Source: Planctomycetota bacterium
GTDB lineage: Bacteria > Planctomycetota > Planctomycetia > Planctomycetales > Planctomycetaceae
Reading direction: 5' to 3'
Assembly: GCA_031424595.1 (NCBI GenBank)
Contig: JANPHT010000712.1
Span: 2,572-66,571, forward strand
DNA: 64,000 nt
Part shown: positions 1 through 64,000 of the stretch, one piece after another
Numbering within the stretch: position 1 is the first letter of the stretch
Layout: each line of letters opens with the position of its first letter
Position numbers and translations under genes: made by a program
The notes under the pieces: model-generated
What the model saw: the letters and a program-made list of their open reading frames with translations, nothing else
Told to the model about the DNA's origin: nothing
Databases searched by the model: none

Positions 1-1020
1 GTCGATTCGAAGACGAGGAAGAGTCCACCTCAACCAAACCTGCACAAACACACCAAAACTTGCCTTGGACACGAAGACAAACAAGCCAAGGACATTCGCC
101 AAATAACCGCCAACAGCCGAACCTGTGCCATTCACACCAGAATTTCGAGCAGCGTAAAGCGCATCATCGACCGGGCCGATGCCCGTATTCCATCCACCCA
201 GAAACAGAATCGACGCGATCCCGCACACAGCAAACATGCTGGCGTACTCGCCCATGAAGAAGTACGACCAACGCATCCCGCTGTATTCGGTATGAAATCC
301 ACCAACAAGCTCACTCTCAGCCTCCGCAAGGTCGAACGGAGCTCGCTTGCAACTGGCGGTCGCCACAACGAAGTACACAAAAAATGCAATAAAAGTGAAG
401 GGATCGTGAAACAGAAACCAATAACCAAACCACCCTCGCTGCATACCGCCAATTTCTCCAAGATTGAGCGACCCCGCTGCAACCACCGGCACCAGAGCAC
501 AAATTGCGAGAGGAATCTCATAGCTCACCATCTGTGCAGCCTCACGCATGCCCCCAAACAGCGACCATTTTGAACCGCTGGAATAGCCAGCCATGATGAT
601 CCCAAACACCTCCAGCGACAGGATTGCCAGAATGATAAAGAGACCACAATCAGCCGCTACCGCGACCCAGCCGTGACTAAAGGGAAGCACCATAAACGCA
701 GCAAACGAGGCCACGCAGACGACATAGGGAGCCGACCGGAACAACATCGAATCTGCCGCGGAAGGACAGAGGTCCTCCTTCTGAACCAGCTTGATCCCAT
801 CAGCCAGTGACTGCAGCCACCCAAAAAGACCACCCACACGCGTTGGCCCAAGGCGATCCTGAATACGCCCGGAAACTTTCCGCTCCAGCCAAATAAAGGC
901 GAACGGGGAAAGGGCAAAAACATGCACAAGCAGCACCGCGTGAATCACTGCGGCAACCACATACTGCCAACCGCCCAGAAACTGGAAGAACTCGGCGATT
1001 GATTGAGCGGCGAACATCAT
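1..1020 (-). CDS. nuoH: NADH-quinone oxidoreductase subunit H (NuoH/ND1), first 340 codons; the 3' end runs off the left window edge, so it is absent from the supplied ORF track
   Basis: Own translation of the minus strand from ATG-ATG at 1020 gives MMFAAQSIAEFFQFLGGWQYVVAAVIHAVLLVHVFALSPFAFIWLERKVSGRIQDRLGPTRVGGLFGWLQSLADGIKLVQKED... The block ERK-x-x-GR-x-Q-x-R-x-GP-x-x-VG and the later PFDLAEAESELVGGFHTEYSGM are NuoH hallmarks. The frame stays open to position 1. Confidence 0.9.
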   Translation of the reverse strand, partial: MMFAAQSIAEFFQFLGGWQYVVAAVIHAVLLVHVFALSPFAFIWLERKVSGRIQDRLGPTRVGGLFGWLQSLADGIKLVQKEDLCPSAADSMLFRSAPYVVCVASFAAFMVLPFSHGWVAVAADCGLFIILAILSLEVFGIIMAGYSSGSKWSLFGGMREAAQMVSYEIPLAICALVPVVAAGSLNLGEIGGMQRGWFGYWFLFHDPFTFIAFFVYFVVATASCKRAPFDLAEAESELVGGFHTEYSGMRWSYFFMGEYASMFAVCGIASILFLGGWNTGIGPVDDALYAARNSGVNGTGSAVGGYLANVLGLFVFVSKASFGVFVQVWLRWTLPRLRID

Positions 1021-1453
1021 GGATCACACACCCGAATTAACAGACTTAGACAGCTCGAACCAGCTTCAGCCAGGCACGACCCATGCACCCTTACTGGCGA
1101 CGACTTCCACATCGTCGTCGCACGACACTCCCAGGACCCAAATTCCCGCTGCAGCAACCGGCTCCATGAGGACTTCGAGACTATGACAAAACGAATATCT
1201 GTCTGCAACCAACCCGCTTCTTGTTTCCCTGGGACGCCGCCGCTTCTGCATCCTGAGACGAGCCCCCAAAAGGATTCTCGCCGGTGGGAAGCCCTTTTCA
1301 CGGCAGCGGACAGCACAAAGGGGCTATGACCATTGTGTCATCCAACACGAAGCGGCGCATCCAGCACAATCTGGCTAAATGGACGCGCAGTTATGGCCGG
1401 TGTTTAGTGCACGATGAGATCATTCCAATCTCTTGAAGGAATTCGCAATTTCC

Positions 1454-1492
1454 AGTCCCCCTGAATTCGAAGATAGAGGAATCAGGGGGACT
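1454..1492. repeat. Perfect 11-bp inverted repeat (AGTCCCCCTGA / TCAGGGGGACT) with a 17-nt spacer, in the long nuoH-upstream intergenic region
   Basis: Read directly: arms at 1454-1464 and 1482-1492 are exact reverse complements. There is no flanking T-tract, so it is not an obvious terminator. Confidence 0.5.
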
Positions 1493-1756
1493 ATCACAAA
1501 TCACAATTCCCCCGCAAGGGTTTGGCCAAACCAGTCAGAAACTTGTTTGGCTCCAACATCCTCTTGTGAACTAGGGCCAGCTGGCAGAAGAAGTTCTTGA
1601 CTCGCAAATCGCAGGCTGTATCTTCAACTCCAGTTTCCCGAATTCTGTAATTGGCAAAGCTCCCCCTACCCGTCGGCATGATCCTGTCTTGGCGCCGTTC
1701 TAAGCGCAAACACTGGAAATTCACTTCGGCCCCAAGGTCGCATCAGAGGCAACTCA

Positions 1757-3349
1757 ATGGCAGCGAAAGACAGTAACAGCCTGGTGATCTCCCTCTCAAT
1801 CTTTGTCCTGCTGGCGGTAGGTCTTGGGGTGGCTTGGTATTTCACCTGGGATCACAGCGCTGATTTGACTCGCCAATTGGCTGAATCGACCACAGCAGAA
1901 ACCAATTCCAAACAAGTCATTCAAGGCCTTCAGGCCGAAGTCACGTCCCTGAAGGAACTGATTGGGGTTCCGGGATCAACGGACGAAGTTGTTTCAGGAA
2001 CGAAAGCATCGATCGCCTTGCGTGCTGGTGACGGTTCTGCGGCTGCTCGGCCTCTTGAAGACGCCATGACAAAAAATGCTGTTGATCGCGATATTAACTC
2101 CATGGCAGCCACGGATCGCCTGGTGCAGACGAATACGAAAATCGCAGAGCTGAACAACCTTGTGGCCACTCACGAGGCAGCGATGAAGTCCTTAATGGAT
2201 CAGGTGAAAAAGAAAGAGACCGAGCTCCTCGACAAAGAACGCATTCATGGCGAGCAACTCGCTCAGCGAGAAAAACAGATCGATGAAACGAAAGCCCAGT
2301 TAACGGCCGTTCAGGATGAGTACGCAACCTTCCGCACCACAAAGGAACGCGAAACAGAAGACCAGAACCGCGAAATCACGCAGCAGCGAACGGCCTTGAT
2401 TACTCTGCGTCGTGAAAAAATGAAGCTGGAAGGACTGACGTTCGAACGTCCCGATGGGTCTCTCACGTTCGTGGATCAGAATGCCCTTTCATGCTACGTG
2501 GACATCGGCAAACGTGACGAGCTGCGAGTGGGCACGACATTCTCAGTGTATTCAAAGAACAACAGCGGTGTTGGTCGCAGCCAGAGTGATAAAGATCTGA
2601 AAGGCAAGATTGAGATCGTGGGCTTGCTCGGTGATCACCTCGCCGAAGCCAGAATTGTTGACCAGAAGACCAGTGATCCTCTGGCACAAGGCGATCCCAT
2701 CTATTCTCCGCTTTTCTGGCCTGGCCAGAAACTTCAAATTGCCGTCGTTGGATTGCTGGATTTTGACGGGAACCCTGGCAGCGATCGTGATGAGTTCAAG
2801 AGAATCGTAAGCGGTGCCGGTGCTGAAATTGCCGTGGAAGTGAATGACGACGGTAAAATCTTCGGGGCTATTGGCGAAGAACTGGCTGTCGCAGACATCG
2901 AGACTCGAATCACGTCATCAACACGATTCCTGCTAATCGGTGACTTGGGTGATGAAGACACGGCAGACACCGCTCAAAAAGAGATTTTCAACCGGATTCG
3001 ATCTAACAAGGAAAAGATGATCAAGGCTGCTGAGAACAACGGGGTCTACGTGCTAAGCCTGTCCAGCTTTCTGGACTATATCGGCTACACGAGCAAGCGA
3101 CTGGTCTTTACTCCCACGAAGGAGTTTCCAGGAGTCCTGGCCAATGGAGCAAGAAGCCGATCTGTCAACACCGCAGCCAACGCTAAACAGAATGCCGGCG
3201 ATAACAGTGAACTGCGGCTGAATTCTCGTGTTTCCAATGGATCAACAAGCAAGCTTTACTATCAGGCGTATCGCGATAAGCGAATTCAGCCACTTGTTTC
3301 AAACGGCACGACAAGCAAACTGCACTCAGCACCCAGCCAGGCTGAGTAA
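1757..3349 (+). CDS. Hypothetical membrane-anchored coiled-coil protein (N-terminal TM helix, about 200-residue coiled coil, C-terminal globular region)
   Basis: 530-aa ORF. It has the TM segment LVISLSIFVLLAVGLGVAWYF, a long heptad-like Q/E/K/L-rich stretch (aa about 40-225) and then a mixed beta/alpha region. A strong terminator follows it. I recognise no catalytic motif. Confidence 0.7.
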   Translation: MAAKDSNSLVISLSIFVLLAVGLGVAWYFTWDHSADLTRQLAESTTAETNSKQVIQGLQAEVTSLKELIGVPGSTDEVVSGTKASIALRAGDGSAAARPLEDAMTKNAVDRDINSMAATDRLVQTNTKIAELNNLVATHEAAMKSLMDQVKKKETELLDKERIHGEQLAQREKQIDETKAQLTAVQDEYATFRTTKERETEDQNREITQQRTALITLRREKMKLEGLTFERPDGSLTFVDQNALSCYVDIGKRDELRVGTTFSVYSKNNSGVGRSQSDKDLKGKIEIVGLLGDHLAEARIVDQKTSDPLAQGDPIYSPLFWPGQKLQIAVVGLLDFDGNPGSDRDEFKRIVSGAGAEIAVEVNDDGKIFGAIGEELAVADIETRITSSTRFLLIGDLGDEDTADTAQKEIFNRIRSNKEKMIKAAENNGVYVLSLSSFLDYIGYTSKRLVFTPTKEFPGVLANGARSRSVNTAANAKQNAGDNSELRLNSRVSNGSTSKLYYQAYRDKRIQPLVSNGTTSKLHSAPSQAE

Positions 3350-3374
3350 CAGTTAGCGTGTTCAATGATTTCAG

Positions 3375-3413
3375 AAAAGGCGTCTCAACAGTGAATTGTT
3401 GATACGCCTTTTT
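3375..3413. terminator. Bidirectional intrinsic terminator between convergent genes (1757-3349 on + and coaX on -)
   Basis: AAAAGGCGT-c-TCAACA-gtgaat-TGTTGA-t-ACGCCTTTTT: two stacked perfect stems (9 bp and 6 bp), flanked by an A-tract upstream and a T-tract downstream. Confidence 0.75.
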
Positions 3414-3420
3414 CGTTTGT

Positions 3421-4227
3421 TCATTCCCGTAAACTCAGCAATGCCAGGCCGTGAAGCGGCAAGCTGTCGATGTACCGGGCTTCTGGAAGGTGAGCGACTA
3501 ATTGGCGTCCGCCTCCTCCTGTCACAAAGACCTGAGGAACCAAAATCTCCCCAAACGTCTGTCTTGAGGAAATCGCCAGCCGCGCACACAGCTCTCGAAC
3601 GGCACCGAGCTGCCCGATGAATAGTCCTGCTCGCATCGCAGCCTCCGTGTTTCGACCAGGAACTTCCGGCAAGTCCTGTCGCTCGTCATCGACATTCAGG
3701 ACCGGCAGACGTGCCGTGTAATCATGCATCGCCTGCGCCGAAAGTCGCAACCCGGGCAGAATGCTGCCACCACGAAAAACGCTATTTGAAGTCATCAGGT
3801 CCACTGTCGTCGCGGTGCCGGAATCAACCACGATCACAGGCCGACTGTTTTCCTGCAGACGGCTGGCGGCAAAGACATTCAGCAGCCGGTCCACGCCAAC
3901 TCTCCCCGGAACATCGACGTCCATTCCAATCGGGATCTGCTGATAACCGCTGATGACTGTCGGTGTACAACCAAGCAGCGGCCACGAGTCGAGAATCTGA
4001 TCTCGAGTCTCGGGATCGCTCCCCGCAATCATGGCGATGCGGGGAAGCGAAACGCCCTGCAACCGCCACCAATCGTACAAGGCAGCAGCAAGGTCAGCCG
4101 TCTCGGTGAGAACACGCGCGACTATTCCAAGCGGCTCCGTTCCGCCGTTTTCCAATAACCCGAAAAGCCCAAACTTTGCCCGAGTATTTCCTACGTCAAC
4201 CGCAAGAACCAGATTGGCAACTGTCAT
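3421..4227 (-). CDS. coaX: Type III pantothenate kinase
   Basis: N-terminal LAVDVGNTRAKFGLF (DxGNT), VVDSGTATTVD and FVTGGGG motifs. The 268-aa length is typical of CoaX. Confidence 0.9.
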   Translation of the reverse strand: MTVANLVLAVDVGNTRAKFGLFGLLENGGTEPLGIVARVLTETADLAAALYDWWRLQGVSLPRIAMIAGSDPETRDQILDSWPLLGCTPTVISGYQQIPIGMDVDVPGRVGVDRLLNVFAASRLQENSRPVIVVDSGTATTVDLMTSNSVFRGGSILPGLRLSAQAMHDYTARLPVLNVDDERQDLPEVPGRNTEAAMRAGLFIGQLGAVRELCARLAISSRQTFGEILVPQVFVTGGGGRQLVAHLPEARYIDSLPLHGLALLSLRE

Positions 4228-4233
4228 GAGGAA

Positions 4234-5202
4234 CTATTTCTTTTCTCGAGCAGCAGCGCGAGTGATCCATGTTTCCGGATCCTCTTCGAACGCCGCTTTG
4301 CATCCGCTGCAACACACCCAATAAGACCGACCTTTGTAGGTCACTTCAGTCGTTCCGAGCCCCTCCGAAATAATACACGTCTTTTCTGCGTAATCTGTGT
4401 CACTAAGAGCAAACGAAGTTCCCTCGCGCTGAGTGGAAACGGTGTCGTACCTCGCAAAATCGGCATTGCCACGTCGCTTGGCAATTTCCAGCAGATAGCG
4501 ATTATTTTCCTGCTGAGCAAACGCCAACTGCCAAAACTCGCTGCCTTCAGTACCAGCATCCTGATTCAACTCCAGTCGAAACACCTTATGCAGCTTGTCG
4601 TCACCGCCCACGATTTCGTGGACAGGCTCGGCGAAATCTCCTGTGTACTTTCTCTCTGTCCCGGCAGCATCCGTGGATGTAAGAATGAATTTCTGTCGTT
4701 CAACGTCCCAACTCAGTCGACCTTTCTTAAGGTACGGACTCTTGTCGGATTCGATCGTCAACGCTGGTCTCTTCGCGTCTGTTCTTAAATCCCAAACCCA
4801 CTCGTGATTATCGACGGCCTTGAAGTTCTGGAACTCACGGCGAGTTGTCCCTCGCCACTGACCCAATAGAATCTGAAGCGGTTGTAGATGACTAATGATG
4901 GTTTGGATCTGTTTCTCAGTATCTTCCTGGCTGCCACTGCCGGAATTCGCGCCTCCTGCACCAGAGCCATCTGTAAGACCACTCAGTTTCAACGGCTTTA
5001 GTTCGAACTTCCTGTCAGACGTTGCCGGACCTGGATCTGCCTGAGCAACCACCGCACCAGCAACTTCTGGAACCGTCGCTGTCACCTGCGAATGACTGGC
5101 CGGCGCAGATGATTGTTCTACGCAACCTGCAGCGGCGATGAGGCTAACGATGCCAAGCTTGTACACGTTCAACGAGTGCCGTTTTCGCATTCCTGTTTTC
5201 AT
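4234..5202 (-). CDS. Lipoprotein with a C-terminal YHS/TRASH-like Cys motif
   Basis: Lipobox LIAAAGC at the N-terminus. The C-terminal TYKGRSYWVCCSGCKAAFEEDPETW resembles the YHS-domain pattern (Y-x-G-x-x-Y-x-x-C-x-x-x-C-x-x-x-F-x-x-x-P). Confidence 0.7.
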   Translation of the reverse strand: MKTGMRKRHSLNVYKLGIVSLIAAAGCVEQSSAPASHSQVTATVPEVAGAVVAQADPGPATSDRKFELKPLKLSGLTDGSGAGGANSGSGSQEDTEKQIQTIISHLQPLQILLGQWRGTTRREFQNFKAVDNHEWVWDLRTDAKRPALTIESDKSPYLKKGRLSWDVERQKFILTSTDAAGTERKYTGDFAEPVHEIVGGDDKLHKVFRLELNQDAGTEGSEFWQLAFAQQENNRYLLEIAKRRGNADFARYDTVSTQREGTSFALSDTDYAEKTCIISEGLGTTEVTYKGRSYWVCCSGCKAAFEEDPETWITRAAAREKK

Positions 5203-5503
5203 CCTGATTCGTATCGACGATCAAACGATCCACGCAGGCGGATTCGCTTCACTTCATTCTTTCAGGACAGGTAGACGGTGTCTACTGCGTTTTACTTAGA
5301 AAGAAGTCGCTCTCTCGTAACTGCTGAATACTGCACATGGATCGAAGCAAGGCAGTCAATCCTGAGCAACTTTGGTCTGATCACTTTTCATTTAGCCGTG
5401 TTCGTCACACGATACGACAGATACTTGCGGCACATGCCGTTTCACTGAGGCAGCCGGCCTCGTTTCGGAGTTTCTCGATCGAATCGGAAAGGACCAGTTC
5501 ACT

Positions 5504-6193
5504 ATGTTGCGATTTTCTCTACTCAGCTTGACGTTGCTAGCCTTGCTAGCCTTTTCCTCTTTGCCATTGGCGAAGGCGGAGGACAAATGGGTCAGTTTGT
5601 TTGATGGCAAGACCCTGGACGGCTGGAAAGTTGCCTCGCACGGCAAGGCCAAATACGAGGTCAAGGACGGGACTATCCACGGAATCACCATGGAGGGTAG
5701 CCCAAATACTTTTCTCGCAAGCGAAAAAGAGTATGGCGATTTTGAATTGGAGTTCGAGGTCAAGGTTCACGACAAACTGAATTCCGGTGTTCAGATTCGT
5801 TCTCGCGAAAAAGCAGACGCGGATGTGGATGCCAACAAACAAGGACTTGGCGTCTTCCATGGTCCACAAGTGGAAATCGAAGCAGGACCCGGAAAAGCTG
5901 GCTACGTCTACGGTGAATCAACAAAGTACGGATGGTTGTCGCCAGAACCTAAGAATGACCCAAAGCTGACTCACGATTTCTTCAAGAACGGTGAATGGAA
6001 CAAATACCGGATCGTTGCGAAGGGGCCTCAGATTCAGACCTGGATCAATGGCCACCAGGTGGCAGATCTGACTCATGAAGAGATTTACAAGACCCACCCC
6101 AAAGGTCACATTGGTCTGCAGGTTCACGGCATCGCTGCGGGAACAGGCCCCTACGATGTCGCATGGCGAAACATCCGCATTATGGAACACTAA
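5504..6193 (+). CDS. DUF1080 (3-keto-disaccharide hydrolase-like) family secreted protein
   Basis: Signal peptide, then WVSLFDGKTLDGWK, HIGLQVHG and a C-terminal VAWRNIRI. This is the characteristic DUF1080 pattern. Confidence 0.88.
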   Translation: MLRFSLLSLTLLALLAFSSLPLAKAEDKWVSLFDGKTLDGWKVASHGKAKYEVKDGTIHGITMEGSPNTFLASEKEYGDFELEFEVKVHDKLNSGVQIRSREKADADVDANKQGLGVFHGPQVEIEAGPGKAGYVYGESTKYGWLSPEPKNDPKLTHDFFKNGEWNKYRIVAKGPQIQTWINGHQVADLTHEEIYKTHPKGHIGLQVHGIAAGTGPYDVAWRNIRIMEH

Positions 6194-6274
6194 AGATGCC
6201 CGAGAAGTTGGTCGCCGGACACTCCATGGCGTGAACCTCCTCCGGGAATTACAGAACTCAGAGTGTTCGGCGTC

Positions 6275-7159
6275 TCAAAATCGCAACGTCGCAGTGACCG
6301 GAAAGTGATCCGACAATCGCTCCGTTGCTGTATCCCGCAGAATTCTGGCTGACGTCACCTGTGGCAATAGATTCGGAGACACAAAAATGTAATCAAGCCG
6401 TCGATCAGTCCCATGATCCTCAGCGGCCACCAGCGGTGAGGGAAATGTTCCAACAAACGAACTGCCATTATCCCGAGCCTGATCAATCAGATCGACATAC
6501 CCTTGCGCAAGGATCGCGTCGAGTCCTCCATAGTCGATTCTTCCCCCATTCAGGTTTCTCGCCCCGGCATCGCGCTGGTCCAGCATTTGAAAGAACGGAA
6601 TCAGCTTTGCATCTGACTCATATCGAATACGGTCAGAAGGTGAAAATCCGTTGAAGTCACCGGCTAGAACAATTCGCGGATCGGCCTCTGGCAGAGACTC
6701 CACATCGGTCTTCAGAATTGCCGCTTCTTCGATTCGTCGAGCATAGTTTGAAGGGTGAAAATGAATCACATAGAACCAAATCCCCCGGATGCGACACCGC
6801 AGAAGACCATGGTGCATCCCATCCTGAATTTTGCGGACGTCCGAAATTGGAAACCGGGAAGTGATCCCTGTTGGAAATCCATCTTGCTTAAGCAAAACTG
6901 AATAATGATGCCCCCAGACTTTGGCGTCAGCAGCCAGTTTCTCGGGCGTGTAGCCGTTCAGTTCCTGAAGCGACACAACATCGGGAGATTCAGCGATCAT
7001 CCACTTGAGCCACTCTGAATGCCGGGGCTCTGACTTCCTGGTAAACCCATACCAGACATTGTGCGTCATGATTTTCAGTGAAGGCCTGCTGTCATCGGCG
7101 TTTGTTGTGCCGCAACTGCTCAGCAACAGCAGAATGAGGAAGATCTTCCGAGTGATCAT
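6275..7159 (-). CDS. Endonuclease/exonuclease/phosphatase (EEP) family protein, secreted
   Basis: Signal peptide; KIMTHNVWYGF near the N-terminus, VLAGDFNG, and a C-terminal RLSDHFPVTATL. These are EEP catalytic motifs. Confidence 0.88.
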   Translation of the reverse strand: MITRKIFLILLLLSSCGTTNADDSRPSLKIMTHNVWYGFTRKSEPRHSEWLKWMIAESPDVVSLQELNGYTPEKLAADAKVWGHHYSVLLKQDGFPTGITSRFPISDVRKIQDGMHHGLLRCRIRGIWFYVIHFHPSNYARRIEEAAILKTDVESLPEADPRIVLAGDFNGFSPSDRIRYESDAKLIPFFQMLDQRDAGARNLNGGRIDYGGLDAILAQGYVDLIDQARDNGSSFVGTFPSPLVAAEDHGTDRRLDYIFVSPNLLPQVTSARILRDTATERLSDHFPVTATLRF

Positions 7160-7264
7160 CTGAAGGTTCTCTCAAAACAAGGACAAAGAACTTTTGCAGC
7201 CTCTGGCAAGCTGTCAGCACCGCGTTTGTATTAAGTGACGCCGACCGGCTTACTGTCATCGGAA

Positions 7265-8569
7265 CTATGGCTGTGAATGACTGATCGACGAAAAGACCAG
7301 GCCGCTCGGAACGTAGGGATGAACCTGAACAGATTCTTCCGGAAACGTGTGTCCTGACATGGCCCCTGCAATCAGTGTCGCCGCATTCATTGCAGGCTCC
7401 ACAATGACCAGCCCGCCAGCCTTTGAATGCAGCAGCCGATTCAGGAATCCAGCCAACCCATTTCCTGACAGCGTCCCGCGCTGACAGACCAGTCGATCCG
7501 GGACGGAAGTTTGTTCACTCACGAGTCGAGAAATCTGTTTCACCAGAGAGTTCGAACTCCTATCTTCCAGGACGGCCGCACGGGAAACGATCATCCACAC
7601 ACCATCGCAGGTTCCCACGGCAACACACGGCTGCTGCGAGCTTAGTCTGGCGAGTTCTGTCGCATCTTCGCCGGCGGCAGGTTCGGTTCCCACAAAATGG
7701 CAGATCAGCTCATGTGAAAGCAGTTGCCGAAGTTGTTCTCCTGAGAGGACCGTCGAAGCCGGATGAAGCCACATTTGCGGAAGGATTTCCAGGCCTGGGT
7801 CATCCGCAGGGATCAAGCACACCAGAGTTGTTTGCGATGGATCATTGGGATCCTCCGCGATGTTTCGTTCTCGGTTCGAAATGGCTGCGAGATATTCGTT
7901 CATTCCACTCACCACAAATGCGGTAAGATTTGCGATGCGGCTTGCCAATTCCGTTCGTCCAGTTTGATGGGTCATGGGCCACATACGATGACGCGTTCCG
8001 TCATCCTCGATGCATTCGATAGGCGGCATCTGCCGCACGAGGGTCTCAAAATGGTCGGACAGACTGCGATCATCGGAATCTGCTCCCGTTGTATCTTCCA
8101 GCAGCGCGACAACGGGAATCAAACTGGCTTTGCAGACTCGCCGCAGCTCCGCAAGCTCAGCAGCTCTTTGAGACTCACCCGCCACAACAGAAACAATGTC
8201 TGCTGTTCGGGCCGACGAATCTGGAAGTCGCAAACGAGCAATTACGCTCCATCGTGACCTTGTCTCTGAAGCAAATTGGTAGCTGGTTTCAATAATATAA
8301 AAGGCGGATTCATGTTCACGAAGCAGTACCCCTTCTCGCTTCCAGAGCCGCCAGAAATCACTGGCTCGAGACGAACGATCTGTTGGTGAAGTATCTCCGG
8401 GCTCATCACGATTCATCACCAGTCGCACGGCGTTGCACGGATGCTGGCGGTAAAGTGTTCGCTGAAGGGCTTCGTCCACGAGAGCGGACGGAGGGCAAGT
8501 AACCTCGGACAAAGCGCCAACCTGACTGAGATCATATCTCCAGCCTGCAAACGGCAATATTTGAACCAT
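7265..8569 (-). CDS. DUF1015 family protein (start moved from 8608 to ATG 8569)
   Basis: MVQILPFAGWRYD... followed by CPPSALVDE (PPYD-like). This matches the conserved DUF1015 N-terminus (x-PF-x-x-x-RY). Confidence 0.75.
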   Translation of the reverse strand: MVQILPFAGWRYDLSQVGALSEVTCPPSALVDEALQRTLYRQHPCNAVRLVMNRDEPGDTSPTDRSSRASDFWRLWKREGVLLREHESAFYIIETSYQFASETRSRWSVIARLRLPDSSARTADIVSVVAGESQRAAELAELRRVCKASLIPVVALLEDTTGADSDDRSLSDHFETLVRQMPPIECIEDDGTRHRMWPMTHQTGRTELASRIANLTAFVVSGMNEYLAAISNRERNIAEDPNDPSQTTLVCLIPADDPGLEILPQMWLHPASTVLSGEQLRQLLSHELICHFVGTEPAAGEDATELARLSSQQPCVAVGTCDGVWMIVSRAAVLEDRSSNSLVKQISRLVSEQTSVPDRLVCQRGTLSGNGLAGFLNRLLHSKAGGLVIVEPAMNAATLIAGAMSGHTFPEESVQVHPYVPSGLVFSSISHSQP

Positions 8570-8918
8570 GTAATGAACGTCACCTTTCCAAAGCCACTCA
8601 ACGCACATTTGTCAACGCGACGATAGTATATCAGTGTCGTCCCTCAATCTCCAAACACTGCCTGAGCTTTGCCAGTCGGAGAATCATCAACGGCCTGTTG
8701 GCTGCTGCAACCCTACATCTACAACTTCGTCCAGCTACGGAGCAGCAATGGTCTTCCAACGACAACGGGTGAGGCATCAAACGTGTCCGCGATGAAATTC
8801 TTTGACAAAATCTCTGTCGCGGAATCATCACGAATCACAACGGTCATTCCTTCGCGACCGACAAAATAGTTCCGTCACGATGAGCCCATACAGGGGAATT
8901 AGAGGCAGTCACCATCCA

Positions 8919-10349
8919 TCAGAATAGTTCTGCAATCACATTCCCTTCGGCCAGCAAATCGTAAGGTCGGTTCTGACTGTCGAAAGCCTGCAGATCGTGA
9001 ATACCCATGGCATGATAAACGGTCTTCGTGATATCCGCCGGCGTCAGTGGTTTGTCCGATGGGTACTCGCCATAGCGATCGCTGGACCCATAGGTCTGTC
9101 CACCGCGAATGCCTCCGCCGGCCATGACGTCGGTCAGACAGTGAGTCCAGTGGTCGCGTCCAGCACCGCTCACGCCGCCAGAACGAGGATCGCCGATCTT
9201 TGGTTTGCGACCCATTTCACTGGTGACCAGCAGGAGAGTTTCGCTGAGCATTCCTCGATCGGCAAGGTCTTCCACAAGCGCTGAAAAGCCACGATCAAAC
9301 TGTGGCAGAAGGTCGTCTTTGAGGCAGCCGAAATTATTCCCATGAGTATCCCAGCCGCCTCCGCTCGCACACTTGCGAGCTTCGGCCGCTTTTTCATCGC
9401 CCTTCCAGAAGACGGTCACGAAAGGCACGCCTGCTTCCACAAGCCGCCGGGCAAGCAGCAGGCTGGTTCCGTTGATTCCTTCACCATATCGCTGCCGCAC
9501 GGATGCCGGTTCGCTGGAGACATCGAAGGCTTCCGTCGTGCCGGATGTCATCAACAGCGACATCGCACGATCCTGCTGACGACTCCACTTCTGAACTTTG
9601 GCGTACTGATCAAACTGACGATGGGCGGCATCAATTTCACGGAGTAACGATCCGCGATGAGTCAATCGACTCTGAGTCACATCGCCCTCCAGCACCAGAG
9701 CCGGAGCCTGAAACTTTAGTGGCGTTTCGCGAGTTCCGTCTATGTACAAAGGATCGAATTCGATTCCCAGGCGTGCTGAGAATTGTCCAGGTCGAGTATA
9801 CGCTGGCGCGCCTTCCATGTGGGGCAGGGTAACGGCATTCGTCAGATGCGGATGTGGCGGTCGTTTCGCAGCCACGACGGATCCCATGTAGGGCCAGTCC
9901 GATGGATACGGAGTTCTGTTATTTCCGAGCGAAAGAAATGTTGGATCAGGGACGTGACCTGTCAAGTTGTAATAGTAGCCAGCATGATGATCATTCGTGC
10001 TGACTGTACTTCCGATCGAATTGATCAGGGCCAGGTGATGAGCCTGTCGTGCGAGCATCGGCAGGTGTTCGCTGAGCATGACTCCCGGAGCGGACGTGGT
10101 GATCGGCTGAAATGGCCCGCGATACTCCTGCGGTGCATTGGGCTTCATGTCCCACAGATCCAGATGCGATGCACCGCCGCTGAGAAAAAACAGGATCGTG
10201 GACTTGGCGATACCATCACGCCGACCAGACTCTGTTGCACCTTTGACAACTCCAGGATTTCCGAATGAGAACCCTGCGAAGCCAACGCCTGACGCCACCA
10301 GAAACGAACGGCGAGAGCGGCAATCAGCAGCGTTCGAGGGCGTGGGCAT
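8919..10349 (-). CDS. DUF1501 domain protein (sulfatase-like, Tat-exported)
   Basis: Twin-arginine signal CRSRRSFLVASGVGFAG, FFLSGGASHLDLWDMKP and GAGRDHW motifs. Confidence 0.9.
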   Translation of the reverse strand: MPTPSNAADCRSRRSFLVASGVGFAGFSFGNPGVVKGATESGRRDGIAKSTILFFLSGGASHLDLWDMKPNAPQEYRGPFQPITTSAPGVMLSEHLPMLARQAHHLALINSIGSTVSTNDHHAGYYYNLTGHVPDPTFLSLGNNRTPYPSDWPYMGSVVAAKRPPHPHLTNAVTLPHMEGAPAYTRPGQFSARLGIEFDPLYIDGTRETPLKFQAPALVLEGDVTQSRLTHRGSLLREIDAAHRQFDQYAKVQKWSRQQDRAMSLLMTSGTTEAFDVSSEPASVRQRYGEGINGTSLLLARRLVEAGVPFVTVFWKGDEKAAEARKCASGGGWDTHGNNFGCLKDDLLPQFDRGFSALVEDLADRGMLSETLLLVTSEMGRKPKIGDPRSGGVSGAGRDHWTHCLTDVMAGGGIRGGQTYGSSDRYGEYPSDKPLTPADITKTVYHAMGIHDLQAFDSQNRPYDLLAEGNVIAELF

Positions 10350-10453
10350 TTGATTTCGTCCATCCGGAGTATCGATGCTTCAGGAATCATCGCCAGTGTA
10401 ACAAGGATTCTGAACGGGATCACACGCGAGTTGCAAATCTGATTGTCAGCGTG

Positions 10454-11623
10454 TCAGTTTTGATGAACTTCACCTGCAGAAGTCATAATTTTTTCGCGGG
10501 AGGATTCCACGATAAACTCTTTTGCCCTGAGAATCGACAGTTCGACCTGATCGTCGGCTGGCTGCTGACCGGCATATTTAACCATGTCAGCGGCTTCAAG
10601 GAATTCCTTCAGTCGCAGAGATCGCATGGCCGGAAAAATATCCTTCGATCGCATTTCACGCAGAAACTCCTCGGTTGTCTGTTCTGGTGCATGTAAACCC
10701 GTCTTGCCTTCGATGTAAACTCGGACGATGCCAGTCAGCCTGACGTAGAATTCCTTAAACTGACCCTGGGAGGGCAGGTTTTCCGAAAGCAATTGTGCTA
10801 ATGCGGCGTGCGCGATTTCTTCGGGTGACGGCGGCGGCACAACAATGGCAGATTCGTGATTTCGACGACGCGAGCGAACGAAGTACGCAATCAAAATCAA
10901 AGCCAAAACCGTGATCCCAATCCACCATAGTATTCCGGATTGATCAATCGATTGTGGAGGGAGCATGGGCTCCAGATCAGCCAGATCGGGAACCTGATCC
11001 GATAGCTCCGATGTGATCTTCACTTCGATTGGATCGGACTCAATCAACGTCACCTTTCCTTTAGCCACTGAGGATTCTCGGTTGTCAATAAACTCAATCG
11101 CGATTGAGCGAATCAAGTGAGTTCCGCTGTGTACTGGTTCCAGCTGATAATGAAACAAACGCGTTGTCGATTCTTCCGCAGACTTTCCTTGCGGAGTGCG
11201 TTCGCTGTAATCTCGCACCAGAAAATCGCCGACTGCGACTCCGAAGGCGGGTGGCTTGATCTCAACAAAGGACTCGGCAGTCACCTCAACATCCATCTCC
11301 ACAAGATCCGACAGGCGCGGCTCCGGCGGCGCGATGCGAACGGTCAGCTTCACCGGCCCCTTTTCGGTGACTCGCTGAATGACGTCAGCTTTGCTCTCCT
11401 TCGAAGGAGCAGGTTCGGCCGATGTCCCGCATCCGGCAAGCAGTAGCAGGCTCAGCACAAGCATCACACCACGCGTATAATCTGCAACAAATAGCACGCT
11501 GTTCAGGCAATGCCATCCTTTCAGTTGATGATTGAAATACTGCTTATCCCGATCGAACTTGCAGGCTGATGGAACTGAAGCAGTGACCGGGGGCTTGCCG
11601 TTGAGCAGCGACACATATTTCAT
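10454..11623 (-). CDS. Membrane protein of the MoxR/DUF58 (Bat-like) operon: lipoprotein-type N-terminal domain, one TM helix, DUF4381-like C-terminal region
   Basis: ATGA start/stop overlap with the upstream DUF58 gene (11620-11623). It has a lipobox-like LLLLAGC (a later start at MLVLSLLLLAGC is possible) and the TM helix ILWWIGITVLALILIAYFV followed by RSRRR. Then comes AHAALAQL...FYVRLTGIVRVYIEGKTGLHAPEQTTEEFL, which resembles DUF4381. Confidence 0.6.
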   Translation of the reverse strand: MKYVSLLNGKPPVTASVPSACKFDRDKQYFNHQLKGWHCLNSVLFVADYTRGVMLVLSLLLLAGCGTSAEPAPSKESKADVIQRVTEKGPVKLTVRIAPPEPRLSDLVEMDVEVTAESFVEIKPPAFGVAVGDFLVRDYSERTPQGKSAEESTTRLFHYQLEPVHSGTHLIRSIAIEFIDNRESSVAKGKVTLIESDPIEVKITSELSDQVPDLADLEPMLPPQSIDQSGILWWIGITVLALILIAYFVRSRRRNHESAIVVPPPSPEEIAHAALAQLLSENLPSQGQFKEFYVRLTGIVRVYIEGKTGLHAPEQTTEEFLREMRSKDIFPAMRSLRLKEFLEAADMVKYAGQQPADDQVELSILRAKEFIVESSREKIMTSAGEVHQN

Positions 11624-12504
11624 CGCTGCCGCTCCCGCATGCGGAAGAACTTCTGCAGGCTTTGAGCGTACGGCTGGTCGGTGCGAATCTCCAATCGGTC
11701 CACGTTCGCACGACGCAATGAGCTGGTCAGAGTCTTTTCACGGTCGGCCGCAGCCTTTGCGAACAAGGCTCGCACTTGCGGGTGGCGAGTATCCAGTTCC
11801 AGCAACTCGTCCGTTTCGGCATCGCGGAGAGTCAGAAATCCCACGTCGGGCAAAACAGACTCGCGAGGATCCTGTAACGTCACTGCCACACAATCATGCC
11901 TCTGATTGGCAACGGCAAGAGCCTTCGAGCAATCCGGCCCTAAAAAATCGCTCATCAGAAACACCACGCAACGTCGCCGTTGAACCCGTGAAAGATACTC
12001 CAGTGCTTTTGTGATGTCAGTCTCAGCCTTGATCGGTTCGGTGGCCAGCAACTCCCGAATCAGTCGCAACACATTGCCACGTCCTTTTCGAGGTGGAATG
12101 TACCTGATCACATCGTTGGCAAAGAACAGCAGACCGACTTTGTCATTGTTCTTAAGGGAAGTAAACATCAACACAGCAGCGACTTCAACGGCCGTTTCCA
12201 TCTTTGTCAAGCGCTGCGAGCCGAACGCACCCGAGGCGGAAATATCCACGGCCAGTAAAACAGTGAGTTCACGTTCTTCACAAAACGTCTTCACATAGGG
12301 AGCGCTGGAACGAGCAGTGACATTCCAGTCGATGCTGCGAATTTCATCACCGGGAACGTACTCACGCACCGAATCGAACTCCATTCCGCGACCTTTGAAC
12401 GCACTGAGGTACTCACCGGCCAGAAGATCGTTCACTTGTCGGCGAGCCACGATCTGAATACGGCGGACTTCCTTCAGAACTTCTTCAAGTTCGCGAGTGG
12501 CCAT
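11620..12504 (-). CDS. DUF58 domain protein (VWA-like, MoxR partner); start moved from 12618 to ATG 12504
   Basis: MATRELEEVLKEVRRIQIVARR..., FKGRGMEFDSVREYVPGDEIRSIDWNVTARS, LLAVDISASG. This is the classic DUF58 pattern. Confidence 0.85.
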   Translation of the reverse strand: MATRELEEVLKEVRRIQIVARRQVNDLLAGEYLSAFKGRGMEFDSVREYVPGDEIRSIDWNVTARSSAPYVKTFCEERELTVLLAVDISASGAFGSQRLTKMETAVEVAAVLMFTSLKNNDKVGLLFFANDVIRYIPPRKGRGNVLRLIRELLATEPIKAETDITKALEYLSRVQRRRCVVFLMSDFLGPDCSKALAVANQRHDCVAVTLQDPRESVLPDVGFLTLRDAETDELLELDTRHPQVRALFAKAAADREKTLTSSLRRANVDRLEIRTDQPYAQSLQKFFRMRERQR

Positions 12505-12625
12505 GAGAATGTCTGTCGTACTGGGTGTGTGGTGAGTAATAAAACCTGTGCAACGGCAAGCCACAGTCGAACACGTTGTGTGGATATCAGCAAGCGCGAA
12601 CAGCAACAACCTGGTCAAACTCGGG

Positions 12626-12683
12626 CGTTCTGAAAACGGCGTCAGAACGTGCCCTTTTCCGAACGTGCCCTTTTCCGAACGTG
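12626..12683. repeat. 8-bp-stem hairpin (12626-12649) overlapping by 5 nt a 16-bp tandem repeat x2.4 (12645-12683), in the moxR-DUF58 spacer
   Basis: CGTTCTGA-aaacggcg-TCAGAACG is a perfect inverted repeat. The unit GAACGTGCCCTTTTCC occurs at 12645-12660 and 12661-12676, then partially at 12677-12683. Confidence 0.8.
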
Positions 12684-12691
12684 ACAGCGCG

Positions 12692-13681
12692 CTAGGGAAC
12701 GGGCACCGATTCCAGCACTCTGCGGACTATGTCATCCGACGTCATCTCTTCGGCTTCCGCCTCGTACGTCAATATGATGCGGTGTCGCAGGATTTCGAAA
12801 GCGATATCCTTCACATCCTGAGGCGTCACATAACCTCGCCCAGCCAGAAAGGCGTTCGCCCTGGCGGCGAGACATAGATTGATGGACGCTCGCGGAGACG
12901 CTCCGCATTGAATCAGGGGCTTCAGATCTTTCAGCCGAAACTCTTCGGGCCGACGAGTTGCTGCGACCACGTCCAGAACATAGTCCTTCACTTTGTCGTC
13001 CATGTAGATAGATGAAACCGTCTGTTTGATTTCCACCAACTGCGACGGTTCCAGCACAGGCTGAATCTCGCGTCGAACATCATCCAGTACCGCATCGACA
13101 ACTTTTCGCTCTTCGACCTTCGTGGGATAGCCAACGACCACCTTCAGCATAAAACGGTCTACCTGAGCTTCCGGCAGCGGATAAGTCCCCTCCTGCTCAA
13201 TCGGATTCTGCGTCGCAAGAACCAGAAACGGCTCTTCCAGCAGATAGGTCTCATCGCCAATCGTGACCTGATGCTCCTGCATCGCCTCCAGCAGAGCCGA
13301 CTGCACCTTGGAAGGCGCTCGATTGATTTCATCGGCCAGCACGAGATTCGCAAAGATCGGTCCCTTGCGAGTCCCAAACGATCCTTCGCGAGGATTGTAG
13401 ATCATCGTCCCGATCAGGTCGGCAGGAAGCAGGTCCGGCGTAAACTGTATCCGATTAAACTTGCAGCGAATTGCGCTCGCGAGTGCCTTAATCGCCGTCG
13501 TCTTGGCGAGCCCCGGCAATCCTTCCAGCAACACATGCCCGCCGGTCAGAAGTGCAATCAGCAGACGGGAAAGCATCGCGTCCTGGCCAACCAGCACCTT
13601 GCGGACTTCCGCTCGGACTCGCTCAATTTGATCGGAATACTTGAGAACCTGTTCTTTGATTTTTTGGACATCGACGGACAT
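12692..13681 (-). CDS. MoxR-family AAA+ ATPase
   Basis: Walker A LEGLPGLAKT and Walker B LVLADEINRA. The 329-aa length and the following DUF58 gene are typical of MoxR operons. Confidence 0.93.
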   Translation of the reverse strand: MSVDVQKIKEQVLKYSDQIERVRAEVRKVLVGQDAMLSRLLIALLTGGHVLLEGLPGLAKTTAIKALASAIRCKFNRIQFTPDLLPADLIGTMIYNPREGSFGTRKGPIFANLVLADEINRAPSKVQSALLEAMQEHQVTIGDETYLLEEPFLVLATQNPIEQEGTYPLPEAQVDRFMLKVVVGYPTKVEERKVVDAVLDDVRREIQPVLEPSQLVEIKQTVSSIYMDDKVKDYVLDVVAATRRPEEFRLKDLKPLIQCGASPRASINLCLAARANAFLAGRGYVTPQDVKDIAFEILRHRIILTYEAEAEEMTSDDIVRRVLESVPVP

Positions 13682-13719
13682 GAGTGTTTCGTTGCTTCTT
13701 ACTGTTGGTCAATAAACAG

Positions 13720-13742
13720 AACAGCCTTGCGACTCGGCTGTT
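13720..13742 (-). terminator. Possible intrinsic terminator downstream of the DUF1553-DUF1501 pair
   Basis: AACAGCC-ttgcgactc-GGCTGTT is a 7-bp perfect stem. On the minus-strand RNA it is followed by CUGUUUAUU. Confidence 0.4.
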
Positions 13743-13913
13743 TCCGGGTTGGTTGCCGATCGGCCTATTTCTCCGGAAGAATTCGCAAAGTTCTTTATTA
13801 ACGCGCCTTCGACTGCAAGTCAACGCGACGGAAAGCACTCGCCGTAGTCAGACAACTCTCCGAACTGACTTGGCACAGCCCCTGGATGATGCTCAAACCA
13901 GCTTAACACAATC

Positions 13914-15395
13914 CTATGCGAGAATCGCTTCAATCGCCTGTCCGTAGTCCATATCCAGTCGCTTGCGACCGGGCACTTCCAGCTTGCGAGCATCCAGACC
14001 CAGCAGTCGGTAAACGGTGGCATGCAGATCGGTGACATAGTGGGGATGCTCAATTGCGTGGAAGCCAAGTTCATCAGTCGCTCCGTGAATGCCCGGCTTG
14101 ATTCCTGCCCCGGCCATCCAAATCGTAAATCCGTGCGGATGATGATCTCGGCCTGTCGCTGATTTATTAAACATCCCGAATTCGACACCGGGGGTACGAC
14201 CGAATTCCGTCGTGAAGACGACGACTGTGTCTTCAAACATGCCGCGACGTTTCATGTCTTTCAGCATTCCGGCGATCGGCTTGTCTATGCGTTCGCAGGA
14301 CCGTGAGTGATTCTTCTGCAGGTCGCTGTGAGAATCCCATTCGCCGTAATCGCTCAGATAAACCAGCGTATATCGCACACCGCGCTCGGCCAGGCGGCGA
14401 GCTGCAAGGCAACGCTGTCCATAAACGGCCGTCGTCGGATTATCGATGCCATAAAGCTGCTGAGTCTCCTGCGTTTCTTCCGCGAGATTCAGAGTCTCCG
14501 GAACGGACTGCTGCATGCGAAATGCTAATTCATAGGCGTTGATACGAGCCTGCAGTTGAGCATCCTGAGGGAATTCGTCGGCCGTCATGCGATTCAGCTG
14601 TTGCAGGAACTCAAACTCACCTCGTTGTTCGATCGCACTCACGTCGGACGCACGCTTGCCAAATGACAACGGGTTTGACGGATCAAGATGCAACTGGACG
14701 CCCCCATAGGTCGGGCCGAGGTAGTGAGCGTCGAAGTTTTCTTTAACTCGCGGATCCTTGAACTCACCGAGAAACACAAACTGTGGCAGATTCTCATTCA
14801 GAGTCCCAAGGCCATAATTCAGCCACGAACCTATCACTGGTTCCGGAGTATCCAGCTTGTGGCGACCGGTGTGCATCTGAAACTCCGCCGCGTGATCGTT
14901 GTCAGTCGTCCACATCGATCTCACGACAGCCAGATCATCCGCACAAGTTGCCAGATGAGGCAGCCAATCACTGACTTCCAGGCCATTCTCACCGTACTTT
15001 TTGTAGCCGACCTGCAGAGGAAAGATTTTCGAATGCAGCTCCCGCTCGATGCCAACAACCGATCTTGATCGCTCCAGATAAATCGGCAACTTCTGAGGAT
15101 TCGGAAGATGGGTCTGATCGTATGTCTTGCCACTGAGCTGATTCAGCAAAGGCTTCGGATCAAAGGTTTCCATCTGGCTGACTCCGCCTGACAGAAAAAT
15201 CCAGATGACATTTGTTGCCTTCGGGGCAAAGTGCGGCTTGCCATCCGGCTTTGAGTGCCCACCCGCCTCTGCACCGCGCGCGAACCCGTCCTGATGGAGT
15301 ATAGAATTCAGGGCAATCCCTCCGAACCCGAGTCCCAGATTACTGAGAAACGTGCGTCGAGATCGACCACAGAATGAAGAGTCGTACTTGCTCAT
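13914..15395 (-). CDS. DUF1501 domain protein (Tat-exported), partner of the upstream PSCyt/DUF1549/DUF1553 gene
   Basis: RSRRTFLSNLGLGFGG Tat signal, FLSGGVSQMETFDPKP, TGRDHHPHGF. Confidence 0.9.
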   Translation of the reverse strand: MSKYDSSFCGRSRRTFLSNLGLGFGGIALNSILHQDGFARGAEAGGHSKPDGKPHFAPKATNVIWIFLSGGVSQMETFDPKPLLNQLSGKTYDQTHLPNPQKLPIYLERSRSVVGIERELHSKIFPLQVGYKKYGENGLEVSDWLPHLATCADDLAVVRSMWTTDNDHAAEFQMHTGRHKLDTPEPVIGSWLNYGLGTLNENLPQFVFLGEFKDPRVKENFDAHYLGPTYGGVQLHLDPSNPLSFGKRASDVSAIEQRGEFEFLQQLNRMTADEFPQDAQLQARINAYELAFRMQQSVPETLNLAEETQETQQLYGIDNPTTAVYGQRCLAARRLAERGVRYTLVYLSDYGEWDSHSDLQKNHSRSCERIDKPIAGMLKDMKRRGMFEDTVVVFTTEFGRTPGVEFGMFNKSATGRDHHPHGFTIWMAGAGIKPGIHGATDELGFHAIEHPHYVTDLHATVYRLLGLDARKLEVPGRKRLDMDYGQAIEAILA

Positions 15396-15428
15396 GACCG
15401 TTTCCGTTGTTGAATCAAACTCACTCTC

Positions 15429-18400
15429 TCACCTGACCGTTACAAAATCATTGTGGTTCATTAACGCATGCACTAGGTTCTCTCGAGACCTTGCGGAGAA
15501 ATCAGGAGCAGCTGATGTTGCAGTTGTCGACTCCGACAGCCGGATCGCTTGTTGCGTCAGGAAATCCCGGGAAGCCGTCAACTCGGTCTTACGAGGCTCG
15601 CGGTTCAGAATCTGAAGAAACGCCCGCTGAATAAACGCTTCGCTGGAGTTCTCTTCGCTCACACTTACTTTGTCCCAAATTCGCTTTGCCAGCGCGCGGC
15701 TGAGCGTTTTCGTCAGCTCACTGTTCGTCAACGCTAAAGCCTGTTGAGGTTGAACCGATGAGGTTCGCTTGTAGCAATCACACGCATTGGCAGCGTCGAA
15801 GAGTTCGAGGAATTCCATCTTCTCTTCACCATGATGCGTGAAATACAGACTGCGACGTCGCGACGTCATGCCTTCCTTGTGATCAATCTCCTGACCACCC
15901 ATGGTCGAATCGAGCTCTCCGGAGATTGATAGCAGACTGTCTCGCACGACTTCCGCCTGCATGCGGGCCGCGGGAAATCTCCAGTAGGTCTTGTTGTCCG
16001 GGTCTGAAGAATTCGCCGCAGCCAGAATCGAGGAGGCGTCGCCAGCAGAGCGTGGTTGCATACTTGTGAGCCGATAGGTTTGGCTGGTGACGATCAAGCG
16101 ATGAATGTGCTTCATCGACCATTCGGAATCCATGAGTTCGCAGGCCAGCCAGTCGAGCAGTTCCGGGTGCGTCGGTCGGCTGCCATTTCGGCCCAGATCA
16201 TGAGTCGTTTCGACAATCGCCTGACCAAAGTGCCTCAGCCAGATGTGATTCACGGCGACTCGCGCGGTAAGCGGATTGTCCTTGCTGGCGATCCAGCGAG
16301 CCAGAACCGTACGTCTTCCTGAAGACACTTGCGGATACTTCACAGACAATGCCGTGTATTCTCCCGGCTCATTTGAAAGCGCCGCATTGGCAGTGTTCAG
16401 CGAATTCATTGCGACAGTGCGGCCATTCTGAGCCGTCTGTTTCTCTTTGTTCGCAGCATCGATCGTTGCCTGATCGTTCGCGTTGGCAGCGGCCACGATT
16501 TTCACTTCTGCCCCCGCGATCGCTGCGTCGAAGGCAATCACACTGGCCTTGGCCGTCGCAATAGCCGCCTCACGTTCGGTTTGGCAGGCCGAATGGATCC
16601 GGGCCTTTACCTCAGGATCAGCCTGCCGGTCTTCCGACAGCAACCCGGTCGCATACCGCGCCGCATCGGCTTCTATTCGCTGATTCAGGCTTTTCAATTC
16701 CAGCTCCGCCGCGGCAATGCTCGCTTCGGCCGCGTCGATCCTGAGCGATGGCAGTCGCAACACCTGTTTTACGGTCGTCAATCGAGCAACAGCTGTTTGA
16801 ACCGCCGGATCCATGGAAACCGCTGACGTAACTTTTGATGTCGCTGGAGCCGCACAGAACCCCGTGACCATCCATGGGGCTGAACCTGCGATCGCAAGCG
16901 CATCGACGACCTCCTGTCCGTCAACATAGTCCGGTGATTCAAAGTCGGACGACAGTAGTGCCGTTCCATCCGGCTGAGCGAACGTCAGCGAATCATAGAT
17001 CGCTTCTGTCCCGGGACGACAGTCAATGAATAGCCCTCGCTTGCCATTGGCCCGAGGCTTCCAGCCGTTTAGTGCTGCAGGAGTATCCTTGACAAGGATG
17101 GTGTTATCAGTGAGTGACGTGACGGTCAACAGCATCTGATTTTGTTCGAGATCCAGCGTCATCCGGACACCGAAGCGATTCTGTCCTTTTGATAAGTCGT
17201 ATGTGCCAGCAACGAACTCGTTAAATCCGCCTGGAGAGTACGTCTTCACCTGTCCATTTTCGAAGGCCACAAACGCCCCCGTAGCTCCCTGAGCGATATC
17301 GAGAGCAAGCTGCAAATTCGTGTGCCCGTCTTTCACCACCTGCACCAGATACGACACAGTGCCGCGGTCAGCGAACGCATCTAATCCAGGTAATGCATGC
17401 GACAGCGCGCGGCGGCCGACTTTGGCATCGAGCACCAGGGACTGGGTTCCATCCAAGACCGGGTTATTGACACTGCCGCCCGCTTCTGTGAGCAACCGAA
17501 TCGCATTCTCGCGAGCGACTTGTAACGCTGTTTCAGCGGCCTGTAATTCCTCACGTTGTCCGGGCGGTTCTGCGGAAAGCAACTTCCTGGCTTCCGCCAA
17601 TTCCTTGTTCGCTGTCTCCAAGGCCGCCAGACGCTTGTTGCGCTCTTCGGCCTTGATGAAATCCTTCATCCCGGGATAGGCGGATTCGATTGGCAATGAC
17701 AACTGAGGCGTTTGAAGCTGATCACCTCCAAGAGCAGCCGGCGCACCGGGCTTCATCGGCGGTTTGCCTTCGATCCGCAAACGTGAGTCTCCTTTCGAAA
17801 ACATGAACGTCTCGGCATCAAGGTACTCATCGAAGACGCGCACCATGCCGCTCCTGATTGGCCCATAGGAGTTCGCGTAGACATACTTTACGAAAGGGCC
17901 TGGATCTACTTCACCTGGTACGCGATCGTGTCGCAGCTCCAGCGGTTCGAAGAAGGCTCGAAAACGAAAATACTCCTCCTGAGCCAGCGGATCGTACTTG
18001 TGATCGTGACACTGCGCGCAATTCAGAGTAATCCCCAGGAACGCCTTGCCGGTATGTTCGACCAGGTCCTTTTTCCAGGTTTCGTAGTTCCACTTGAACC
18101 AGCTACGAACCAGATATCCGGTGGCCACAATGTTCTGATCATCCGTCGGCAGCACTTCATCGGCCGCCAGCATTTCCACGATCATTTGATCGTACGGTTT
18201 ATTCTCATTGATCGAACGGACAATCCAGTCGCGCCAACGCCAAATCATGGCATAGCTGTTCATCACGTCCGGCACAGAACGTCGCCCGTACCAGTCGCTG
18301 TAACGCCAGACGTCCATCCAGTGCCGTCCCCAGCGTTCGCCATGCTGAGGCGACTCCAGCAACTTTTCGACAATGTGCTCGTAGGCGTCTGGTGACTCCT

Positions 18401-18998
18401 CGTGAAGAAATGCCTGCAGATCTTCCGCGGAAGGCGGCAGTCCCGTCAGATCGAGATAAACTCGCCGCAGCAACGTGGCTTTATCCGTCGGCGGCATTGC
18501 GGTCATGCCGTTGGCTTCCCGCTGAACCGCGATGAACGCATCAATGGGATTTGCGAACTGCTGGCCGGCGAGAGTTGGGATTTCCGGCCGCATGGGTTTC
18601 TGAAATGCCCAGTGCCGGCGAGGATCTTCCTCTGGTTTTTCGTCCGCAGGAGACACAGCCCCCGATTCGATCCAGCGGGTGATAACGCTGATCTGATCGG
18701 CTGTTAGTGGTTTGCCTTCTGGCGGCATTCGCACACTATCATCGGCGGCGGTGATGCGAGCGATCAAATGACTGTTCGCTGGATCTTTGGAAACCACCTC
18801 TGCACCACTGTCTCCACCTTGTTTTGCCAGCTCCGCTGTATCCAGCCGCAGTCCAGCTTTCTGCTTGAGTGCTCCGTGACACGAATAACATCGCTCATGA
18901 AGGATGGGCTTCACATCACGGGCGTAATCGACCACGGCTTCTTCTGCGACACCTGGAATACAAGCGGCAAGGCTCAGTAAGACAGCAATTGTTTTCAT
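15429..18998 (-). CDS. PSCyt1 / DUF1549 / DUF1553 family protein (Planctomycete cytochrome-C-like giant); start moved from 19151 to ATG 18998
   Basis: Signal peptide MKTIAVLLSLAACIPG, CYSCHG heme-binding-type motif, WRYSDWYGRR region, and the CAQCHDHKYDP hallmark. The long C-terminal DUF1553-like part ends in MNHNDFVTVR. A DUF1501 gene follows directly, which is the usual pairing. Confidence 0.88.
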   Translation of the reverse strand: MKTIAVLLSLAACIPGVAEEAVVDYARDVKPILHERCYSCHGALKQKAGLRLDTAELAKQGGDSGAEVVSKDPANSHLIARITAADDSVRMPPEGKPLTADQISVITRWIESGAVSPADEKPEEDPRRHWAFQKPMRPEIPTLAGQQFANPIDAFIAVQREANGMTAMPPTDKATLLRRVYLDLTGLPPSAEDLQAFLHEESPDAYEHIVEKLLESPQHGERWGRHWMDVWRYSDWYGRRSVPDVMNSYAMIWRWRDWIVRSINENKPYDQMIVEMLAADEVLPTDDQNIVATGYLVRSWFKWNYETWKKDLVEHTGKAFLGITLNCAQCHDHKYDPLAQEEYFRFRAFFEPLELRHDRVPGEVDPGPFVKYVYANSYGPIRSGMVRVFDEYLDAETFMFSKGDSRLRIEGKPPMKPGAPAALGGDQLQTPQLSLPIESAYPGMKDFIKAEERNKRLAALETANKELAEARKLLSAEPPGQREELQAAETALQVARENAIRLLTEAGGSVNNPVLDGTQSLVLDAKVGRRALSHALPGLDAFADRGTVSYLVQVVKDGHTNLQLALDIAQGATGAFVAFENGQVKTYSPGGFNEFVAGTYDLSKGQNRFGVRMTLDLEQNQMLLTVTSLTDNTILVKDTPAALNGWKPRANGKRGLFIDCRPGTEAIYDSLTFAQPDGTALLSSDFESPDYVDGQEVVDALAIAGSAPWMVTGFCAAPATSKVTSAVSMDPAVQTAVARLTTVKQVLRLPSLRIDAAEASIAAAELELKSLNQRIEADAARYATGLLSEDRQADPEVKARIHSACQTEREAAIATAKASVIAFDAAIAGAEVKIVAAANANDQATIDAANKEKQTAQNGRTVAMNSLNTANAALSNEPGEYTALSVKYPQVSSGRRTVLARWIASKDNPLTARVAVNHIWLRHFGQAIVETTHDLGRNGSRPTHPELLDWLACELMDSEWSMKHIHRLIVTSQTYRLTSMQPRSAGDASSILAAANSSDPDNKTYWRFPAARMQAEVVRDSLLSISGELDSTMGGQEIDHKEGMTSRRRSLYFTHHGEEKMEFLELFDAANACDCYKRTSSVQPQQALALTNSELTKTLSRALAKRIWDKVSVSEENSSEAFIQRAFLQILNREPRKTELTASRDFLTQQAIRLSESTTATSAAPDFSARSRENLVHALMNHNDFVTVR

Positions 18999-19200
18999 AG
19001 TGATCTCCGCTCGGAGAAGTTTGCGGCGGAATCCGCCATCGCACAATAAGCCGACGTGTTGCAGGTCGGCCCTCAGGCGGCATTCGCTAAGGATGCTGGC
19101 TGAGTGAGTAAAAAGTATGATATCCGGGCGTTGTGCTTCTTGAGGATGCAATCATGTTTGTATTTCAACGTCCACTCGGGCCCAGTTGTGATCGTCCGGC

Positions 19201-20574
19201 CTACAGCAACTGCGGAATCGGTGATCCATGAGGAAGAATGGGAATCGGTCGCCCGGACAAATCGTTCACGGCCTGTGTATAATCTATCCCAAGGTGGCGA
19301 TAGACAGTTGCCAACAAATCCTGAGGAGTCACTCTATCACGGATCGGGTACTCGCCGCGAGCATTTGTTTCGCCGACAACCTGTCCCATGCGCAATCCGC
19401 CACCGGAGATTAAGGCGCTGAATGCATGCGGCCAGTGGTCACGCCCCAGACCAATCTGGTCTGAAAAATTCTTAGGGGCATGAGTCACATTCGGAGTTCG
19501 CCCGAATTCTCCACAGGCAATGAGCAGAACCTTTTTGTCAAGACCTCTGTCATAAATATCATCCATCAAAGCACACAACGCCTGATCCAATTGCGGAAGG
19601 CGTTCTCGCTGTGCGAAATCCAGATGAAACGCGCCAGCATGATCATCCCAGCTGAAATTCTTTGTCGTATCGTTCGGAGCAGTCGCGTCAATGTTGATCA
19701 CCGCTGAACCGGCTTCGGCCAGTCGACGAGCCAGAAGACAACTCTGGCCCCAACGATGACGCCCATAACGATCTCGCACCTCAACAGACTCTTTCGACAG
19801 GTCGAACGCATCGACCACACGATCGCTGGTCAGCATTGTGAAGGCCGCAGAACGGAAGCGGTCAACACCATCCAATGAATGTAAGAAATCCATATCTCCA
19901 CGCAAGGCATCGAACTGCGTAACCAGTGAGCGACGATGATCAAGTCGATGATTATCGATTCCTGTCGCCAGCGTCAGATGACTCGGCGCAAAGTTGGGCA
20001 CAGAGGGATCGCCCGTTTCAAACGCACGATGACTGACCCCCAGGTACCCGGGATTCGTCATAAACGGCGATTTTTGAAGTCCGATGTACTGCGGCACACC
20101 GTCTGCCCGAAGTCCCCGCTTCCACGCTGCGATCATACCGAAGTCGGGATGCTCCGACCGAGCCTGTGATGTGGGATCAGGAACACTGGGAGTCTTTCCG
20201 GTCAGCACTTCGATGCTGCCGTCATTGTGTGCCGACATCTCGTGGTGCAACGATCGGATCAGTGAAAACTTGTCGGCTCGCTGCGCCTGCTTAGGCATGT
20301 ACTCGCAGATGTCCATGCCAGGAACAATGGTCGGAATCGGCTTGAGTGGCCCACGGATCTCGGCCGGAGCGTCCGGCTTCATGTCCCACGTTTCGAACTG
20401 GCTTGGTCCGCCCCACATCCAGAAAAGTATGACTGTCGTCTCCGGGATCTCAGGCTGTCCAGCCTGAGCACGACGAGCCAGCAATTGCGGCAATGTCAGG
20501 CCACCCAGGGCCAGAGTGCCAACTCGCATGAACTCACGCCGCTTCAGCGGTCCTGTACAGAGTCTGTCCTGCAT
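19201..20574 (-). CDS. DUF1501 domain protein (Tat-exported), no adjacent DUF1549/DUF1553 partner
   Basis: KRREFMRVGTLALGG Tat signal, FWMWGGPSQFETWDMKP, LGRDHWPHAF. Confidence 0.9.
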   Translation of the reverse strand: MQDRLCTGPLKRREFMRVGTLALGGLTLPQLLARRAQAGQPEIPETTVILFWMWGGPSQFETWDMKPDAPAEIRGPLKPIPTIVPGMDICEYMPKQAQRADKFSLIRSLHHEMSAHNDGSIEVLTGKTPSVPDPTSQARSEHPDFGMIAAWKRGLRADGVPQYIGLQKSPFMTNPGYLGVSHRAFETGDPSVPNFAPSHLTLATGIDNHRLDHRRSLVTQFDALRGDMDFLHSLDGVDRFRSAAFTMLTSDRVVDAFDLSKESVEVRDRYGRHRWGQSCLLARRLAEAGSAVINIDATAPNDTTKNFSWDDHAGAFHLDFAQRERLPQLDQALCALMDDIYDRGLDKKVLLIACGEFGRTPNVTHAPKNFSDQIGLGRDHWPHAFSALISGGGLRMGQVVGETNARGEYPIRDRVTPQDLLATVYRHLGIDYTQAVNDLSGRPIPILPHGSPIPQLL

Positions 20575-21019
20575 AGGGAGACAGCCCAGTCTTCAGAGTC
20601 GGGTAGGAGGGTAAGGACAAAGGCAAGGATTAACGTGGGAACTGATATGCTCGCCGGATCACAGACGAAGTTCAAGGGGAAGACGGGCGATTCCGCTGTT
20701 CAGTGCAGACTTATCGGCAAAGCCGAACTACGAGGACGGTTCTCAACTTAAGCCAAATGTCCGTGTTCTCGTGTTTAGCAACTCAATTCGTGACAAAAGG
20801 GCAAACAAGGCCTTTGTTGACGCCCACACCACTTGTTGCGCCTGCGAAGACCTGACCGGTGGGTCTGTTGCGAGTTACCGAAATGTCGTTCCTGAACGTG
20901 GAACGAAGCAAAGACGACGCTGCCCGCGTGGTAGGTTTGCGTCGTCCTGCTGTCATTGTTGACATGCAGTCCGCAAGTTCTCCGCGAATGTCCCGCCTCC
21001 GTTGTCAGGAACCAAACCG

Positions 21020-22063
21020 ATGAGCAAGGCCAAGCCGTTGATATTCGGCGCGGTGCTGGGTGCGTCGGCGATGTTTTTCGCTCAGCAGTATCACGTTGTG
21101 CAGTCACATGATGGATTTCAGGTGATTCCCCGCACGCCGCAGCAGTCGCTGGGATTAGCCTACGCTGACATTCGTACCTGGACGCCATCTCAGTGGTTGG
21201 CTTTTCCTGAACTGGGCCGCGCCATGATGGCCCATGGTTCGACAGATCTTATTTCTGAGTCTGTCGCATCAACCCTGACTGAACGAGTCACCGAAGATGG
21301 CGCGACTCTGGAAGAGATGCAGGGGCTTCTGGACGGCTCGATCGACGGCGGCAAAAAACAGACAGATGAGGATTTCCTGAATTTTCCTTCCCTGGAAGAA
21401 TCCGGTGCCAGCAGCGACACGAGCGGACGGAAAAAAGATCGCTCTGAATCTGATGTCCTGATCCCGTTGCCAAAAGACGCCAAAGCCAAAATTCTGGCGA
21501 ATCCCTTCGGTCGATCGGCATTATCGGAGGAGAAAACAAAACCGCTGAAATCCGACTCTGGATCGCGATTCGCTGCCGAGGAACTGACGGACGATTTCCA
21601 GGAGGCAGAATTCGAAGAAGTTACATCGAGCGCTACAACGCCTTCCCGCGTTGTGAAAAAATCTGCAGCAGAGCAGGCGAATGAGAGGGCCGAAAGGAAT
21701 GCGCGAGCCGAGCGTCTCTTTAAGGATGCAGCGGACCCTTCGTCGATGAGTCGTTCTACGATCCCTTCCAAGTCGGCTCCCGGATCAATTCCGAAACCTG
21801 CTGACACAGATTCGATGTTTGAGGAAGTGACAACACCTCTGGAGAATCGCGTTCAGGAAGCGTTTAATCGGGCAGCGGAGTCTGTCAAAGGGAAGGCCGC
21901 ATCGACTGCCGACGAGTCCGCAAAGGGGTCTGCAAACTATATCCGCGAGAAAGCCGCGGAATTGGTTCCCGAAGCAGCGAAGTCGCTCCTCAATGGAAAG
22001 GGAAACAGTTCAGTTGCGCCTGCTGCTGCACCGCTTCTCGATTTCGATCCGTTTCTTGAGTAG
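21020..22063 (+). CDS. Hypothetical protein: one N-terminal TM helix followed by a long acidic/Ser/Ala/Lys-rich low-complexity region
   Basis: The ORF is open for 353 codons from TTG 21002; ATG 21020 (MSKAKPLIFGAVLGASAMFFAQQY) is the likelier start. I recognise no domain. Confidence 0.55.
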   Translation: MSKAKPLIFGAVLGASAMFFAQQYHVVQSHDGFQVIPRTPQQSLGLAYADIRTWTPSQWLAFPELGRAMMAHGSTDLISESVASTLTERVTEDGATLEEMQGLLDGSIDGGKKQTDEDFLNFPSLEESGASSDTSGRKKDRSESDVLIPLPKDAKAKILANPFGRSALSEEKTKPLKSDSGSRFAAEELTDDFQEAEFEEVTSSATTPSRVVKKSAAEQANERAERNARAERLFKDAADPSSMSRSTIPSKSAPGSIPKPADTDSMFEEVTTPLENRVQEAFNRAAESVKGKAASTADESAKGSANYIREKAAELVPEAAKSLLNGKGNSSVAPAAAPLLDFDPFLE

Positions 22064-22403
22064 GAGGAGTCTGTTCCTGATTCTGACGTGATTCAGAGCC
22101 ATTGGGCTCCGACTTACCGGCCCCAGTTTTCTCACATTTTAAAACGCGAATCATGTTTCGAATCACAAACAGACTCGGCTGCACACAGCTCTGTCTCTGG
22201 GTGACTGGATTTCCTCGGACAAACCAGGACTTGGGAAATGTCAAAGTAGTCCCTTCGATCAGGAGTTCAGAACCAGTCATTCACGCCAAATTCCGGGGCC
22301 CGCGAAAGCAGTAGTTTTTACGCTTGCCCGTTCGCGGCGATTCTTTACTCTTCCGTCCACTAACGACGAATTCGAATCGTGATGGCTCCGGAACGGTCTG
22401 CTT

Positions 22404-23450
22404 ATGAAACTCCTCCAGACATTGACGCAAACGCCTTCCGTTCCCGGTCGAGAAGACCGCATACGAAAAGTGATTCTCGACCATGTCACGGCCGCCAATC
22501 TCTTCGACGAGATTACCGTGGACGCGATGGGATCACTGATTGGCTTTCGAAAGGCGCGATGTGGTTCCGGGACACCTCCTGCGAAGAAAAACCGCGTCAT
22601 GCTGGCGGCCCACACGGACCAGATCGGTTTCCTTGTTCGTCATATTGACGACGCCGGTTATCTGCGAGTGAACCCCGTCGGCGGGTTTGATGCTCGAAAT
22701 CTTTTCGCTCGCAAAGTGCGAGTGTGCACCTCCAGCGGTGACCTTGCAGGAATCATGAACGCGTCTGGCAAGCCCATCCACATTGCAAGCGAAGCCGACA
22801 AGAAGAAGATTCCCGAAGTAACGGAGTTCTTTGTCGATCTTGGCCTGAGTGCAGATCAAGTCCTTGGCCAGGTGCGAATTGGCGATATGATTGTCCTCGA
22901 CGGACCGTTTGAAGAGATCGGCAATTCCGTCGTTTCGCAGTGTCTGGATAATCGCATTGGCTGCTGGGCTCAAATCCGCGCCCTTGAGAATCTCAAATCT
23001 CATTCCTGTGACATTTATGCCGTGTGGACCGTCCAGGAAGAAGTGGGCTTGCGTGGCGCGCAGCCAGCAGCATTTGGAATTAATCCTGACATTGCCGTGG
23101 CGTGCGACACGACATTGTGTTGCAAGACTCCCGGCGTTCCTGATGAAGATCGAGTGTCAGTTTCAGGAGACGGAGTCTGTCTGCACGTGATGGACGGGTC
23201 AATGATCTCTGACATTGGGCTGATCGAAGATTTCGAGATGCTTGCCAAGTCTCGCGACATTAAATGCCAGCGAGCTATCCTTCCGCGAGGTGGCCAGGAT
23301 GGCGCTGTCATTCAACGAAGCCGCAGTGGCGTTCGCACCATCGCGTTAGCCTGTCCAGTGAAGTACATTCATACGGTGACCGAGATGTCTCATAAAGTCG
23401 ATCTCGATTCGTATCACCGGCTTCTGACAGCCTGGCTGGAAGTTGTTTGA
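22404..23450 (+). CDS. M42 family metallopeptidase (FrvX / glutamyl aminopeptidase-like)
   Basis: MKLLQTLTQTPSVPGREDRIR N-terminus, AAHTDQIGF, CLDNRIGC and VQEEVGLRGA metal-ligand motifs. Confidence 0.88.
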   Translation: MKLLQTLTQTPSVPGREDRIRKVILDHVTAANLFDEITVDAMGSLIGFRKARCGSGTPPAKKNRVMLAAHTDQIGFLVRHIDDAGYLRVNPVGGFDARNLFARKVRVCTSSGDLAGIMNASGKPIHIASEADKKKIPEVTEFFVDLGLSADQVLGQVRIGDMIVLDGPFEEIGNSVVSQCLDNRIGCWAQIRALENLKSHSCDIYAVWTVQEEVGLRGAQPAAFGINPDIAVACDTTLCCKTPGVPDEDRVSVSGDGVCLHVMDGSMISDIGLIEDFEMLAKSRDIKCQRAILPRGGQDGAVIQRSRSGVRTIALACPVKYIHTVTEMSHKVDLDSYHRLLTAWLEVV

Positions 23451-23454
23451 CTGC

Positions 23455-23490
23455 TTTTCATGGTCCATTCCCGTTTTCATGGTCCATTCC
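23455..23490. repeat. 17-nt perfect direct repeat (TTTTCATGGTCCATTCC) x2, separated by 2 nt
   Basis: Copies at 23455-23471 and 23474-23490. The first starts 4 nt after the M42 peptidase stop (23450), and the pair lies about 70 nt upstream of the next gene. Confidence 0.85.
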
Positions 23491-23557
23491 AGCTGCGCAT
23501 TTCAGCCAGAATGGCAAAGACGTGATGCTTTGCGACTATTGTACAAGGTGAAGGTCA

Positions 23558-24376
23558 ATGAACCGTTTTTCTGTAATGATCTTTTGCTTCGTGGCACTTT
23601 CCCTTGTCTCCCGCGCGGACGATCCCGGCAAAGTCGATGAGGTCAAAAAACTCATTCTGCCTGGAGAGGCATTTCTGGTGGAAGGCCGACCTGCCTTCAT
23701 CCTGTGGCCGAACGAATCACTCAGGAAAACACCTCAACCGTGGGTTTTCTATGCTCCGACGCTCGCTGGTTATCCGGATTCGCATGAAAAATGGATGCAT
23801 GAGCAATTTCTTGCGGCGGGGGTTGCTGTTGCGGGAATCGATGTTGGAGAAGGTTACGGCAGTCCGGCATCACGAAAGATGTTCGATACTTTTTATGAGC
23901 AGATGACAACCCGCCGGAGCTTTGCAAAGAAGCCATGCCTGCTGGGACGCAGTCGAGGAGGGCTTTGGGTTTCTTCCTGGGCTTGCGATCATCCAGAACG
24001 GTTTTCTGGACTGGCAGGAATTTACCCTGTGTTTGATTTTCGGACCTATCCGGGACTCGATAAGGCAGCACGCGCTTATGAAATGACGCCCGCCGACCTT
24101 GAAAAGCAAATTGATCAATTCAATCCCATCCTGCGGATGCCGGTGCTGGCAAAATCCAAACTGCCAGCATTCATGATCCACGGCGACGAAGACGTCGTGG
24201 TACCATTGAAAGAGAACTCCTCAACGTTTGCCCAGGCTTATAAAAACGCCGGAGCGGAAGACATGGTGACAGTCATTGTCGCCAGGGGCCAGGGGCATAA
24301 TTTATGGGAAGGATTCTTCCGATGCCCGGAGCTCGTGGATTTTGTCGTTACTCGGGCAAAAGCCGGGGCTGAATAA
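23558..24376 (+). CDS. Secreted alpha/beta hydrolase (esterase / S9-peptidase-like)
   Basis: Signal peptide; nucleophile-elbow-like GRSRGG, MIHGDEDVVVP and GQGHN, consistent with a Ser-Asp-His triad order. Confidence 0.75.
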   Translation: MNRFSVMIFCFVALSLVSRADDPGKVDEVKKLILPGEAFLVEGRPAFILWPNESLRKTPQPWVFYAPTLAGYPDSHEKWMHEQFLAAGVAVAGIDVGEGYGSPASRKMFDTFYEQMTTRRSFAKKPCLLGRSRGGLWVSSWACDHPERFSGLAGIYPVFDFRTYPGLDKAARAYEMTPADLEKQIDQFNPILRMPVLAKSKLPAFMIHGDEDVVVPLKENSSTFAQAYKNAGAEDMVTVIVARGQGHNLWEGFFRCPELVDFVVTRAKAGAE

Positions 24377-24609
24377 TCGCCGTAGCCGTCTGATGAATGC
24401 CGATCGCCCTCAATCCACTTGATTTCAGCCGGGACAACAGAGAATTCGGTCAGGTCTTGCAATTAAAGCGAGACGCGTGCGCTGTGCGATCATCGGCCAG
24501 GGCAAATCATTCAGGCAGTCCTGTCTGATGCGTTTGACGAAGAGTACTGGCGGCTTGTGAATCGGTTGCTGAGGAATCAATTCCTGTCACAGCCGCAATC
24601 GCTGAAGTC

Positions 24610-25938
24610 CTATGAGGCTTCATCCCCGCCCTGCTTCCTCAATCCGGGTTTGGGAGTATCAGTGCGTTGTGATGAATAGATTCCAGCGTGACTACTAAAG
24701 AGATATGCCACCAGACACGAAACCGCGAAGTAATGAACATGCTCACCTCCGAAGAGTTCGACCGCCATCACGGTACACGCCAACGGTGTGTTTGTGGCAC
24801 CGGCAAAGACTGAGACAAATCCAAGGGCTGCAAACAAATCCACAGGCAGTCCAAAGAGCGTGGCCAGCGTGTTTCCGAGTGCCGCTCCCACAAAGAAAAG
24901 TGGCGTCACTTCTCCACCTTTGAATCCACTGCCAAGCGTCACGGCTGTGAACACAAGCTTCCAAAACCAACTCCACGTCTCTGCACCGCCGCATCGGAAG
25001 GAACTGACAATGGTCACAGCCGTCCTGTCGGGCGATGAGACTCCAAGTCCAAGGAAGTCTGCTGTGCCGACAAGTTGGGTGAGTCCGATCACAAGAACGC
25101 CGCCGAGAACAGGGCGAAGAACGGGCAATGACAACGCCTTCCTGAACAGATCGCTGATTCTATGAGTCAGTCCGGCAAACAACGCGCTGGCAAGCCCAAA
25201 GGCGATACCAGCGACGATTGTCATCATCATCAAGCGGGCATCAAACGGAGCAAGGTGCAGGTTTGAACCCGTTGGAAGGCGGGTGGCGATGTCATAATGC
25301 GTATGGCCAATCCCCCACGCCGCGCAGGTCTGGTCGCTGCTGAAAGCGGCGATCAGGCAGGGGACGATGGCGGCGGAACTCATTCGGCCAACCGTCAATA
25401 CCTCGAGGGAAAAGATCATTCCCGCAACGGGCGTACCAAACACCCCGGAGAATCCTGCTGCAATTCCCGCCATCAATAGCATCTGCACATCGCGCCGATC
25501 AAGTCCTGGAATGATCCTGGCAAGCCCACCGGCCAGACTTCCGCCCATTTGAACGGCCGTGCCTTCCCTTCCAGCGGACCCTCCGAAGAGATGCGTCACC
25601 AAGGTTCCCATCAGCACCAATGGTGCCATTCGCAGTGGCACCCCGCCGCCCGGTTCATGAATCTCTTCCATAATGAGATTGTTACCACTTTCGACGGTTT
25701 TCCCGAACCGCGAGTACACGATGCCGACAACAGCACCGGCAGCGGGCAACAACCAAAGGAGCCAGGCATTAGCGAATCGCAACTCTGTGACAACATCCAG
25801 CAGCCGCAAGAACAACGCGCAGGCAGAACCAGTGATCAAGCCAAGCAGGGTCGCCAGCAGACACCACTTCATCAGGTATCGAAAGAGGGTCGCGTATTCA
25901 AGCCCGTTGACGTTCATCGGAGTCTCTGACATTTGCAA
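24610..25938 (-). CDS. CLC-family channel/antiporter with fluoride-type (CLC-F) selectivity-filter motifs
   Basis: GNNLI in place of GSGIP, GREGT in place of GREGP, GGEVTP in place of GxFxP. About 10-12 hydrophobic segments; 442 aa. Confidence 0.8.
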   Translation of the reverse strand: MQMSETPMNVNGLEYATLFRYLMKWCLLATLLGLITGSACALFLRLLDVVTELRFANAWLLWLLPAAGAVVGIVYSRFGKTVESGNNLIMEEIHEPGGGVPLRMAPLVLMGTLVTHLFGGSAGREGTAVQMGGSLAGGLARIIPGLDRRDVQMLLMAGIAAGFSGVFGTPVAGMIFSLEVLTVGRMSSAAIVPCLIAAFSSDQTCAAWGIGHTHYDIATRLPTGSNLHLAPFDARLMMMTIVAGIAFGLASALFAGLTHRISDLFRKALSLPVLRPVLGGVLVIGLTQLVGTADFLGLGVSSPDRTAVTIVSSFRCGGAETWSWFWKLVFTAVTLGSGFKGGEVTPLFFVGAALGNTLATLFGLPVDLFAALGFVSVFAGATNTPLACTVMAVELFGGEHVHYFAVSCLVAYLFSSHAGIYSSQRTDTPKPGLRKQGGDEAS

Positions 25939-26074
25939 AACGATCGTCGGACAGTGCTGACTGCGTCAATCCATGGTTCACTACTGGAATTCGGGCGGCC
26001 GGTGTTTCTCAAGGAATTTATCACCTGAAAAGAGAGCATAGCCTCAGCCCTGACGATGTCCGATGATCACACCT

Positions 26075-29000
26075 TCAACCGTCCTGCACAGGCGGTTGAG
26101 CCGCTGAGAATGCGGCCAGAAGTTCATCCAGGACCGCTGGTCCGTCGGTTTCTTCGGCATCCAGGGGCCAATAGGCGTCGTGGGCATCGACGACTCGTAA
26201 ATGCCCCTTGTGAAGATGCGACAACATGCGAATTCGCCTGGCGTCTCTGTATCGAAGCACCGCATATCCGGTTTCCAGATGAATATTCTCCACCCGCCAG
26301 GCAAGCGCACGGAGGTTGAGTTCTCGCAGTTGCAGCATCCGGCGAGCAGCCGTCGGAATGGGACCAAAACGATCGCGAAGTTCCGTTTCAAGTTCCGAAA
26401 GCTGCTCCATTGTGTTGGCTTGTGAAAGTCGGCGATACACTTCAATTTTCAGCTTTTGTTCAGCGATATACTTGTCGGGAATAAAGTTACTGACTGGCAA
26501 CTCGATTTTGCAATGCCGCTGGTAGCGCAGCGGCTGCTTTTTGAGTGACCTGACAGAGTTTTCAAGCAACTGGCAATAAAGTTCGTATCCAACGGCAGCA
26601 ATGTTTCCACTTTGCTCGGTCCCGAGAATATTTCCCGCACCCCGAATCTCCAGGTCTCGCATGGCGATGCGAAAACCGGCGCCCAGTTCGCTGTATTCTT
26701 CGATTGCTTTCAGACGCCGAGTCGCTTTGGTTGTCACCGCCTTACTGTCTTCGAGCAGCAGATAACAATACGCACGATGACGATCACGACCGACACGACC
26801 ACGTAACTGATGCAGATCCGCCAGTCCGTAAATGTCTGCCTGATGAATGAACATCGTGTTGGCGTTGGAAATATCCAGACCGCTTTCGATAATCGTCGTC
26901 GCCAGCAGAATGTCGGCCTTTCCAGTGACGAAAGCCATCATCGCCGCTTCAAGTTCATCTTCATCCATCTGGCCGTGCGCGATAGTCAGCCTTGCTTCCG
27001 GAGCAATGCGTCTCAGCCGTTGGGCAATTTCTTCGATATCGTGAACGCGATTGTGAACGAAGTAGATCTGACCACCTCGATTAAGCTCTCGCACGATCGC
27101 ACTACGAACCAGATTCTCATCGAACCGCCCGACTCTCGTTTCAATCGGAACTCTATCGCGAGGCGGTGTGGTAAGGCTGCTGATATCACGAATTCCGAGT
27201 AACGACATATGCAGTGTGCGTGGAATCGGAGTGGCTGTCAGCGTCAGTACGTCAACATCCGCGCGGAGATGCTTTAATCGCTCCTTGACTTTAACACCGA
27301 ACTTTTGTTCCTCATCAACAACCAGAAGTCCAAGATCTTTGAATTTGATATCCCTGGAAACAAGCCGATGCGTCCCGATGACGATATCCACTGCACCTTC
27401 CTTCAGGCGTTCGATAATGCGAGTTTGCTCGGCCGCCGTTCGATAGCGTGACAGCATTTCCACGGTAATGGGAAACTCGGCCATCCGCTGGCTGAAAGTT
27501 CGATAGTGCTGTTCGGCCAAAACCGTCGTCGGAACCAGAACCGCCACTTGTCGACCATTATCGACGGCCTTGAACACCGCACGCATGGCCACTTCCGTTT
27601 TCCCAAATCCCACATCGCCACAGATCAGGCGGTCCATCGGTTTGGGTTGTTCCATGTCGCCTTTCAAGTCGGCAATTGCCGAGAGTTGGTCCGCGGTCTC
27701 AGTGAACGGAAACGCCTTTTCAAATTCCTGCTGCAGATGTGAATCAGCTCGGCACTGCAACCCCGCCCGCGAAGCGCGCTCGGCCTGAAGCTGGAGCATG
27801 TCAGTGGCCATATCGGAGATGGCTTCAGCAACCTGATCCTTTTTCTTAAGCCACGACGTGCCTCCGTATTTTGTGAGTTCCGGAGTGGTCTTGGCAGGAC
27901 CGATGTACTTCTGCACCAGATGAATCAATGAAACCGGCACATACACAATCACCGAGTCACGGAACTCCAGCAACAGGTGTTCTTCCTGCTGACCATTCGC
28001 ACCTGTCATCGCCATACCGCGATAACGAGCGATCCCATGGGCTACGTGCACCACAAGATCACCTTCACGCAGGTCGAGAAAGGTATCGATGGTTCTCGTA
28101 TCGGCACGACGCTTTCGCGTCGCCGTTCTTGTCGCTGTCCGCGAGAACAGCTCATTATCACTGATCACAATCAGACCATGATCGATCAGTCGAAAGCCGC
28201 GTCGCAGGCGACCTGTTGTCAATTGAATTCGAGGGGCCAACGCTGTTCCCGAAGTGGAATCGGTTTCTGCGATCAGCTCTTTTAGCCGTTCCTGCTCCCC
28301 CTGATTGTGGCAACAGAGCAAGACCTGATCGGACGGGCCAAGGAGCTCAGACAACTCGACGAGAGCATCGCGGCGACTACCGGAGAATCTTTCGACCGCC
28401 TCGATCGTGAGATGGCAGGATGTTTCGTAACTGTCAGCTCCCAGCGCGTCGATTGTGACCGACGGGAACTCAACCAACCGCGCCATCGTCGCATCGACAC
28501 TGTAAAGTCCGACAGGACTGGACAGTCGCTGAAGGTACAGACGACCCTCGCTGATCGACTGCTGCATATCGGTCAGCACAACGATCGAAGATCCAGGCAA
28601 AGAATCGATCAGGCTCTCCGTGTTTCCGGCAAAGTTGGACTTTGGAGCCGCAGGCGACTCATGGCTGGCCGGAGAAGCTTCGACTGCCGTCCTTCTGGCC
28701 TTGCCTCTGCCAATAACTTTTGGCTTATCGCTCAATGTCGAATCCACGACTGTCGAATCCACGACTGTCGATGATGAGATCGTTGCCGTCAGCGAGATGT
28801 GATTCAAATCTTCCAGCCGTCTTTGACTCTCGACATCGAACGAACGAATGGACTCCACTGCGTCCCCAAACAACTCGATGCGAATCGCATCGGGCTCAGT
28901 CGCGGGAAAGATGTCCAGAATTCCGCCGTGAATGGAGAACTCACCAGGCAGTTCGACGGCCGTTACACGCTCAAACGCGCGTGCTGTCAGCCATTCTGTC

Positions 29001-29491
29001 AATTCACTGAGGGGAAGATCGTCACCCACAGAGATTGTGCGAGTCGCCGCTTTAATAACTTCTCGCGACGGCACCGGCTGCAACAGTGCTGGCAGACAAG
29101 TCACGATCATTGCCGGGGCTCGGTCCGATTGAATCAATCGCCGGACAATGGAAAGTCGAGCGGCATAGACGGAATCAGCAGCGTCGATCGCATCGGGAAG
29201 ACTTTCCCACGCCGGGAACAGCATGACCCCTGTGTTGGGCAGGTCGGTCAGTTCGTCCACGAATTCCTCAGCATCGCGAATTGTGGGCAGGACGATCAGA
29301 TGCGTCCTCTTCAGGTCGGACGCAGCAATCGCAGCGATGCTCAGCGCGCAAGCCGAACCCCAGGCGCCGTCGATCGATGCACTGCGGCCGGAATGAAGTG
29401 AGGCAATAACCTCAGGAAATCCCGGTGCTGCCGCGATCAACGCCGTCAGTTCAGCAAGAGTTACTGGAATCTGCCGTCCTGAGCTGGTCAT
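26075..29491 (-). CDS. mfd: Transcription-repair coupling factor
   Basis: 1138 aa. It has CGDVGFGKTEVAMRA (Walker A), LLVVDEEQKFG (DExx), helicase C motifs and a TRCF C-terminal region. Confidence 0.96.
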   Translation of the reverse strand: MTSSGRQIPVTLAELTALIAAAPGFPEVIASLHSGRSASIDGAWGSACALSIAAIAASDLKRTHLIVLPTIRDAEEFVDELTDLPNTGVMLFPAWESLPDAIDAADSVYAARLSIVRRLIQSDRAPAMIVTCLPALLQPVPSREVIKAATRTISVGDDLPLSELTEWLTARAFERVTAVELPGEFSIHGGILDIFPATEPDAIRIELFGDAVESIRSFDVESQRRLEDLNHISLTATISSSTVVDSTVVDSTLSDKPKVIGRGKARRTAVEASPASHESPAAPKSNFAGNTESLIDSLPGSSIVVLTDMQQSISEGRLYLQRLSSPVGLYSVDATMARLVEFPSVTIDALGADSYETSCHLTIEAVERFSGSRRDALVELSELLGPSDQVLLCCHNQGEQERLKELIAETDSTSGTALAPRIQLTTGRLRRGFRLIDHGLIVISDNELFSRTATRTATRKRRADTRTIDTFLDLREGDLVVHVAHGIARYRGMAMTGANGQQEEHLLLEFRDSVIVYVPVSLIHLVQKYIGPAKTTPELTKYGGTSWLKKKDQVAEAISDMATDMLQLQAERASRAGLQCRADSHLQQEFEKAFPFTETADQLSAIADLKGDMEQPKPMDRLICGDVGFGKTEVAMRAVFKAVDNGRQVAVLVPTTVLAEQHYRTFSQRMAEFPITVEMLSRYRTAAEQTRIIERLKEGAVDIVIGTHRLVSRDIKFKDLGLLVVDEEQKFGVKVKERLKHLRADVDVLTLTATPIPRTLHMSLLGIRDISSLTTPPRDRVPIETRVGRFDENLVRSAIVRELNRGGQIYFVHNRVHDIEEIAQRLRRIAPEARLTIAHGQMDEDELEAAMMAFVTGKADILLATTIIESGLDISNANTMFIHQADIYGLADLHQLRGRVGRDRHRAYCYLLLEDSKAVTTKATRRLKAIEEYSELGAGFRIAMRDLEIRGAGNILGTEQSGNIAAVGYELYCQLLENSVRSLKKQPLRYQRHCKIELPVSNFIPDKYIAEQKLKIEVYRRLSQANTMEQLSELETELRDRFGPIPTAARRMLQLRELNLRALAWRVENIHLETGYAVLRYRDARRIRMLSHLHKGHLRVVDAHDAYWPLDAEETDGPAVLDELLAAFSAAQPPVQDG
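28736..28771. repeat. In-frame 15-bp tandem repeat x2.4 inside mfd (encodes STVVDSTVVDST)
   Basis: TGTCGAATCCACGAC at 28736-28750 and 28751-28765, then TGTCGA. Confidence 0.85.
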
Positions 29492-29569
29492 GACGGGCAG
29501 ATTCTAGGCTGATGACGGTAGGTTTCGAGTACAGAGGCACCGGAAACATGGGAAATCGAACTTCTGCTC

Positions 29570-32500
29570 TTATGGGAACAGGACGCCGTTGATTTCAATG
29601 GTTCCGACGGATGAATTAGCCGGGATGATGAACGGATCTTCGATAAAGTTGTTCCCGTTGAAACCGTTGGAGATAATCGCCATGTTGTTTTGAGTTCCGG
29701 CGATATTGATAACTCCACCGACCTGAGTGAACACGAAGCCTCGCTCTTCGGCTCCACCGAGGTCACGGAACTCGACCGTATTGCGGGACATCTGGATAAA
29801 GGAGTTTGATGCAACCCTTCGAATCTCGATGCCGGTTCCGCCGTCATTCTCAGCACGAATCGCGTTGTTGTCGAAAGCAATGTCCGACAGTTCACGCAGG
29901 TTCATGAAGAAGCCTGTGGGTGTCACACCGGACATACGAACGGAGTTTCGGGCGATCTGGAAAACGTCATCATTGCTGAAAGCTGCTCCAAACAGATCGA
30001 CTATCATCACCCCCGCATCGTTACCCAGATTGTTGACAACAATCTCGTTGCCCTGGAATGACAACTCCGTCAGCACATCCCCTGTGATTCGATTTGTCAG
30101 GTCAAATGCATGTTGCTGCTCGATGCCACGCAAATCGATACGCCTGTTGTTATCCACCTGAACTCGAGCGGCCCCGAACCATTCCATCGTAATGGCATCG
30201 TCGAACAAGGGACGAGTGTCGTTCGGGTTGTTTGTAGTCGGATCAACGGTATCGTTAACTTCGAAGCTGTTGGAGAAAATTCTTGTTCGAATCGCTGCTC
30301 CCTGGGCCACCGCTGAAGACTGGAAGAGGCGAAGGACGTCACCCGAGTTGGAGACGAATCCGCTGTTCTCAATCAGCACTTCGAACGGACGATCGGCTCG
30401 ACTGTATTCTTTCGGATTGGTGTCGGTCGTTGCCGGATCCACGTCTGTATTGACGGAATAGGTGAGAAGAATGGTCTCTCTTCCGACATCCAGATCGTCA
30501 CCGTTGTTGTCAAAATCTGTATTCTGCACTTCCAGCCCCATCAGATCCTCCGCATGGATGCCGCGGATGTCAGAATCGATGACCTGAGAGTCGATAATTC
30601 GGAAGTACTGTTCGTCATTGGCGTTCACGACATCCGTGGGACTCTCTGTATTCACGATGCGGACGCCAAATTCGTTGTCATCAAGAATGACGTCTGTAAC
30701 CGTGACCTGTCCGGCATTCTGCAGAAAGATACCAGCCGCATCATTGTCGTCCAGGAGATTGCCGTCGGCATCAGAAATAACGCCCCCGGAACCCGGGGTG
30801 GCATTCGCAACGTTGGGCTTCAGCAGGAACGTTTTCTTCTGATCTACGTTGGTATTGACCAGACGAATGCCATAATCCGGCGATCCATTACTGTTCACAG
30901 TTTCAAGGTGAATGTTGATTCCGCTGTCTTCAATGTCGACGGCCGCCGCACCACTTGTATCAATCTGACCATCGTCAATACTGATCTCATTGTTGTTGAG
31001 GCCAAACACACCGATTCCGTTCAACGACTCAATATCCATATCGATGATTCGAACCAAACCGATTGGATCGCCTGTCACCGCATCGATTCCGGTGTTGTTC
31101 TCAAGGTGCAGACCAGCACCGCCACCGGCATTGCCCTGTGCGTTCACCACCACTGCATTGCTGAGGCGAACAGTGCCGGAATTGCCAAGAATCTCAATCG
31201 CAGCCGATTGTGAGTTCAACTCGTTCTGCACTTCAGTTCGATCAACAGAAGCCTGGCCAAGTTCGATCAGACCTGATGAATTATTGACCGAAATCCCTTC
31301 CAGTGTTCGATTGGTAACCATGGTAACGCCCTGGAAACGCACTTCTCCACTGATGTTGTCAATGAAGATAGATTCTCGAAGCGTTTGATCAACGTTCACA
31401 TTGTTCTGAAACAGAACTTCGCTGTTCACAAGATTATTGGCAATGAAAATTCCGTTGCCCTGGCTGGGTTGTGCGGCTGGTCCCAGCCCGACAGTGACGG
31501 TATCGGCAAAGATGACCTGACTGTTTGCCAACTGGTCATGAATCGAAATACCAGCCTCCGTGCCAGCGCCCGCGTGATCTCGAACAGTGACCGTATCGGA
31601 GAACCGTACCGTGCCAGAAGAGCCGGCTATCTCAATACCACCCGCCTGGCGACCTTCAACCAATAGTGGATCAATGAATGTGACATCGCCTGTAACATTC
31701 TGAATCAGCACACCCTGAAGCAGCGGATTCGAGATTGTCGTTGCCGCAAGTCGCGGGTCTGATTTTCGGATAACGTAGTCGCCACCGCTGTTGATAATCG
31801 CGATGCCCGTGCCGCCACTATTAGAAACGGAGATATTATCCAGAGCCGCCGTTCCGCCCGTGTTGTTCTGAATGACCACGCCAAGACCGCCGTCATCCGT
31901 AATTGACGAGCGATTCATGGAGAAACGCCCACCAGTCATGTTTTCAACCAGCAGCGATTCGACAGGGGCCGTGTTTGTGATTGAGCCCAGCAGAAAATCG
32001 TCCGTCGATGCAAAATTGATAATGCCGTTACCCCCGTTGATGTGGAGGGACGGCGCCGCAGATGTGGTGGAAACTATCGACGTGTTGGTAATATTGACTG
32101 TACCGTTGGTGTTTTGAAGCAGAATGCCGGATTGACCTGCATTGATCACACTGGTGTCGTTAATAACGAAACCCTCAGCTCCATTGCTGAAGATGCCGTT
32201 CTGCAACGGTGTATTGATGACAAAGCCAGAGAGCAGCGAGTCATTGCCCATTGTCACACCGTTTCCGGCAGCGCCGGTCAGCGTTGGGCGCGCGAGTCCG
32301 GGGGACGCCGCAAAGGTCGGTGAATCGGGCAACGTCAATTGGAATGTCTGACCGAGAATCTGCAACGGAATCTGTGTTTCGACGTTTCGACCAGGAGAGA
32401 TCAGACCTTCGCCGATCAGTTGCTGACCGGGTAACAGCGAGACGATATTCTGTGGTGCAGCATTGAACGTGCTTCCCGCATGGACGAAAACGATATCGGC

Positions 32501-33586
32501 ACCAGCGGCAAGGCCCTGAGTCATCAGCAAGAATGGATCTTCGACTGTTCCTGACCCCGGCCCAACTCCATTGCTGTTGACGTGTGCTATTGTCAACGGA
32601 GCGCCGCCTTGTTGTGCAATCTGGCCGGGCGCCTGAACGCTCGACGTCAGTGCCACAACGTTCATGTTACGGCGAACCGGATCACGAAATCGCTGAATCG
32701 CGGAGCGGCTGGTATGCTCCTGGCTCGAAAAACCGCCAAAGTAGACGGCCACATTAAAGCTGAGGGTCGTGTCATACTGCTGATCGTCAGTGAGCTTCAA
32801 ACCTAGTTCCAGCCACTTTCCGATGTCAGCCTGCAGGCGAGACGACCAACCAGCGAATCCCTCGATGCTATTGCCTTCATAATAGTATCCGCCACCAAAC
32901 GCACGCAGATCGATCCGTTCGGCCAGCTTTCCCGGAAGCAGAAAGCCCAGTTCAGAATCGAACCCCTTCAGGCCTTCAGCCACCGTATCGACACGGGTAA
33001 AAGAAATATTCGAACCGGAAAAGGCGACGCTATTCTGATCGATGCCCTGTCCCACAAGCTCAAACGTATTTCCAAACGTCTGGTAGTAGTTTCCTCGAGC
33101 CTCCCAGCGATTCGACAACAATTCCGCACCCACGCTCCACTGCTGCAGACCGGCACCTGATAACTCATCGTGATCATAGTAACCGTTGCCACCCAGGACG
33201 ACGTCAAGACCTTCGATGTAATGGCGGTAACCGCCCCCAAAAGTGTATCCTAGTCCGCCCTGGTTGGCCCGCAGCATGCGGGCATCTCCAAAGAGCAACC
33301 CATTCTCGATATTCACGTACGGCATCAGGTTGATGTGCGTAATTGATTCATTTCGACCGACTGAACTGCCGGCCATATGTCCGCCTCGGAACGACATCCC
33401 AAGGCCGTCCCTATTGGAATCGACGACCTCGGATGCTGAACCCGTGGGAGTTCGTCCAAAGGAAAAAGCGCCGTCCTGGGAAAATGCTGACTGAGTGCCC
33501 ATCGCCAATGAAATCAGCGCGGCAGCCCGGGACAGTTTTTTCAGCCAGCGATTGGGGTTTCGAACGATCTTCATGACGTTCCTCAA
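29570..33586 (-). CDS. Inverse-autotransporter (intimin/invasin-type) beta-barrel protein with a parallel beta-helix repeat passenger of about 1000 residues
   Basis: Signal peptide ending AFSQ. Residues about 60-310 show the IAT beta-domain pattern (GGGYRHY..., GGNGYYDHD..., LQQWSVGAELLSNRWEARGNYY, LKGFDSELGFLLP, FGGGYYYEG, LSFNVAVYFGG). The rest is made of PbH1-like repeats (GGTGIAIINSGGDYVI, QGVLIQNVTGDVTF, GGIEIAGSSGTVRF and others). Confidence 0.75.
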   Translation of the reverse strand: MRNVMKIVRNPNRWLKKLSRAAALISLAMGTQSAFSQDGAFSFGRTPTGSASEVVDSNRDGLGMSFRGGHMAGSSVGRNESITHINLMPYVNIENGLLFGDARMLRANQGGLGYTFGGGYRHYIEGLDVVLGGNGYYDHDELSGAGLQQWSVGAELLSNRWEARGNYYQTFGNTFELVGQGIDQNSVAFSGSNISFTRVDTVAEGLKGFDSELGFLLPGKLAERIDLRAFGGGYYYEGNSIEGFAGWSSRLQADIGKWLELGLKLTDDQQYDTTLSFNVAVYFGGFSSQEHTSRSAIQRFRDPVRRNMNVVALTSSVQAPGQIAQQGGAPLTIAHVNSNGVGPGSGTVEDPFLLMTQGLAAGADIVFVHAGSTFNAAPQNIVSLLPGQQLIGEGLISPGRNVETQIPLQILGQTFQLTLPDSPTFAASPGLARPTLTGAAGNGVTMGNDSLLSGFVINTPLQNGIFSNGAEGFVINDTSVINAGQSGILLQNTNGTVNITNTSIVSTTSAAPSLHINGGNGIINFASTDDFLLGSITNTAPVESLLVENMTGGRFSMNRSSITDDGGLGVVIQNNTGGTAALDNISVSNSGGTGIAIINSGGDYVIRKSDPRLAATTISNPLLQGVLIQNVTGDVTFIDPLLVEGRQAGGIEIAGSSGTVRFSDTVTVRDHAGAGTEAGISIHDQLANSQVIFADTVTVGLGPAAQPSQGNGIFIANNLVNSEVLFQNNVNVDQTLRESIFIDNISGEVRFQGVTMVTNRTLEGISVNNSSGLIELGQASVDRTEVQNELNSQSAAIEILGNSGTVRLSNAVVVNAQGNAGGGAGLHLENNTGIDAVTGDPIGLVRIIDMDIESLNGIGVFGLNNNEISIDDGQIDTSGAAAVDIEDSGINIHLETVNSNGSPDYGIRLVNTNVDQKKTFLLKPNVANATPGSGGVISDADGNLLDDNDAAGIFLQNAGQVTVTDVILDDNEFGVRIVNTESPTDVVNANDEQYFRIIDSQVIDSDIRGIHAEDLMGLEVQNTDFDNNGDDLDVGRETILLTYSVNTDVDPATTDTNPKEYSRADRPFEVLIENSGFVSNSGDVLRLFQSSAVAQGAAIRTRIFSNSFEVNDTVDPTTNNPNDTRPLFDDAITMEWFGAARVQVDNNRRIDLRGIEQQHAFDLTNRITGDVLTELSFQGNEIVVNNLGNDAGVMIVDLFGAAFSNDDVFQIARNSVRMSGVTPTGFFMNLRELSDIAFDNNAIRAENDGGTGIEIRRVASNSFIQMSRNTVEFRDLGGAEERGFVFTQVGGVINIAGTQNNMAIISNGFNGNNFIEDPFIIPANSSVGTIEINGVLFP

Positions 33587-33629
33587 ACCAGGTTCGTGAG
33601 TCGCGATTCACTTGTAAATCGCCGGGATC

Positions 33630-33643
33630 CGGCACATGTGCCG
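33630..33643. promoter_or_regulatory. 14-bp perfect palindrome CGGCACATGTGCCG, 44-57 nt upstream of the inverse-autotransporter start
   Basis: Read directly; it is its own reverse complement. The position fits an operator or dimeric transcription-factor site. Confidence 0.4.
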
Positions 33644-34306
33644 CTCCCGTTCACTTTTCTCTCGTGAGCTTTCAGAAGACTTCCGAACGTCTTGTTCGAA
33701 ACACAATCCACTGGCAGCCGGTTTCAGCAGATGCGCAACATCCCAAGGGACATAGCTTCTCCGCCTGGAGAGACGCGGCGTTTGTAACTGCCTCCGAAAA
33801 CACCAGCAACAGGGCTTCAGGGACTCAGACCGTCAATTTTCTGAACAGGCGACAAGCGGTGGTGATGCTCCTGCGAAAAGCACTCTATGGGCGCTACGGC
33901 GCGGCAGCTTTCGCCTGTTTTGGTGAATCTCCTGCCTCGCCACCATTTCCAATTAAGTGTACGTATGAACCCGTATCTGCTGTGGCGATCTGTGCGCCGT
34001 TCAATCCCCAGAGGAGAAAATAGGGATCACCGGGCTTCTGCGAAGAACACTGAAACCCCTGAACACTTGAAAACAGCAATATTCTGAATCGTTTCAAAAG
34101 AAATCTGGCCAATTGACCGAGTGTCACGAATCCTTTTCCCCGGCCTGTTGTTTCTACATTTTGTCCGAGAAACACATCCCCCAGTCGAATTAACAGCAGA
34201 AGACTCCAGGGGAATTCTGGGGATTTTTGGTTTCTCCTTCTCGATTGCTGTCGGAATACTTCTTATGAATTTTGCTCAATGGTTTCAGTCGGTTTGTGGC
34301 TTAAGG

Positions 34307-36244
34307 ATGTCCTTGCGAATTCTTATCGTTGGCTTCATGACGATTGGACTTTTCGGATCGGCCGCCGTTGGTAGTCCGCAGTCAAAAACCGACGCCGATC
34401 AGAAAACAACCGATGAAAAACCTTTGACTCTCGTCGCGGAGGGCTCTCGGCCACTGCTCACGATCACGTTTGCAAATGCTGATCGGTTCGTGGGTGCCGC
34501 TCGATACATTTTTGACGCCGCTGGTAAGCCGGAAGCATTTGAAGTGTTTGAAGGGTTTCTTGCAAACACTCTGAATAACCTCGAAGGCTTCAATCGATCC
34601 AAGCCTTTCGGCGTCATGGCCTATCTGCCTGTCGCGTTTCCTCCAGCCCCGGAATTCATTGCTTTCGTTCCCATCGATTCTGTCGAGGCGGCAACGAAGC
34701 TGATCGAAAAAGCGCCCGTGGTCATTCGACAGGACGATGAAGAAGGAAGATATGAAGTCATCGGTCCGAATAGGACTTTCCCGGTTCTGATGCGTGACGG
34801 ATATGCGTTCATGCCGCTCGGAAATAGTCCTCCGGAAGAAGCTCTTGATCGGGAGTTACCGGATCCCTCTTTGTTGCTTGCCAGCCAGGCCCAACAGTTT
34901 GACGTGGCGGTGCGACTGGACGTTGAATCCATTCCAGTGGCCACTCGAACGCTGCTGATGGGGTTGATTTCTTCAGGAATTTCTACAACTCTGCAACAAC
35001 GTGATGGTGAGCCACAAGGCGCCTATCTCATTCGCAGAACAGAAGGGGAACGCGGGCTGGAGGCTCTGCGAATGCTGATTACAGAATGCCAGAAGATCAC
35101 GTTTGGCGTGAAAGTCGATCAGGAAGAACAGGCTGTGAATATCGACGTTTTGGTCGACGCACTGGACGGTTCAAAGTTCATGAAAGAGATTTTCCAGTCG
35201 ACTGAGAAACCAAGTTACTTCATTCCCCTTCTGGACGACGATGCCGCAGTTTCACTCTCGATGTCTTCCATGATGGCTGATCGCGACAGGACGGCCTACA
35301 TCGAAATGATGGAAGGCGTAAAAATGGAAGTAAGTCGATTGATTGACGAGAACAAGCTGGGACCTGCACCCGACGAAAACAGTCCCATTGGCCAGGCGCT
35401 GTCGGCGATCCAGAAGACTCTTGAAGAGGGGCACGTGGACGTGTTTGCCCAATTCTACCGGGACTCGTCCGGCAAACTGGCCATCGTCTGGGCCGGGCGT
35501 ATTCTTGAAGGTGATGCTATCGCCGCCGGCATTCTTGATGCTGCCACTCGACTTCAGAATGTTGACGACATCAAGAAAGCCGGGGATCTGCAGATCGGGG
35601 CCGCCGAACATCTGGGAATCACCTTTCATCGACTGACTTTCGCCGCACAAGCGCCCGAAGCGGTCGCCGTGTTTGGTGACGGTGTTGGGCTGACGATTGG
35701 TGTCGGTTCAACCGCAGTCTGGGGCGTCCTTGGAGGTGAAGAATCTCTCGCGACCCTGACGGGGGTCATGGATAGCCTTGAAGAGGCAATTCAATCGCCT
35801 GCCGAACGAAAGATGCCGCCAAATTTCCGAGTCATTGTCAATGTGAATCAACTCGTCGAAATGGCCACAATTGCTGAGACCGCCGGATCAAAGGCTCGGG
35901 CAGAAAAAGAACAGGCCGCAGCCGCTCTTGATTCGGCAAAAGCCGAATTGGAAACTCCGAAGGCCACCGTGGAGCCAGCAACTCAAAATGCAGAAGGAGG
36001 ACGCAATGCCGCCGGCCGTCGTGCAGAGTTTGCTCGACGCCGTGAACGAGGCGGATCGATTATGCGAGAAACGCTGGCTGAGGGCGACGATCGTATTGAA
36101 GTGGACTCTCGCCTGACCGAGACCGGCGCTCGAATGAGGATTCGACTCGAAGAAGGATTCGTGAAAATCTTCGGACGATTGCTTGCCGAACGGCTGGCAC
36201 CACAGGAACAGCCAGTTCCCGTTGATATCTCGCCTCGTCAATAG
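34307..36244 (+). CDS. Hypothetical secreted protein (no recognised domain); start moved from 34121 to ATG 34307
   Basis: MSLRILIVGFMTIGLFGSAAVG signal peptide preceded by AAGG. A long ORF with normal amino-acid composition, a C-terminal Ala/Glu/Lys/Arg-rich helical segment, and a strong terminator after it. Confidence 0.65.
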   Translation: MSLRILIVGFMTIGLFGSAAVGSPQSKTDADQKTTDEKPLTLVAEGSRPLLTITFANADRFVGAARYIFDAAGKPEAFEVFEGFLANTLNNLEGFNRSKPFGVMAYLPVAFPPAPEFIAFVPIDSVEAATKLIEKAPVVIRQDDEEGRYEVIGPNRTFPVLMRDGYAFMPLGNSPPEEALDRELPDPSLLLASQAQQFDVAVRLDVESIPVATRTLLMGLISSGISTTLQQRDGEPQGAYLIRRTEGERGLEALRMLITECQKITFGVKVDQEEQAVNIDVLVDALDGSKFMKEIFQSTEKPSYFIPLLDDDAAVSLSMSSMMADRDRTAYIEMMEGVKMEVSRLIDENKLGPAPDENSPIGQALSAIQKTLEEGHVDVFAQFYRDSSGKLAIVWAGRILEGDAIAAGILDAATRLQNVDDIKKAGDLQIGAAEHLGITFHRLTFAAQAPEAVAVFGDGVGLTIGVGSTAVWGVLGGEESLATLTGVMDSLEEAIQSPAERKMPPNFRVIVNVNQLVEMATIAETAGSKARAEKEQAAAALDSAKAELETPKATVEPATQNAEGGRNAAGRRAEFARRRERGGSIMRETLAEGDDRIEVDSRLTETGARMRIRLEEGFVKIFGRLLAERLAPQEQPVPVDISPRQ

Positions 36245-36273
36245 CCTTCCGTCCCCAATGAGTTTCACAACAG

Positions 36274-36306
36274 AAAAGCCCGACGTCCTTAAGACGTCGG
36301 GCTTTT
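36274..36306. terminator. Bidirectional intrinsic terminator between convergent genes (34307-36244 on + and dnaK on -)
   Basis: AAA-AGCCCGACGTC-cttaa-GACGTCGGGCT-TTT: an 11-bp perfect GC-rich stem with A- and T-tracts on either side. Confidence 0.85.
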
Positions 36307-36346
36307 GAAAACAGAAACGTTCCGAGGTATCGTCCCCGCCACGGAC

Positions 36347-38242
36347 TTATTTCTTTTCAAACTCCGCATCGATCACATCATCATCCCCGCTCTTTGGAGC
36401 AGCTCCCGTTGCTCCGGCATCAGGTGCACCGCCTTTGTCGGCGTACATGTGCTGAGCCAACGCATGGGAAGCCTGCATCAGTTCGTCGGTTGCCGACTTG
36501 ATGGCTGCAGAATCGGAACCCTCTGCTGCCTTCTTGACCTTTTCCATCGCAGATTCGATGGCAGACTTCGACGAAGCGTCCAACTTATCTGCATGTTCCT
36601 TCAGAGTCTTCTCGGTCTGATGCAGGAGCGACGAGGCTTGGTTTTTCGCCGTCGCAAGTTCCTGCTTTTGCTTGTCTTCCTCAGCATGAGCTTCGGCGTC
36701 CTTTCGCATGCGCTCGATCTCTTCAGGAGACAACCCACTGGATTGCTTGATTTGAACAGACTGGCTCTTGCCACTCGCTTTGTCTTTGGCAGACACGCTC
36801 AGAATGCCGTTCACATCAATGTCAAACTTGACTTCGATTTGAGGCACACCGCGAGGCGCCGCTGGGATTCCGTCGAGGTTGAACTCATCCAGCAATCGAT
36901 TATCCGAAGCCATCTTGCGTTCACCCTGGAAGACTCGCACGGTAACGGCAGGCTGGTTGTCGGAAGCTGTGGAGAAGGTTTCGGTCTTTGTTGTCGGAAT
37001 CGTTGTGTTGCGCTCCACCAGGACCGTCATGATTCCGCCTTCGGTTTCGATGCCGACTGACAGAGGCGTGACGTCCAACAGCACAACGTCCTTAACCTCA
37101 CCGGAAATGATGCCACCCTGAATCGCTGCCCCCAGCGAAACAACTTCGTCCGGGTTCACACCCTGATGAGGCTCCTTGCCGAACATGTCACGAACGAGTT
37201 TCTGCACTTTGGGCACTCGGATCGATCCACCGACCAAAACAACTTCGTGGATGTCGCCTGGCTTCAGCTTTGCATCTTTCAGGGCGTTCAACACTGGCTG
37301 ACGGCAGCGTTCTACCAGCGGGTCAATAAGTTCTTCGAACTTCGCCCGGGAGATACTCAATTGCAAGTGCTTTGCACCACTCGCATCGGCCGTAATAAAC
37401 GGCAGATTGATGTCGGTCGCCTGCTGAGTAGAAAGTTCCTTCTTGGCCTTTTCCGCGGCTTCACGCAGACGTTGCAGAGCCATTGGGTCCTTGCGAAGGT
37501 CGATACCCTGATCCTGCTGGAACTGCGATGCAATGTAATCAATCAGCACTTCGTCAAAATTATCGCCGCCAAGGTGGGTATCACCATTGGTACTGAGTAC
37601 TTCGACCAGTTCATCGCCAACTTCCAGAATGGATACGTCAAAAGTACCTCCACCGAGGTCAAAGACGCAGATCTTTTCTTCTGTCTTCTTGTCGAGCCCA
37701 TAGGCCAACGCCGCTGCGGTGGGCTCATTGATAATACGAGCCACTTCGAGGCCGGCGATTTGCCCGGCATCCTTTGTTGCCTGTCGCTGAGCGTCGTTGA
37801 AGTAGGCGGGAACAGTGATAACCGCCTTATTGACCTTGTGCCCGAGATAATTTTCCGCAGCTTCCTTCAGCTTGCGAAGTACCATGGCTGAAATCTCAGG
37901 AGGCGTGTGCTCTTTTCCGTGCACATTCACTTTCACATAGTCAGTAACCCCTCCTACAACCTTGTAAGGCACCATCTTCTCTTCAGATTCGACTTCTTTG
38001 TGGCGTCGGCCCATGAATCGCTTGATGGAATAGATCGTGTTCTGAGGATTCGTGACGGCTTGCCGCTTTGCAGGCTCGCCCACAAGCGTTTCGCCCTTAG
38101 CTGTGAATGCGATCACACTGGGAGTCGTGCGGCTGCCTTCCTGGTTGGCGATGACTCGAGGCTCGCCGCCTTCCATGATCGACACCACGGAATTTGTCGT
38201 TCCCAAATCGATGCCGATGATTTTTTCGCCTGAGACTGCCAT
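36347..38242 (-). CDS. dnaK: Molecular chaperone DnaK (Hsp70); start moved from 38419 to ATG 38242
   Basis: [43 protein letters not shown], and a C-terminal lid ending in [12 protein letters not shown]. Confidence 0.97.
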
Positions 38243-38599
38243 GAACGTAACCCTCTGTTTAGGTTTTTTTCCGCAGGTGTGATCCGGTGACGCACGGTCT
38301 GAGGAATAGGAATTGTCGGATTGAATGCTCTCACCACCCGACCTGGGCAATGTGAGTTCGGAATGCTCCGGTTTTAGAACCGCGGAACACCAAAAAACGG
38401 TTTTCCGACAGGCGAACACACCTTTAGCAGGTTCTATGCCGTTTGTAACTCTTTGCTACAAACCATTATTCTACATAAGTTTACGAACTGATCGCGATTA
38501 AACTGCCCCTCCGCCAATGTCAGACTGGCAGGCGACTTGGAATTTCTGGATGCAATTCATGATGCCAAAACGGCGTGATTAGCACGGGATCACAGACCA

Positions 38600-38614
38600 G
38601 TGCCATACTGGCAC
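38600..38614. promoter_or_regulatory. Perfect palindrome GTGCCA-tac-TGGCAC in the divergent dnaK/pheA intergenic region
   Basis: Read directly. The function is unknown; see the rejected CIRCE and sigma-54 readings. Confidence 0.3.
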
Positions 38615-38866
38615 ATCTTGCGAACTGGTAGTTTATCTCGAAGGATATGAAACGAAGTCCATCGGATTTCAGAGAGAGCTACCACCCAGCTTGACACTCA
38701 AATTTGAGGCCTGTACAAGGCCAGAGTGTCTATTGTAAGGCGAGGTTCGGCCCCCTTCACCTGCAGGAAACAATTGATCCTGGAAGTGCTGTCGGGGCGT
38801 TATGGTTTCGCTCGTTACAGCGTGCGGGGTCAAACAGAAGAGCCGATCAGCAAGTCTGAACCCGCC

Positions 38867-40159
38867 ATGATTTCACTCGCGCGAGGGCTGGACAGGCTGA
38901 TGGCTAAGAAACCAATTGCAAAGACTCCGCTAACAAAGGTGGCAAAGAAAACCCCCTCAAAACCTGCTCCTAAAGCTCGCCCGTCGCGCCCAACGGCTCC
39001 AGTTGCAACAAAGGCTGTGGCGAAAAAAACGCCTCCAACGACAGCTCCCGCTCGGCCAAAACCGGCACCCAGGACGCCCGAACCAGTCGTCTCAGTATCG
39101 CCAGAACTAGCAATGTCGCAGGTTGACGAACAACTGGTCGCATTATTAAATCGCCGAGCCTCGCTGTACCTCGAAAAAATGAAGGGGGTTCAGACTCCAT
39201 CGAAAATCATGTTCAGCGATCAGGATCAGCAGCAAGTGTGGGCTCTGATTGATCGTCTGAATCAGGGGCCTCTGACATCAGCAGAGCTAAAGACCATTTT
39301 TCGCCCGCTGATGAGCGCCGGTCGGCAGCGAATTAAAAGCCTTCGCGTCGCTTATCTTGGTCCAGCTTTCAGTTTCACGCACCAGGCAGCCATTTCTCGA
39401 TTTGGCGAAGCGGCTGACTTGGTTCCAGTCAGCACGATTGCGACCGTTTTTGAAGAAGTGAACCGTGGCCATGTGGATTTCGGACTTGTACCGATTGAAA
39501 ACAGCACAGATGGCCGAATTGTTGACACATTGGACATGTTTACTCGCCTTCCACTGCGAATTTGCGGTGAAGTGCAGGTTCACGTGCATCACAATTTGCT
39601 GGCTCGTTGTGATCGCAGCGAGATCTCTGAGATTTACAGTAAGCCGCAGGCACTTTCCCAATGCCGCGACTGGCTGGCCAAGAATATGCCGCATGCTCGT
39701 CTCATTGAAGTCACCAGCACATCAACCGCCGCACAACTGGCCCGCGATAAACCTAACGTGGCGGCAGTTGCCAGTCATCAGGCGGCAATGCAATATGACG
39801 TGCCGATCGTGGCGGAATGCATTGAAGACAATCGTAACAATGTCACTCGCTTTGCGGTCATTGGCGACAGCGTGGCTGATCCAACTGGAAGCGATCGCAC
39901 AGCAATTCTCTTGCAGATTCCTCATCGACCGGGTTCTTTGTCCGACGCTTTGGAGGCATTTCGCCGGAACAAAATCAACCTGACCTGGATTGAGTCGTTT
40001 CCACTTCGTCAACCGGCCGTTGGATATCTCTTCTTCCTGGACTTTGAAGGCCATGTTTCCGAGCCACGGATCAAGAAGGCCTTGAAGGAATTGGAAAGCC
40101 TGCCGCCAGATCGGCTCGAAATTCTGGGCTCGTATCCACGAAGCGAACCGCTGAAGTAA
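38867..40159 (+). CDS. pheA: Bifunctional chorismate mutase / prephenate dehydratase (P-protein) with a Lys/Pro/Ala-rich N-terminal extension; start uncertain (38726 GTG, 38867, 38900 or 39113)
   Basis: [21 protein letters not shown] (CM helix), [16 protein letters not shown] (PDT N-terminus), NVTRFAVIG, and an ACT region with WIESFP (ESRP-like). Confidence 0.88.
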
Positions 40160-40284
40160 GTGAACCGCAAGAAATCAGGGCTGTCAGGCGATTTGATCCC
40201 GTATCGCCCACGAGGCAACCACAGCCGGATGCAGCTTTTTGCTGATCCGGAGTTTAAAGCTCCTAACGAAGGTTTTTTTGAAAC

Positions 40285-41055
40285 ATGCGACGTTTTTTGA
40301 TCGCCGGTAATTGGAAAATGAACACGACGCGGCAGTCGGGAGTCACCCTGGCGGGTGAATTGGCCGCTGTGGTTCCGCAAACGGAAGCTGGAGTTGAGGT
40401 TTTGGTTTGTCCACCAGATCCCTACCTGCTGCCGGTTGGCGAGAAGTTGGCTGGAAGTGCCATTCATCTGGGGGCCCAGGACGTCTATTTCGAAGCCCCA
40501 GGTGCCTTCACAGGGGAAGTCGCGGTGGAGATGTTGCGTGACTGCGGCTGCCGATATGTGATCCTGGGACACAGCGAGCGTCGCCATGTGATGGGGGAAA
40601 CAGACGCCATTATCAACCGCAAAGTTCGTGCGGCGATTGCCGGCGGACTGTCAGCCGTACTCTGCGTCGGGGAATTGCTGAGCGAACGCCAATCAGGCCA
40701 AACTGAAGAAGTTCTGGACAAACAGATGGAAGGCGGCCTTTCCGGAGTTTCGGAATCCGATGCCGCTTCTCTCGTGATTGCCTACGAACCTGTCTGGGCA
40801 ATCGGAACAGGTGTGACGGCTACGCCGGAACAGGCTGAATCTGCTCATGAACATCTTCGCAAGTGGCTTGCTTGTCGCTATACTGCCGCATTTTCTGAGA
40901 AAGTTCGTATCCTTTACGGTGGCAGCGTAAAAGCTGACAACGCAGAAACTCTTCTGGGTCAACCCAACGTCGATGGTGCCCTGGTGGGCGGTGCGAGCTT
41001 GAAATCATCGACTTTCTTGCCAATTATTGAAGCCGCTCGCAAGCTGAGTTCCTAG
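40285..41055 (+). CDS. tpiA: Triosephosphate isomerase
   Basis: [33 protein letters not shown]. Confidence 0.97.
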
Positions 41056-41099
41056 TTGTGTGGTGGTCTAGCTGATGCCCAGTGGCTTGTGTTTGCGTG

Positions 41100-41130
41100 A
41101 GACGGGCAAGGGTCCGTCTTTTCGCGTTTT
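41100..41130 (+). terminator. Weak terminator-like hairpin after tpiA
   Basis: AGACGG-gcaagggt-CCGTCT followed by TTTCGCGTTTT. Confidence 0.4.
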
Positions 41131-41151
41131 GAATCGTCAATGAAATATTGC

Positions 41152-41178
41152 CGGACAGGAGTGTCCGCCTTTTGCTTT
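41152..41178 (+). terminator. Second terminator-like or leader hairpin, just upstream of secG
   Basis: CGGACA-ggag-TGTCCG followed by CCTTTTGCTTT; it lies 20 nt before the secG ATG. Confidence 0.4.
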
Positions 41179-41198
41179 AGCGTGGAGCCTTCAGTCAG

Positions 41199-41870
41199 AT
41201 GTCATTCTTGATCGTTATTCTTTCGATCGTGCTGATCGTGGTGAGTTTATTCATGGTTTTGCTTGTGCTGATCCAGCGCGGCCGAGGAGGCGGACTTGCC
41301 GGGGCCTTCGGAGGCATGGGCGGACAAAGCGCGTTCGGAACAAGAGCAGGCGATACCTTCACACGAATCACAATCGTGCTGGCCGTGGTTTGGGTTCTTC
41401 TGGCTGGCGGGATGGGGATGCTGGTTCGGCGCGATGCGAGAGCTGCGGCTTCCGGGGAGAGCACCAGATTCCAGGAAACTGAAGCTGCGAAAGAGGCAGC
41501 CGCTAAGAAAGCCACGGACGAAGCTGAAGCCGCGAAAGGTAAATCCAAAGACGAAAAAGCTGATGACAAGTCAGCAAGCGACGCCAAGTCCGAAGAGAAA
41601 TCTGACTCTCCGGATTCTGCTGAAAAGAAAGAAGAGACGCCCGCTTCCGCAGTTCCGGAAGGAACAAAGGAAGAGGCAAAGACGGCTGAGCCTGCCGATG
41701 GCGATAAGCCTGCGGAGCCCACTCCTCCAGCAGCAAGTACACCTCCAGAAGACGCTGAACCTGCTGCAACTCCTGAGACACCGGCTGCCAAACCTGATGC
41801 TCCCGCTGCCACACCAGACGCACCAGCTGCTCCTGCTGCTGGAGAACCTGCTCCGCCCGCCAATCCCTAG
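41199..41870 (+). CDS. secG: Preprotein translocase subunit SecG with a C-terminal Ala/Pro/Glu/Lys-rich tail of about 148 residues
   Basis: [54 protein letters not shown] is the SecG core (two TM helices plus a Gly-rich loop). The tpiA-secG synteny is conserved. Confidence 0.85.
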
Positions 41871-42025
41871 TCCGTTCGACTGATTTTAAAGTATGCACTT
41901 GCAGGAATCTCTGCGCGATTGTCTTCAGGAGGTCGCCACGTGGGAGTCTGCAGATCCTATCCGGAAACTGCCCTGGCACAGGCCTGGGACGTAAGATCCC
42001 ATTTTATTCGCAAGGTGGTTAAATC

Positions 42026-42907
42026 GTGCTGCTCAGCATGACAGGATTTGGAAACGCCGCGCTGCAAACAGAAGGTGTCCACGTAAGCTCAGAGATCAAG
42101 TCCGTGAACAATCGGTACTTGAAGCTGTCTGTGAGAATGCCGGACTCCGTGGCGCGCTTTGAAGCGGAGATAGAAAAACTCGTTCGCTCTCGCGTCACTC
42201 GAGGATCCGTACAGCTTTCGATTAGAGTTCGGTTCACCAGCGGACAGAGTGAGTATCGGATTGATCAGGACCTGCTGCGAAGTTTTCAGCGGCAACTTGC
42301 TGAGATTTCCGGCGATGCCGAAGGCAAGTCAGCAAACTTGGGCGACCTCTTGTCACTGCCAGGCGTCGTTTCGCAAACGGAGTTACCAGAAGAATTTGTG
42401 AACTCACTGTGGCCCGCTGTGGAAGCGTCTCTGAAAGAGTCCCTGGATCACTTCGATGATTTCAGACGTCGCGAGGGTGAATCCATGCGACAGGATCTGG
42501 AAAAACAGTGCGAGGTCATTGAAACCGAAGGTAAGCAGGTTGCAACTTTGACTCCACAAGTTGTTACAGACTACCGCGACAAGATTCTGGAACGGGTGCG
42601 TCGGCTTATTGGCGACGCTTCAATCAATATCAGCGAAAACGATGTCATTCGAGAAGTTGCCTTGTTTGCGGATCGCTGCGACATCAATGAAGAGATTACT
42701 CGTCTTCGAAGCCACACAGAGCAGTTGCGACGACTGCTGAATGGAGCAACGTCTCAGGGGCGAAAGTTGGAGTTCATTGGCCAGGAGATGTTTCGCGAGA
42801 TCAATACGATTGGCTCGAAAGCCAATCACGTAACAATCGCCTTAAGTGTTGTGGAAATGAAAGCGGCGATTGAACGGATGAGGGAAGTACTTCAGAACGT
42901 GGAATAA
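42026..42907 (+). CDS. yicC: YicC family stress-induced protein (YicC_N + DUF1732)
   Basis: N-terminal MLLSMTGFG; C-terminal [12 protein letters not shown]...[18 protein letters not shown]; conserved yicC-gmk-rpoZ neighbourhood. Confidence 0.9.
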
Positions 42908-43040
42908 GCAAATAAACGGCAAATCTGCAGAGCGCTGCAACTTGCTGTTCATCGAAATAAGTTCAACATTGTTGGTTCGACAGGATGTCGATCCTTGGGT
43001 CACGGGGAAAAAGTTGAGGCCTGTTCCGGGACTGCCCTTC

Positions 43041-43631
43041 ATGGTTCAAGCTCAGCGCGAACGCATTGTGGTGTTGTCGGGGCCCAGCGGAAGTGGCAAA
43101 ACAACGCTGGTAAAGCGCTTGGTCGAGTGCGCCCCGGTGAATCTGGTAATGTCGGTCTCAGCAACCACCCGACCACCGCGCCCGGGGGAAACCCACGGAC
43201 AGGATTATTGGTTTCTGACTGATGCAGAATTTCGACAACGCCTGCAAAAAGACGAGTTTATTGAGCATGCCGAGGTGTTTTCCTCGGGGTTTCTTTACGG
43301 AACGCTGCGGTCAGAACTGGATCGGGCGTGGAATCTAAATGGCTGGGCATTCCTGGAAATCGATGTCCAGGGAGCCATGAAAGTTATGCAGCAGTACCCG
43401 AATGCTGTTACGATTTTCCTCAGCACGCCATCGCCGGGTGAATTTGAACGCCGGTTGAGGGCTCGCGGGACAGAATCGGAAGAAGTGATTCAGCGTCGGC
43501 TGGCCACCGCAGAGAAAGAGCTGCAACTGGCCAACCGTTACAAATATGTGGTTGTGAACGATCAGCTGGAAACCGCGGCCAGCGAGATCTGTGAGATCCT
43601 GAAGGCGGAGGAGAAGTCTCGAAATGCTTGA
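43041..43631 (+). CDS. gmk: Guanylate kinase; start moved from 42942 to ATG 43041
   Basis: [16 protein letters not shown]-loop, [22 protein letters not shown]. Confidence 0.95.
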
Positions 43632-43911
43632 TGAATTCCGTGAAGACGAGATCGCCCGTAAAGTTGGCGGTCGATTCAAAATGACCGCCCTGATCCAAAA
43701 GCGCATGGTTGCCCTCAACCGCGGGGCGCGGGCATTGGTCGACCTGCAGACCAAAGATCTGATGCAGATCGTTGTGGCTGAAATTATGACTGACAAAATC
43801 TATCTCGATGCGACCGGCAACATGAAAGCCGTCGAAGACGACTCCGCGCTCGTCGATAAACTCGATCGCCTGCTGGCCGCAGACGGTGGCCCAGGCATCG
43901 ATGATCTTTGA
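43624..43911 (+). CDS. rpoZ: DNA-directed RNA polymerase subunit omega
   Basis: 8-nt overlap with the gmk stop. [19 protein letters not shown] matches the RpoZ core (G-x-R-F/Y-x-L-x-x-x-x-x-K-R). 95 aa. Confidence 0.8.
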
Positions 43912-43937
43912 TCGTATTGACTATTGTTGAAATCGAC

Positions 43938-43977
43938 GCCCTGAGCATCGCTTGCCGAATCTCAGGGCTGTTTTTTT
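43938..43977 (+). terminator. Intrinsic terminator after rpoZ
   Basis: GCCCTGAG-15 nt-CTCAGGGC followed by TG and T7. Confidence 0.75.
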
Positions 43978-44055
43978 GTCAGGCGATGGTTATAGATTCT
44001 GCGAGTCGGGCGATGATGAGCCCGTTCAACGTTTTGCTACGCTGGATTCACGCCC

Positions 44056-44640
44056 ATGACGGACCCTTTTCAACATCTCGAAATCCTGCTGGGTGTCTCC
44101 GGAGGAGTTGCAGCCTACAAGGCAGCCGACCTCTGTAGCCGATTGGTCCAGCGCGGGGCGAAGGTCAGCGTGATTATGACGGAGTCCGCGCATCAGTTTA
44201 TCGGGGCAAGGACTTTTGAAGCTCTCACCGGTCGTCCGGTTTACTCCCATGCGTTCGAAGCCAAAGAACACTTTCAGGGCGAACATATTGGACTCGCACG
44301 TCGCGCTGATCTGACGATCATTGCCCCTGCAACTGCTCAGACGATTGCCCGGCTGGCACAAGGAATGGCAGATGACCTGCTCAGTACCACTGTTCTTGTC
44401 ACAACCTCGCCTGTTCTGATTGCTCCTGCCATGAATTGTGACATGTGGGCCAAACCGGCTGTTCAGCGTAATGTGACTCAGCTGAAGGACGACGGATATC
44501 TCATCGTCGGTCCCGAAGAAGGATGGCTCAGCTGCGGTCAGGTTGGAGCCGGAAGAATGGCCGACCCTGGAATCATTTTGAAATCCATTGAGTCGTTGTT
44601 GTCTTCCAGGGACAGTGAGCCGAAAACGAAAAAAATCTGA
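44056..44640 (+). CDS. coaC: Phosphopantothenoylcysteine decarboxylase (CoaC flavoprotein half of Dfp), as a separate ORF
   Basis: [50 protein letters not shown]. Confidence 0.9.
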
Positions 44641-44642
44641 AT

Positions 44643-45266
44643 ATGAAGATCCTCATCACAGCTGGTCCGACGCGAGAATATATTGACGACGTTCGCTTTC
44701 TCTCCAACGCCAGCAGTGGTCGTATGGGGTATTCGCTGGCCGCTGCGGCTCTAGCCCATGGACATCTGGTTCAACTGGTCACGGGCCCCGTCGAGCAGCA
44801 GCCTCCGGCCGGGTGTGTCGTGCATCGCATCGAAACAACGGACCAGCTTCGTCAGCGATGCCTGGAACTTTTTCCGGAATGTGATGGTGTTATTGCCACA
44901 GCTGCCGTTTGCGACTATCGCCCCAAAGAGCGAATTACGGGAAAGATCACCAAGACCGGTCGTCCGATAACACTGGAATTGACAGAAACCTCTGATGTTC
45001 TTGCCGAGTTGGGCAGTCAAAAAGGCGGTCGCTGGGTTGTTGGATTTGCTCTGGAATCGCAGGATCCTCGCAACAACGCCATGCGAAAACTGCGAATGAA
45101 GAATTGTGACTGCATTGTCCTTAACGACACGTCGGCAATTGGCTCACTGACGAACACTGTCGAGGTCCTGTCGCCAAACGCTGAAACGATCGCGGTTTTC
45201 AAAGGTACAAAAGAAGAAGTGGCTGATCGACTGCTCGGGCTGATTGAATTGTCCATCGCAGGATAG
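44643..45266 (+). CDS. coaB: Phosphopantothenate-cysteine ligase (CoaB half of Dfp), as a separate ORF
   Basis: KILITAGPTREYIDDVRFLSNASSGRMG, AAVCDYRP, and FALES at the position of the usual FAAET. It starts 2 nt after the coaC stop, in the -1 frame. Confidence 0.9.
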   Translation: MKILITAGPTREYIDDVRFLSNASSGRMGYSLAAAALAHGHLVQLVTGPVEQQPPAGCVVHRIETTDQLRQRCLELFPECDGVIATAAVCDYRPKERITGKITKTGRPITLELTETSDVLAELGSQKGGRWVVGFALESQDPRNNAMRKLRMKNCDCIVLNDTSAIGSLTNTVEVLSPNAETIAVFKGTKEEVADRLLGLIELSIAG

Positions 45267-45443
45267 AACGTTGTCATGCGATGTGACGACTGCTTAAGTC
45301 CTTGGAAGCATTAGAGACCTGAGTTCGATGAACCGTTATCAAACGACATCGATGGCCGAGACCGGCGACAGGGTTCTTGAGAACCTGGCAGCGATTCTGA
45401 CGGCATAGCAGACCCAAATTGATTAGTCCTGGCTGTACTTTGG

Positions 45444-46598
45444 TTACTGTGCTGTCGACTTACTGCCACTCGGTGAGCCTACAATTGGAGTTCCTGCTGG
45501 AAGCGGACGAGCAGCGACGCGAAGTTGCAAACCATGAGCGACCTCACGCAAAGCTGCGAATCCTTTGAAGGAATCCGGGTAGATCCACATCGTTACCACC
45601 GTGTCGGGAACTGCGGTTTCGATTCCCTGGCGATACCGCGAACCTGGTCTAATGGCTTCGTCGAAAGTTTCATCGACCAATGATTCAACTGGTTCAATCG
45701 TCCAGCGAGACACATTGACTCGCGTTCTGCCATCGCCGGATTGCAGGGCTTCCAGGGTCGAGGGGCCTTCTTTTTCCACAGTGTAGGTCATTGTGTAACC
45801 ATTCACCGGGCCAACGGTCCCTTCGAACTGATTGAAACGCATCACGGTTGTGCTGCGACTCCTGACCTGAGCCTTCAGTCGCTCCAGAAGTTGGTCCAGA
45901 GGCACCTGGCTGATGCGCCCATTGCTGATCCGGAAGTGCAATTCGTCTTTCTCCACAGGCTTCGTGACGGGCGAAAGTCTGTGCTGCATCACGTCTCTGG
46001 GGACTGCAGCCTGCTTTGTTTCCTCAAGGACTTCCTTCAGCCGCTGTGTTTCAATCACGGTCGTGCGGAGCTCTTCATCCAAATCCTGTTCGGCGATTAT
46101 GGCTGTAGCAAGCACTTGTCCAACCTGGCGGGCTTTTTCACCCTTTTCGTCGATTGCTTTCTGAAGTGAAACCACGCGAGTTTCCAATGCCGCGCGATCG
46201 GACTCAAGGTCTGTGACCTGCTTTTGCATTCGACTCGACTTTTCCCGCTGTGCCGCCAACTGCTGCCGCTCAAGCTCCTGCTCTTCCATCGTTTTCTGGA
46301 TCTGCTGCTGAGCCCGTTCGCTATCTGACTGAAGTGACTTCAACTTTTGCGACAATTGTACTTCCGACTCCTGCAACTTCCCCAATGTCTGCTGCCTGCT
46401 GGCCATTTCTGAGGCCTGATGGACTCTTTGGGCCTGCGCCTCAGAAGTAACATCGCTAAATCCCACTTTGGGCTGTCGATCGACCTTCACTCCGACAACG
46501 ACAATGAGAATGATTAAAATGCCGACGATGTTGCAGACGACATCAAGAAACGAGTCGGAACCAAATTCAAGTTCGGGTCTTTGTGCACGTCGGCTCAT
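45444..46598 (-). CDS. Single-pass membrane protein: ExbD/TolR-like TM helix (Asp retained), coiled coil of about 150 residues, C-terminal globular domain (gene 3 of the MotA-like operon)
   Basis: SFLDVVCNIVGILIILIVVV resembles the ExbD TM (E. coli TPFIDVMLVLLIIFMV), with Asp19. Residues about 50-200 are heptad-like and Q/E/K/L/S-rich. The C-terminal ELHFRISNGRISQVP...VVTMWIYPDSFKGFAALREVAHGLQLRV is ExbD-domain-like. Confidence 0.7.
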   Translation of the reverse strand: MSRRAQRPELEFGSDSFLDVVCNIVGILIILIVVVGVKVDRQPKVGFSDVTSEAQAQRVHQASEMASRQQTLGKLQESEVQLSQKLKSLQSDSERAQQQIQKTMEEQELERQQLAAQREKSSRMQKQVTDLESDRAALETRVVSLQKAIDEKGEKARQVGQVLATAIIAEQDLDEELRTTVIETQRLKEVLEETKQAAVPRDVMQHRLSPVTKPVEKDELHFRISNGRISQVPLDQLLERLKAQVRSRSTTVMRFNQFEGTVGPVNGYTMTYTVEKEGPSTLEALQSGDGRTRVNVSRWTIEPVESLVDETFDEAIRPGSRYRQGIETAVPDTVVTMWIYPDSFKGFAALREVAHGLQLRVAARPLPAGTPIVGSPSGSKSTAQ

Positions 46599-46717
46599 GA
46601 TAGTTTCTGTGAGTTGGTCAGATCTCGATCAGTTGTTGTTCTGAGATACAAGGAGTTGCAATTCGTCCCAGGTGACCTCTCCGGCAGATACGATGACTCT
46701 GCGGAGAGAAGCCCTGG

Positions 46718-48760
46718 CTACAGTTGCTCATCGTTCTCCAGCCGGGCTCTTCCTGTTTCATCACTTTTGGTCATGTACGGCGTCAATTCATAGACCGTTG
46801 CCGATCGAATGCCCGTTCGTTTGAGAGAGTGAGCCAGCGGAATTCGCCACTTTTCACCACCTGGGCTGACAATGAATTTTACGATCGGCATGATGGGCTC
46901 ATGCGGATTCCGTTTTGTGTCATCGACTTCCGTGTTAATGCCCGTCAGCAACGTAGCAAACACTGCGTCAAGTGTTTCGGGAGTCACTTCCACGGAAGGC
47001 TGTTGTGCAACTGTCATATGATGTTCATCAAGAAAAACCGTGATCCCAATCGGAGTGGCCTGACTACTGGACTGGCTCTTCCCGGAACCAAGCCTCCTGA
47101 GCAGGTCAGGGTCAATCTTTGACAGATCCGGAATTCCGGTCGAGGGTTTCCCACCTTCCTCACCGGCAAATAACAGGCTGTCCGGTTGACGGCCCGTCTT
47201 CGATTTTTCAGTAGTCCCGGGAACTTCGGAAGCTGACGATTGCGATTTTGAATCACTTGCCAGAACCGATGAGACTGGCCAATCGGACTCCTTGGTTGCT
47301 TCTCTGGACTTTGCCGCCCGCATCCGTCCATCACTGCCAAACAGGGATTCTGCAAATCTTCGTTCACCAGGAGATCTTAAAACGTCAGCACTGGAACCAT
47401 TCACAGTCTCTGCCAGACTTTCCTGAGGTGGCTCTTCGGCGGCCGCAGTCGGAGACGCTTGACGTCTGGCATAACGTTCTGCAAATTCGTCGGCCAGTTT
47501 TTCAGCGTCCTCGGCTGTCATTCGATCCGGATTAAGTCCTGAGTATCCGCCAGCAGGTCGGTTTTGAAAGTGGGAACGTGGAGGTGCAACACCTCCAGCG
47601 TAAAACCGTCCATCCAGCGGTCTCGACTCCACGCCTTCGTTCATCAGAACTCGACCGTCCGGACGAACCGTCAATCGACGCTCGGCCGGTGATTTTCCAG
47701 GCCCGCCTGATTCCTGCAATCCTGATTTCTGTTGAGCAATGGCCATCAGTTTCGCATAGAGATTTTCGCGTCGGGTCAATGCCTCCCGAATCGAAGCCTG
47801 AATGGCGGGGGTTTCGGTTGGATCCGGTTCGCCAGCAACGACTCTATGATCTGACTCGAGCAACTCGTATCCGAAATGAATATGCGAATCAGTCAGAATC
47901 TTCTGTGCCCCATAAAACGCGAGGGATCCATCAGGGCGAACCAGTAAGAGCACATAGGGTTCTGCTGTGACGGAGTTCCCTGAGCGAAGCCGATGCGTGG
48001 TGAGAATGGCCGACAGCAACGGATTGTCCCGGATCGGAAATCCTTCCATTTCCGCAGCGGAGATCCGAATACCGTTTGGAAGAAGCTCAAAGCCGCTCGC
48101 GGAAACGTCAATCACTAGAGGAGTTCGAGTGGTACCAGTTGAATTGGAGAATTCGAGTAAGGTCGACGTTCCGGAAATCGTCTTCAGCTGTTTCGTCGCT
48201 TCCTCGACCTGGGCGCGAAGGCTGATCAGGTCAGAGTGCTTTTTCTGCAATACAAGAGAGGCGTCTTTCGAAGCTTCCTCGGCCTGGACGAGTTGCTGCT
48301 GTTTATCAAACAGCTGCTTCTCGGAATCTTTAAGTTGCCTTAATAAGGCTGCCTCTTTTGCTTTGAGTTGTCTCGACTCAGTCAACGAGCGTGTGACCGT
48401 GGTCTGAGTTTCGTCGCCACTTTCTTCAGGTTTGCTTTGGAGACTCTTCAGTTCTTCCTGCAGGCTGGCAATCGTGGCCTGATTCTCTATCACGCTGGCG
48501 CTGAGAGCCACTGCGTTGGACTGCATTGCCAAAACGTTGTCTTGTGCCGACTTGATCTTCGCTTCCAGATCTGCAATCTCAGAACTGTGATCCGGTTCCG
48601 CAGGCACAGAGGCAACAACGGTCGCGTGTTCAATGAGCTGATCCTGTCGCATTTTTCGTGTCATCACGAGCAGCAGCAGAATCAATGACCCCATGGCGCA
48701 GACGAGCACGGCCAGAAATGGGAACAGCGAGATAGAATTGTGGTGCTGTTTCCGAGCCAT
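46718..48760 (-). CDS. Single-pass membrane protein: ExbD-like TM helix with Ala in place of Asp, coiled coil, two ExbD-like globular domains separated by a disordered linker (gene 2 of the MotA-like operon)
   Basis: ISLFPFLAVLVCAMGSLILLLLV TM; coiled coil at aa about 55-200. The first globular region is PLVIDVSASGFELLPNGIRI...PYVLLLVRPDGSLAFYGAQKIL. An S/P/E/G-rich linker spans aa about 395-560. The second region is IGITVFLDEHHMTVAQQ...PIVKFIVSPGGEKWRIPLAHSLKRTGI. Confidence 0.7.
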   Translation of the reverse strand: MARKQHHNSISLFPFLAVLVCAMGSLILLLLVMTRKMRQDQLIEHATVVASVPAEPDHSSEIADLEAKIKSAQDNVLAMQSNAVALSASVIENQATIASLQEELKSLQSKPEESGDETQTTVTRSLTESRQLKAKEAALLRQLKDSEKQLFDKQQQLVQAEEASKDASLVLQKKHSDLISLRAQVEEATKQLKTISGTSTLLEFSNSTGTTRTPLVIDVSASGFELLPNGIRISAAEMEGFPIRDNPLLSAILTTHRLRSGNSVTAEPYVLLLVRPDGSLAFYGAQKILTDSHIHFGYELLESDHRVVAGEPDPTETPAIQASIREALTRRENLYAKLMAIAQQKSGLQESGGPGKSPAERRLTVRPDGRVLMNEGVESRPLDGRFYAGGVAPPRSHFQNRPAGGYSGLNPDRMTAEDAEKLADEFAERYARRQASPTAAAEEPPQESLAETVNGSSADVLRSPGERRFAESLFGSDGRMRAAKSREATKESDWPVSSVLASDSKSQSSASEVPGTTEKSKTGRQPDSLLFAGEEGGKPSTGIPDLSKIDPDLLRRLGSGKSQSSSQATPIGITVFLDEHHMTVAQQPSVEVTPETLDAVFATLLTGINTEVDDTKRNPHEPIMPIVKFIVSPGGEKWRIPLAHSLKRTGIRSATVYELTPYMTKSDETGRARLENDEQL

Positions 48761-48832
48761 GAACGTTCAATCTGCCCCGTCGTTGGATGAGCTCTTGTGC
48801 ATCGCCTGCATGACCTCGTCTGTTCGAAAACC

Positions 48833-50215
48833 TTAAGCCACAGCTCTGAGAGCCGTTTTTGCCGTCAGGACATTCACCGCGGCGTTAAGGCTGTTCACTG
48901 TCTGTTCCAGCGTTTCCACAACCTGAAGGGTCTGGAGGTTCTTGTTCAGCTGATCCTGAAGATGAATGAGTCGTTCTTCAGACTCGGTCATCTGCAACAG
49001 AGTCCGTCCGAGACGATGCAACTCCTCCGCCTGACCTGCTGATGAAAGCGTCGTCTCTTTCATAGCACTTTGCCAGGCGTCAACTCGTTCGACGAACGAC
49101 AGTAGCGTTGACTGCATTTGTTCCGTAAAGGTCTGAGTGCTTTGTTGCAGTGATTTCGCGTAGAGATCGCGAGAAAACTCGACGCTCTCACGATGAACCT
49201 GAAGAGTCTGGTGAGTCTCCTGTCCCAATGCCTGAGCCAGTGAGTCCGTTTGCTGAGTGAGCGACTCAGCCCATCCGCTTTGCAGGGACATCAGGTGACG
49301 ATTCCAGAACTCCGTCTGTTGAGCCAGCATTTGCGAGGTCCAGTCTGACAGGGCTGGAATTCCCATCGTCTGGTGGCTGGCGGATTCTGTTGTCAGCGAG
49401 GGAACAAGGTGGTCAATTCCCAGTTGTTCAATTTCATTGAGAATGTTCTGCTCGCCGCGCTCGACAAGGAAGGTTCCAAAAACCAGCAGCATCGACATCC
49501 CGAGTGCCTGAGCCGTTGTGTCGAAGGCCACGGCAAGGCCGGATGTTACCTCGGGAAGTGATGAATCCAGTTGTTCGGGAGTCACATTGGCAATGGCCAT
49601 GGTGATGCCCACAACGGTACCAAGAAAACCCATGATCGGAACGGCCCAGGTGACTGTGCGAATCAGCGAGTAGCTCTGAAGCAAACGATCCGATGCGAGA
49701 TCCGCAAGATATCTCAGATGATCTTCCAGTCCGCTGCCATCCGGGCGATTGCCGACGTAATGCAGGACATCATTGAGTCGCTGTCCGACGGTCGTGGCGG
49801 CAAGTTTATTTGTACGTGATTTTTTCTGCCAGACTCTCAAGCCGGTTACAACTTCAGCAGAAGCAGAGCCTCCCATTGACCAGGAACCCTCTTGAGCCAA
49901 CTCAAGCAGCGACCTCAGGGCCCTGCGTTCGACCGGCAATGATTTTAGTTTAGCCCACAGTATTCCCATCCCCACGAAGAACATCCCCGACGTAATGTAC
50001 TCAAGAGGATGTCCGCAGAAGTATCGCTGGACGAACTCCGGCCCTCCAGGGAAAGGTTTCGCGGCCCATGGTGCCACAATGTAAAAAACCACTGTGACAC
50101 CAAGTCCCAGCAACATTCCTGCCACCGTCGATGACCGAGATTGTCGCTGTGATGGCACCGAAGACACGGACTCCGGAGTCCCGGACGATTGTGGCGTTGG
50201 GTGATCTTTGGGCAC
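48833..50215 (-). CDS. MotA/TolQ/ExbB-family proton-channel protein with MotA-like four-TM topology and a C-terminal helical tail of about 190 residues (gene 1 of the operon)
   Basis: WAVPIMGFLGTVVGITMAI...SGLAVAFDTTAQALGMSMLLVFGTFLV matches the MotA_ExbB core (G-x-x-GTV-x-GI ... G-I/L-A-x-A-x-x-T-T-A-x-G-L). There are two N-terminal TM helices and a loop of about 100 residues before TM3. The tail after TM4 is Q/T/S/E/L-rich. Confidence 0.8.
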   Translation of the reverse strand: MPKDHPTPQSSGTPESVSSVPSQRQSRSSTVAGMLLGLGVTVVFYIVAPWAAKPFPGGPEFVQRYFCGHPLEYITSGMFFVGMGILWAKLKSLPVERRALRSLLELAQEGSWSMGGSASAEVVTGLRVWQKKSRTNKLAATTVGQRLNDVLHYVGNRPDGSGLEDHLRYLADLASDRLLQSYSLIRTVTWAVPIMGFLGTVVGITMAIANVTPEQLDSSLPEVTSGLAVAFDTTAQALGMSMLLVFGTFLVERGEQNILNEIEQLGIDHLVPSLTTESASHQTMGIPALSDWTSQMLAQQTEFWNRHLMSLQSGWAESLTQQTDSLAQALGQETHQTLQVHRESVEFSRDLYAKSLQQSTQTFTEQMQSTLLSFVERVDAWQSAMKETTLSSAGQAEELHRLGRTLLQMTESEERLIHLQDQLNKNLQTLQVVETLEQTVNSLNAAVNVLTAKTALRAVA

Positions 50216-50256
50216 GGGCAGTTTCCTGAATCAGACCTAATCAACTTGAATGGCGC

Positions 50257-50275
50257 TTCGGCAATATCTGCCGAA
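50257..50275. promoter_or_regulatory. 7-bp perfect inverted repeat TTCGGCA-atatc-TGCCGAA, 42-60 nt upstream of the MotA-like gene
   Basis: Read directly. It could be an operator or a 5'-UTR hairpin. Confidence 0.35.
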
Positions 50276-50561
50276 TCTCCGCGCAGGGAGGTGCCGTCCA
50301 AGTGCTACCATCGTCACAATCGTTAAAGTCGATTGAGCCCGGATTTCGAAATTCCCTCAAGATTCGCATCCTTTGTCACTTTCGAGCTTTAAACGCGTCC
50401 TCGACAGGGTGTTCAAATGTCCGATAGCGGTTAAGACCATGTTGAATCAGAATGATGCCAGACGTTACACATAGAGCACCTGTTCCTATCCCTTTTCGGG
50501 AGTGCAGCAGAAGCGATGTAACGCACGAAAGACCTTCGTCCTGATTTGGGGCGTCCTTGAA

Positions 50562-51908
50562 ATGGAGTGTCGGGTGACAACTGACTGGAATTCTGTGCCA
50601 AGTTCTGAATGGGTTTCCGAAAAGACAACAGCTGACGACGTTCGGAGCCTCGGTCAGTTCCTGAAGAGCAGGGGAGCATTTCATTTTCCAACGCTCAGTA
50701 ACGGCTTGTTCTCAGCGGCGGCTGGTGAAGGAGGCGACTTTGAACTGACCGGTTACCGCAACGTCTGGCTGCGCGACAATATTCAGATTGCCTGGGCTCA
50801 TTTGGCGGTCGAGGGTAACGCTGCCGTTCCACTAAAATGCATTCAGTCCCTGACACAGTTCTTCTCGAAACATCGACATCGATTCATTGACATCATCGAA
50901 GGCCGTGCTGATTTTCATGAGCCGATGAATCGACCACACATTCGCTTTAATGGCACTGATCTCTCCGAGCTCCCCGAGAAGTGGTCTCACGCTCAGAACG
51001 ATGCGCTCGGATACTTTTTGTGGTTGACGTGCGAACTTGTCAAGCGCAAGTCATTGAACACGGAGGCGGCAGATTGGGCACTTGTTGCACAATTGGTGAA
51101 GTACTGGATGGTCATCGAAGTCTGGAAGGACGAAGACAGTGGTCACTGGGAAGAAGTCCGAAAGATTGCCGCATCCAGTATTGGCTGTGCGTTGGCAGGG
51201 TTATCTTCGCTGCGACAATTAATGAATCAGCCTGTTATTGCCAGGCGACTGTCTGATACAGCCCACCCCATCTCTGTGGACGATGTTGACACTTTGATTG
51301 GTCAGTGCCGGACCGCCTTGAGCAGCATCCTGCCCGCTGAATGTGTTCAGTCAGACTCTTCGAAGAACAGGCGCTACGATGCGGCCTTGTTGTTTTTGAT
51401 TTATCCGCTGAACATCCTTAATGATCGGGCTACGGAAGATCAGATCCTGAATGATGTAAAATCGCACCTTCAGGGTCACTTTGGAATTCGCCGGTATCCT
51501 GGTGACTCGTACTGGTGCGCAGATTACCGTGACCTGCTTGCCGCCGATCAACGTACCGCCGACTTCAGTGACAATCTGGATGCTCGCGATTCCCTTCTGA
51601 AACCCGGCATGGAAGCGCAGTGGTGCATCTTCGACCCGATTGTCGCCTGCATTCACGGTAAGAGATTCTTAAACGACAGAGATCCACAGTCGCTGCGTTT
51701 GCAGATCGAATCCACTCGCAGGTCGTTGTCTCAGTTGACTCCTGCTGGATCGAGGTTTCCGCAGTATCGATGCCCGGAATCGTACTTCTGCGAAAAAGGC
51801 GTCTGGATTCCCAACGATATTACGCCGCTGCTTTGGACTCAGGCCAACCTATGGCAGGCATTGGCTTTGCTTGAACAAACTTTGGTACGCTTGCACACCA
51901 GCGGTTGA
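50562..51908 (+). CDS. GH15 glucoamylase-like / phosphorylase-kinase-like (alpha/alpha)6 barrel protein; start moved from 50502 to ATG 50562
   Basis: YRNVWLRDN, WSHAQNDALGYFLW, DSGHWEEV, LLWTQANLW. These are motifs typical of GH15-type catalytic domains. Confidence 0.65.
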   Translation: MECRVTTDWNSVPSSEWVSEKTTADDVRSLGQFLKSRGAFHFPTLSNGLFSAAAGEGGDFELTGYRNVWLRDNIQIAWAHLAVEGNAAVPLKCIQSLTQFFSKHRHRFIDIIEGRADFHEPMNRPHIRFNGTDLSELPEKWSHAQNDALGYFLWLTCELVKRKSLNTEAADWALVAQLVKYWMVIEVWKDEDSGHWEEVRKIAASSIGCALAGLSSLRQLMNQPVIARRLSDTAHPISVDDVDTLIGQCRTALSSILPAECVQSDSSKNRRYDAALLFLIYPLNILNDRATEDQILNDVKSHLQGHFGIRRYPGDSYWCADYRDLLAADQRTADFSDNLDARDSLLKPGMEAQWCIFDPIVACIHGKRFLNDRDPQSLRLQIESTRRSLSQLTPAGSRFPQYRCPESYFCEKGVWIPNDITPLLWTQANLWQALALLEQTLVRLHTSG

Positions 51909-51967
51909 CAATACGGACTGTAGAAAGCCTCGCGAAACAGACTGAGGAATGCATCGCATCGAACTAT

Positions 51968-52687
51968 TTAATCCTTCTTTTGCATTTGCATGCGTCGTTT
52001 GAATACCTCTTCAAACTCGAATGGATTGATGCTGCCGTCTTTGTTGACGTCGGCTGAGCGGATGTTTTCTCTCATTCGGGCTGGAATCTCTTCTCCCGAA
52101 AGCTTTCCGTCAGCGTCGCGATCCAGTTGACTAAACACATTTCCAGACAGCAGCTGATCCGAATTCTTGCTTTTTTCGTCCCTGCGACCTGGTGCTGTGG
52201 CCGGCTTCATTTCGGGCACTTTCGTCATACCAGGTTTTTCTGCTGAGTTCGCATCAGGACTCTCTCCTCGAAGAAACCCCTGAACCTTGTCCACAGGAAT
52301 ACTCGCCTGTCCACTCCGCTCAAGTAGTTGCTTAAAGCGGTCCTTCAACGGTGCTGGCACTTCGTCAATGGATATGTTTCCATCACCATTTCTATCGAGC
52401 ATCCGGGGATCAAATCCATTCATCCGACCAGAAAGACTGGCAGCCGGAAGTTCGATCGGCTTTGGATCGGAGACCGCCCGAGAGAATTCCTCAGCAGTCA
52501 GTGCACTGTCGTCATTCTTGTCCGCAACTCGCAATGCACGCTGGAAGAAAGTTTTCTGTGTCGAGTTCAGTTCATCGTCGGTTAGAATGAAATCGCCGTT
52601 CTTGTCCAGCTTTTTAAAAAGTTCGCCTGAGGTAGTGCCGTCGGGCAAAACGACCAACATTGCCGAGAGCAACAACGAAGAACTCAT
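51968..52687 (-). CDS. Secreted EF-hand calcium-binding protein (four EF loops); start moved from 53062 to ATG 52687
   Basis: DKNGDFILTDDE, DRNGDGNISIDE, DRDADGKLSGEE, DVNKDGSINPFE. The ORF-track N-terminal 125 codons overlap ribD antisense and look non-protein-like. Confidence 0.8.
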   Translation of the reverse strand: MSSSLLLSAMLVVLPDGTTSGELFKKLDKNGDFILTDDELNSTQKTFFQRALRVADKNDDSALTAEEFSRAVSDPKPIELPAASLSGRMNGFDPRMLDRNGDGNISIDEVPAPLKDRFKQLLERSGQASIPVDKVQGFLRGESPDANSAEKPGMTKVPEMKPATAPGRRDEKSKNSDQLLSGNVFSQLDRDADGKLSGEEIPARMRENIRSADVNKDGSINPFEFEEVFKRRMQMQKKD

Positions 52688-52988
52688 CAGTACGATCCTT
52701 GTGTTTGGCGGTGTCCGGCGCTGATCGATTATGACCTTCAGCCGCTTGCCCTTATCAAAGCTGTGCAATTCTGCGGTGCTGTCGATTATAACACCGTCGT
52801 GGAACCTCCGGATCGGCGGATTTGCCCGAATTTGACCAAACGCGAAACGTTTACTTCGAGGTTGCTGGCGTTTCTGAAGTTGGCACCATGTTGTCGTGGC
52901 TGATCCGCAGGCGTGATGCGAGAATCCGAGTCTCTTTAATCCGTGAAAGACCGTAGTCGTGCAAACGTTTGCGTCAGACTCTGACATC

Positions 52989-54095
52989 ATGCTACGGGCG
53001 ATTGACATTGCAAAATCAGGGTTTGGGTTCGTCGAACCAAATCCCATGGTAGGGGCTGTCATCGCTTCTCGGGATCGCGTTCTGATTTCCGAAGGGTTTC
53101 ACCAGAGTTTTGGCGAGGCTCATGCTGAGATCAACGCGATTTGTTCTGCAAAGGACAGAACTCGTGGAGCCGACTTGTTCGTTTCTTTGGAGCCTTGCAG
53201 TCATTTTGGAAAAACACCACCCTGTGCTGACGCTGTCATCGCCGCCGGATTTCGCCGCGTCGTTGTTGGTTGCCAGGATCCGGCACCACATGTCGCCGGT
53301 GCGGGCATCCAGAGGATTCGTGACGCGGGAATTCAGGTTGACGTCGGCGTTTGTGAGAGACAGGCCAGACGACTCATTGCTCCGTTTGAAAAGCTGATGC
53401 TCAATCGGGTTCCCTGGGTCCACGCAAAATGGGCGATGACACTAGATGGTCGCATTGCTTCGAGGACCGGGCATTCGCAATGGATTTCCTGCGAACAATC
53501 TCGCAAGTGGGTGCATGACCTTCGAGGCCGCGTTGATGCCATCATTACAGGATCCGGCACGGTCCGTGCCGATAATCCTCAGCTCACTGCTCGCCTCGCT
53601 GGACCTCGCAGAGCGTTAAGAGTAGTCATCGATTCTACCGGGGACAGCGTAAATGCCGATGGCGCACTATTAAAGTCACGGTTAGATTCGGAGATCCTCG
53701 TGTGTGTGTCAGGGCGATGCCGTAAGGAATCGCGAGATCGGCTGCTGAATCTGGGTGTATCCGTATTCCAGACGGAGTCCGCTGCTAAGGTCGATGTCGC
53801 GGCTGTTATGCGGGAACTGGGGCTTCGAAAATGTACGAATGTGCTTTTGGAAGCTGGCCCCGCTCTACTGGGCGCATTCTTCGACGAGGGCCTGATCGAT
53901 GAGATTCATGCGTTCGTCGCGCCAAAGCTGATCGGTGGTTTGGGCTCACTCGCACCGATCGGAGGTGCAGGGTTTGCAACGATTCCTGCCCAGCCAAATT
54001 GTGAGTCTCTGAGTTCAAGAAAGATAGGCGATGACCTCTTGATTGAGGCTGACGTTTCGCGGAAGTCAACGTCCGCGGACTTGCAACACGGGTGA
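52989..54095 (+). CDS. ribD: Bifunctional riboflavin biosynthesis protein RibD (deaminase/reductase)
   Basis: MLRAIDIAKSGFGFVEPNPMVGAVI, HAEINA, SLEPCSHFGKTPPC, and the C-terminal reductase region GSGTVRADNPQLT. Confidence 0.95.
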   Translation: MLRAIDIAKSGFGFVEPNPMVGAVIASRDRVLISEGFHQSFGEAHAEINAICSAKDRTRGADLFVSLEPCSHFGKTPPCADAVIAAGFRRVVVGCQDPAPHVAGAGIQRIRDAGIQVDVGVCERQARRLIAPFEKLMLNRVPWVHAKWAMTLDGRIASRTGHSQWISCEQSRKWVHDLRGRVDAIITGSGTVRADNPQLTARLAGPRRALRVVIDSTGDSVNADGALLKSRLDSEILVCVSGRCRKESRDRLLNLGVSVFQTESAAKVDVAAVMRELGLRKCTNVLLEAGPALLGAFFDEGLIDEIHAFVAPKLIGGLGSLAPIGGAGFATIPAQPNCESLSSRKIGDDLLIEADVSRKSTSADLQHG

Positions 54096-54191
54096 GATTG
54101 TCCGACCATCCCGCCTATTCCGCGAACTACTCCGACAAGTCTGCCACCAGCGTGGCGGTATTGCTTATCAAGGTGATTGCCTGTGCCAGCA

Positions 54192-55196
54192 ATGGACTGG
54201 ACCATTCTGAAAGATGTGATTGATCAGAACCAGTCGTTTCTGATCACCAGCCATGTTCGCCCCGATGCGGATGCGCTCGGCTCTGAACTTGGAATGCGAG
54301 CAATCCTTCTTGCTCTGGGAAAGACCGTTCACATTGTGAATGCGTCAGCTCCGCCTGCAAATCTGCAGTTCATGAATCCTCCGGGCCTGATTCTTAAGCT
54401 TAACGACACGATCACCAAAGCCAATGTCCCAAAGACGGATGTTATCATCATCGTTGACACCAGTGCGTGGCAGCAACTGGGAACCATGGCTGATGTCATC
54501 CAGAATTCCCCAGCCAAACGAGTTGTCATCGATCATCATGTCAGTTCCGACCAGATGAATTCAATCGAGCTGAAAGATGTACACTCGGCTGCCACAGGCG
54601 AGTTGATCTGTGAAGCTGCCGAAGCTTTTGGTGTGGAATTCGATGCTGAGGTCGCCAATTGGCTCTATGCGGCGATAGCGACAGATACGGGCTGGTTCCG
54701 ATTTCCCTCAACCACGGCCCGGACAATGCGTATCGGTGCCGGATTGATCGAACGAGGAGCCTCGCCGCATTTTGTTTTCAATCTCGTCCATGAGCAGTCT
54801 TCACTATCTCGGGTCCGTTTAGGTGGCCGAGTCATGGGCCGTACTCAAAGTGAAGCAGACGGCCGCCTTGTATGGGTACAGGTTGATGCCAAAGACCTGG
54901 CAGAAACTGGCGCGGTGCCCTCGGATACGGAAGGACTTGTAAACCAATGCCTGACCATAGTCGGTTCCGAGGCTGCTTTCATCGCTGTTGAGCTACAGAC
55001 AACACAGATTAAGTTCAGTCTTCGATGCCGATATCCTCATGATGTGGCCACACTGGCCGAACAATTCTCCGGCGGTGGTCATAAACTAGCGTCGGGGGCG
55101 ACTCTTTCCGGCCCGTTGAACGTTGCCGTGGAACGGATGCGAACAGCGTTTCTGGAGATGTTGAAGAAGAACGAGATTCTTGTCGCTGCAGAGTAA
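54192..55196 (+). CDS. DHH-family phosphoesterase (NrnA-like oligoribonuclease / pAp phosphatase)
   Basis: ITSHVRPDADALGS, IIVDTS, VIDHH, GGGHKLASG (DHHA1). Confidence 0.88.
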   Translation: MDWTILKDVIDQNQSFLITSHVRPDADALGSELGMRAILLALGKTVHIVNASAPPANLQFMNPPGLILKLNDTITKANVPKTDVIIIVDTSAWQQLGTMADVIQNSPAKRVVIDHHVSSDQMNSIELKDVHSAATGELICEAAEAFGVEFDAEVANWLYAAIATDTGWFRFPSTTARTMRIGAGLIERGASPHFVFNLVHEQSSLSRVRLGGRVMGRTQSEADGRLVWVQVDAKDLAETGAVPSDTEGLVNQCLTIVGSEAAFIAVELQTTQIKFSLRCRYPHDVATLAEQFSGGGHKLASGATLSGPLNVAVERMRTAFLEMLKKNEILVAAE

Positions 55197-55344
55197 AGCG
55201 AACTGCGTCTCAATAAGAAGCACGCCGTCATTGACCATTCAGTGACCAGCTGGAAGCCTGCTGGCCCTTTCCGAGGAAATAAGCCAACGCCAATAATCAG
55301 GATATCTGCATGTGTTGGCCCAATTTGCTCAAGGGAGATTTGTG

Positions 55345-57000
55345 ATGCGAACGCTGCTGCTGGTTTTGACTCTCAGCATTTTCTGTCCGATGCGTGTGAA
55401 CGGGTTTCAGGAGACAGAACCTGGCAAGGTGACGGAAAAACATCAGTTAATTCCGATGCGAGACGGCAAGCATCTCTCGTCGTATCTCTATGTTCCCGAA
55501 GGGCAGGGCCCCTGGCCCGTCTTGTTTGAGCAGCGCTACGCAGATATCACGGGCGCTGGAACTCGGAATGCAGCGGCAAGGCTGGCAGAGGCGGGTTACG
55601 TTGTCGCTATGGTGAACTATCGCGGTACGCACAAATCGGAAGGCACCTGGGTTGGCTATCGAGCTTTGGGTTGGCTGGAACTGAAAGATGGATACGACAC
55701 CTGCGAATGGCTGGCAACTCAGCCCTGGAGCACTGGCAAAGTCGGAACGTTCGGGAGTTCTCAGGCAGGCTACGCACAGAATTTTCTTGCCATCACTCAA
55801 CCGCCGCATCTGACGGCACAATACATGGTAGATACTGGTCTAAGTCTGTTCCATGAAGGTTATCGAATTGGCGGCACCAATCGTCCCGCTCGCTTTAAGT
55901 CACTGAGTCTGAATTGCGTTAATCCGGCCGACAACGAGCGTCTCCTGGAAGAATGGTTGCAGCATCCCAACTATGACGACTACTGGCGTGACGAAGATTG
56001 CTCATTACATTTTTCAAAAATGAACGTCCCCTGTTTTACGATCGGAAGCTGGTACGACTTCATGAATCAAGGTTCCATCGCCAGCTTTCTGGGCCGCCAA
56101 CAACAGGGGGGAGCGAATTCCCGCGGGAAGCAGCAATTGGTAATCGGTCCCTGGCTACACGGCCGGTTGAATAAGGGTTTCAAAGTCGGACAGCTGGAGT
56201 ATCCTGAAAACGCCGCGTGGCCCGAACATGAGCATATGATTCGCTGGTTTGATTACTGGCTGAAAGGCACGGACACAGGTGTCGCAAAAGAACCCGCCCT
56301 GCGTTATTACGTCATGGGTGCCGTGGACGAAGCTGGTGCTCCTGGTAATTTCTGGAGAAGCGCTGACCATTTTGCCATTGCCAGTACAACTCCTGTCTTC
56401 CTTGAGAACGACGGAAAACTGACGTTATCAACACCGACGAATGAAACGGGGGCCACAAGTCTCATTAGTGACCCACGGCATCCCATGGAAATTCCCGGCA
56501 CCAGTTTCCCTGGTGCAACGGACGCTCGACCATTTGAACAACAACCGGAAGTTCGCACCTTTACGACCGACATTCTTGACTCTCCCACCGAATGGACTGG
56601 ACATATCAGGGCAGAGTTATTGATGTCATCGACAGCCCCCGACACGGACGTCATTGTGCGAGTCAGCGATGTTTATCCGGATGGCCGCTCGATCCTGATT
56701 GTCGACTATCCCCAACGACTGCGATATCGAGAAGGGTTTGATCAGGAAGTAATGATGAAGCCTGACGAAATCGTCAAAGTCGCGTTTGATGTCGGCTGGA
56801 TCAGCCAGATCTTCAATAAGGGGCATCGTATCCGAGTCACCGTCGCCAGCACCGGGGCCCCCTTGTATGAACCCAATCCACAAAACGGAAAACCGGCCAC
56901 GATCGAGTTCCCGCAAGATGCGGCACCGGCCACGAACACGATTTATCACAATCGCATTCACCGATCGAAGATTCTTGCCCCGGTGGTCATCGTGAACTGA
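55345..57000 (+). CDS. CocE/NonD-family (S15 X-Pro dipeptidyl-peptidase-like) hydrolase, secreted
   Basis: Signal peptide MRTLLLVLTLSIFC; IPMRDGKHLSSYLYVP, nucleophile region GTFGSSQAGY, and a C-terminal beta-sandwich with GHRIRVTVAS. Confidence 0.82.
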   Translation: MRTLLLVLTLSIFCPMRVNGFQETEPGKVTEKHQLIPMRDGKHLSSYLYVPEGQGPWPVLFEQRYADITGAGTRNAAARLAEAGYVVAMVNYRGTHKSEGTWVGYRALGWLELKDGYDTCEWLATQPWSTGKVGTFGSSQAGYAQNFLAITQPPHLTAQYMVDTGLSLFHEGYRIGGTNRPARFKSLSLNCVNPADNERLLEEWLQHPNYDDYWRDEDCSLHFSKMNVPCFTIGSWYDFMNQGSIASFLGRQQQGGANSRGKQQLVIGPWLHGRLNKGFKVGQLEYPENAAWPEHEHMIRWFDYWLKGTDTGVAKEPALRYYVMGAVDEAGAPGNFWRSADHFAIASTTPVFLENDGKLTLSTPTNETGATSLISDPRHPMEIPGTSFPGATDARPFEQQPEVRTFTTDILDSPTEWTGHIRAELLMSSTAPDTDVIVRVSDVYPDGRSILIVDYPQRLRYREGFDQEVMMKPDEIVKVAFDVGWISQIFNKGHRIRVTVASTGAPLYEPNPQNGKPATIEFPQDAAPATNTIYHNRIHRSKILAPVVIVN

Positions 57001-57169
57001 CATTCGTCGTTCGACCTTGCAGGAGCACTTTGGCGTAGCTCTGTCACGTCAATGACAGGAAATCTTCCCACTTGATCGCTAGACTTTAGTTTTCAACTGC
57101 ACACTGAAGCCTGCCGACCGAGCGACAACGCTATGGTATGAGACATCAATTTCGCGAGGACTATGCCCA

Positions 57170-58762
57170 ATGCCAATAAATGCGTCGATGCCCAATTGTA
57201 CGACTCTCATTCGAATTGCGATCAACAGCACTGCCCTGTTCGCGATCACATTGCTGACCTCGGTTTCCCCGGCCGAAGAACCCCTCACCTTGCACGCTCG
57301 ATCGCGGACTGAAGTGGAATTGGGAACGAATCGCTGGCATTCCATGACGGCATCCGTCGAATGGAAGCCATCGGAAACCTGTATCGTGGTCTGCGACATG
57401 TGGGACGACCACTGGTGCAAACAGTCTGCCGCGCGAGTGGGCGAGATGGCTCCGATGATGAACGAAGTCATCAAAGCAGCCCGCGCGAAGGGCCTTTTTA
57501 TCATTCATTGCCCAAGCGATACGATGGATTTTTATAAGGACGCTCCGCAACGGAAACTCGCGCAGTCCGCGCCGGTGGTAAAAACGGATATTCCGCTGGA
57601 ACGCTGGGTTTATCTCGATAAGACCCGGGAGGGAGACAAACTCCCGTTTGACGATACGGACGGTGGCTGCGACTGTGATCCTCCGGTGAAGAATTATCGA
57701 GCCTGGAGTCGTCAGCATCCTGCCATCGATATTGCAGACGGCGATGCCATTACTGATAGCGCCGAAGCCTTTTACCTGATGAAGCAGAAAGGCATTCGGA
57801 ACGTGATCGTGATGGGCGTGCATACCAACATGTGTGTGCTGGGTCGGCCGTTTTCGATTCGTCAAATGGTTCGACAGGGGCAAAACGTCGTCTTGATGCG
57901 AGACATGACGGACACAATGTATAACCCCGCGAAGGCTCCATTTGTCTCACACTTCACCGGCAATGATCTGATTGCCGAACACATCGAACAGTACTGGTGC
58001 CCGACGATGACCAGTACCGACTTTGTCGGCGGCGCACCGTTTCGATTCAAGGATGACACTCGTAAACACATTGCAATTCTGATGTCTGAGCCTGAGTACA
58101 AGACTGAGATTTCTCTGACCGAGTTTGCTCGAACAGAACTCGGAAAGGACTTTAAAGTCAGTCTGGTTTATGGAGATTCGAAAGATGGAAACATTCTGCC
58201 GGGACTGGAAGTACTGCATTCTGCGGACCTTGTCCTGTTCAGCATGCGACGCCGAACCCTGCGGCCCGAGCAGCTTGCGATGATTCGTCAATTCATCGCT
58301 TCCGGAAAACCAGTGGTCGGCATTCGTACGGCCAATCATTCATTCTGCCTGCGAAACAAGCCAGCTCCGGAAGGCCGAGCTGACTGGCCGGAATTTGATC
58401 GCGACGTTATCGGAGGCAGTTACACAAATCATCACGACGCTGGTCCGGAGACGAAAGTGACACTCCCGGATGCTGCGGTCCCAGCCGCTCTGCTGGATGG
58501 CGTGCGTGTCGATGAGTTGGTAGGCAGGGGGTCTCTTTATCAGGTCAGTCCACTGCAGCCGACCGCATCTCCCGTTTTGATCGGGTCCATTCCCGATCAG
58601 CCGAGCGAACCGATCGCCTGGCTCAACAAACGGGCCGATGGCGGTACCACATTTTACACTTCGCTCGGTCACCTCGAAGATTTTGAACAGACGGCCTTCC
58701 GCAGGCTGCTGAAAAATGCGTGTGTCGTACTCAGCGGACAATCGCTCAGCGTGAATCACTGA
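57170..58762 (+). CDS. Secreted fusion of an isochorismatase-like (cysteine hydrolase) domain and a ThuA-like domain
   Basis: N-terminal half: CIVVCDMWDDHWC, GIRNVIVMGVHTNMCVLG. C-terminal half: ADLVLFSMRRRTL, GKPVVGIRTANHSF, GGSYTNHH, FYTSLGHLEDF (ThuA pattern). Confidence 0.65.
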   Translation: MPINASMPNCTTLIRIAINSTALFAITLLTSVSPAEEPLTLHARSRTEVELGTNRWHSMTASVEWKPSETCIVVCDMWDDHWCKQSAARVGEMAPMMNEVIKAARAKGLFIIHCPSDTMDFYKDAPQRKLAQSAPVVKTDIPLERWVYLDKTREGDKLPFDDTDGGCDCDPPVKNYRAWSRQHPAIDIADGDAITDSAEAFYLMKQKGIRNVIVMGVHTNMCVLGRPFSIRQMVRQGQNVVLMRDMTDTMYNPAKAPFVSHFTGNDLIAEHIEQYWCPTMTSTDFVGGAPFRFKDDTRKHIAILMSEPEYKTEISLTEFARTELGKDFKVSLVYGDSKDGNILPGLEVLHSADLVLFSMRRRTLRPEQLAMIRQFIASGKPVVGIRTANHSFCLRNKPAPEGRADWPEFDRDVIGGSYTNHHDAGPETKVTLPDAAVPAALLDGVRVDELVGRGSLYQVSPLQPTASPVLIGSIPDQPSEPIAWLNKRADGGTTFYTSLGHLEDFEQTAFRRLLKNACVVLSGQSLSVNH

Positions 58763-58825
58763 AATGAAATGCCAGTCGCCGCGAGACGGTCAGCAGCAAC
58801 ACAGTAACTTCCAACGTCACATAAA

Positions 58826-60415
58826 ATGAGTATGTTCTCTCACCCTTCCCACCAGAGAAAACCCATGCTTCATCGATTCATCTGTCTGTTATTGCTGTCA
58901 GCAACTTTATCCTCATCGTCGCTGGCAGCAGAAACTCGTCGCAACGTGCTGTTTATCATTTCGGACGATCTGAACAACTTTCTCGGTTGTTACGGGGATC
59001 CGATGGTAAAGACGCCGAACATTGATCGGCTTGCCGCTCGCGGGGTTCGCTTTGATAAAGCCTATTGCACGTTTCCGCTTTGCGGGCCCAGTCGAAATTC
59101 GATGCTGACCGGGCTTTATCCGAACAGCACGGGAATTCATGCCAACAGCCAGGTTTTTCGGCAGACGATTCCCAACCAACTGAGCATGTCTCAGGCGTTT
59201 CGTCAGCAGGGGTATTTTGCTGCCCGAATCGGAAAGCTCTATCACTACAACGTCCCGAATTCCATTGGTACCAATGGCCACGATGACCCGGGTTCGTGGG
59301 AACTGGAATTGAACCCCGGCGGCGTTGATCGGCTGGAAGAACATCCGCACATTTTTTCACTCGCACCAAATCAATTTGGCGGCACGCTCAGCTGGTATGG
59401 ATCTCCCAAAAGCGACGAGTTTCATACAGACGGCCTGATGGCGAAAGATGCGGACTGGGTCCTGGAGCGCTGCGCTCGGGACAAGCATCGTCCATTCTTT
59501 CTGGCTGTCGGTTTCTTCAGGCCTCACACGCCGTATGTCGCACCAAAAGAGCCCTGGTTCGATATGTATGATGTGCATCAGATCCCCGTAGTTCAGGGGA
59601 TCAAAGCTGATCAGGTCGATATTCCAGAAGCAGGGCTGGCCAGTCAGAAGAAAGAACAAAATCAGCTAACCGACGATCTGCGTCGTCAGGCTCGCCACGC
59701 TTATTGCGCCAGCATCAGTTTCATGGATGCACAGGTCGGGCGCGTTGTGGATTCACTGGATCGACTTGGCCTCGCCGAGAACACTGTAATTGTTTTCACA
59801 AGTGACCATGGTTACCACATGGGCGAACACGGCCTGTGGCAGAAGATGAGTCTGTTCGAGGAGAGTGCTCGTGTCCCCATGCTGATTGTGGCACCAGGAA
59901 TTGCATCTCCGGGTGCCGTGGCTGCTGCTCCGGTCTCGCAGGTGGATTTGTTTCCTACACTGGCAGAACTGTGCGGCGTGAAGCCCCCTGAGAACCTGCA
60001 AGGACAAAGTCTTGTGCCAATCCTGAAAGATACGACTCGGACAGGTCGCGGCTGGGCGCTCACGCAGGTGACTCGCGGTGCTTCCGGTGGTGGCCAAAAC
60101 AAGAATAAGAAAACGGCAGATGGATCAGCCGCTGCCAACGCAATTCAGAACGAAAGTCGTTTTTTTGGGTACAGCCTCCGGACTCCTCAATGGCGATACA
60201 CAGAATGGGACGAAGGCCGCAAAGGGCGAGAGCTCTACGACCACGAAAATGACCCGAAGGAACTAACCAACCTTGCAGAGATTGCTGAACACGCTGCAAC
60301 TGTTAAGGAACTTTCGGCCACACTTCAAGAGGCAGTGACGACAACGCTACCCGCGAATGGCCAGATCCCTGAAGTTCAGCCGGGGCTCTGGGCACCTCTG
60401 CTGGTTGATCCATGA
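58826..60415 (+). CDS. Formylglycine-dependent sulfatase (iduronate-2-sulfatase-like)
   Basis: NVLFIISDDLN, CTFPLCGPSRNSMLTG (C-x-P-x-R), FTSDHGYHMGEHG. Confidence 0.9.
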   Translation: MSMFSHPSHQRKPMLHRFICLLLLSATLSSSSLAAETRRNVLFIISDDLNNFLGCYGDPMVKTPNIDRLAARGVRFDKAYCTFPLCGPSRNSMLTGLYPNSTGIHANSQVFRQTIPNQLSMSQAFRQQGYFAARIGKLYHYNVPNSIGTNGHDDPGSWELELNPGGVDRLEEHPHIFSLAPNQFGGTLSWYGSPKSDEFHTDGLMAKDADWVLERCARDKHRPFFLAVGFFRPHTPYVAPKEPWFDMYDVHQIPVVQGIKADQVDIPEAGLASQKKEQNQLTDDLRRQARHAYCASISFMDAQVGRVVDSLDRLGLAENTVIVFTSDHGYHMGEHGLWQKMSLFEESARVPMLIVAPGIASPGAVAAAPVSQVDLFPTLAELCGVKPPENLQGQSLVPILKDTTRTGRGWALTQVTRGASGGGQNKNKKTADGSAAANAIQNESRFFGYSLRTPQWRYTEWDEGRKGRELYDHENDPKELTNLAEIAEHAATVKELSATLQEAVTTTLPANGQIPEVQPGLWAPLLVDP

Positions 60416-60417
60416 TT

Positions 60418-60431
60418 TGTGTGTGTGTGTG
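60418..60431. repeat. (TG)7 dinucleotide microsatellite in a convergent intergenic region
   Basis: Read directly: tgtgtgtgtgtgtg, starting 2 nt after the sulfatase stop codon. Confidence 0.9.
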
Positions 60432-60478
60432 CGCATGATCTTTCTGTTGAGAGAGTTCGGATCCGGGGACAGATCACC

Positions 60479-61603
60479 CTACAACAGATGGACCTTGCCC
60501 GAAGCATCAAACTGCGCAACGCCCTGTTTCCAGCGGAGACGGGTACAGGGAATACTCTGCGCAAGACAGGCAGCGAGGTTTTCTTCAGCCAATGCTCGAT
60601 AGCCAACATAGCTGGTACATAAACGCGGATTGATCTCAATCACATGCGCCAGCACCACGCCATGCTCATCACGTGTCACCACCATATCCGCGCCAATGTA
60701 ACCGGAAAACGAACCCAGGGCCTCAGCAATTTGGCCAGCGACAATGGTCACTGCGATAGCGATTTCAGGATCGCAGGGTATTTGCCCACCGCAATAGCGA
60801 GGCCGCGAGTCGATCAGCCGCATCTGCTGCTGGGCAGGGGGAAGAATGATCGTCTCCTGCGAGGGCCCCCCACCAATGAAGCCAACAGAACAGGGAATAC
60901 CCGGAATAAACCTCTGAATGATCCACGGATCGTCGCCAAAACAAGTTTCCGGTCTGCGAATAAATTGACTCTCCGACATGGGCACCAGAGAAATACCGTC
61001 GCTGCCGGCTCCATCGCGAGGCTTGATAATACCGATTCGTGTCGATGTTGGGAGCGTTGGGTCACAACGGTCGTCCACAGTCGTCACGCGGTATTCACCG
61101 AGAGAATCCAATGCCGCATCATCCAACGACTTCGTAGCGGGTGTCCGAATTCCTTGTTCTCGAAGCCATAGAAACGTTTGGTATTTGTCGGCAAAAATTT
61201 GGGCCATTGTCCATGGGACATTCAGGCTCCGCGACTTAATCCACGGTCCGCTTTGGAGTTGCCTGAGCAGCGAAACGAGGATCCCGTCAGTCTCCGGCGC
61301 AATAATGAAACTCGCTGCGAACTCATCCGGTACGCGAGTTGGTTTGCTCAGCCATTCCGTCGGACCACCTTCGAAAACGATGCTGGCCGTTTTTTTGTTC
61401 AGGCAGCCAAAAACAGAAAGACGTCTGGCGGCTTCCGACGACAACAACAACACCGGGCGGTAATCACTTAGCCGTTCAAAATCGTACACGATCGCAGTCA
61501 GCATGGCCGTCGCTTCCCCTCGCATAGATTCGGAAGCGACGCTCCATGCTGCTGCATCGGCCAGAAGGTATTCAAATACCAGGATCGGACGTCGGATTGA
61601 CAT
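60479..61603 (-). CDS. ATP-grasp domain protein (ATP-grasp_3 / MfnD-PylC-like by pattern)
   Basis: PILVFEYLL pre-ATP-grasp N-terminus, FIIAPETDGIL, IIKPRDGAGSDGI, IIQRFIPGIPCSVGF, GYIGADMVV...VIEINPRL. Confidence 0.7.
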   Translation of the reverse strand: MSIRRPILVFEYLLADAAAWSVASESMRGEATAMLTAIVYDFERLSDYRPVLLLSSEAARRLSVFGCLNKKTASIVFEGGPTEWLSKPTRVPDEFAASFIIAPETDGILVSLLRQLQSGPWIKSRSLNVPWTMAQIFADKYQTFLWLREQGIRTPATKSLDDAALDSLGEYRVTTVDDRCDPTLPTSTRIGIIKPRDGAGSDGISLVPMSESQFIRRPETCFGDDPWIIQRFIPGIPCSVGFIGGGPSQETIILPPAQQQMRLIDSRPRYCGGQIPCDPEIAIAVTIVAGQIAEALGSFSGYIGADMVVTRDEHGVVLAHVIEINPRLCTSYVGYRALAEENLAACLAQSIPCTRLRWKQGVAQFDASGKVHLL

Positions 61604-61615
61604 CGACTGATCCTG

Positions 61616-62851
61616 CTACCGCTGTCGAGCCGTGAATACGGTGTACTCACCAATGGAGTGAGCTTCGACCGAATTGAACAACTGCTTCATTCGAGCATCA
61701 TGCCAATCGTTGAGTTTCGTCACGAGGTGGATTCGGCCGCCGGTATTCAGCGATGTCTTCGCAGCCTGCAGAAAGAGCTCGGCAATTCGATAATCAGAAT
61801 AATACGGCGGATTTCCAAGCAGCAGATCCCACGTTCGCGGCTCCGGAATCACTCCATCTGAGGTCAGCAACGTTGCCACCGTCGTGATTTGATTCAGCCC
61901 GGCAGAAATCATCGTACATTCAATGGCTCGCGCATCGCTGTCGACTGCCAGAATCCTTGCTTCCGGAAACTCGAAGGCGGCCGCCAGTGAGGCAGCTCCA
62001 CACCCACATCCCATTTCCACAATCTTTGCAGGACAAAATGGCGTAACTGCGGGATTCTCTGGCTTCAGTAATGCCAGCGATTTGATCAGAGCACGAGCCC
62101 CACCATCAATGCGGCGATGACTGAACACACCCGGACGGCTTTCACAATAGACCAGTCTTTCACCCAGACGAAACGCCGAACGCGCACGAAAACCGCGAAT
62201 CTTCTTCAACGGCGTCGTTCTTGTCGCCACGCAGGCGACACCATGCTTCTGCTTCTTAACAACAACCTTGCTGAAAAGTGTTTTGAGTTGGTTCTGAATC
62301 CAGCGATCTTTGGGATTGTTCGTGGAAATTATCAGCCGACCACCGGACTTCAGCCGCTGATGAGCCGCCTGGATCAGATCCTGAGCCTGCTCAGAAGAAT
62401 CGCCTGAAAAGGTCGGAAAAATCACTTCTTCAAAGGTCTGTTCAGGCAGATCGGCTGAACAGATGATGGCCGTCTTTCCCGTCGCGCTGGCATCATCATG
62501 TGTGGATTCGCCATGGTACTTCTGCAGTGTGCGATAGAAGAAATGCTCGGGCGTGTAGAACGTGAAATTCAGATCAGGTCGTGCCTTGCGAAGCGCTGAG
62601 GCCAGCGTTGTACCGTGCAGCAGCAACACAAGAACATGGGGCCCCTTCAAATCACCAGCGTAGTCTGCAACCAACCGATCCGAAAACGACTTCAGAGGCC
62701 GATCTCCGGTGACCTGGTCGGCACCTTCATCGTCAATGAAAGCGCTGTCGTCCAGTCCATCATCGAATTCGCCATCCTCTTTGTCATCGAAATCCAGATC
62801 CGGATCGTCGTCGTCAAAATCTTCGTCAGAAAGGCGGCGTTTGCGGTTCAT
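61616..62851 (-). CDS. Two-domain class I SAM methyltransferase (RsmC/RlmG-like, NPPY motif) with a poly-acidic N-terminus
   Basis: VEMGCGCGAASLAAA (motif I), LLGNPPYY (motif IV), and an N-terminal Rossmann-like pseudo-domain. The first 45 residues are about half Asp/Glu. Confidence 0.75.
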   Translation of the reverse strand: MNRKRRLSDEDFDDDDPDLDFDDKEDGEFDDGLDDSAFIDDEGADQVTGDRPLKSFSDRLVADYAGDLKGPHVLVLLLHGTTLASALRKARPDLNFTFYTPEHFFYRTLQKYHGESTHDDASATGKTAIICSADLPEQTFEEVIFPTFSGDSSEQAQDLIQAAHQRLKSGGRLIISTNNPKDRWIQNQLKTLFSKVVVKKQKHGVACVATRTTPLKKIRGFRARSAFRLGERLVYCESRPGVFSHRRIDGGARALIKSLALLKPENPAVTPFCPAKIVEMGCGCGAASLAAAFEFPEARILAVDSDARAIECTMISAGLNQITTVATLLTSDGVIPEPRTWDLLLGNPPYYSDYRIAELFLQAAKTSLNTGGRIHLVTKLNDWHDARMKQLFNSVEAHSIGEYTVFTARQR

Positions 62852-62970
62852 AGGCCAGTCGATATTTCATTCTGATTGTTTAACGGCAAGCGAATGGCGG
62901 CAAAGCTTCGTCATTGCCGCGTTCGCAGTCACCCACGGCTTTCCGTACAACGAAAGAGTGCTCCAGTCGT

Positions 62971-64000
62971 TCAGGAGAACAGCAATTCCAGATCTTCGAC
63001 CGACAGATTCTGCAGCACGCTGCTGGCTTCATCACCTTCCAGAATCGCATCGGCCAGTTCACGCTTTTGCTTCTGCAACTCGGCAATTTTTTCTTCCACC
63101 GTGTCGCGGCAAATCAACCGATACGCAAACACAGTCCGAGTCTGACCTACACGATGCGCTCGGTCGATGGCCTGAGCCTCCACGGCCGGATTCCACCACG
63201 GATCCAGCAGGAAGACATAGTCCGCCGCCGTCAGGTTCAAACCCAGGCCCCCGGCCTTCAAGCTGATCAGGAAAACCTGACAATCCTCGTCGTCCTGGAA
63301 TCGATTGACACGTGCCTTTCGGTCTCGCGTCTTTCCGTCCAGGTATTCGTACGTGATATTTTCCCGGTCCAGGTGATTCCGCACGATACTGAGCATGCTC
63401 GTAAACTGCGAAAACACCAGCGCCTTGTGACCTTCTGCAATCAGTTCCTGCAGGTGCGGAATCAGGAAGTCCAGCTTCGCATAAAGTTCCTGCTCATCGC
63501 CACGTTTCAACAGCGCGGGGTGACAGGCGGCCTGTCGCAGACGCAGCAAGGCCTCAAGCACATGCATGCGAGTTTTGGCCATGCCCTGTTCCTGAACAAG
63601 TCCGAGCAGCGAATCACGATAGTGCAGGCGAAGTTCGTCATACAACCGACGCTGTTCGTCTTCCATGTCGCAGTAGATAGTCTCTTCAAGACGCTCGGGC
63701 AGTTCCGCTGCAACCTGTTTCTTGGTTCGACGCAGGATAAAGGGCCGCAGCCCCTTTGCCACCAGCATGCGAGATTCTTTGCTGTCCGGATCGGCAATGT
63801 GTGATCGGAACGCAGTGCTCCGTCCAAGCATCCCCGGGTTCAGAAACTCAAAGATCGACCACAAGTCCCCCGCGTTGTTTTCAATCGGCGTACCGCTCAA
63901 TGCCAGACGGAAGTTGGACTTCAGCAAGCGAGAAGCACGTGCAATCTGGGACGATGGATTCTTGATCGTCTGCGCTTCGTCGAGCACCACGTAATCAAAC
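62971..64000 (-). CDS. SNF2-family helicase, C-terminal part; the 5' end lies beyond the right window edge
   Basis: The frame is open to 64000 ([14 protein letters not shown] = motif II). [78 protein letters not shown]. Confidence 0.92.

Follow-up and report, generated by a model that had tools for sequence, protein, structure and literature searches.

The locus and its three genes

The window analysed is a stretch of 64,000 nucleotides from a Planctomycetota bacterium (contig JANPHT010000712.1, positions 2,572 to 66,571). It contains three co-directional open reading frames (ORFs) on the minus strand, here termed g1, g2 and g3 in 5′ to 3′ order, separated by intergenic gaps of 72 and 119 nt. 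This is the arrangement described in the initial annotation, and it is confirmed by the ORF list of the window and by public assemblies, where the gene calls are identical (460, 680 and 384 aa). The G+C content of the trio is that of its surroundings, and the genes lie in the core genome. The features are itemized below with the evidence for each.

48833..50215, minus strand: g1, MotA/TolQ/ExbB-type channel subunit, 460 aa, GTG start (ORF, PF01618, hhalign against ExbB)
49427..49747, minus strand: g1 residues 157-263, MotA_ExbB core comprising TM3, periplasmic loop and TM4 (Pfam match range)
48836..49420, minus strand: g1 residues 266-460, conserved helical C-terminal tail, probably cytoplasmic (conserved columns, heptad signal)
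46718..48760, minus strand: g2, 680 aa, paralogue of g3 (ORF, AF2 model, hhalign)
48659..48727, minus strand: g2 residues 12-34, near-invariant TM helix LFPFLAVLVCAMGSLILLLLV with Ala17 (homologue alignments)
48176..48586, minus strand: g2 residues 59-195, coiled-coil stalk with a break at 117-121 (AF2, heptad z 2.7)
47861..48127, minus strand: g2 residues 212-300, first alpha/beta domain (b-b-b-a-b-a-b), orphan (AF2)
47111..47713, minus strand: g2 residues 350-550, Pro/Ser/Gly/Ala-rich low-confidence linker (pLDDT mostly below 50)
46790..47056, minus strand: g2 residues 569-657, conserved C-terminal alpha/beta domain (b-b-a-b-a-b), orphan (AF2 pLDDT ~90)
45444..46598, minus strand: g3, candidate B-type (ExbD/TolR/MotB-role) subunit, 384 aa (ORF, homologues)
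46485..46562, minus strand: g3 residues 13-38, invariant TM block GSDSFLDVVCNIVGILIILIVVVG with Asp15 and Asp19 (homologue alignments)
46005..46451, minus strand: g3 residues 50-198, uninterrupted 149-residue coiled-coil helix (AF2, heptad z 4.2)
45474..45944, minus strand: g3 residues 219-375, conserved alpha/beta output domain, orphan fold (AF2 pLDDT 75-92)
45447..45515, minus strand: g3 residues 362-384, invariant C-terminal peptide AARPLPxGTPIVGSPxGSxSTAQ (invariant columns A362 to Q384)

The channel-like subunit g1 and its C-terminal tail

The core of g1 matches Pfam MotA_ExbB (PF01618) with 42 bits (E 9.3e-11), above the gathering score of 22.9, and the domain is present in all 120 listed homologues out of more than 1000. 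Alignment of E. coli ExbB with g1 using hhalign (probability 88%, E 3e-6) spans TM2, the cytoplasmic domain and TM3-TM4. There are three strong hydrophobic segments in g1 together with a weaker one (residues 73-90) that is aligned to ExbB TM1, and the MotA-like four-TM topology that had been proposed along with the MotA_ExbB core is plausible from the sequence. Two motifs are invariant in the homologue alignment, PIMGFLGTVxGIT and AFDTTAQAL. Within these GFLGTV (T200) and AFDTTA (T233/T234) align to the ExbB sequences GLFGTV and LLATA, at the positions of T148 and T181. Conservation of the core is 0.82-0.89 across 60 loci. The direct match to MotA is non-significant (E 0.3), and g1 scores far below the NCBIfam equivalog cutoffs for TolQ (21.1 against 221), ExbB (13-15 against 135-206) and ZorA2 (14.6 against 700), so that its identity as a TolQ, ExbB or ZorA equivalog is rejected. 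Judged from these alignments, g1 is a bona fide yet divergent channel of the MotA/TolQ/ExbB class.

The initial annotation was sound on the channel, but overlooked the conserved tail at residues 266-460. The tail is ~195 residues long in this g1 and 204-213 or 246-263 in homologues, fixed within clades. Its conserved residues are W304, W315, H341, W381, Q395, E397, H400 and G403, the final ~75 residues being the most conserved part, and there is a heptad signal (z 2.0-2.5). The best PADLOC match of g1, to ZorA2 (E 4.3e-10), extends into the tail as far as residue 399. Residues 390-448 also align with the C-terminal region of PorL/GldL (PorL 165-219), a marginal and non-significant match (E 0.02-0.04). 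The tail may be comparable in importance to the periplasmic stalk.

Paralogous transmembrane helices of g2 and g3

Homologues number more than 1000 for g3 (at least 706 clusters at 50% identity, at E<=1e-30) and 861 for g2, all without Pfam domains. The two proteins are paralogues: hhalign aligns them with a probability of 97.4% (E 1e-11) over the TM helix, the coil and the first strands, and the HMM of each matches the other at ~1e-10.

The most conserved part of g3 is its acidic TM motif ExFGSDSFLDV, carrying E11, D15 and D19. D15 and D19 are kept in 82 of 82 loci, and not even the most divergent representatives deviate in the TM block. D19 lies within SFLDVV, which aligns to PFIDVM of ExbD; TPFIDVM is the sole segment of E. 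coli ExbD with which g3 aligns. In g2 the flanking motif FPFLxVL is retained and aligns to SEINIVPLLDVL of E. coli TolR. At position 17, the site of the aspartate in ExbD, TolR and g3, it has alanine in 68 of 74 homologues, including Ala17 here, and aspartate in the other six. Only g3 therefore carries the ExbD-type TM aspartate in most lineages, while both paralogues have it in 6 loci. An ExbD/TolR-type TM helix had been assigned to both proteins; the motif is indeed in both, but the aspartate is in g3 alone. Both helices are near-invariant while overall identity falls to 30%, which fits burial within a protein complex better than a role as simple membrane anchors. Helix LFPFLAVLVCAMGSLILLLLV of g2 contains neither a histidine nor an SHLS pattern.

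Coiled coils and periplasmic domains

As previously described, each TM helix is followed by a coil of about 150 residues, and the AF2 models and heptad analysis support this with lengths of 137-149 residues. Residues 50-198 of g3 form one helix (pLDDT 90-96) that would be ~22 nm long if straight, with no proline and a heptad periodicity above that of shuffled sequences (z 4.2). The coil of g2 is built from two helices (59-116 and 122-195, pLDDT above 90), with one proline and a periodicity that also exceeds shuffles (z 2.7). Across homologues the g3 coil is variable in sequence and matched in length to that of g2, and in divergent relatives part of it is replaced by Pro/Ala-rich spacers. A longer stalk in g2 goes with a longer one in g3 (r=0.80, rho=0.52, n=73, range 123-222 residues); this correlation is inflated by shared ancestry, and would be expected too of two proteins that each bridge one and the same gap on their own. 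In 52 of 76 loci the stop codon of g2 overlaps with the start of g3, by 4 or 1 nt; here the two genes are 119 nt apart. Paralogy, length co-variation, translational coupling and the near-invariant TM helices together favour a putative stalk shared by g2 and g3. The heterodimeric stalk suggested earlier is thereby favoured in its shared character, with the qualification that g2 lacks the aspartate in most lineages; an axle of g2 and g3 would be asymmetric, or else g2 would have a peripheral role like that of TolA or TonB.

After its coil g2 continues through the first alpha/beta domain and a helix into a disordered linker, and ends with the C-terminal alpha/beta domain. The linker of ~200 residues, missed by the initial annotation, contains short conserved motifs (RRLxVRPDGRV, GRFYAGGVAPP and AEEFAxxYA, with PDLSRIDPDLL at its C-terminal edge) and the invariant columns R366, D368, G369, A388-G390, P393-P394 and D550. 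The C-terminal domain carries the invariant block VKFIVSPGGEKWR, and is weakly similar to domain 212-300 (E 0.0017). The order of secondary structure in the latter is compatible with the ExbD/TolR fold, but TolR (5by4) comes only at rank 37 in Foldseek (E 0.13); there is neither a PDB sequence match nor a significant Foldseek match for this domain, and no PDB profile match for residues 569-657. The g3 domain is matched by no PDB sequence profile, nor by Foldseek below E 0.03. Its C-terminal peptide is preserved in divergent representatives.

The alpha/beta domains had been called ExbD-like. The domains are present, but the likeness was not detected: none of 131 family members, g2 and g3 included, matches Pfam ExbD (PF02472) at E<=1, domain-only profiles find no ExbD, TolR, MotB, TonB or TolA in the PDB at E<=10, and the best Foldseek E is not below 0.015, with TolR absent for g3. 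ExbD-likeness is confined to the N-terminal TM motif, and the periplasmic domains are orphan folds. No OmpA-like peptidoglycan-binding domain was found in g2 or g3 with Pfam, NCBIfam, PDB profiles or Foldseek, and with its absence MotB, PomB and ZorB identities are rejected. Neither TonB_C nor TolA domain III was found at the C terminus of g2 in Pfam, PDB profiles or the top Foldseek matches. The database matches that g2 and g3 do have are to generic coiled-coil families.

Distribution and genomic neighbourhood

In 59 of 84 loci the genes follow one another as g1-g2-g3, and the genes on either side are unrelated. The exceptions include ~12 loci where g2-g3 has no adjacent g1 and two where g1 lies downstream; linkage of g1 to g2-g3 is strong, short of absolute. 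The trio occurs throughout the family, among members whose identity drops to 30%, and is inherited vertically; synteny among divergent Planctomycetaceae with differing flanks is upheld. Every named match is from a planctomycete, and the trio family appears to be specific to Planctomycetes.

No fourth gene is conserved family-wide in the 83 related loci. A canonical ExbD/TolR was found neither in these loci nor in the window. The absence of a known output partner from the window, as first reported, agrees with a Pfam scan of essentially all ORFs of >=90 aa, where TonB, TolA, TolB, Pal, OmpA-like, flagellar, T9SS and ZorC/D proteins are all absent. TonB-dependent transporter, tolB and pal genes are not among the conserved neighbours in the 83 loci nor in the window, neither tonB nor tolB-pal adjoins the trio in orthologous loci, and T9SS genes are likewise missing from window and conserved neighbours. 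PADLOC returned the weak ZorA-type match of g1 alone, without the Zorya partners ZorC/D, ZorE or ZorF/G. We found no paper on the g1-g2-g3 family and no curated family covering g2 or g3, in keeping with its designation as uncharacterised. By synteny, the orthologues in Planctopirus limnophila are Plim_1834-1832; these are non-essential in TraDIS and dispensable in the laboratory (PMC10632474).

Comparison with known systems

ExbB-ExbD-TonB and TolQ-TolR-TolA share with the trio a PF01618 A subunit, identical threonine-bearing motifs in TM2/TM3 and the operon organisation, together with a B-type partner having an N-terminal TM helix and an aspartate in an (E)xxxxxxLDV motif. Like TonB and TolA, g2 is anchored by a TM helix, from which a long spacer across the periplasm leads to a small C-terminal domain. 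Unlike ExbB and TolQ, g1 is extended by one more TM helix at the N terminus and by its ~195-residue tail, and g3, whose 384 aa include a coiled coil of 149 residues and an orphan domain, differs from ExbD, whose fold is ~140 aa. A TonB/TolA identity for g2 is rejected: it is a paralogue of g3, not a homologue of TonB or TolA, lacks SHLS, TonB_C and TolA III, and is unlinked to TonB-dependent transporters, tolB or pal.

Like the A subunit of MotAB and PomAB, g1 probably has four TM helices, and a B subunit with a TM aspartate near the cytoplasmic end is common to both; an OmpA-like domain, flagellar neighbours and the plug-linker-PGBD architecture are absent from the trio. A long dimeric shaft crosses the periplasm in GldLM and PorLM, built by the B-type subunit (18 nm in GldM, against ~20 nm estimated here), and the C-terminal region of their A-type subunit is cytoplasmic (PMC9389320). 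GldL differs in having two TM helices and falling outside PF01618, the GldM domains are helical and Ig-like, in contrast to the coiled coil and alpha/beta domains of g2 and g3, and T9SS genes are unlinked to the trio; with only the marginal PorL tail match, this identity is rejected.

The AglR-AglQ-AglS gliding motor of Myxococcus likewise has one MotA/TolQ-like gene followed by two distinct TolR/MotB-like genes, and whether the two B subunits form hetero- or homodimers is similarly undecided there (PMC9389320). AglQ and AglS are short and both have the aspartate (PMC9389320), whereas the B-type proteins of the trio are long and coiled-coil with one lacking it; the trio shows the one-A, two-B layout, with aspartate in both paralogues in only 6 loci. 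The TPR-tolQ-tolR-tolR-vWA operons of PVC bacteria also have one tolQ and two tolR genes, accompanied by TPR and vWA genes (PMC12204202) that the trio lacks. ZorAB, the core of Zorya, is a 5:2 motor with a cytoplasmic tail, and like g1 its MotA-family A subunit has a long conserved helical tail past the last TM helix (PMC11946911). In ZorB the peptidoglycan-binding domain is fused directly to the TM helix, unlike the coils and orphan domains of g2 and g3, and the trio has a much shorter tail, no ZorC/D, a core-genome location and vertical inheritance. Identity as a Zorya system is rejected in the absence of ZorC/D/E/F/G partners.

Discussion

We regard the trio as a so far uncharacterised member of the ion-driven 5:2 motor class, a variant specific to this lineage and most likely provided with a heteromeric periplasmic stalk. 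We favour, with moderate confidence, a single inner-membrane, proton-driven motor of the MotA/ExbB class (5:2) in which g2 and g3 share the stalk; we infer its stoichiometry, the heteromerisation of g2 and g3, the topology of the tail and the output. The channel ring would be formed by g1, presumably as a pentamer, with the invariant threonines of TM3 and TM4 lining the proton path and the helical tail of ~195 residues projecting into the cytoplasm. Asp19 of g3 would carry protons within the membrane as in ExbD, TolR and MotB. Its ancient paralogue g2, equally constrained in its TM helix and having lost the aspartate in most lineages, would join it in a coiled-coil stalk of roughly 20 nm, keeping the three orphan alpha/beta modules and the flexible g2 linker distant from the membrane. 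Proton flow through g1 and g3 could then rotate or pull on a distal envelope target, the distal modules contacting a candidate peptidoglycan or outer-membrane partner. The trio thus probably transmits force from the inner membrane to a point farther out in the envelope, a logic like that of Ton/Tol or GldLM and unlike that of a flagellar stator or defence sensor.

With the g2 aspartate lost in most lineages such an axle would have one proton site, for which we know of no precedent. That the trio forms a distinct planctomycete-specific class of 5:2 motor, having this one-Asp asymmetric axle, a ~20 nm shaft with a length tuned to the enlarged planctomycetal periplasm, and a conserved ring tail, is a tentative and rather doubtful extension.

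The dispensable P. limnophila orthologues, the g2-g3 loci without adjacent g1 or with g1 downstream, and periplasmic domains matching no known fold count against the favoured shared-stalk motor.

A Ton/Tol-like arrangement, somewhat unlikely in our estimate, would place a g3 homodimer with two Asp19 residues in the g1 pentamer as the axle, and dock g2 outside as a force transducer, its linker and C-terminal domain passing force to an outer-membrane partner; g2 would be an analogue of TolA and TonB independently derived from a TolR-like paralogue. The TM anchor, helical spacer, ~200-residue Pro/Ser/Gly-rich linker and small C-terminal domain match the layout of TolA and TonB, loss of the aspartate (68/74) is expected of a subunit no longer carrying protons, and the Pro/Ala-rich spacers in divergent g3 recall TonB and many TolA proteins (PMC12204202). 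However, nearly all TM positions of g2 are invariant in an ExbD/TolR-type FPFL(A/D)VL motif in place of SHLS and its histidine, Pfam, PDB profiles and Foldseek give no signal for TonB_C or TolA domain III, a TonB-dependent transporter, tolB and pal are unlinked in every locus, and the frequent translational coupling suggests production of g2 and g3 at 1:1, not 1:2.

It is improbable that g2 and g3 are co-transcribed coiled-coil membrane scaffolds, acting for example in budding division, stalk or holdfast biogenesis or cell shape, while g1 pairs with an unlinked ExbD/TolR. The undetected ExbD domain, the matches to generic coiled-coil families only and the genomes in which g2-g3 has no adjacent g1 are in keeping with scaffolds, but g1 adjoins in 59 loci and is downstream in two more, canonical ExbD is absent nearby, and the most conserved part of g3 is an acidic TM motif of the ExbD/TolR pattern whose buried aspartate is hard to explain in a passive anchor.

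Still less credible is a Zorya-like sensor, with g2 and g3 merely wall anchors and the g1 tail relaying an envelope signal such as phage attack to cytoplasmic effectors: the best PADLOC match is to ZorA2 and the helical tail after TM4 is conserved as in ZorA (PMC11946911), but the NCBIfam ZorA2 score is far below cutoff, neither g2 nor g3 carries a peptidoglycan-binding domain of the OmpA type, no ZorC/D/E-like nuclease/helicase or other conserved partner was found, and the trio is family-wide in the core genome with the G+C of its surroundings, not patchy like a defence island. The ZorA tail projects ~70 nm, against ~195-260 residues for that of g1.

Few ion-driven 5:2 motors are understood (MotAB, ExbBD, TolQR, GldLM and ZorAB), and each has revealed a new use of the proton gradient beyond the cytoplasm. 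The family described here is large, and its named matches come from a single phylum, in which the biology of the envelope is little understood. It brings together features not known in combination elsewhere: a pair of paralogous B-type subunits of which one has no catalytic aspartate, long coiled-coil shafts bearing orphan head domains, and a Zorya-like ring tail. It is open to experiment in the genetically tractable Planctopirus limnophila, where Plim_1834-1832 tolerate transposon insertions. Should the one-Asp axle prove real, it would offer a natural way of testing the model in which two sites alternate during 5:2 rotation. If the more doubtful reading as a distinct motor class holds, axle, shaft and ring tail would mechanically couple the cytoplasm, inner membrane and outer envelope, and the motor might power a process peculiar to the lineage, for instance macromolecule uptake at crateriform structures, or the dynamics of fibres or the holdfast.

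The three-gene locus

The three genes are consecutive on the minus strand of the window.

48833–50215, minus strand: g1, ORF of 460 aa with a GTG start, the MotA/TolQ/ExbB-type channel protein
46718–48760, minus strand: g2, ORF of 680 aa, the first coiled-coil partner protein
45444–46598, minus strand: g3, ORF of 384 aa, the second coiled-coil partner protein

As described in the initial annotation, the ORFs are co-directional with gaps of 72 and 119 nt, and the group lies between coaC/coaB and a GH15-like gene. The same three genes are called in identical DNA within public metagenome assemblies. The G+C content of the region (~0.53) equals that of the rest of the window, whose genes (PSCyt1/PSCyt2/PSD1, DUF1501, sulfatase, DnaK, Mfd, TIM, SecG) are typical of a planctomycete core chromosome. 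The reported lack of an output partner was borne out by a Pfam scan of essentially all window ORFs of at least 90 aa, which found no TonB, TolA, TolB, Pal, OmpA-like, flagellar, T9SS or ZorC/D-like genes. A regulatory RNA and clear promoter or terminator signals were considered and dropped, since an Rfam search of the window gave no match at E ≤ 1 and promoter and terminator counts were not above those of shuffled controls.

Several other features of the window were recorded.

10454–13681, minus strand: Bat-like cluster of a MoxR AAA ATPase, DUF58/vWA and an unassigned 389-aa gene; three DUF1501 genes and one PSCyt1/PSCyt2/PSD1 gene lie around it (about 8.9–20.6 kb)
29570–33586, minus strand: 1338-aa ORF with an inverse-autotransporter beta-domain signal and a beta-helix region
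34121–36244, plus strand: 707-aa ORF with no Pfam match, neighbour of the 1338-aa ORF
51968–53062, minus strand: 364-aa protein carrying several calcium-binding EF-hand motifs (E 2.6e-17); about 100 nt of its ORF overlap the start of the ribD ORF (52959–54095, plus strand)

The g1 channel and its C-terminal tail

The MotA/ExbB nature claimed for g1 is upheld by a Pfam MotA_ExbB match above the gathering score (E 9.3e-11, residues 157–263). A profile of 51 g1 homologues aligns with E. coli ExbB at 88% probability. ExbB TM1 pairs with g1 residues 73–90, GLFGTVWGI (T148) with g1 GFLGTVVGIT (invariant T200), and LLATAIGL (T181) with AFDTTAQAL (invariant T233/T234). In ExbB and TolQ, the residues at these threonine positions are known to line the path of the protons. 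With one more hydrophobic helix at residues 30–48, upstream of the TM1 equivalent, g1 could plausibly adopt the four-TM topology of MotA. Set against the curated equivalog cutoffs, g1 scores 21 bits versus 221 for TolQ, 13–15 versus 135–206 for ExbB and 14.6 versus 700 for ZorA2. On sequence grounds the protein is placed in the MotA/TolQ/ExbB superfamily, outside all of its named subfamilies.

After TM4 the chain runs on for ~195 residues, a tail that the initial annotation omitted. Eight of its residues are invariant (W304, W315, H341, W381, Q395, E397, H400 and G403), and conservation in its final 75 residues comes close to that of the cytoplasmic core. Tail length is fixed by clade, with 204–213 residues following E252 in the window's clade and 246–263 in the Planctopirus/Schlesneria clade. 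Heptad periodicity is modest (z 2.0–2.5). The top PADLOC match of g1, to ZorA2 (E 4.3e-10), reaches into the tail. Since the C termini of MotA, ExbB and ZorA are cytoplasmic, we infer by analogy that this tail is as well. The most conserved part (residues 390–448, window 48872–49048) has as its best PDB sequence match 7sat_C 165–219, the cytoplasmic C-terminal region of PorL/GldL; the match is reproducible and non-significant (E 0.02–0.04), is obtained from single sequence and profile alike, and is the only non-generic one. An internal 92-residue repeat, an idea arising from two DNA repeat pairs with a spacing of 276 nt, was rejected as chance (protein-level z 0.7, hhalign E above 0.1).

The g3 protein

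Starting at the N terminus, the AF2 model of g3 (mean pLDDT 80) comprises the following elements.

Residues 15–39: TM helix
Residues 50–198: uninterrupted helix, pLDDT 90–96
Between this helix and the next domain: linker
Residues 219–375: alpha/beta domain

The helix of 149 residues would be ~22 nm long if straight. Coiled coils had been proposed for both g2 and g3, and this stands: both models contain long helices, and for g3 the heptad periodicity has z 4.2 against shuffles and proline is absent.

The most conserved part of g3 is its N-terminal block, ExFGSDSFLDVVxNIVGILIILIV, in which D15 and D19 are present in 82/82 loci and also in the most divergent database representatives. Only here does E. 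coli ExbD align with g3 (SFLDVV to PFIDVM), and an acidic residue eight positions upstream is common to the g3 block, ExbD and TolR. The coil is variable in sequence, and the C-terminal domain and its terminal peptide AARPLPxGTPIVGSPxGSxSTAQ are almost invariant. In divergent members a Pro/Ala-rich spacer replaces part of the coil while the TM block and C-terminal domain are kept; in the distant relatives P0506, P0413, P0383 and P0440 this spacer follows the TM helix and a shorter coil comes after it. This exchange suggests that the stalk acts as a spacer whose length can be tuned, a feature also of TonB and many TolA proteins.

The g2 protein

The AF2 model of g2 (mean pLDDT 72) is more elaborate.

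N-terminal: TM helix
Residues 59–116 and 122–195: coiled coil
Residues 212–300: alpha/beta domain (D1)
Residues 316–348: helix
About 200 residues: Pro/Ser/Gly/Ala-rich linker, low confidence
Residues 569–657: conserved C-terminal alpha/beta domain (CTD)

The linker still carries the invariant short motifs RRLxVRPDGRV, GRFYAGGVAPP and PDLSRIDPDLL. At the level of sequence g2 and g3 are paralogues across the TM helix, the coil and the first strands, over which their profiles align at 97.4% probability (E 1e-11); reciprocal HMM matches at about 1e-10 were found in every locus. Sub-threshold matches to Pfam UPF0242, a chlamydial family consisting of a TM helix and a coiled coil, occur in 41/64 g2 homologues (g2 residues 6–194, best E 6.9e-6); they could reflect composition only, or a distant PVC-wide relationship.

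The g2 TM helix, LFPFLAVLVCAMGSLILLLLV, shows the same degree of invariance as its g3 counterpart and aligns with the TolR motif SEINIVPLLDVL. The aspartate position is Ala in 68/74 sequences and Asp in the other 6/74 (FPFLDVL; loci L053, L054, L062, L065, L070 and L079). In L065 and L070 the g2 TM helix resembles that of g3 (GSFLDVLCNMVGILIIL). All six Asp-bearing loci have g1 either downstream of g3 (L053, L079) or not adjacent within 10 kb, a coincidence by which the aspartate loss in g2 looks derived and later fixed. Such loci may show the system in an ancestral or an alternative state.

The periplasmic domains

The periplasmic domains of g2 and g3 had been described as ExbD-like. This was not confirmed, since Pfam, hhalign, PDB profiles and Foldseek align the TM motif only. 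Pfam ExbD gave no match at E ≤ 1 among 131 homologues (67 of g3, 64 of g2), and hhalign comparison of g2 and g3 with E. coli ExbD and TolR found nothing beyond the TM motif. Domain-only profiles of D1, the CTD and the g3 C-terminal domain recovered no ExbD, TolR, MotB, TonB or TolA PDB chain at E ≤ 10. Foldseek of both AF2 models against the PDB returned nothing below E 0.015, with alignment rmsd above 9 Å; TolR (5by4) ranked 37 for g2 (E 0.13) and was absent for g3. The order of secondary-structure elements (b-b-b-a-b-a-b) would allow a TolR-like fold, and the two g2 domains are weakly linked by a recurring strand-P(D/G)G-helix-strand unit (D1 versus CTD, E 0.0017), but given the failed ExbD and TolR searches the domains are treated as orphans. 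Homology among all three globular domains was discarded, the g3 domain being related to neither g2 domain. A local ExbD profile could not be built from neighbouring genes, as phmmer searches of the window and 83 loci with E. coli ExbD and TolR as queries yielded no canonical ExbD.

Distribution and synteny

Each protein has roughly 900–1100 detectable homologues. All those with names are from Planctomycetaceae or Planctomycetota, and the relatives of g2 and g3 are annotated hypothetical. An exhaustive profile search for g3 gave, at E ≤ 1e-30, 706 clusters formed at 50% identity; one architecture is common to the 150 best of them. A scan taking one genome per species yielded 141 loci. The 80 retrieved come from planctomycete bins or isolates throughout, save for a few bins whose labels are evidently wrong; among the 80 are Planctopirus hydrillae, Schlesneria sp. 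T3-172, Planctomicrobium spp. and Fuerstiella.

Conservation of the gene neighbourhood, which the initial annotation had made a point to check, is clear: the order g1-g2-g3 occurs in 59/84 loci, with flanks wholly different between lineages. The order g2-g3-g1 is found in 2/84, about a dozen of the 84 show a g2-g3 pair lacking g1 within 10 kb, and the remainder are truncated contigs. The g2 stop and g3 start overlap by 4 or 1 nt in 52/76 loci, which indicates translational coupling; the overlap is lost in the window's own clade. Stalk segments range over 123–222 residues in g2 and 150–224 in g3, with several apparently independent expansions and contractions, and the two lengths co-vary (Pearson 0.80, Spearman 0.52, n = 73). 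Because shared ancestry inflates both statistics, this co-variation is supportive of g2/g3 pairing, short of conclusive.

ORF clustering over 83 loci gave no conserved fourth gene, only antisense shadow ORFs and one clade-restricted protein.

L046:1969–5952, minus strand: gene for a ~1327-aa protein; also in L044, L047–L051, L055, L056, L059, L066–L069 and L083 (15 loci)

This protein lacks Pfam domains, is encoded divergently beside the trio in the Planctopirus/Schlesneria clade only, and is missing from the window. In L047–L051 its gene directly abuts g2 and g1 is missing. By position it is probably Plim_1836 of Planctopirus limnophila, which has matches in 31/45 planctomycetes and none outside, and it might serve the motor as a cytoplasmic partner particular to that clade. 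HD-GYP or GGDEF-HD genes (c-di-GMP turnover) lie near the trio at L003:12014–14254 and L046:480–1877 (P. limnophila Plim_1837); their presence in at least two unrelated contexts may be coincidence.

Published data on the family

The P. hydrillae locus has the order HD-GYP gene, 1327-aa gene, g1, g2, g3, glycerate kinase, purL. By synteny with it, the P. limnophila orthologues of g1, g2 and g3 are Plim_1834 (annotated MotA/TolQ/ExbB), Plim_1833 and Plim_1832. The TraDIS data of Rivas-Marin et al. (PMC10632474, Supplementary Data 2 and 6) class each of these genes as non-essential, the insertion indices being 0.16, 0.12 and 0.12.

Orthologues of the P. limnophila genes (PMC10632474)
Plim_1834 (g1): planctomycetes 19/45; PVC total 19/79; prokaryotic species 2/4655
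Plim_1833 (g2): planctomycetes 2/45; PVC total 2/79; prokaryotic species 0/4655
Plim_1832 (g3): planctomycetes 20/45; PVC total 20/79; prokaryotic species 0/4655

For each gene the PVC total is the same as the planctomycete count, which leaves no matches in PVC genomes outside the planctomycetes. A full-text literature search found no paper describing the family, and the locus tags Plim_1832–1834 in no main text. In a 2025 survey of force transducers, the PVC operon described is a different one, comprising TPR, tolQ, two tolR-like and vWA genes (PMC12204202). Another 2025 survey, of MotAB relatives, contains many 'generic ion transporters' that are uncharacterised and does not address the trio architecture (PMC12505986).

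DISCUSSION

The observation that opened this analysis is confirmed in part, and its interpretation as an ion-driven envelope motor is partly supported. In the simplest reading the three proteins would form one proton-driven complex of the 5:2 class (five ring subunits and two B-type helices), with g1 as the ring and g3 as the aspartate-bearing B subunit. We favour a shared stalk, with g2 beside g3 in the axle, because the g2 TM helix is invariant at nearly all of its positions, unlike TonB and TolA in which TM conservation is confined to the SHLS motif, because g2 retains the ExbD/TolR-type motif around its lost aspartate, and because the two genes are usually translationally coupled and encode stalks whose lengths vary together. 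Partner binding would most obviously fall to the head domains and to the invariant C-terminal peptide of g3.

A less probable but still substantial alternative is that g2 docks outside the ring like TolA or TonB, in which case it would be an independently evolved TolA analogue. A Zorya-like role in defence is unlikely; PADLOC gave ZorA-type matches only, attributable to the shared channel domain, and against this role the partner genes and a peptidoglycan-binding domain are absent and the trio resides in the core genome with a pattern of vertical inheritance. The invariant buried aspartate motif makes it difficult to regard g2 and g3 as mere scaffolds.

The system is not categorically new, since its energising part can be recognised as a PF01618 channel combined with an ExbD-type aspartate helix, and the superfamily is already known to have many other uncharacterised members. 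What sets the trio apart among MotA/ExbB-type motors is its tailed ring, together with two B-type paralogues bearing coiled coils, a pairing without precedent; it belongs to a large, uncharacterised family whose named matches are all planctomycete.

Follow-up and report, generated by a model that had tools for sequence, protein, structure and literature searches.

A conserved Asp/Ala split between two stalk-bearing membrane partners of a putative ion-driven motor in Planctomycetales

The homodimeric axle GldM carries an Arg that is matched with a Glu on the GldL ring. In models of MotAB, ExbBD, and TolQR, the axle comprises two identical helices, the aspartates of which alternate in ion binding. 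Because both helices come from one gene, the two sites are genetically inseparable in these three systems. In the GldL-GldM and PorL-PorM complexes of type 9 secretion and gliding, a 5:2 ring encloses two single-pass helices, which extend as a long periplasmic shaft (PMC9389320). Axles of two different proteins have also been put forward. For the Myxococcus xanthus gliding motor, a predicted model places a heterodimer of AglQ and AglS within a pentamer of AglR (PMC11761067), with AglQ and AglS each described as having a conserved mid-membrane Asp (PMC9389320), and pairs of tolR-like genes as well as TPH-vWA pairs beside tolQ-like genes have been proposed to encode heterologous axle pairs (PMC12204202). 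For a non-equivalent axle, published models predict a cycle that either ‘limps’ or advances by five steps of 72 degrees (PMC9389320).

Here, we describe a three-gene module on the minus strand of a 64,000-nucleotide stretch of DNA (the window) from a member of the Planctomycetaceae (assembly GCA_031424595.1, contig JANPHT010000712.1, positions 2,572 to 66,571). Gene 1 (460 aa, 48833..50215) encodes a four-helix membrane protein of the MotA/TolQ/ExbB family that presumably forms a pentameric ring. PF01618 matches residues 157-263 at 42 bits, above the curated Pfam cut-off of 22.9 that defines family membership, and the gene scores 45.8 bits in a search across the whole genome. This MotA_ExbB core (49427..49747) includes TM3 (WAVPIMGFLGTVVGIT) and TM4 (GLAVAFDTTAQAL), and the motifs ‘GF(L/I)GTV’ and ‘AF(D/N)TT’ are nearly invariant in an alignment of 19 orthologues plus paralogues. 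ExbB Glu176 and Thr181 are the comparison residues for the ring motif ‘AFDTT’, and their position in the motifs suggests that the threonines of gene 1 are equivalent to ExbB Thr148 and Thr181. The core is followed by a C-terminal tail of ~195 residues (48836..49423) that is rich in helix-forming residues, aligns among orthologues, and has a ZorA-like architecture.

The MotA-like subunit with a long, presumably helical C-terminal tail is a feature shared with ZorA-ZorB of the Zorya defense system, and the PADLOC ZorA2 models match gene 1 through residues 176-399 (E 4.3e-10). However, Zor models gave no match to genes 2 and 3 in PADLOC, where only ZorA-type models matched and only to gene 1, and the module lacks a ZorB-type peptidoglycan-binding partner as well as ZorC, ZorD, and ZorE genes. 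The genes that flank the module are housekeeping genes that are not conserved, with no conserved neighbor within ~4 kb in 21 loci, and identity with Zorya was rejected. The module itself was present in 22 of the 23 sampled genomes from three related Planctomycetales families. Such wide presence without conserved neighbors is more in keeping with a housekeeping role than with a defense island.

Gene 3 (partner 2; 384 aa, 45444..46598, ATG at 46598) encodes a short N-terminal tail, a membrane helix with Asp19, a single helix of 144 residues, an alpha/beta head, and an invariant C-terminal peptide. Its AF2 model (mean pLDDT 80.3) has helices at residues 15-39 and 54-197, the latter being the stalk (46008..46439; pLDDT 84-95), and an alpha/beta domain at residues 220-375 (45474..45941). 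The membrane helix (residues 13-38, 46485..46562; GSDSFLDVVCNIVGILIILIVVVGVK) has a mean majority-residue fraction of 0.93 versus 0.40 in the stalk, with positions G13, D15-D19, and N23-V33 invariant in the family alignment. Gene 2 (partner 1; 680 aa, 46718..48760, ATG at 48760) likewise has a short N-terminal tail, a membrane helix (residues 11-34, 48659..48730; SLFPFLAVLVCAMGSLILLLLVMT), and a long helical stalk, together with two alpha/beta domains and a disordered linker. In its AF2 model (mean pLDDT 71.6), helices span residues 13-50, 59-116, and 122-195, and the alpha/beta domains lie at residues 214-300 and 569-657. The two long helices of the stalk (residues 59-195, 48176..48586; pLDDT mostly 85-94) align with the stalk of gene 3 in hhalign. 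The membrane helix is the best conserved part of the gene 2 protein, with a mean majority-residue fraction of 0.97 versus 0.46 in the stalk. No Pfam family reached its cut-off for either gene.

The preliminary description of this DNA had aligned the two membrane helices by eye and placed Asp19 of gene 3 (GAT, 46544-46542) opposite Ala17 of gene 2 (GCC, 48712-48710). Both the residues and their coordinates are correct, and the register holds in an hhalign comparison of the two family alignments, in which FLD(19) in alignment A1 stands opposite FLA(17) in alignment A2 (columns 1-239 versus 1-244; probability 97.35%, E 1.6e-11). The N-terminal 45 residues alone yield the identical register at a modest probability of 41% (E 2.8e-4). 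The question of whether orthologues conserve the split, which had been raised at the same time, can be answered in the affirmative. Among sequences filtered to <85% identity, the most divergent of which share 40-45% identity with the window proteins, the residue is Asp in 44/44 gene 3 sequences and Ala in 48/48 gene 2 sequences, such that gene 3 has and gene 2 lacks the ExbD/TolR trait of a single N-terminal membrane helix in which an Asp close to the cytoplasmic end is invariant. The same Asp and Ala occur in all N-terminally intact sequences among the best 120 matches. When gene 2 relatives are clustered at 50% identity, the 125 representatives with an intact N-terminus have Ala at this position in 120 cases and Asp in five, and among 22 genomes gene 3 has Asp in all 22 while gene 2 has Ala in 19, Thr in one, and Asp in two. 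No acidic residue was found elsewhere in the gene 2 helix in the family alignment, and the observation that could have overturned the alignment is thereby absent. The codon GCC is one base from GAC, but the presence of Ala in more than 100 independent orthologues led us to reject a sequencing or annotation artifact.

The two proteins had been called paralogous and ExbD-like, and each term proved apt for part of what it covers. Profile alignment shows that genes 2 and 3 share a homologous membrane helix and stalk in collinear arrangement, and both helices display a common stripe consisting of the key residue, three positions, a polar or small residue, two positions, and Gly. The globular domains have no similarity. 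Full-length paralogy was rejected since BLASTP detected only coiled-coil similarity (E 0.002) and the head domains aligned at a probability of ≤0.2% in hhalign. One genome (G255) encodes a gene 2-type body with a gene 3-type N-terminal module, suggesting that the two N-terminal modules occupy equivalent places.

The label ExbD-like stands for motif and gene context and fails for family membership in HMM, profile, and fold searches. PF02472 gave no match to gene 2 or 3 at E-values up to 1, although the same model finds nine ExbDs elsewhere in the genome, all of which, tandem pairs included, have ‘TPMIDVVF’ with Asp. Profiles A1 and A2 aligned to eight ExbDs of this genome at probabilities of only 0.1% and 0.2%, respectively, and the N-termini alone yielded E-values of 0.11 and 0.016. 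Foldseek searches of the PDB with whole models, including the long helices, recovered no TolR, ExbD, or MotB among the top 50 matches per model. The best E-values (0.03 for gene 3 and 0.02 for gene 2) belonged to weak RNase-H-like, S11-like, and coiled-coil matches, and hmmsearch of both profiles against PDB sequences returned only coiled-coil noise. Membership of genes 2 and 3 in ExbD/TolR is thus unsupported by PF02472, hhalign, or Foldseek, and ExbD-like would describe a resemblance of motif and context. What is shared with ExbB-ExbD and TolQ-TolR (PF01618 + PF02472) is a MotA/TolQ/ExbB gene upstream of genes that encode single-pass proteins with an N-terminal anchor, an (F/I)(L/I)DV motif near the helix start, and a ring helix with an acidic residue and threonines, here ‘AFDTT’. 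In contrast to those systems, the partners here fall outside PF02472, carry helical stalks of 140 residues and unrelated heads, and are two different proteins, one of which lacks the Asp, while the ring protein bears its long tail.

The order gene 1-gene 2-gene 3, with gene 1 directly upstream of its two partners, recurs in 19 of the 21 orthologous loci from the three families. Within the operon, predicted promoter and terminator sites were not in excess over shuffled sequence. Across 22 genomes, the spacing between the key residue and the first head strand in gene 2 rises and falls with that in gene 3 (Pearson r 0.84, Spearman rho 0.86) and also does so within a single family from which near-duplicates were removed (r 0.72, rho 0.81), with independence overstated in correlations taken over related genomes. 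Such covariation may only reflect that both proteins span the same periplasm. A home-made heptad and e/g charge-pairing score that compared hetero- with homodimeric stalks in 22 genomes yielded few scored pairs and unstable offsets. By inspection under the positive-inside rule, the charges flanking the membrane helices are nearly balanced, and canonical ExbDs have acidic N-terminal tails as well.

Related trios elsewhere in Planctomycetota form sister subfamilies to the window’s type (type A), and these keep the order of a ring gene, an ‘LF.F’ partner, and an ‘LLD’ partner. The first partner has Ser at the key position in 118/118 type B proteins (the zinc-ribbon type) and Asp in type C, and N-terminal profiles connect partner 1 across types at 92-98% probability, as they likewise do partner 2. 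Given the Asp in partner 1 of type C, Ala17 occupies a site that carries Asp in the relatives with the fullest retention of Asp, as it does in partner 2. Type D systems have one partner, encoded by a single gene. Ring proteins of all four types keep ‘GF(L/I)GTV’ and ‘AF(D/E/N)TT’, the Gly-Thr and Thr motifs of pore-lining helices. A comparison of ring motifs across subfamilies revealed no simple rule by which the ring compensates for the lost Asp: ‘AF(D/E)TT’ occurs in every subfamily, and ‘AFNTT’ is found in the sole genus with Asp in partner 1 but also in two type B loci with Ser.

One explanation for the Ala is that a gene 3 homodimer forms a canonical two-Asp axle in the gene 1 pentamer and gene 2 acts outside the ring as a TolA/TonB-like force transducer, in which case Ala17 would reflect a different role and not an asymmetric axle. 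Such a third partner exists in known Ton and Tol motors (PMC12204202), and the layout of gene 2 is TolA-like in its N-terminal helix, long helical region, disordered linker, and C-terminal globular domain. However, force transducers of this type are recognized by a membrane helix with an SHLS motif and an essential His, and neither His nor an SHLS-type motif was present in residues 11-34 of the 48 gene 2 sequences; the protein also had no TonB or TolA match in Pfam. Moreover, gene 2 shares homology in helix and stalk with gene 3 and, via type C, with Asp-bearing partners, the gene 3 stalk is equally long, in contrast to TolR or ExbD, and both the covarying stalk lengths and the module swap in G255 run against separate placements. 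We consider this explanation unlikely.

Alternatively, the genes might supply two ring complexes, with an active, ion-conducting gene 3 homodimer in one and a non-conducting, structural or regulatory gene 2 homodimer in the other. Either helix looks able to enter the pore, and a review does not decide between homo- and heterodimers for AglQ and AglS (PMC9389320). Yet two Ala helices in the ring would leave it without any ion site, which is difficult to reconcile with the Ala helix being the most strongly conserved segment, while operon order and covarying stalks better fit a fixed pair and type D indicates that the single-partner version consists of one gene only. Taken together, these points make two separate complexes rather improbable.

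We lean, by a modest degree, toward the interpretation that genes 1-3 encode one envelope-spanning, ion-driven motor of the 5:2 type with a hetero-axle and a single ion site at Asp19. In such a machine, gene 1 would form a MotA/ExbB-like ring, and the N-terminal helices of genes 2 and 3, in one copy each, would form a heterodimeric central axle (5:1:1). The stalks of ~140 residues would extend side by side into the periplasm, carrying different heads. Only the gene 3 helix would bind the coupling ion, at Asp19, and the gene 2 helix with Ala17 would be a passive partner, such that an axle with one ion site instead of two would pass through five equivalent states per turn instead of ten. The 5:1:1 stoichiometry is deduced from the family membership of gene 1 and the gene context, the location of both helices inside the ring is likewise putative, the N-in topology of the partners is presumed by analogy, and rotation and the cellular job of the module are proposed in the same conditional sense.

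That the three genes stay together while flanking genes do not argues indirectly for a single machine with an obligate pair of partners, as do the covarying stalk lengths and the retention of partner order in sister subfamilies. A shared axle is suggested by the MotA_ExbB membership of gene 1, the homology of helix and stalk with D19 opposite A17, the common stripe, the G255 swap, and the Ser or Asp in the first partner of types B and C with profiles linking partners across types. In both proteins, conservation peaks in the membrane helix (0.93-0.97), which fits tight packing, and the gene 2 helix lacks the features expected of a peripheral TolA/TonB-type helix. On the other side, neither partner is detectably a member of ExbD/TolR, and the similarity between the gene 2 and gene 3 helices alone is modest. 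The two Asp of canonical motors are considered to alternate, and to our knowledge a rotary cycle with one Asp is without precedent.

It is also conceivable that the module is not an ion-driven motor but a static scaffold or sensor of MotA-like and stalk proteins in which Asp19 is structural. No function, phenotype, or conserved neighboring gene is known for it, and its head domains match no solved structure. Against this, the ring retains the family-typical ‘GF(L/I)GTV’ and ‘AF(D/E/N)TT’ helices, and an invariant, buried Asp near where a single-pass helix begins, encoded beside a MotA/ExbB gene, is the signature of ion-coupled systems (PMC9389320). A scaffold or sensor is therefore a very improbable reading.

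Among described motors, AglR-AglQ-AglS resembles the module of the window in that a single TolQ-like gene is accompanied by two TolR-like genes that differ from each other, but the periplasmic domains of AglQ and AglS are TolR-like and long stalks are absent. The motors in PMC12204202, which are uncharacterized and in some cases from PVC bacteria, share two pore-inserting helices that are not identical, together with periplasmic domains that are large and would turn with the axle; they differ in the conserved Asp pair, one per monomer, that is reported for them and in their vWA heads, compared to the one Ala and the heads unrelated to anything solved here. GldL-GldM and PorL-PorM share a ring, two single-pass helices, and a long shaft, but GldM is a homodimer and there is no sequence relationship, the sole match being a weak tail-to-tail similarity to PorL (E 0.021). 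Thus, the novelty that had been claimed for the paired charged and uncharged helices narrows: heterologous axle pairs were already proposed, all with both Asp (PMC11761067; PMC12204202), and what is new is that one partner has lost the Asp and that this loss is conserved. In the literature searched, we found no description of a conserved one-Asp pair, an Asp-less partner, or a one-Asp stator. The full form of the hetero-axle interpretation, a natural single-carboxylate 5:1:1 motor with an obligate heterodimeric axle, five 72-degree strokes or unequal 36-degree limping, and a built-in asymmetric resting state, is one that we advance only tentatively.

If this reading is true, nature has separated the two ion sites, with the Asp kept in one partner and lost in the other, and each half of the axle would be open to site-specific mutagenesis. 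Two related subfamilies are fixed for a partner without Asp, with Ala in the window type, where the loss is stable throughout a bacterial order, and Ser in the zinc-ribbon type, and a third keeps both Asp, such that subfamilies A, B, and C constitute a comparative series for the alternating-site model of 5:2 motors. If both helices share one ring, then either a single site suffices or a change in the cycle is revealed. More broadly, the module represents an unstudied, putatively envelope-spanning machine of three related families of the Planctomycetales, in which envelope biology and division without FtsZ are still poorly characterized.

Genes 1-3 are arranged head to tail on the minus strand of the window, flanked by a divergent glycoside-hydrolase-like gene on one side and a split coaC/coaB pair (plus strand) on the other. 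Gene 1 (48833-50215; 460 aa), the presumed ring protein, matched the Pfam MotA_ExbB model over residues 157-263 (42 bits; cut-off 22.9) as well as ZorA-type PADLOC models (E = 4.3e-10), and has a tail of ~195 residues beyond its fourth membrane helix. Genes 2 (46718-48760; 680 aa; ATG at 48760) and 3 (45444-46598; 384 aa; ATG at 46598), which encode the partner proteins, matched no family in Pfam, NCBIfam, or PADLOC beyond coiled-coil noise. Their membrane helices are GSDSFLDVVCNIVGILIILIV in gene 3 (46485-46562) and SLFPFLAVLVCAMGSLILLLLV in gene 2 (48659-48730). Minus-strand reading gives GAT for Asp19 of gene 3 (codon 19; 46544-46542) and GCC for Ala17 of gene 2 (codon 17; 48712-48710), as the preliminary description had reported.

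That description had aligned the two helices by eye and considered the genes paralogous. Family alignments were compiled from database relatives filtered to <85% mutual identity, and comprised 44 gene-3 sequences (A1; identity to the window protein down to 45%) and 48 gene-2 sequences (A2; down to 40%). Comparison of A1 with A2 in hhalign (probability 97.35%, E = 1.6e-11) revealed a collinear alignment that starts at residue 1, spans the helix and the entire stalk, and reaches the first head strands, with FLD(19) of gene 3 opposite FLA(17) of gene 2. The identical register was recovered from the first 45 residues only (E = 2.8e-4), in agreement with the by-eye alignment. The stalks by themselves aligned at E = 4e-6, a value that is possibly compositional in part. 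No relationship between the globular parts was detected by hhalign, and BLASTP similarity between the full-length proteins was limited to the coiled coil, which together rule out full-length paralogy. What the two proteins have in common is thus a module of helix plus stalk, and the term paralogous applies to that module and not to the globular parts.

D19 was invariant in A1 (44/44) and A17 in A2 (48/48), and every N-terminally intact sequence among the best 120 matches of each search carried the same residues. When 1.84 billion cluster representatives were searched with a profile, 526 relatives were obtained at E <=1e-30; among the best 150 of these, 125 had an intact N-terminus, and the gene-2 position was Ala in 120 and Asp in 5 (LFPFLDTLVC and similar). 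Within 400 sampled Planctomycetota genomes, gene-3 orthologs were identified in three families belonging to one class (19/20, 2/2, and 1/1 genomes), with only weak relatives outside those families. Across 22 genomes, gene 3 carried Asp in all 22; for gene 2, 19 genomes had Ala, 1 had Thr, and 2 had Asp, the latter two falling in one genus. The Asp/Ala split is thus kept in orthologs. The membrane helices were the best-conserved part of both proteins (majority-residue fractions of 0.93 and 0.97 versus 0.40-0.46 in the stalks). The C-terminal 23 residues encoded by gene 3 (residues 362-384; 45444-45512), 'AARPLPxGTPIVGSPxGS(K/R)STAQ', were also near-invariant among 44 relatives; AlphaFold2 (AF2) confidence was low there, and this segment could be a docking peptide for another, unnamed partner.

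Sister modules, found by searching the sampled genomes with gene 1 and reading the genes downstream, had a gene order identical to that of the window trio. Type A, the window's kind, combines a MotA-like ring protein with a long tail, partner 1 with SLFPFLAVL (Ala), and partner 2 with SFLD (Asp). Type B comprises a MotA-like ring with an N-terminal zinc ribbon, partner 1 with SLFPFLS(I/V)LACVIG (Ser, found at 9 loci and in 118/118 relatives from the database), and partner 2 with LDSLLDTMxNVVG (Asp). Type C has a short MotA-like ring, partner 1 with SLFAFQDIIMS (Asp), and partner 2 with LELLLDTICN (Asp), while type D has a ring of ~260 aa and a single partner with FSISFLDVFC (Asp). Profiles of the first 60 residues linked partner 1 across types (A-B, 98.5%; B-C, 97.4%; A-C, 92.5%) and likewise partner 2 (95-98%), with weaker yet real similarity between partners 1 and 2. 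LFPFLA, LFPFLS, and LFAFQD match residue by residue, with Gly seven positions on in all, which places Ala17 at the site where partner 1 of type C, like partner 2, has Asp. The wider family points to loss of Asp from partner 1, in one or two events. All partner helices share a stripe of key residue-x3-(N/C/S)-x2-G, namely D19-N23-G26 (gene 3) and A17-C21-G24 (gene 2) in the window and, in the sister types (loci L071-L112), S-C-G and D-N-G in type B, D-S-G and D-N-G in type C, and D-C-G in type D.

Window-type trios co-occurred with zinc-ribbon and/or short type C trios in several genomes (G344, G095, G043, and G070; loci L085, L086, L087, L093, and L095), so the subfamilies are not interchangeable copies. 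Type C rings follow a gene encoding a GYF-like 'WYY' protein. Two further loci (L073 in G275 and L109 in G393) encode two consecutive partners, both bearing the Asp-containing motif 'SF(L/I)D'; at L073, they are separated from the ring gene by a Ser/Thr kinase-like gene.

In the genus with Asp in partner 1 (genomes G255 and G383; loci L057, L061, L076, and L077), no ring gene adjoins the pair, and partner 1 of G383 reads 'LFSYLDGLVC'. The best ring relative is unlinked and carries AFNTT instead of the AFDTT, and GTVVHFG instead of the GTVxGIT, of other type A rings. This is a single event, and AFNTT also accompanies Ser at two type B loci, so that no ring-partner rule follows. The genus offers a possible natural test. 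G255 further encodes a gene-3-type N-terminal module on a gene-2-type body, which suggests that these N-terminal modules can take each other's place.

Genes 2 and 3 had also been described as ExbD-like. The Pfam ExbD model identified nine ExbDs elsewhere in the window's genome, all with TPMIDVVF including the Asp and some in tandem pairs, and did not match genes 2 and 3; hhalign of the gene-2 and gene-3 families against these ExbDs gave probabilities of 0.1-0.2%, and the canonical ExbDs lack the stripe (no Gly). Reasonably confident AF2 models (pLDDT 80 for gene 3 and 72 for gene 2) both comprised a membrane helix and a ~140-residue helical stalk, followed in gene 3 by one alpha/beta head and in gene 2 by two alpha/beta domains with a disordered stretch between them. 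Foldseek searches of these models against the PDB returned nothing significant, with TolR, ExbD, and MotB absent from the top 50 matches of either model. The proteins are therefore ExbD-like by motif and gene context only, and not by family. Canonical ExbB-ExbD operons of the window's genome (contigs C356, C567, and C568; L012, L016, L017) often encode two tandem ExbDs with Asp in both. A further non-canonical module of that genome, on contig C292 (L009:26-2109), encodes a 229-aa MotA_ExbB-like protein; next come a 265-aa coiled-coil protein carrying 'TPLLDLLLIVMF' and a membrane protein of 191 aa.

One charged and one uncharged partner had been taken to suggest an obligate heterodimeric, asymmetric plug inside a pentameric ring. 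In such a machine, the gene-1 pentamer would encircle a gene-2/gene-3 hetero-axle whose single ion site would be Asp19 of gene 3. According to a review of 5:2 motors, five equivalent states per turn remain when the axle chains are non-equivalent, passed through as 72-degree steps or a limping cycle (PMC9389320). Joint action of the two partners is supported by the module swap in G255 and by synteny: the trio stayed together in 19/21 orthologous loci, where flanking genes were not kept. The spacing between the key residue and the first strand of the head (143-228 residues for gene 2; 158-251 for gene 3) co-varied across the 22 related genomes (r = 0.84, rho = 0.86) and within one family after removal of near-duplicates (r = 0.72, rho = 0.81). 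This covariation fits paired stalks, but would also follow if both proteins had to cross one periplasm, and the genomes compared are related. Rivals to the hetero-axle are that the partners form two alternative homodimeric complexes or that the assembly is a non-motor scaffold. In another rival, a gene-3 homodimer would occupy the ring with gene 2 bound outside. A peripheral helix of the TolA/TonB type would be expected to carry a His or SHLS motif, and neither was present in the gene-2 helix among the best 120 matches and 48 aligned sequences, which argues against such a location. The gene-2/gene-3 heterodimer is the best available reading, albeit unproven, and the stoichiometry, topology, rotation, and cellular role of the machine are likewise inferred.

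Heterologous axles as such are not a new proposal: an AglQ/AglS hetero-axle inside an AglR pentamer has been proposed (PMC11761067), as have heterologous axles formed by tolR-like gene pairs in PVC bacteria and by TPH-vWA pairs (PMC12204202). In each of these both Asp are present, whereas the window pair has one, and our literature search returned no paper describing a conserved axle pair with one Asp. The Asp/Ala difference is real, conserved, and correctly aligned, and what is newly described here is a conserved pair with a single Asp.
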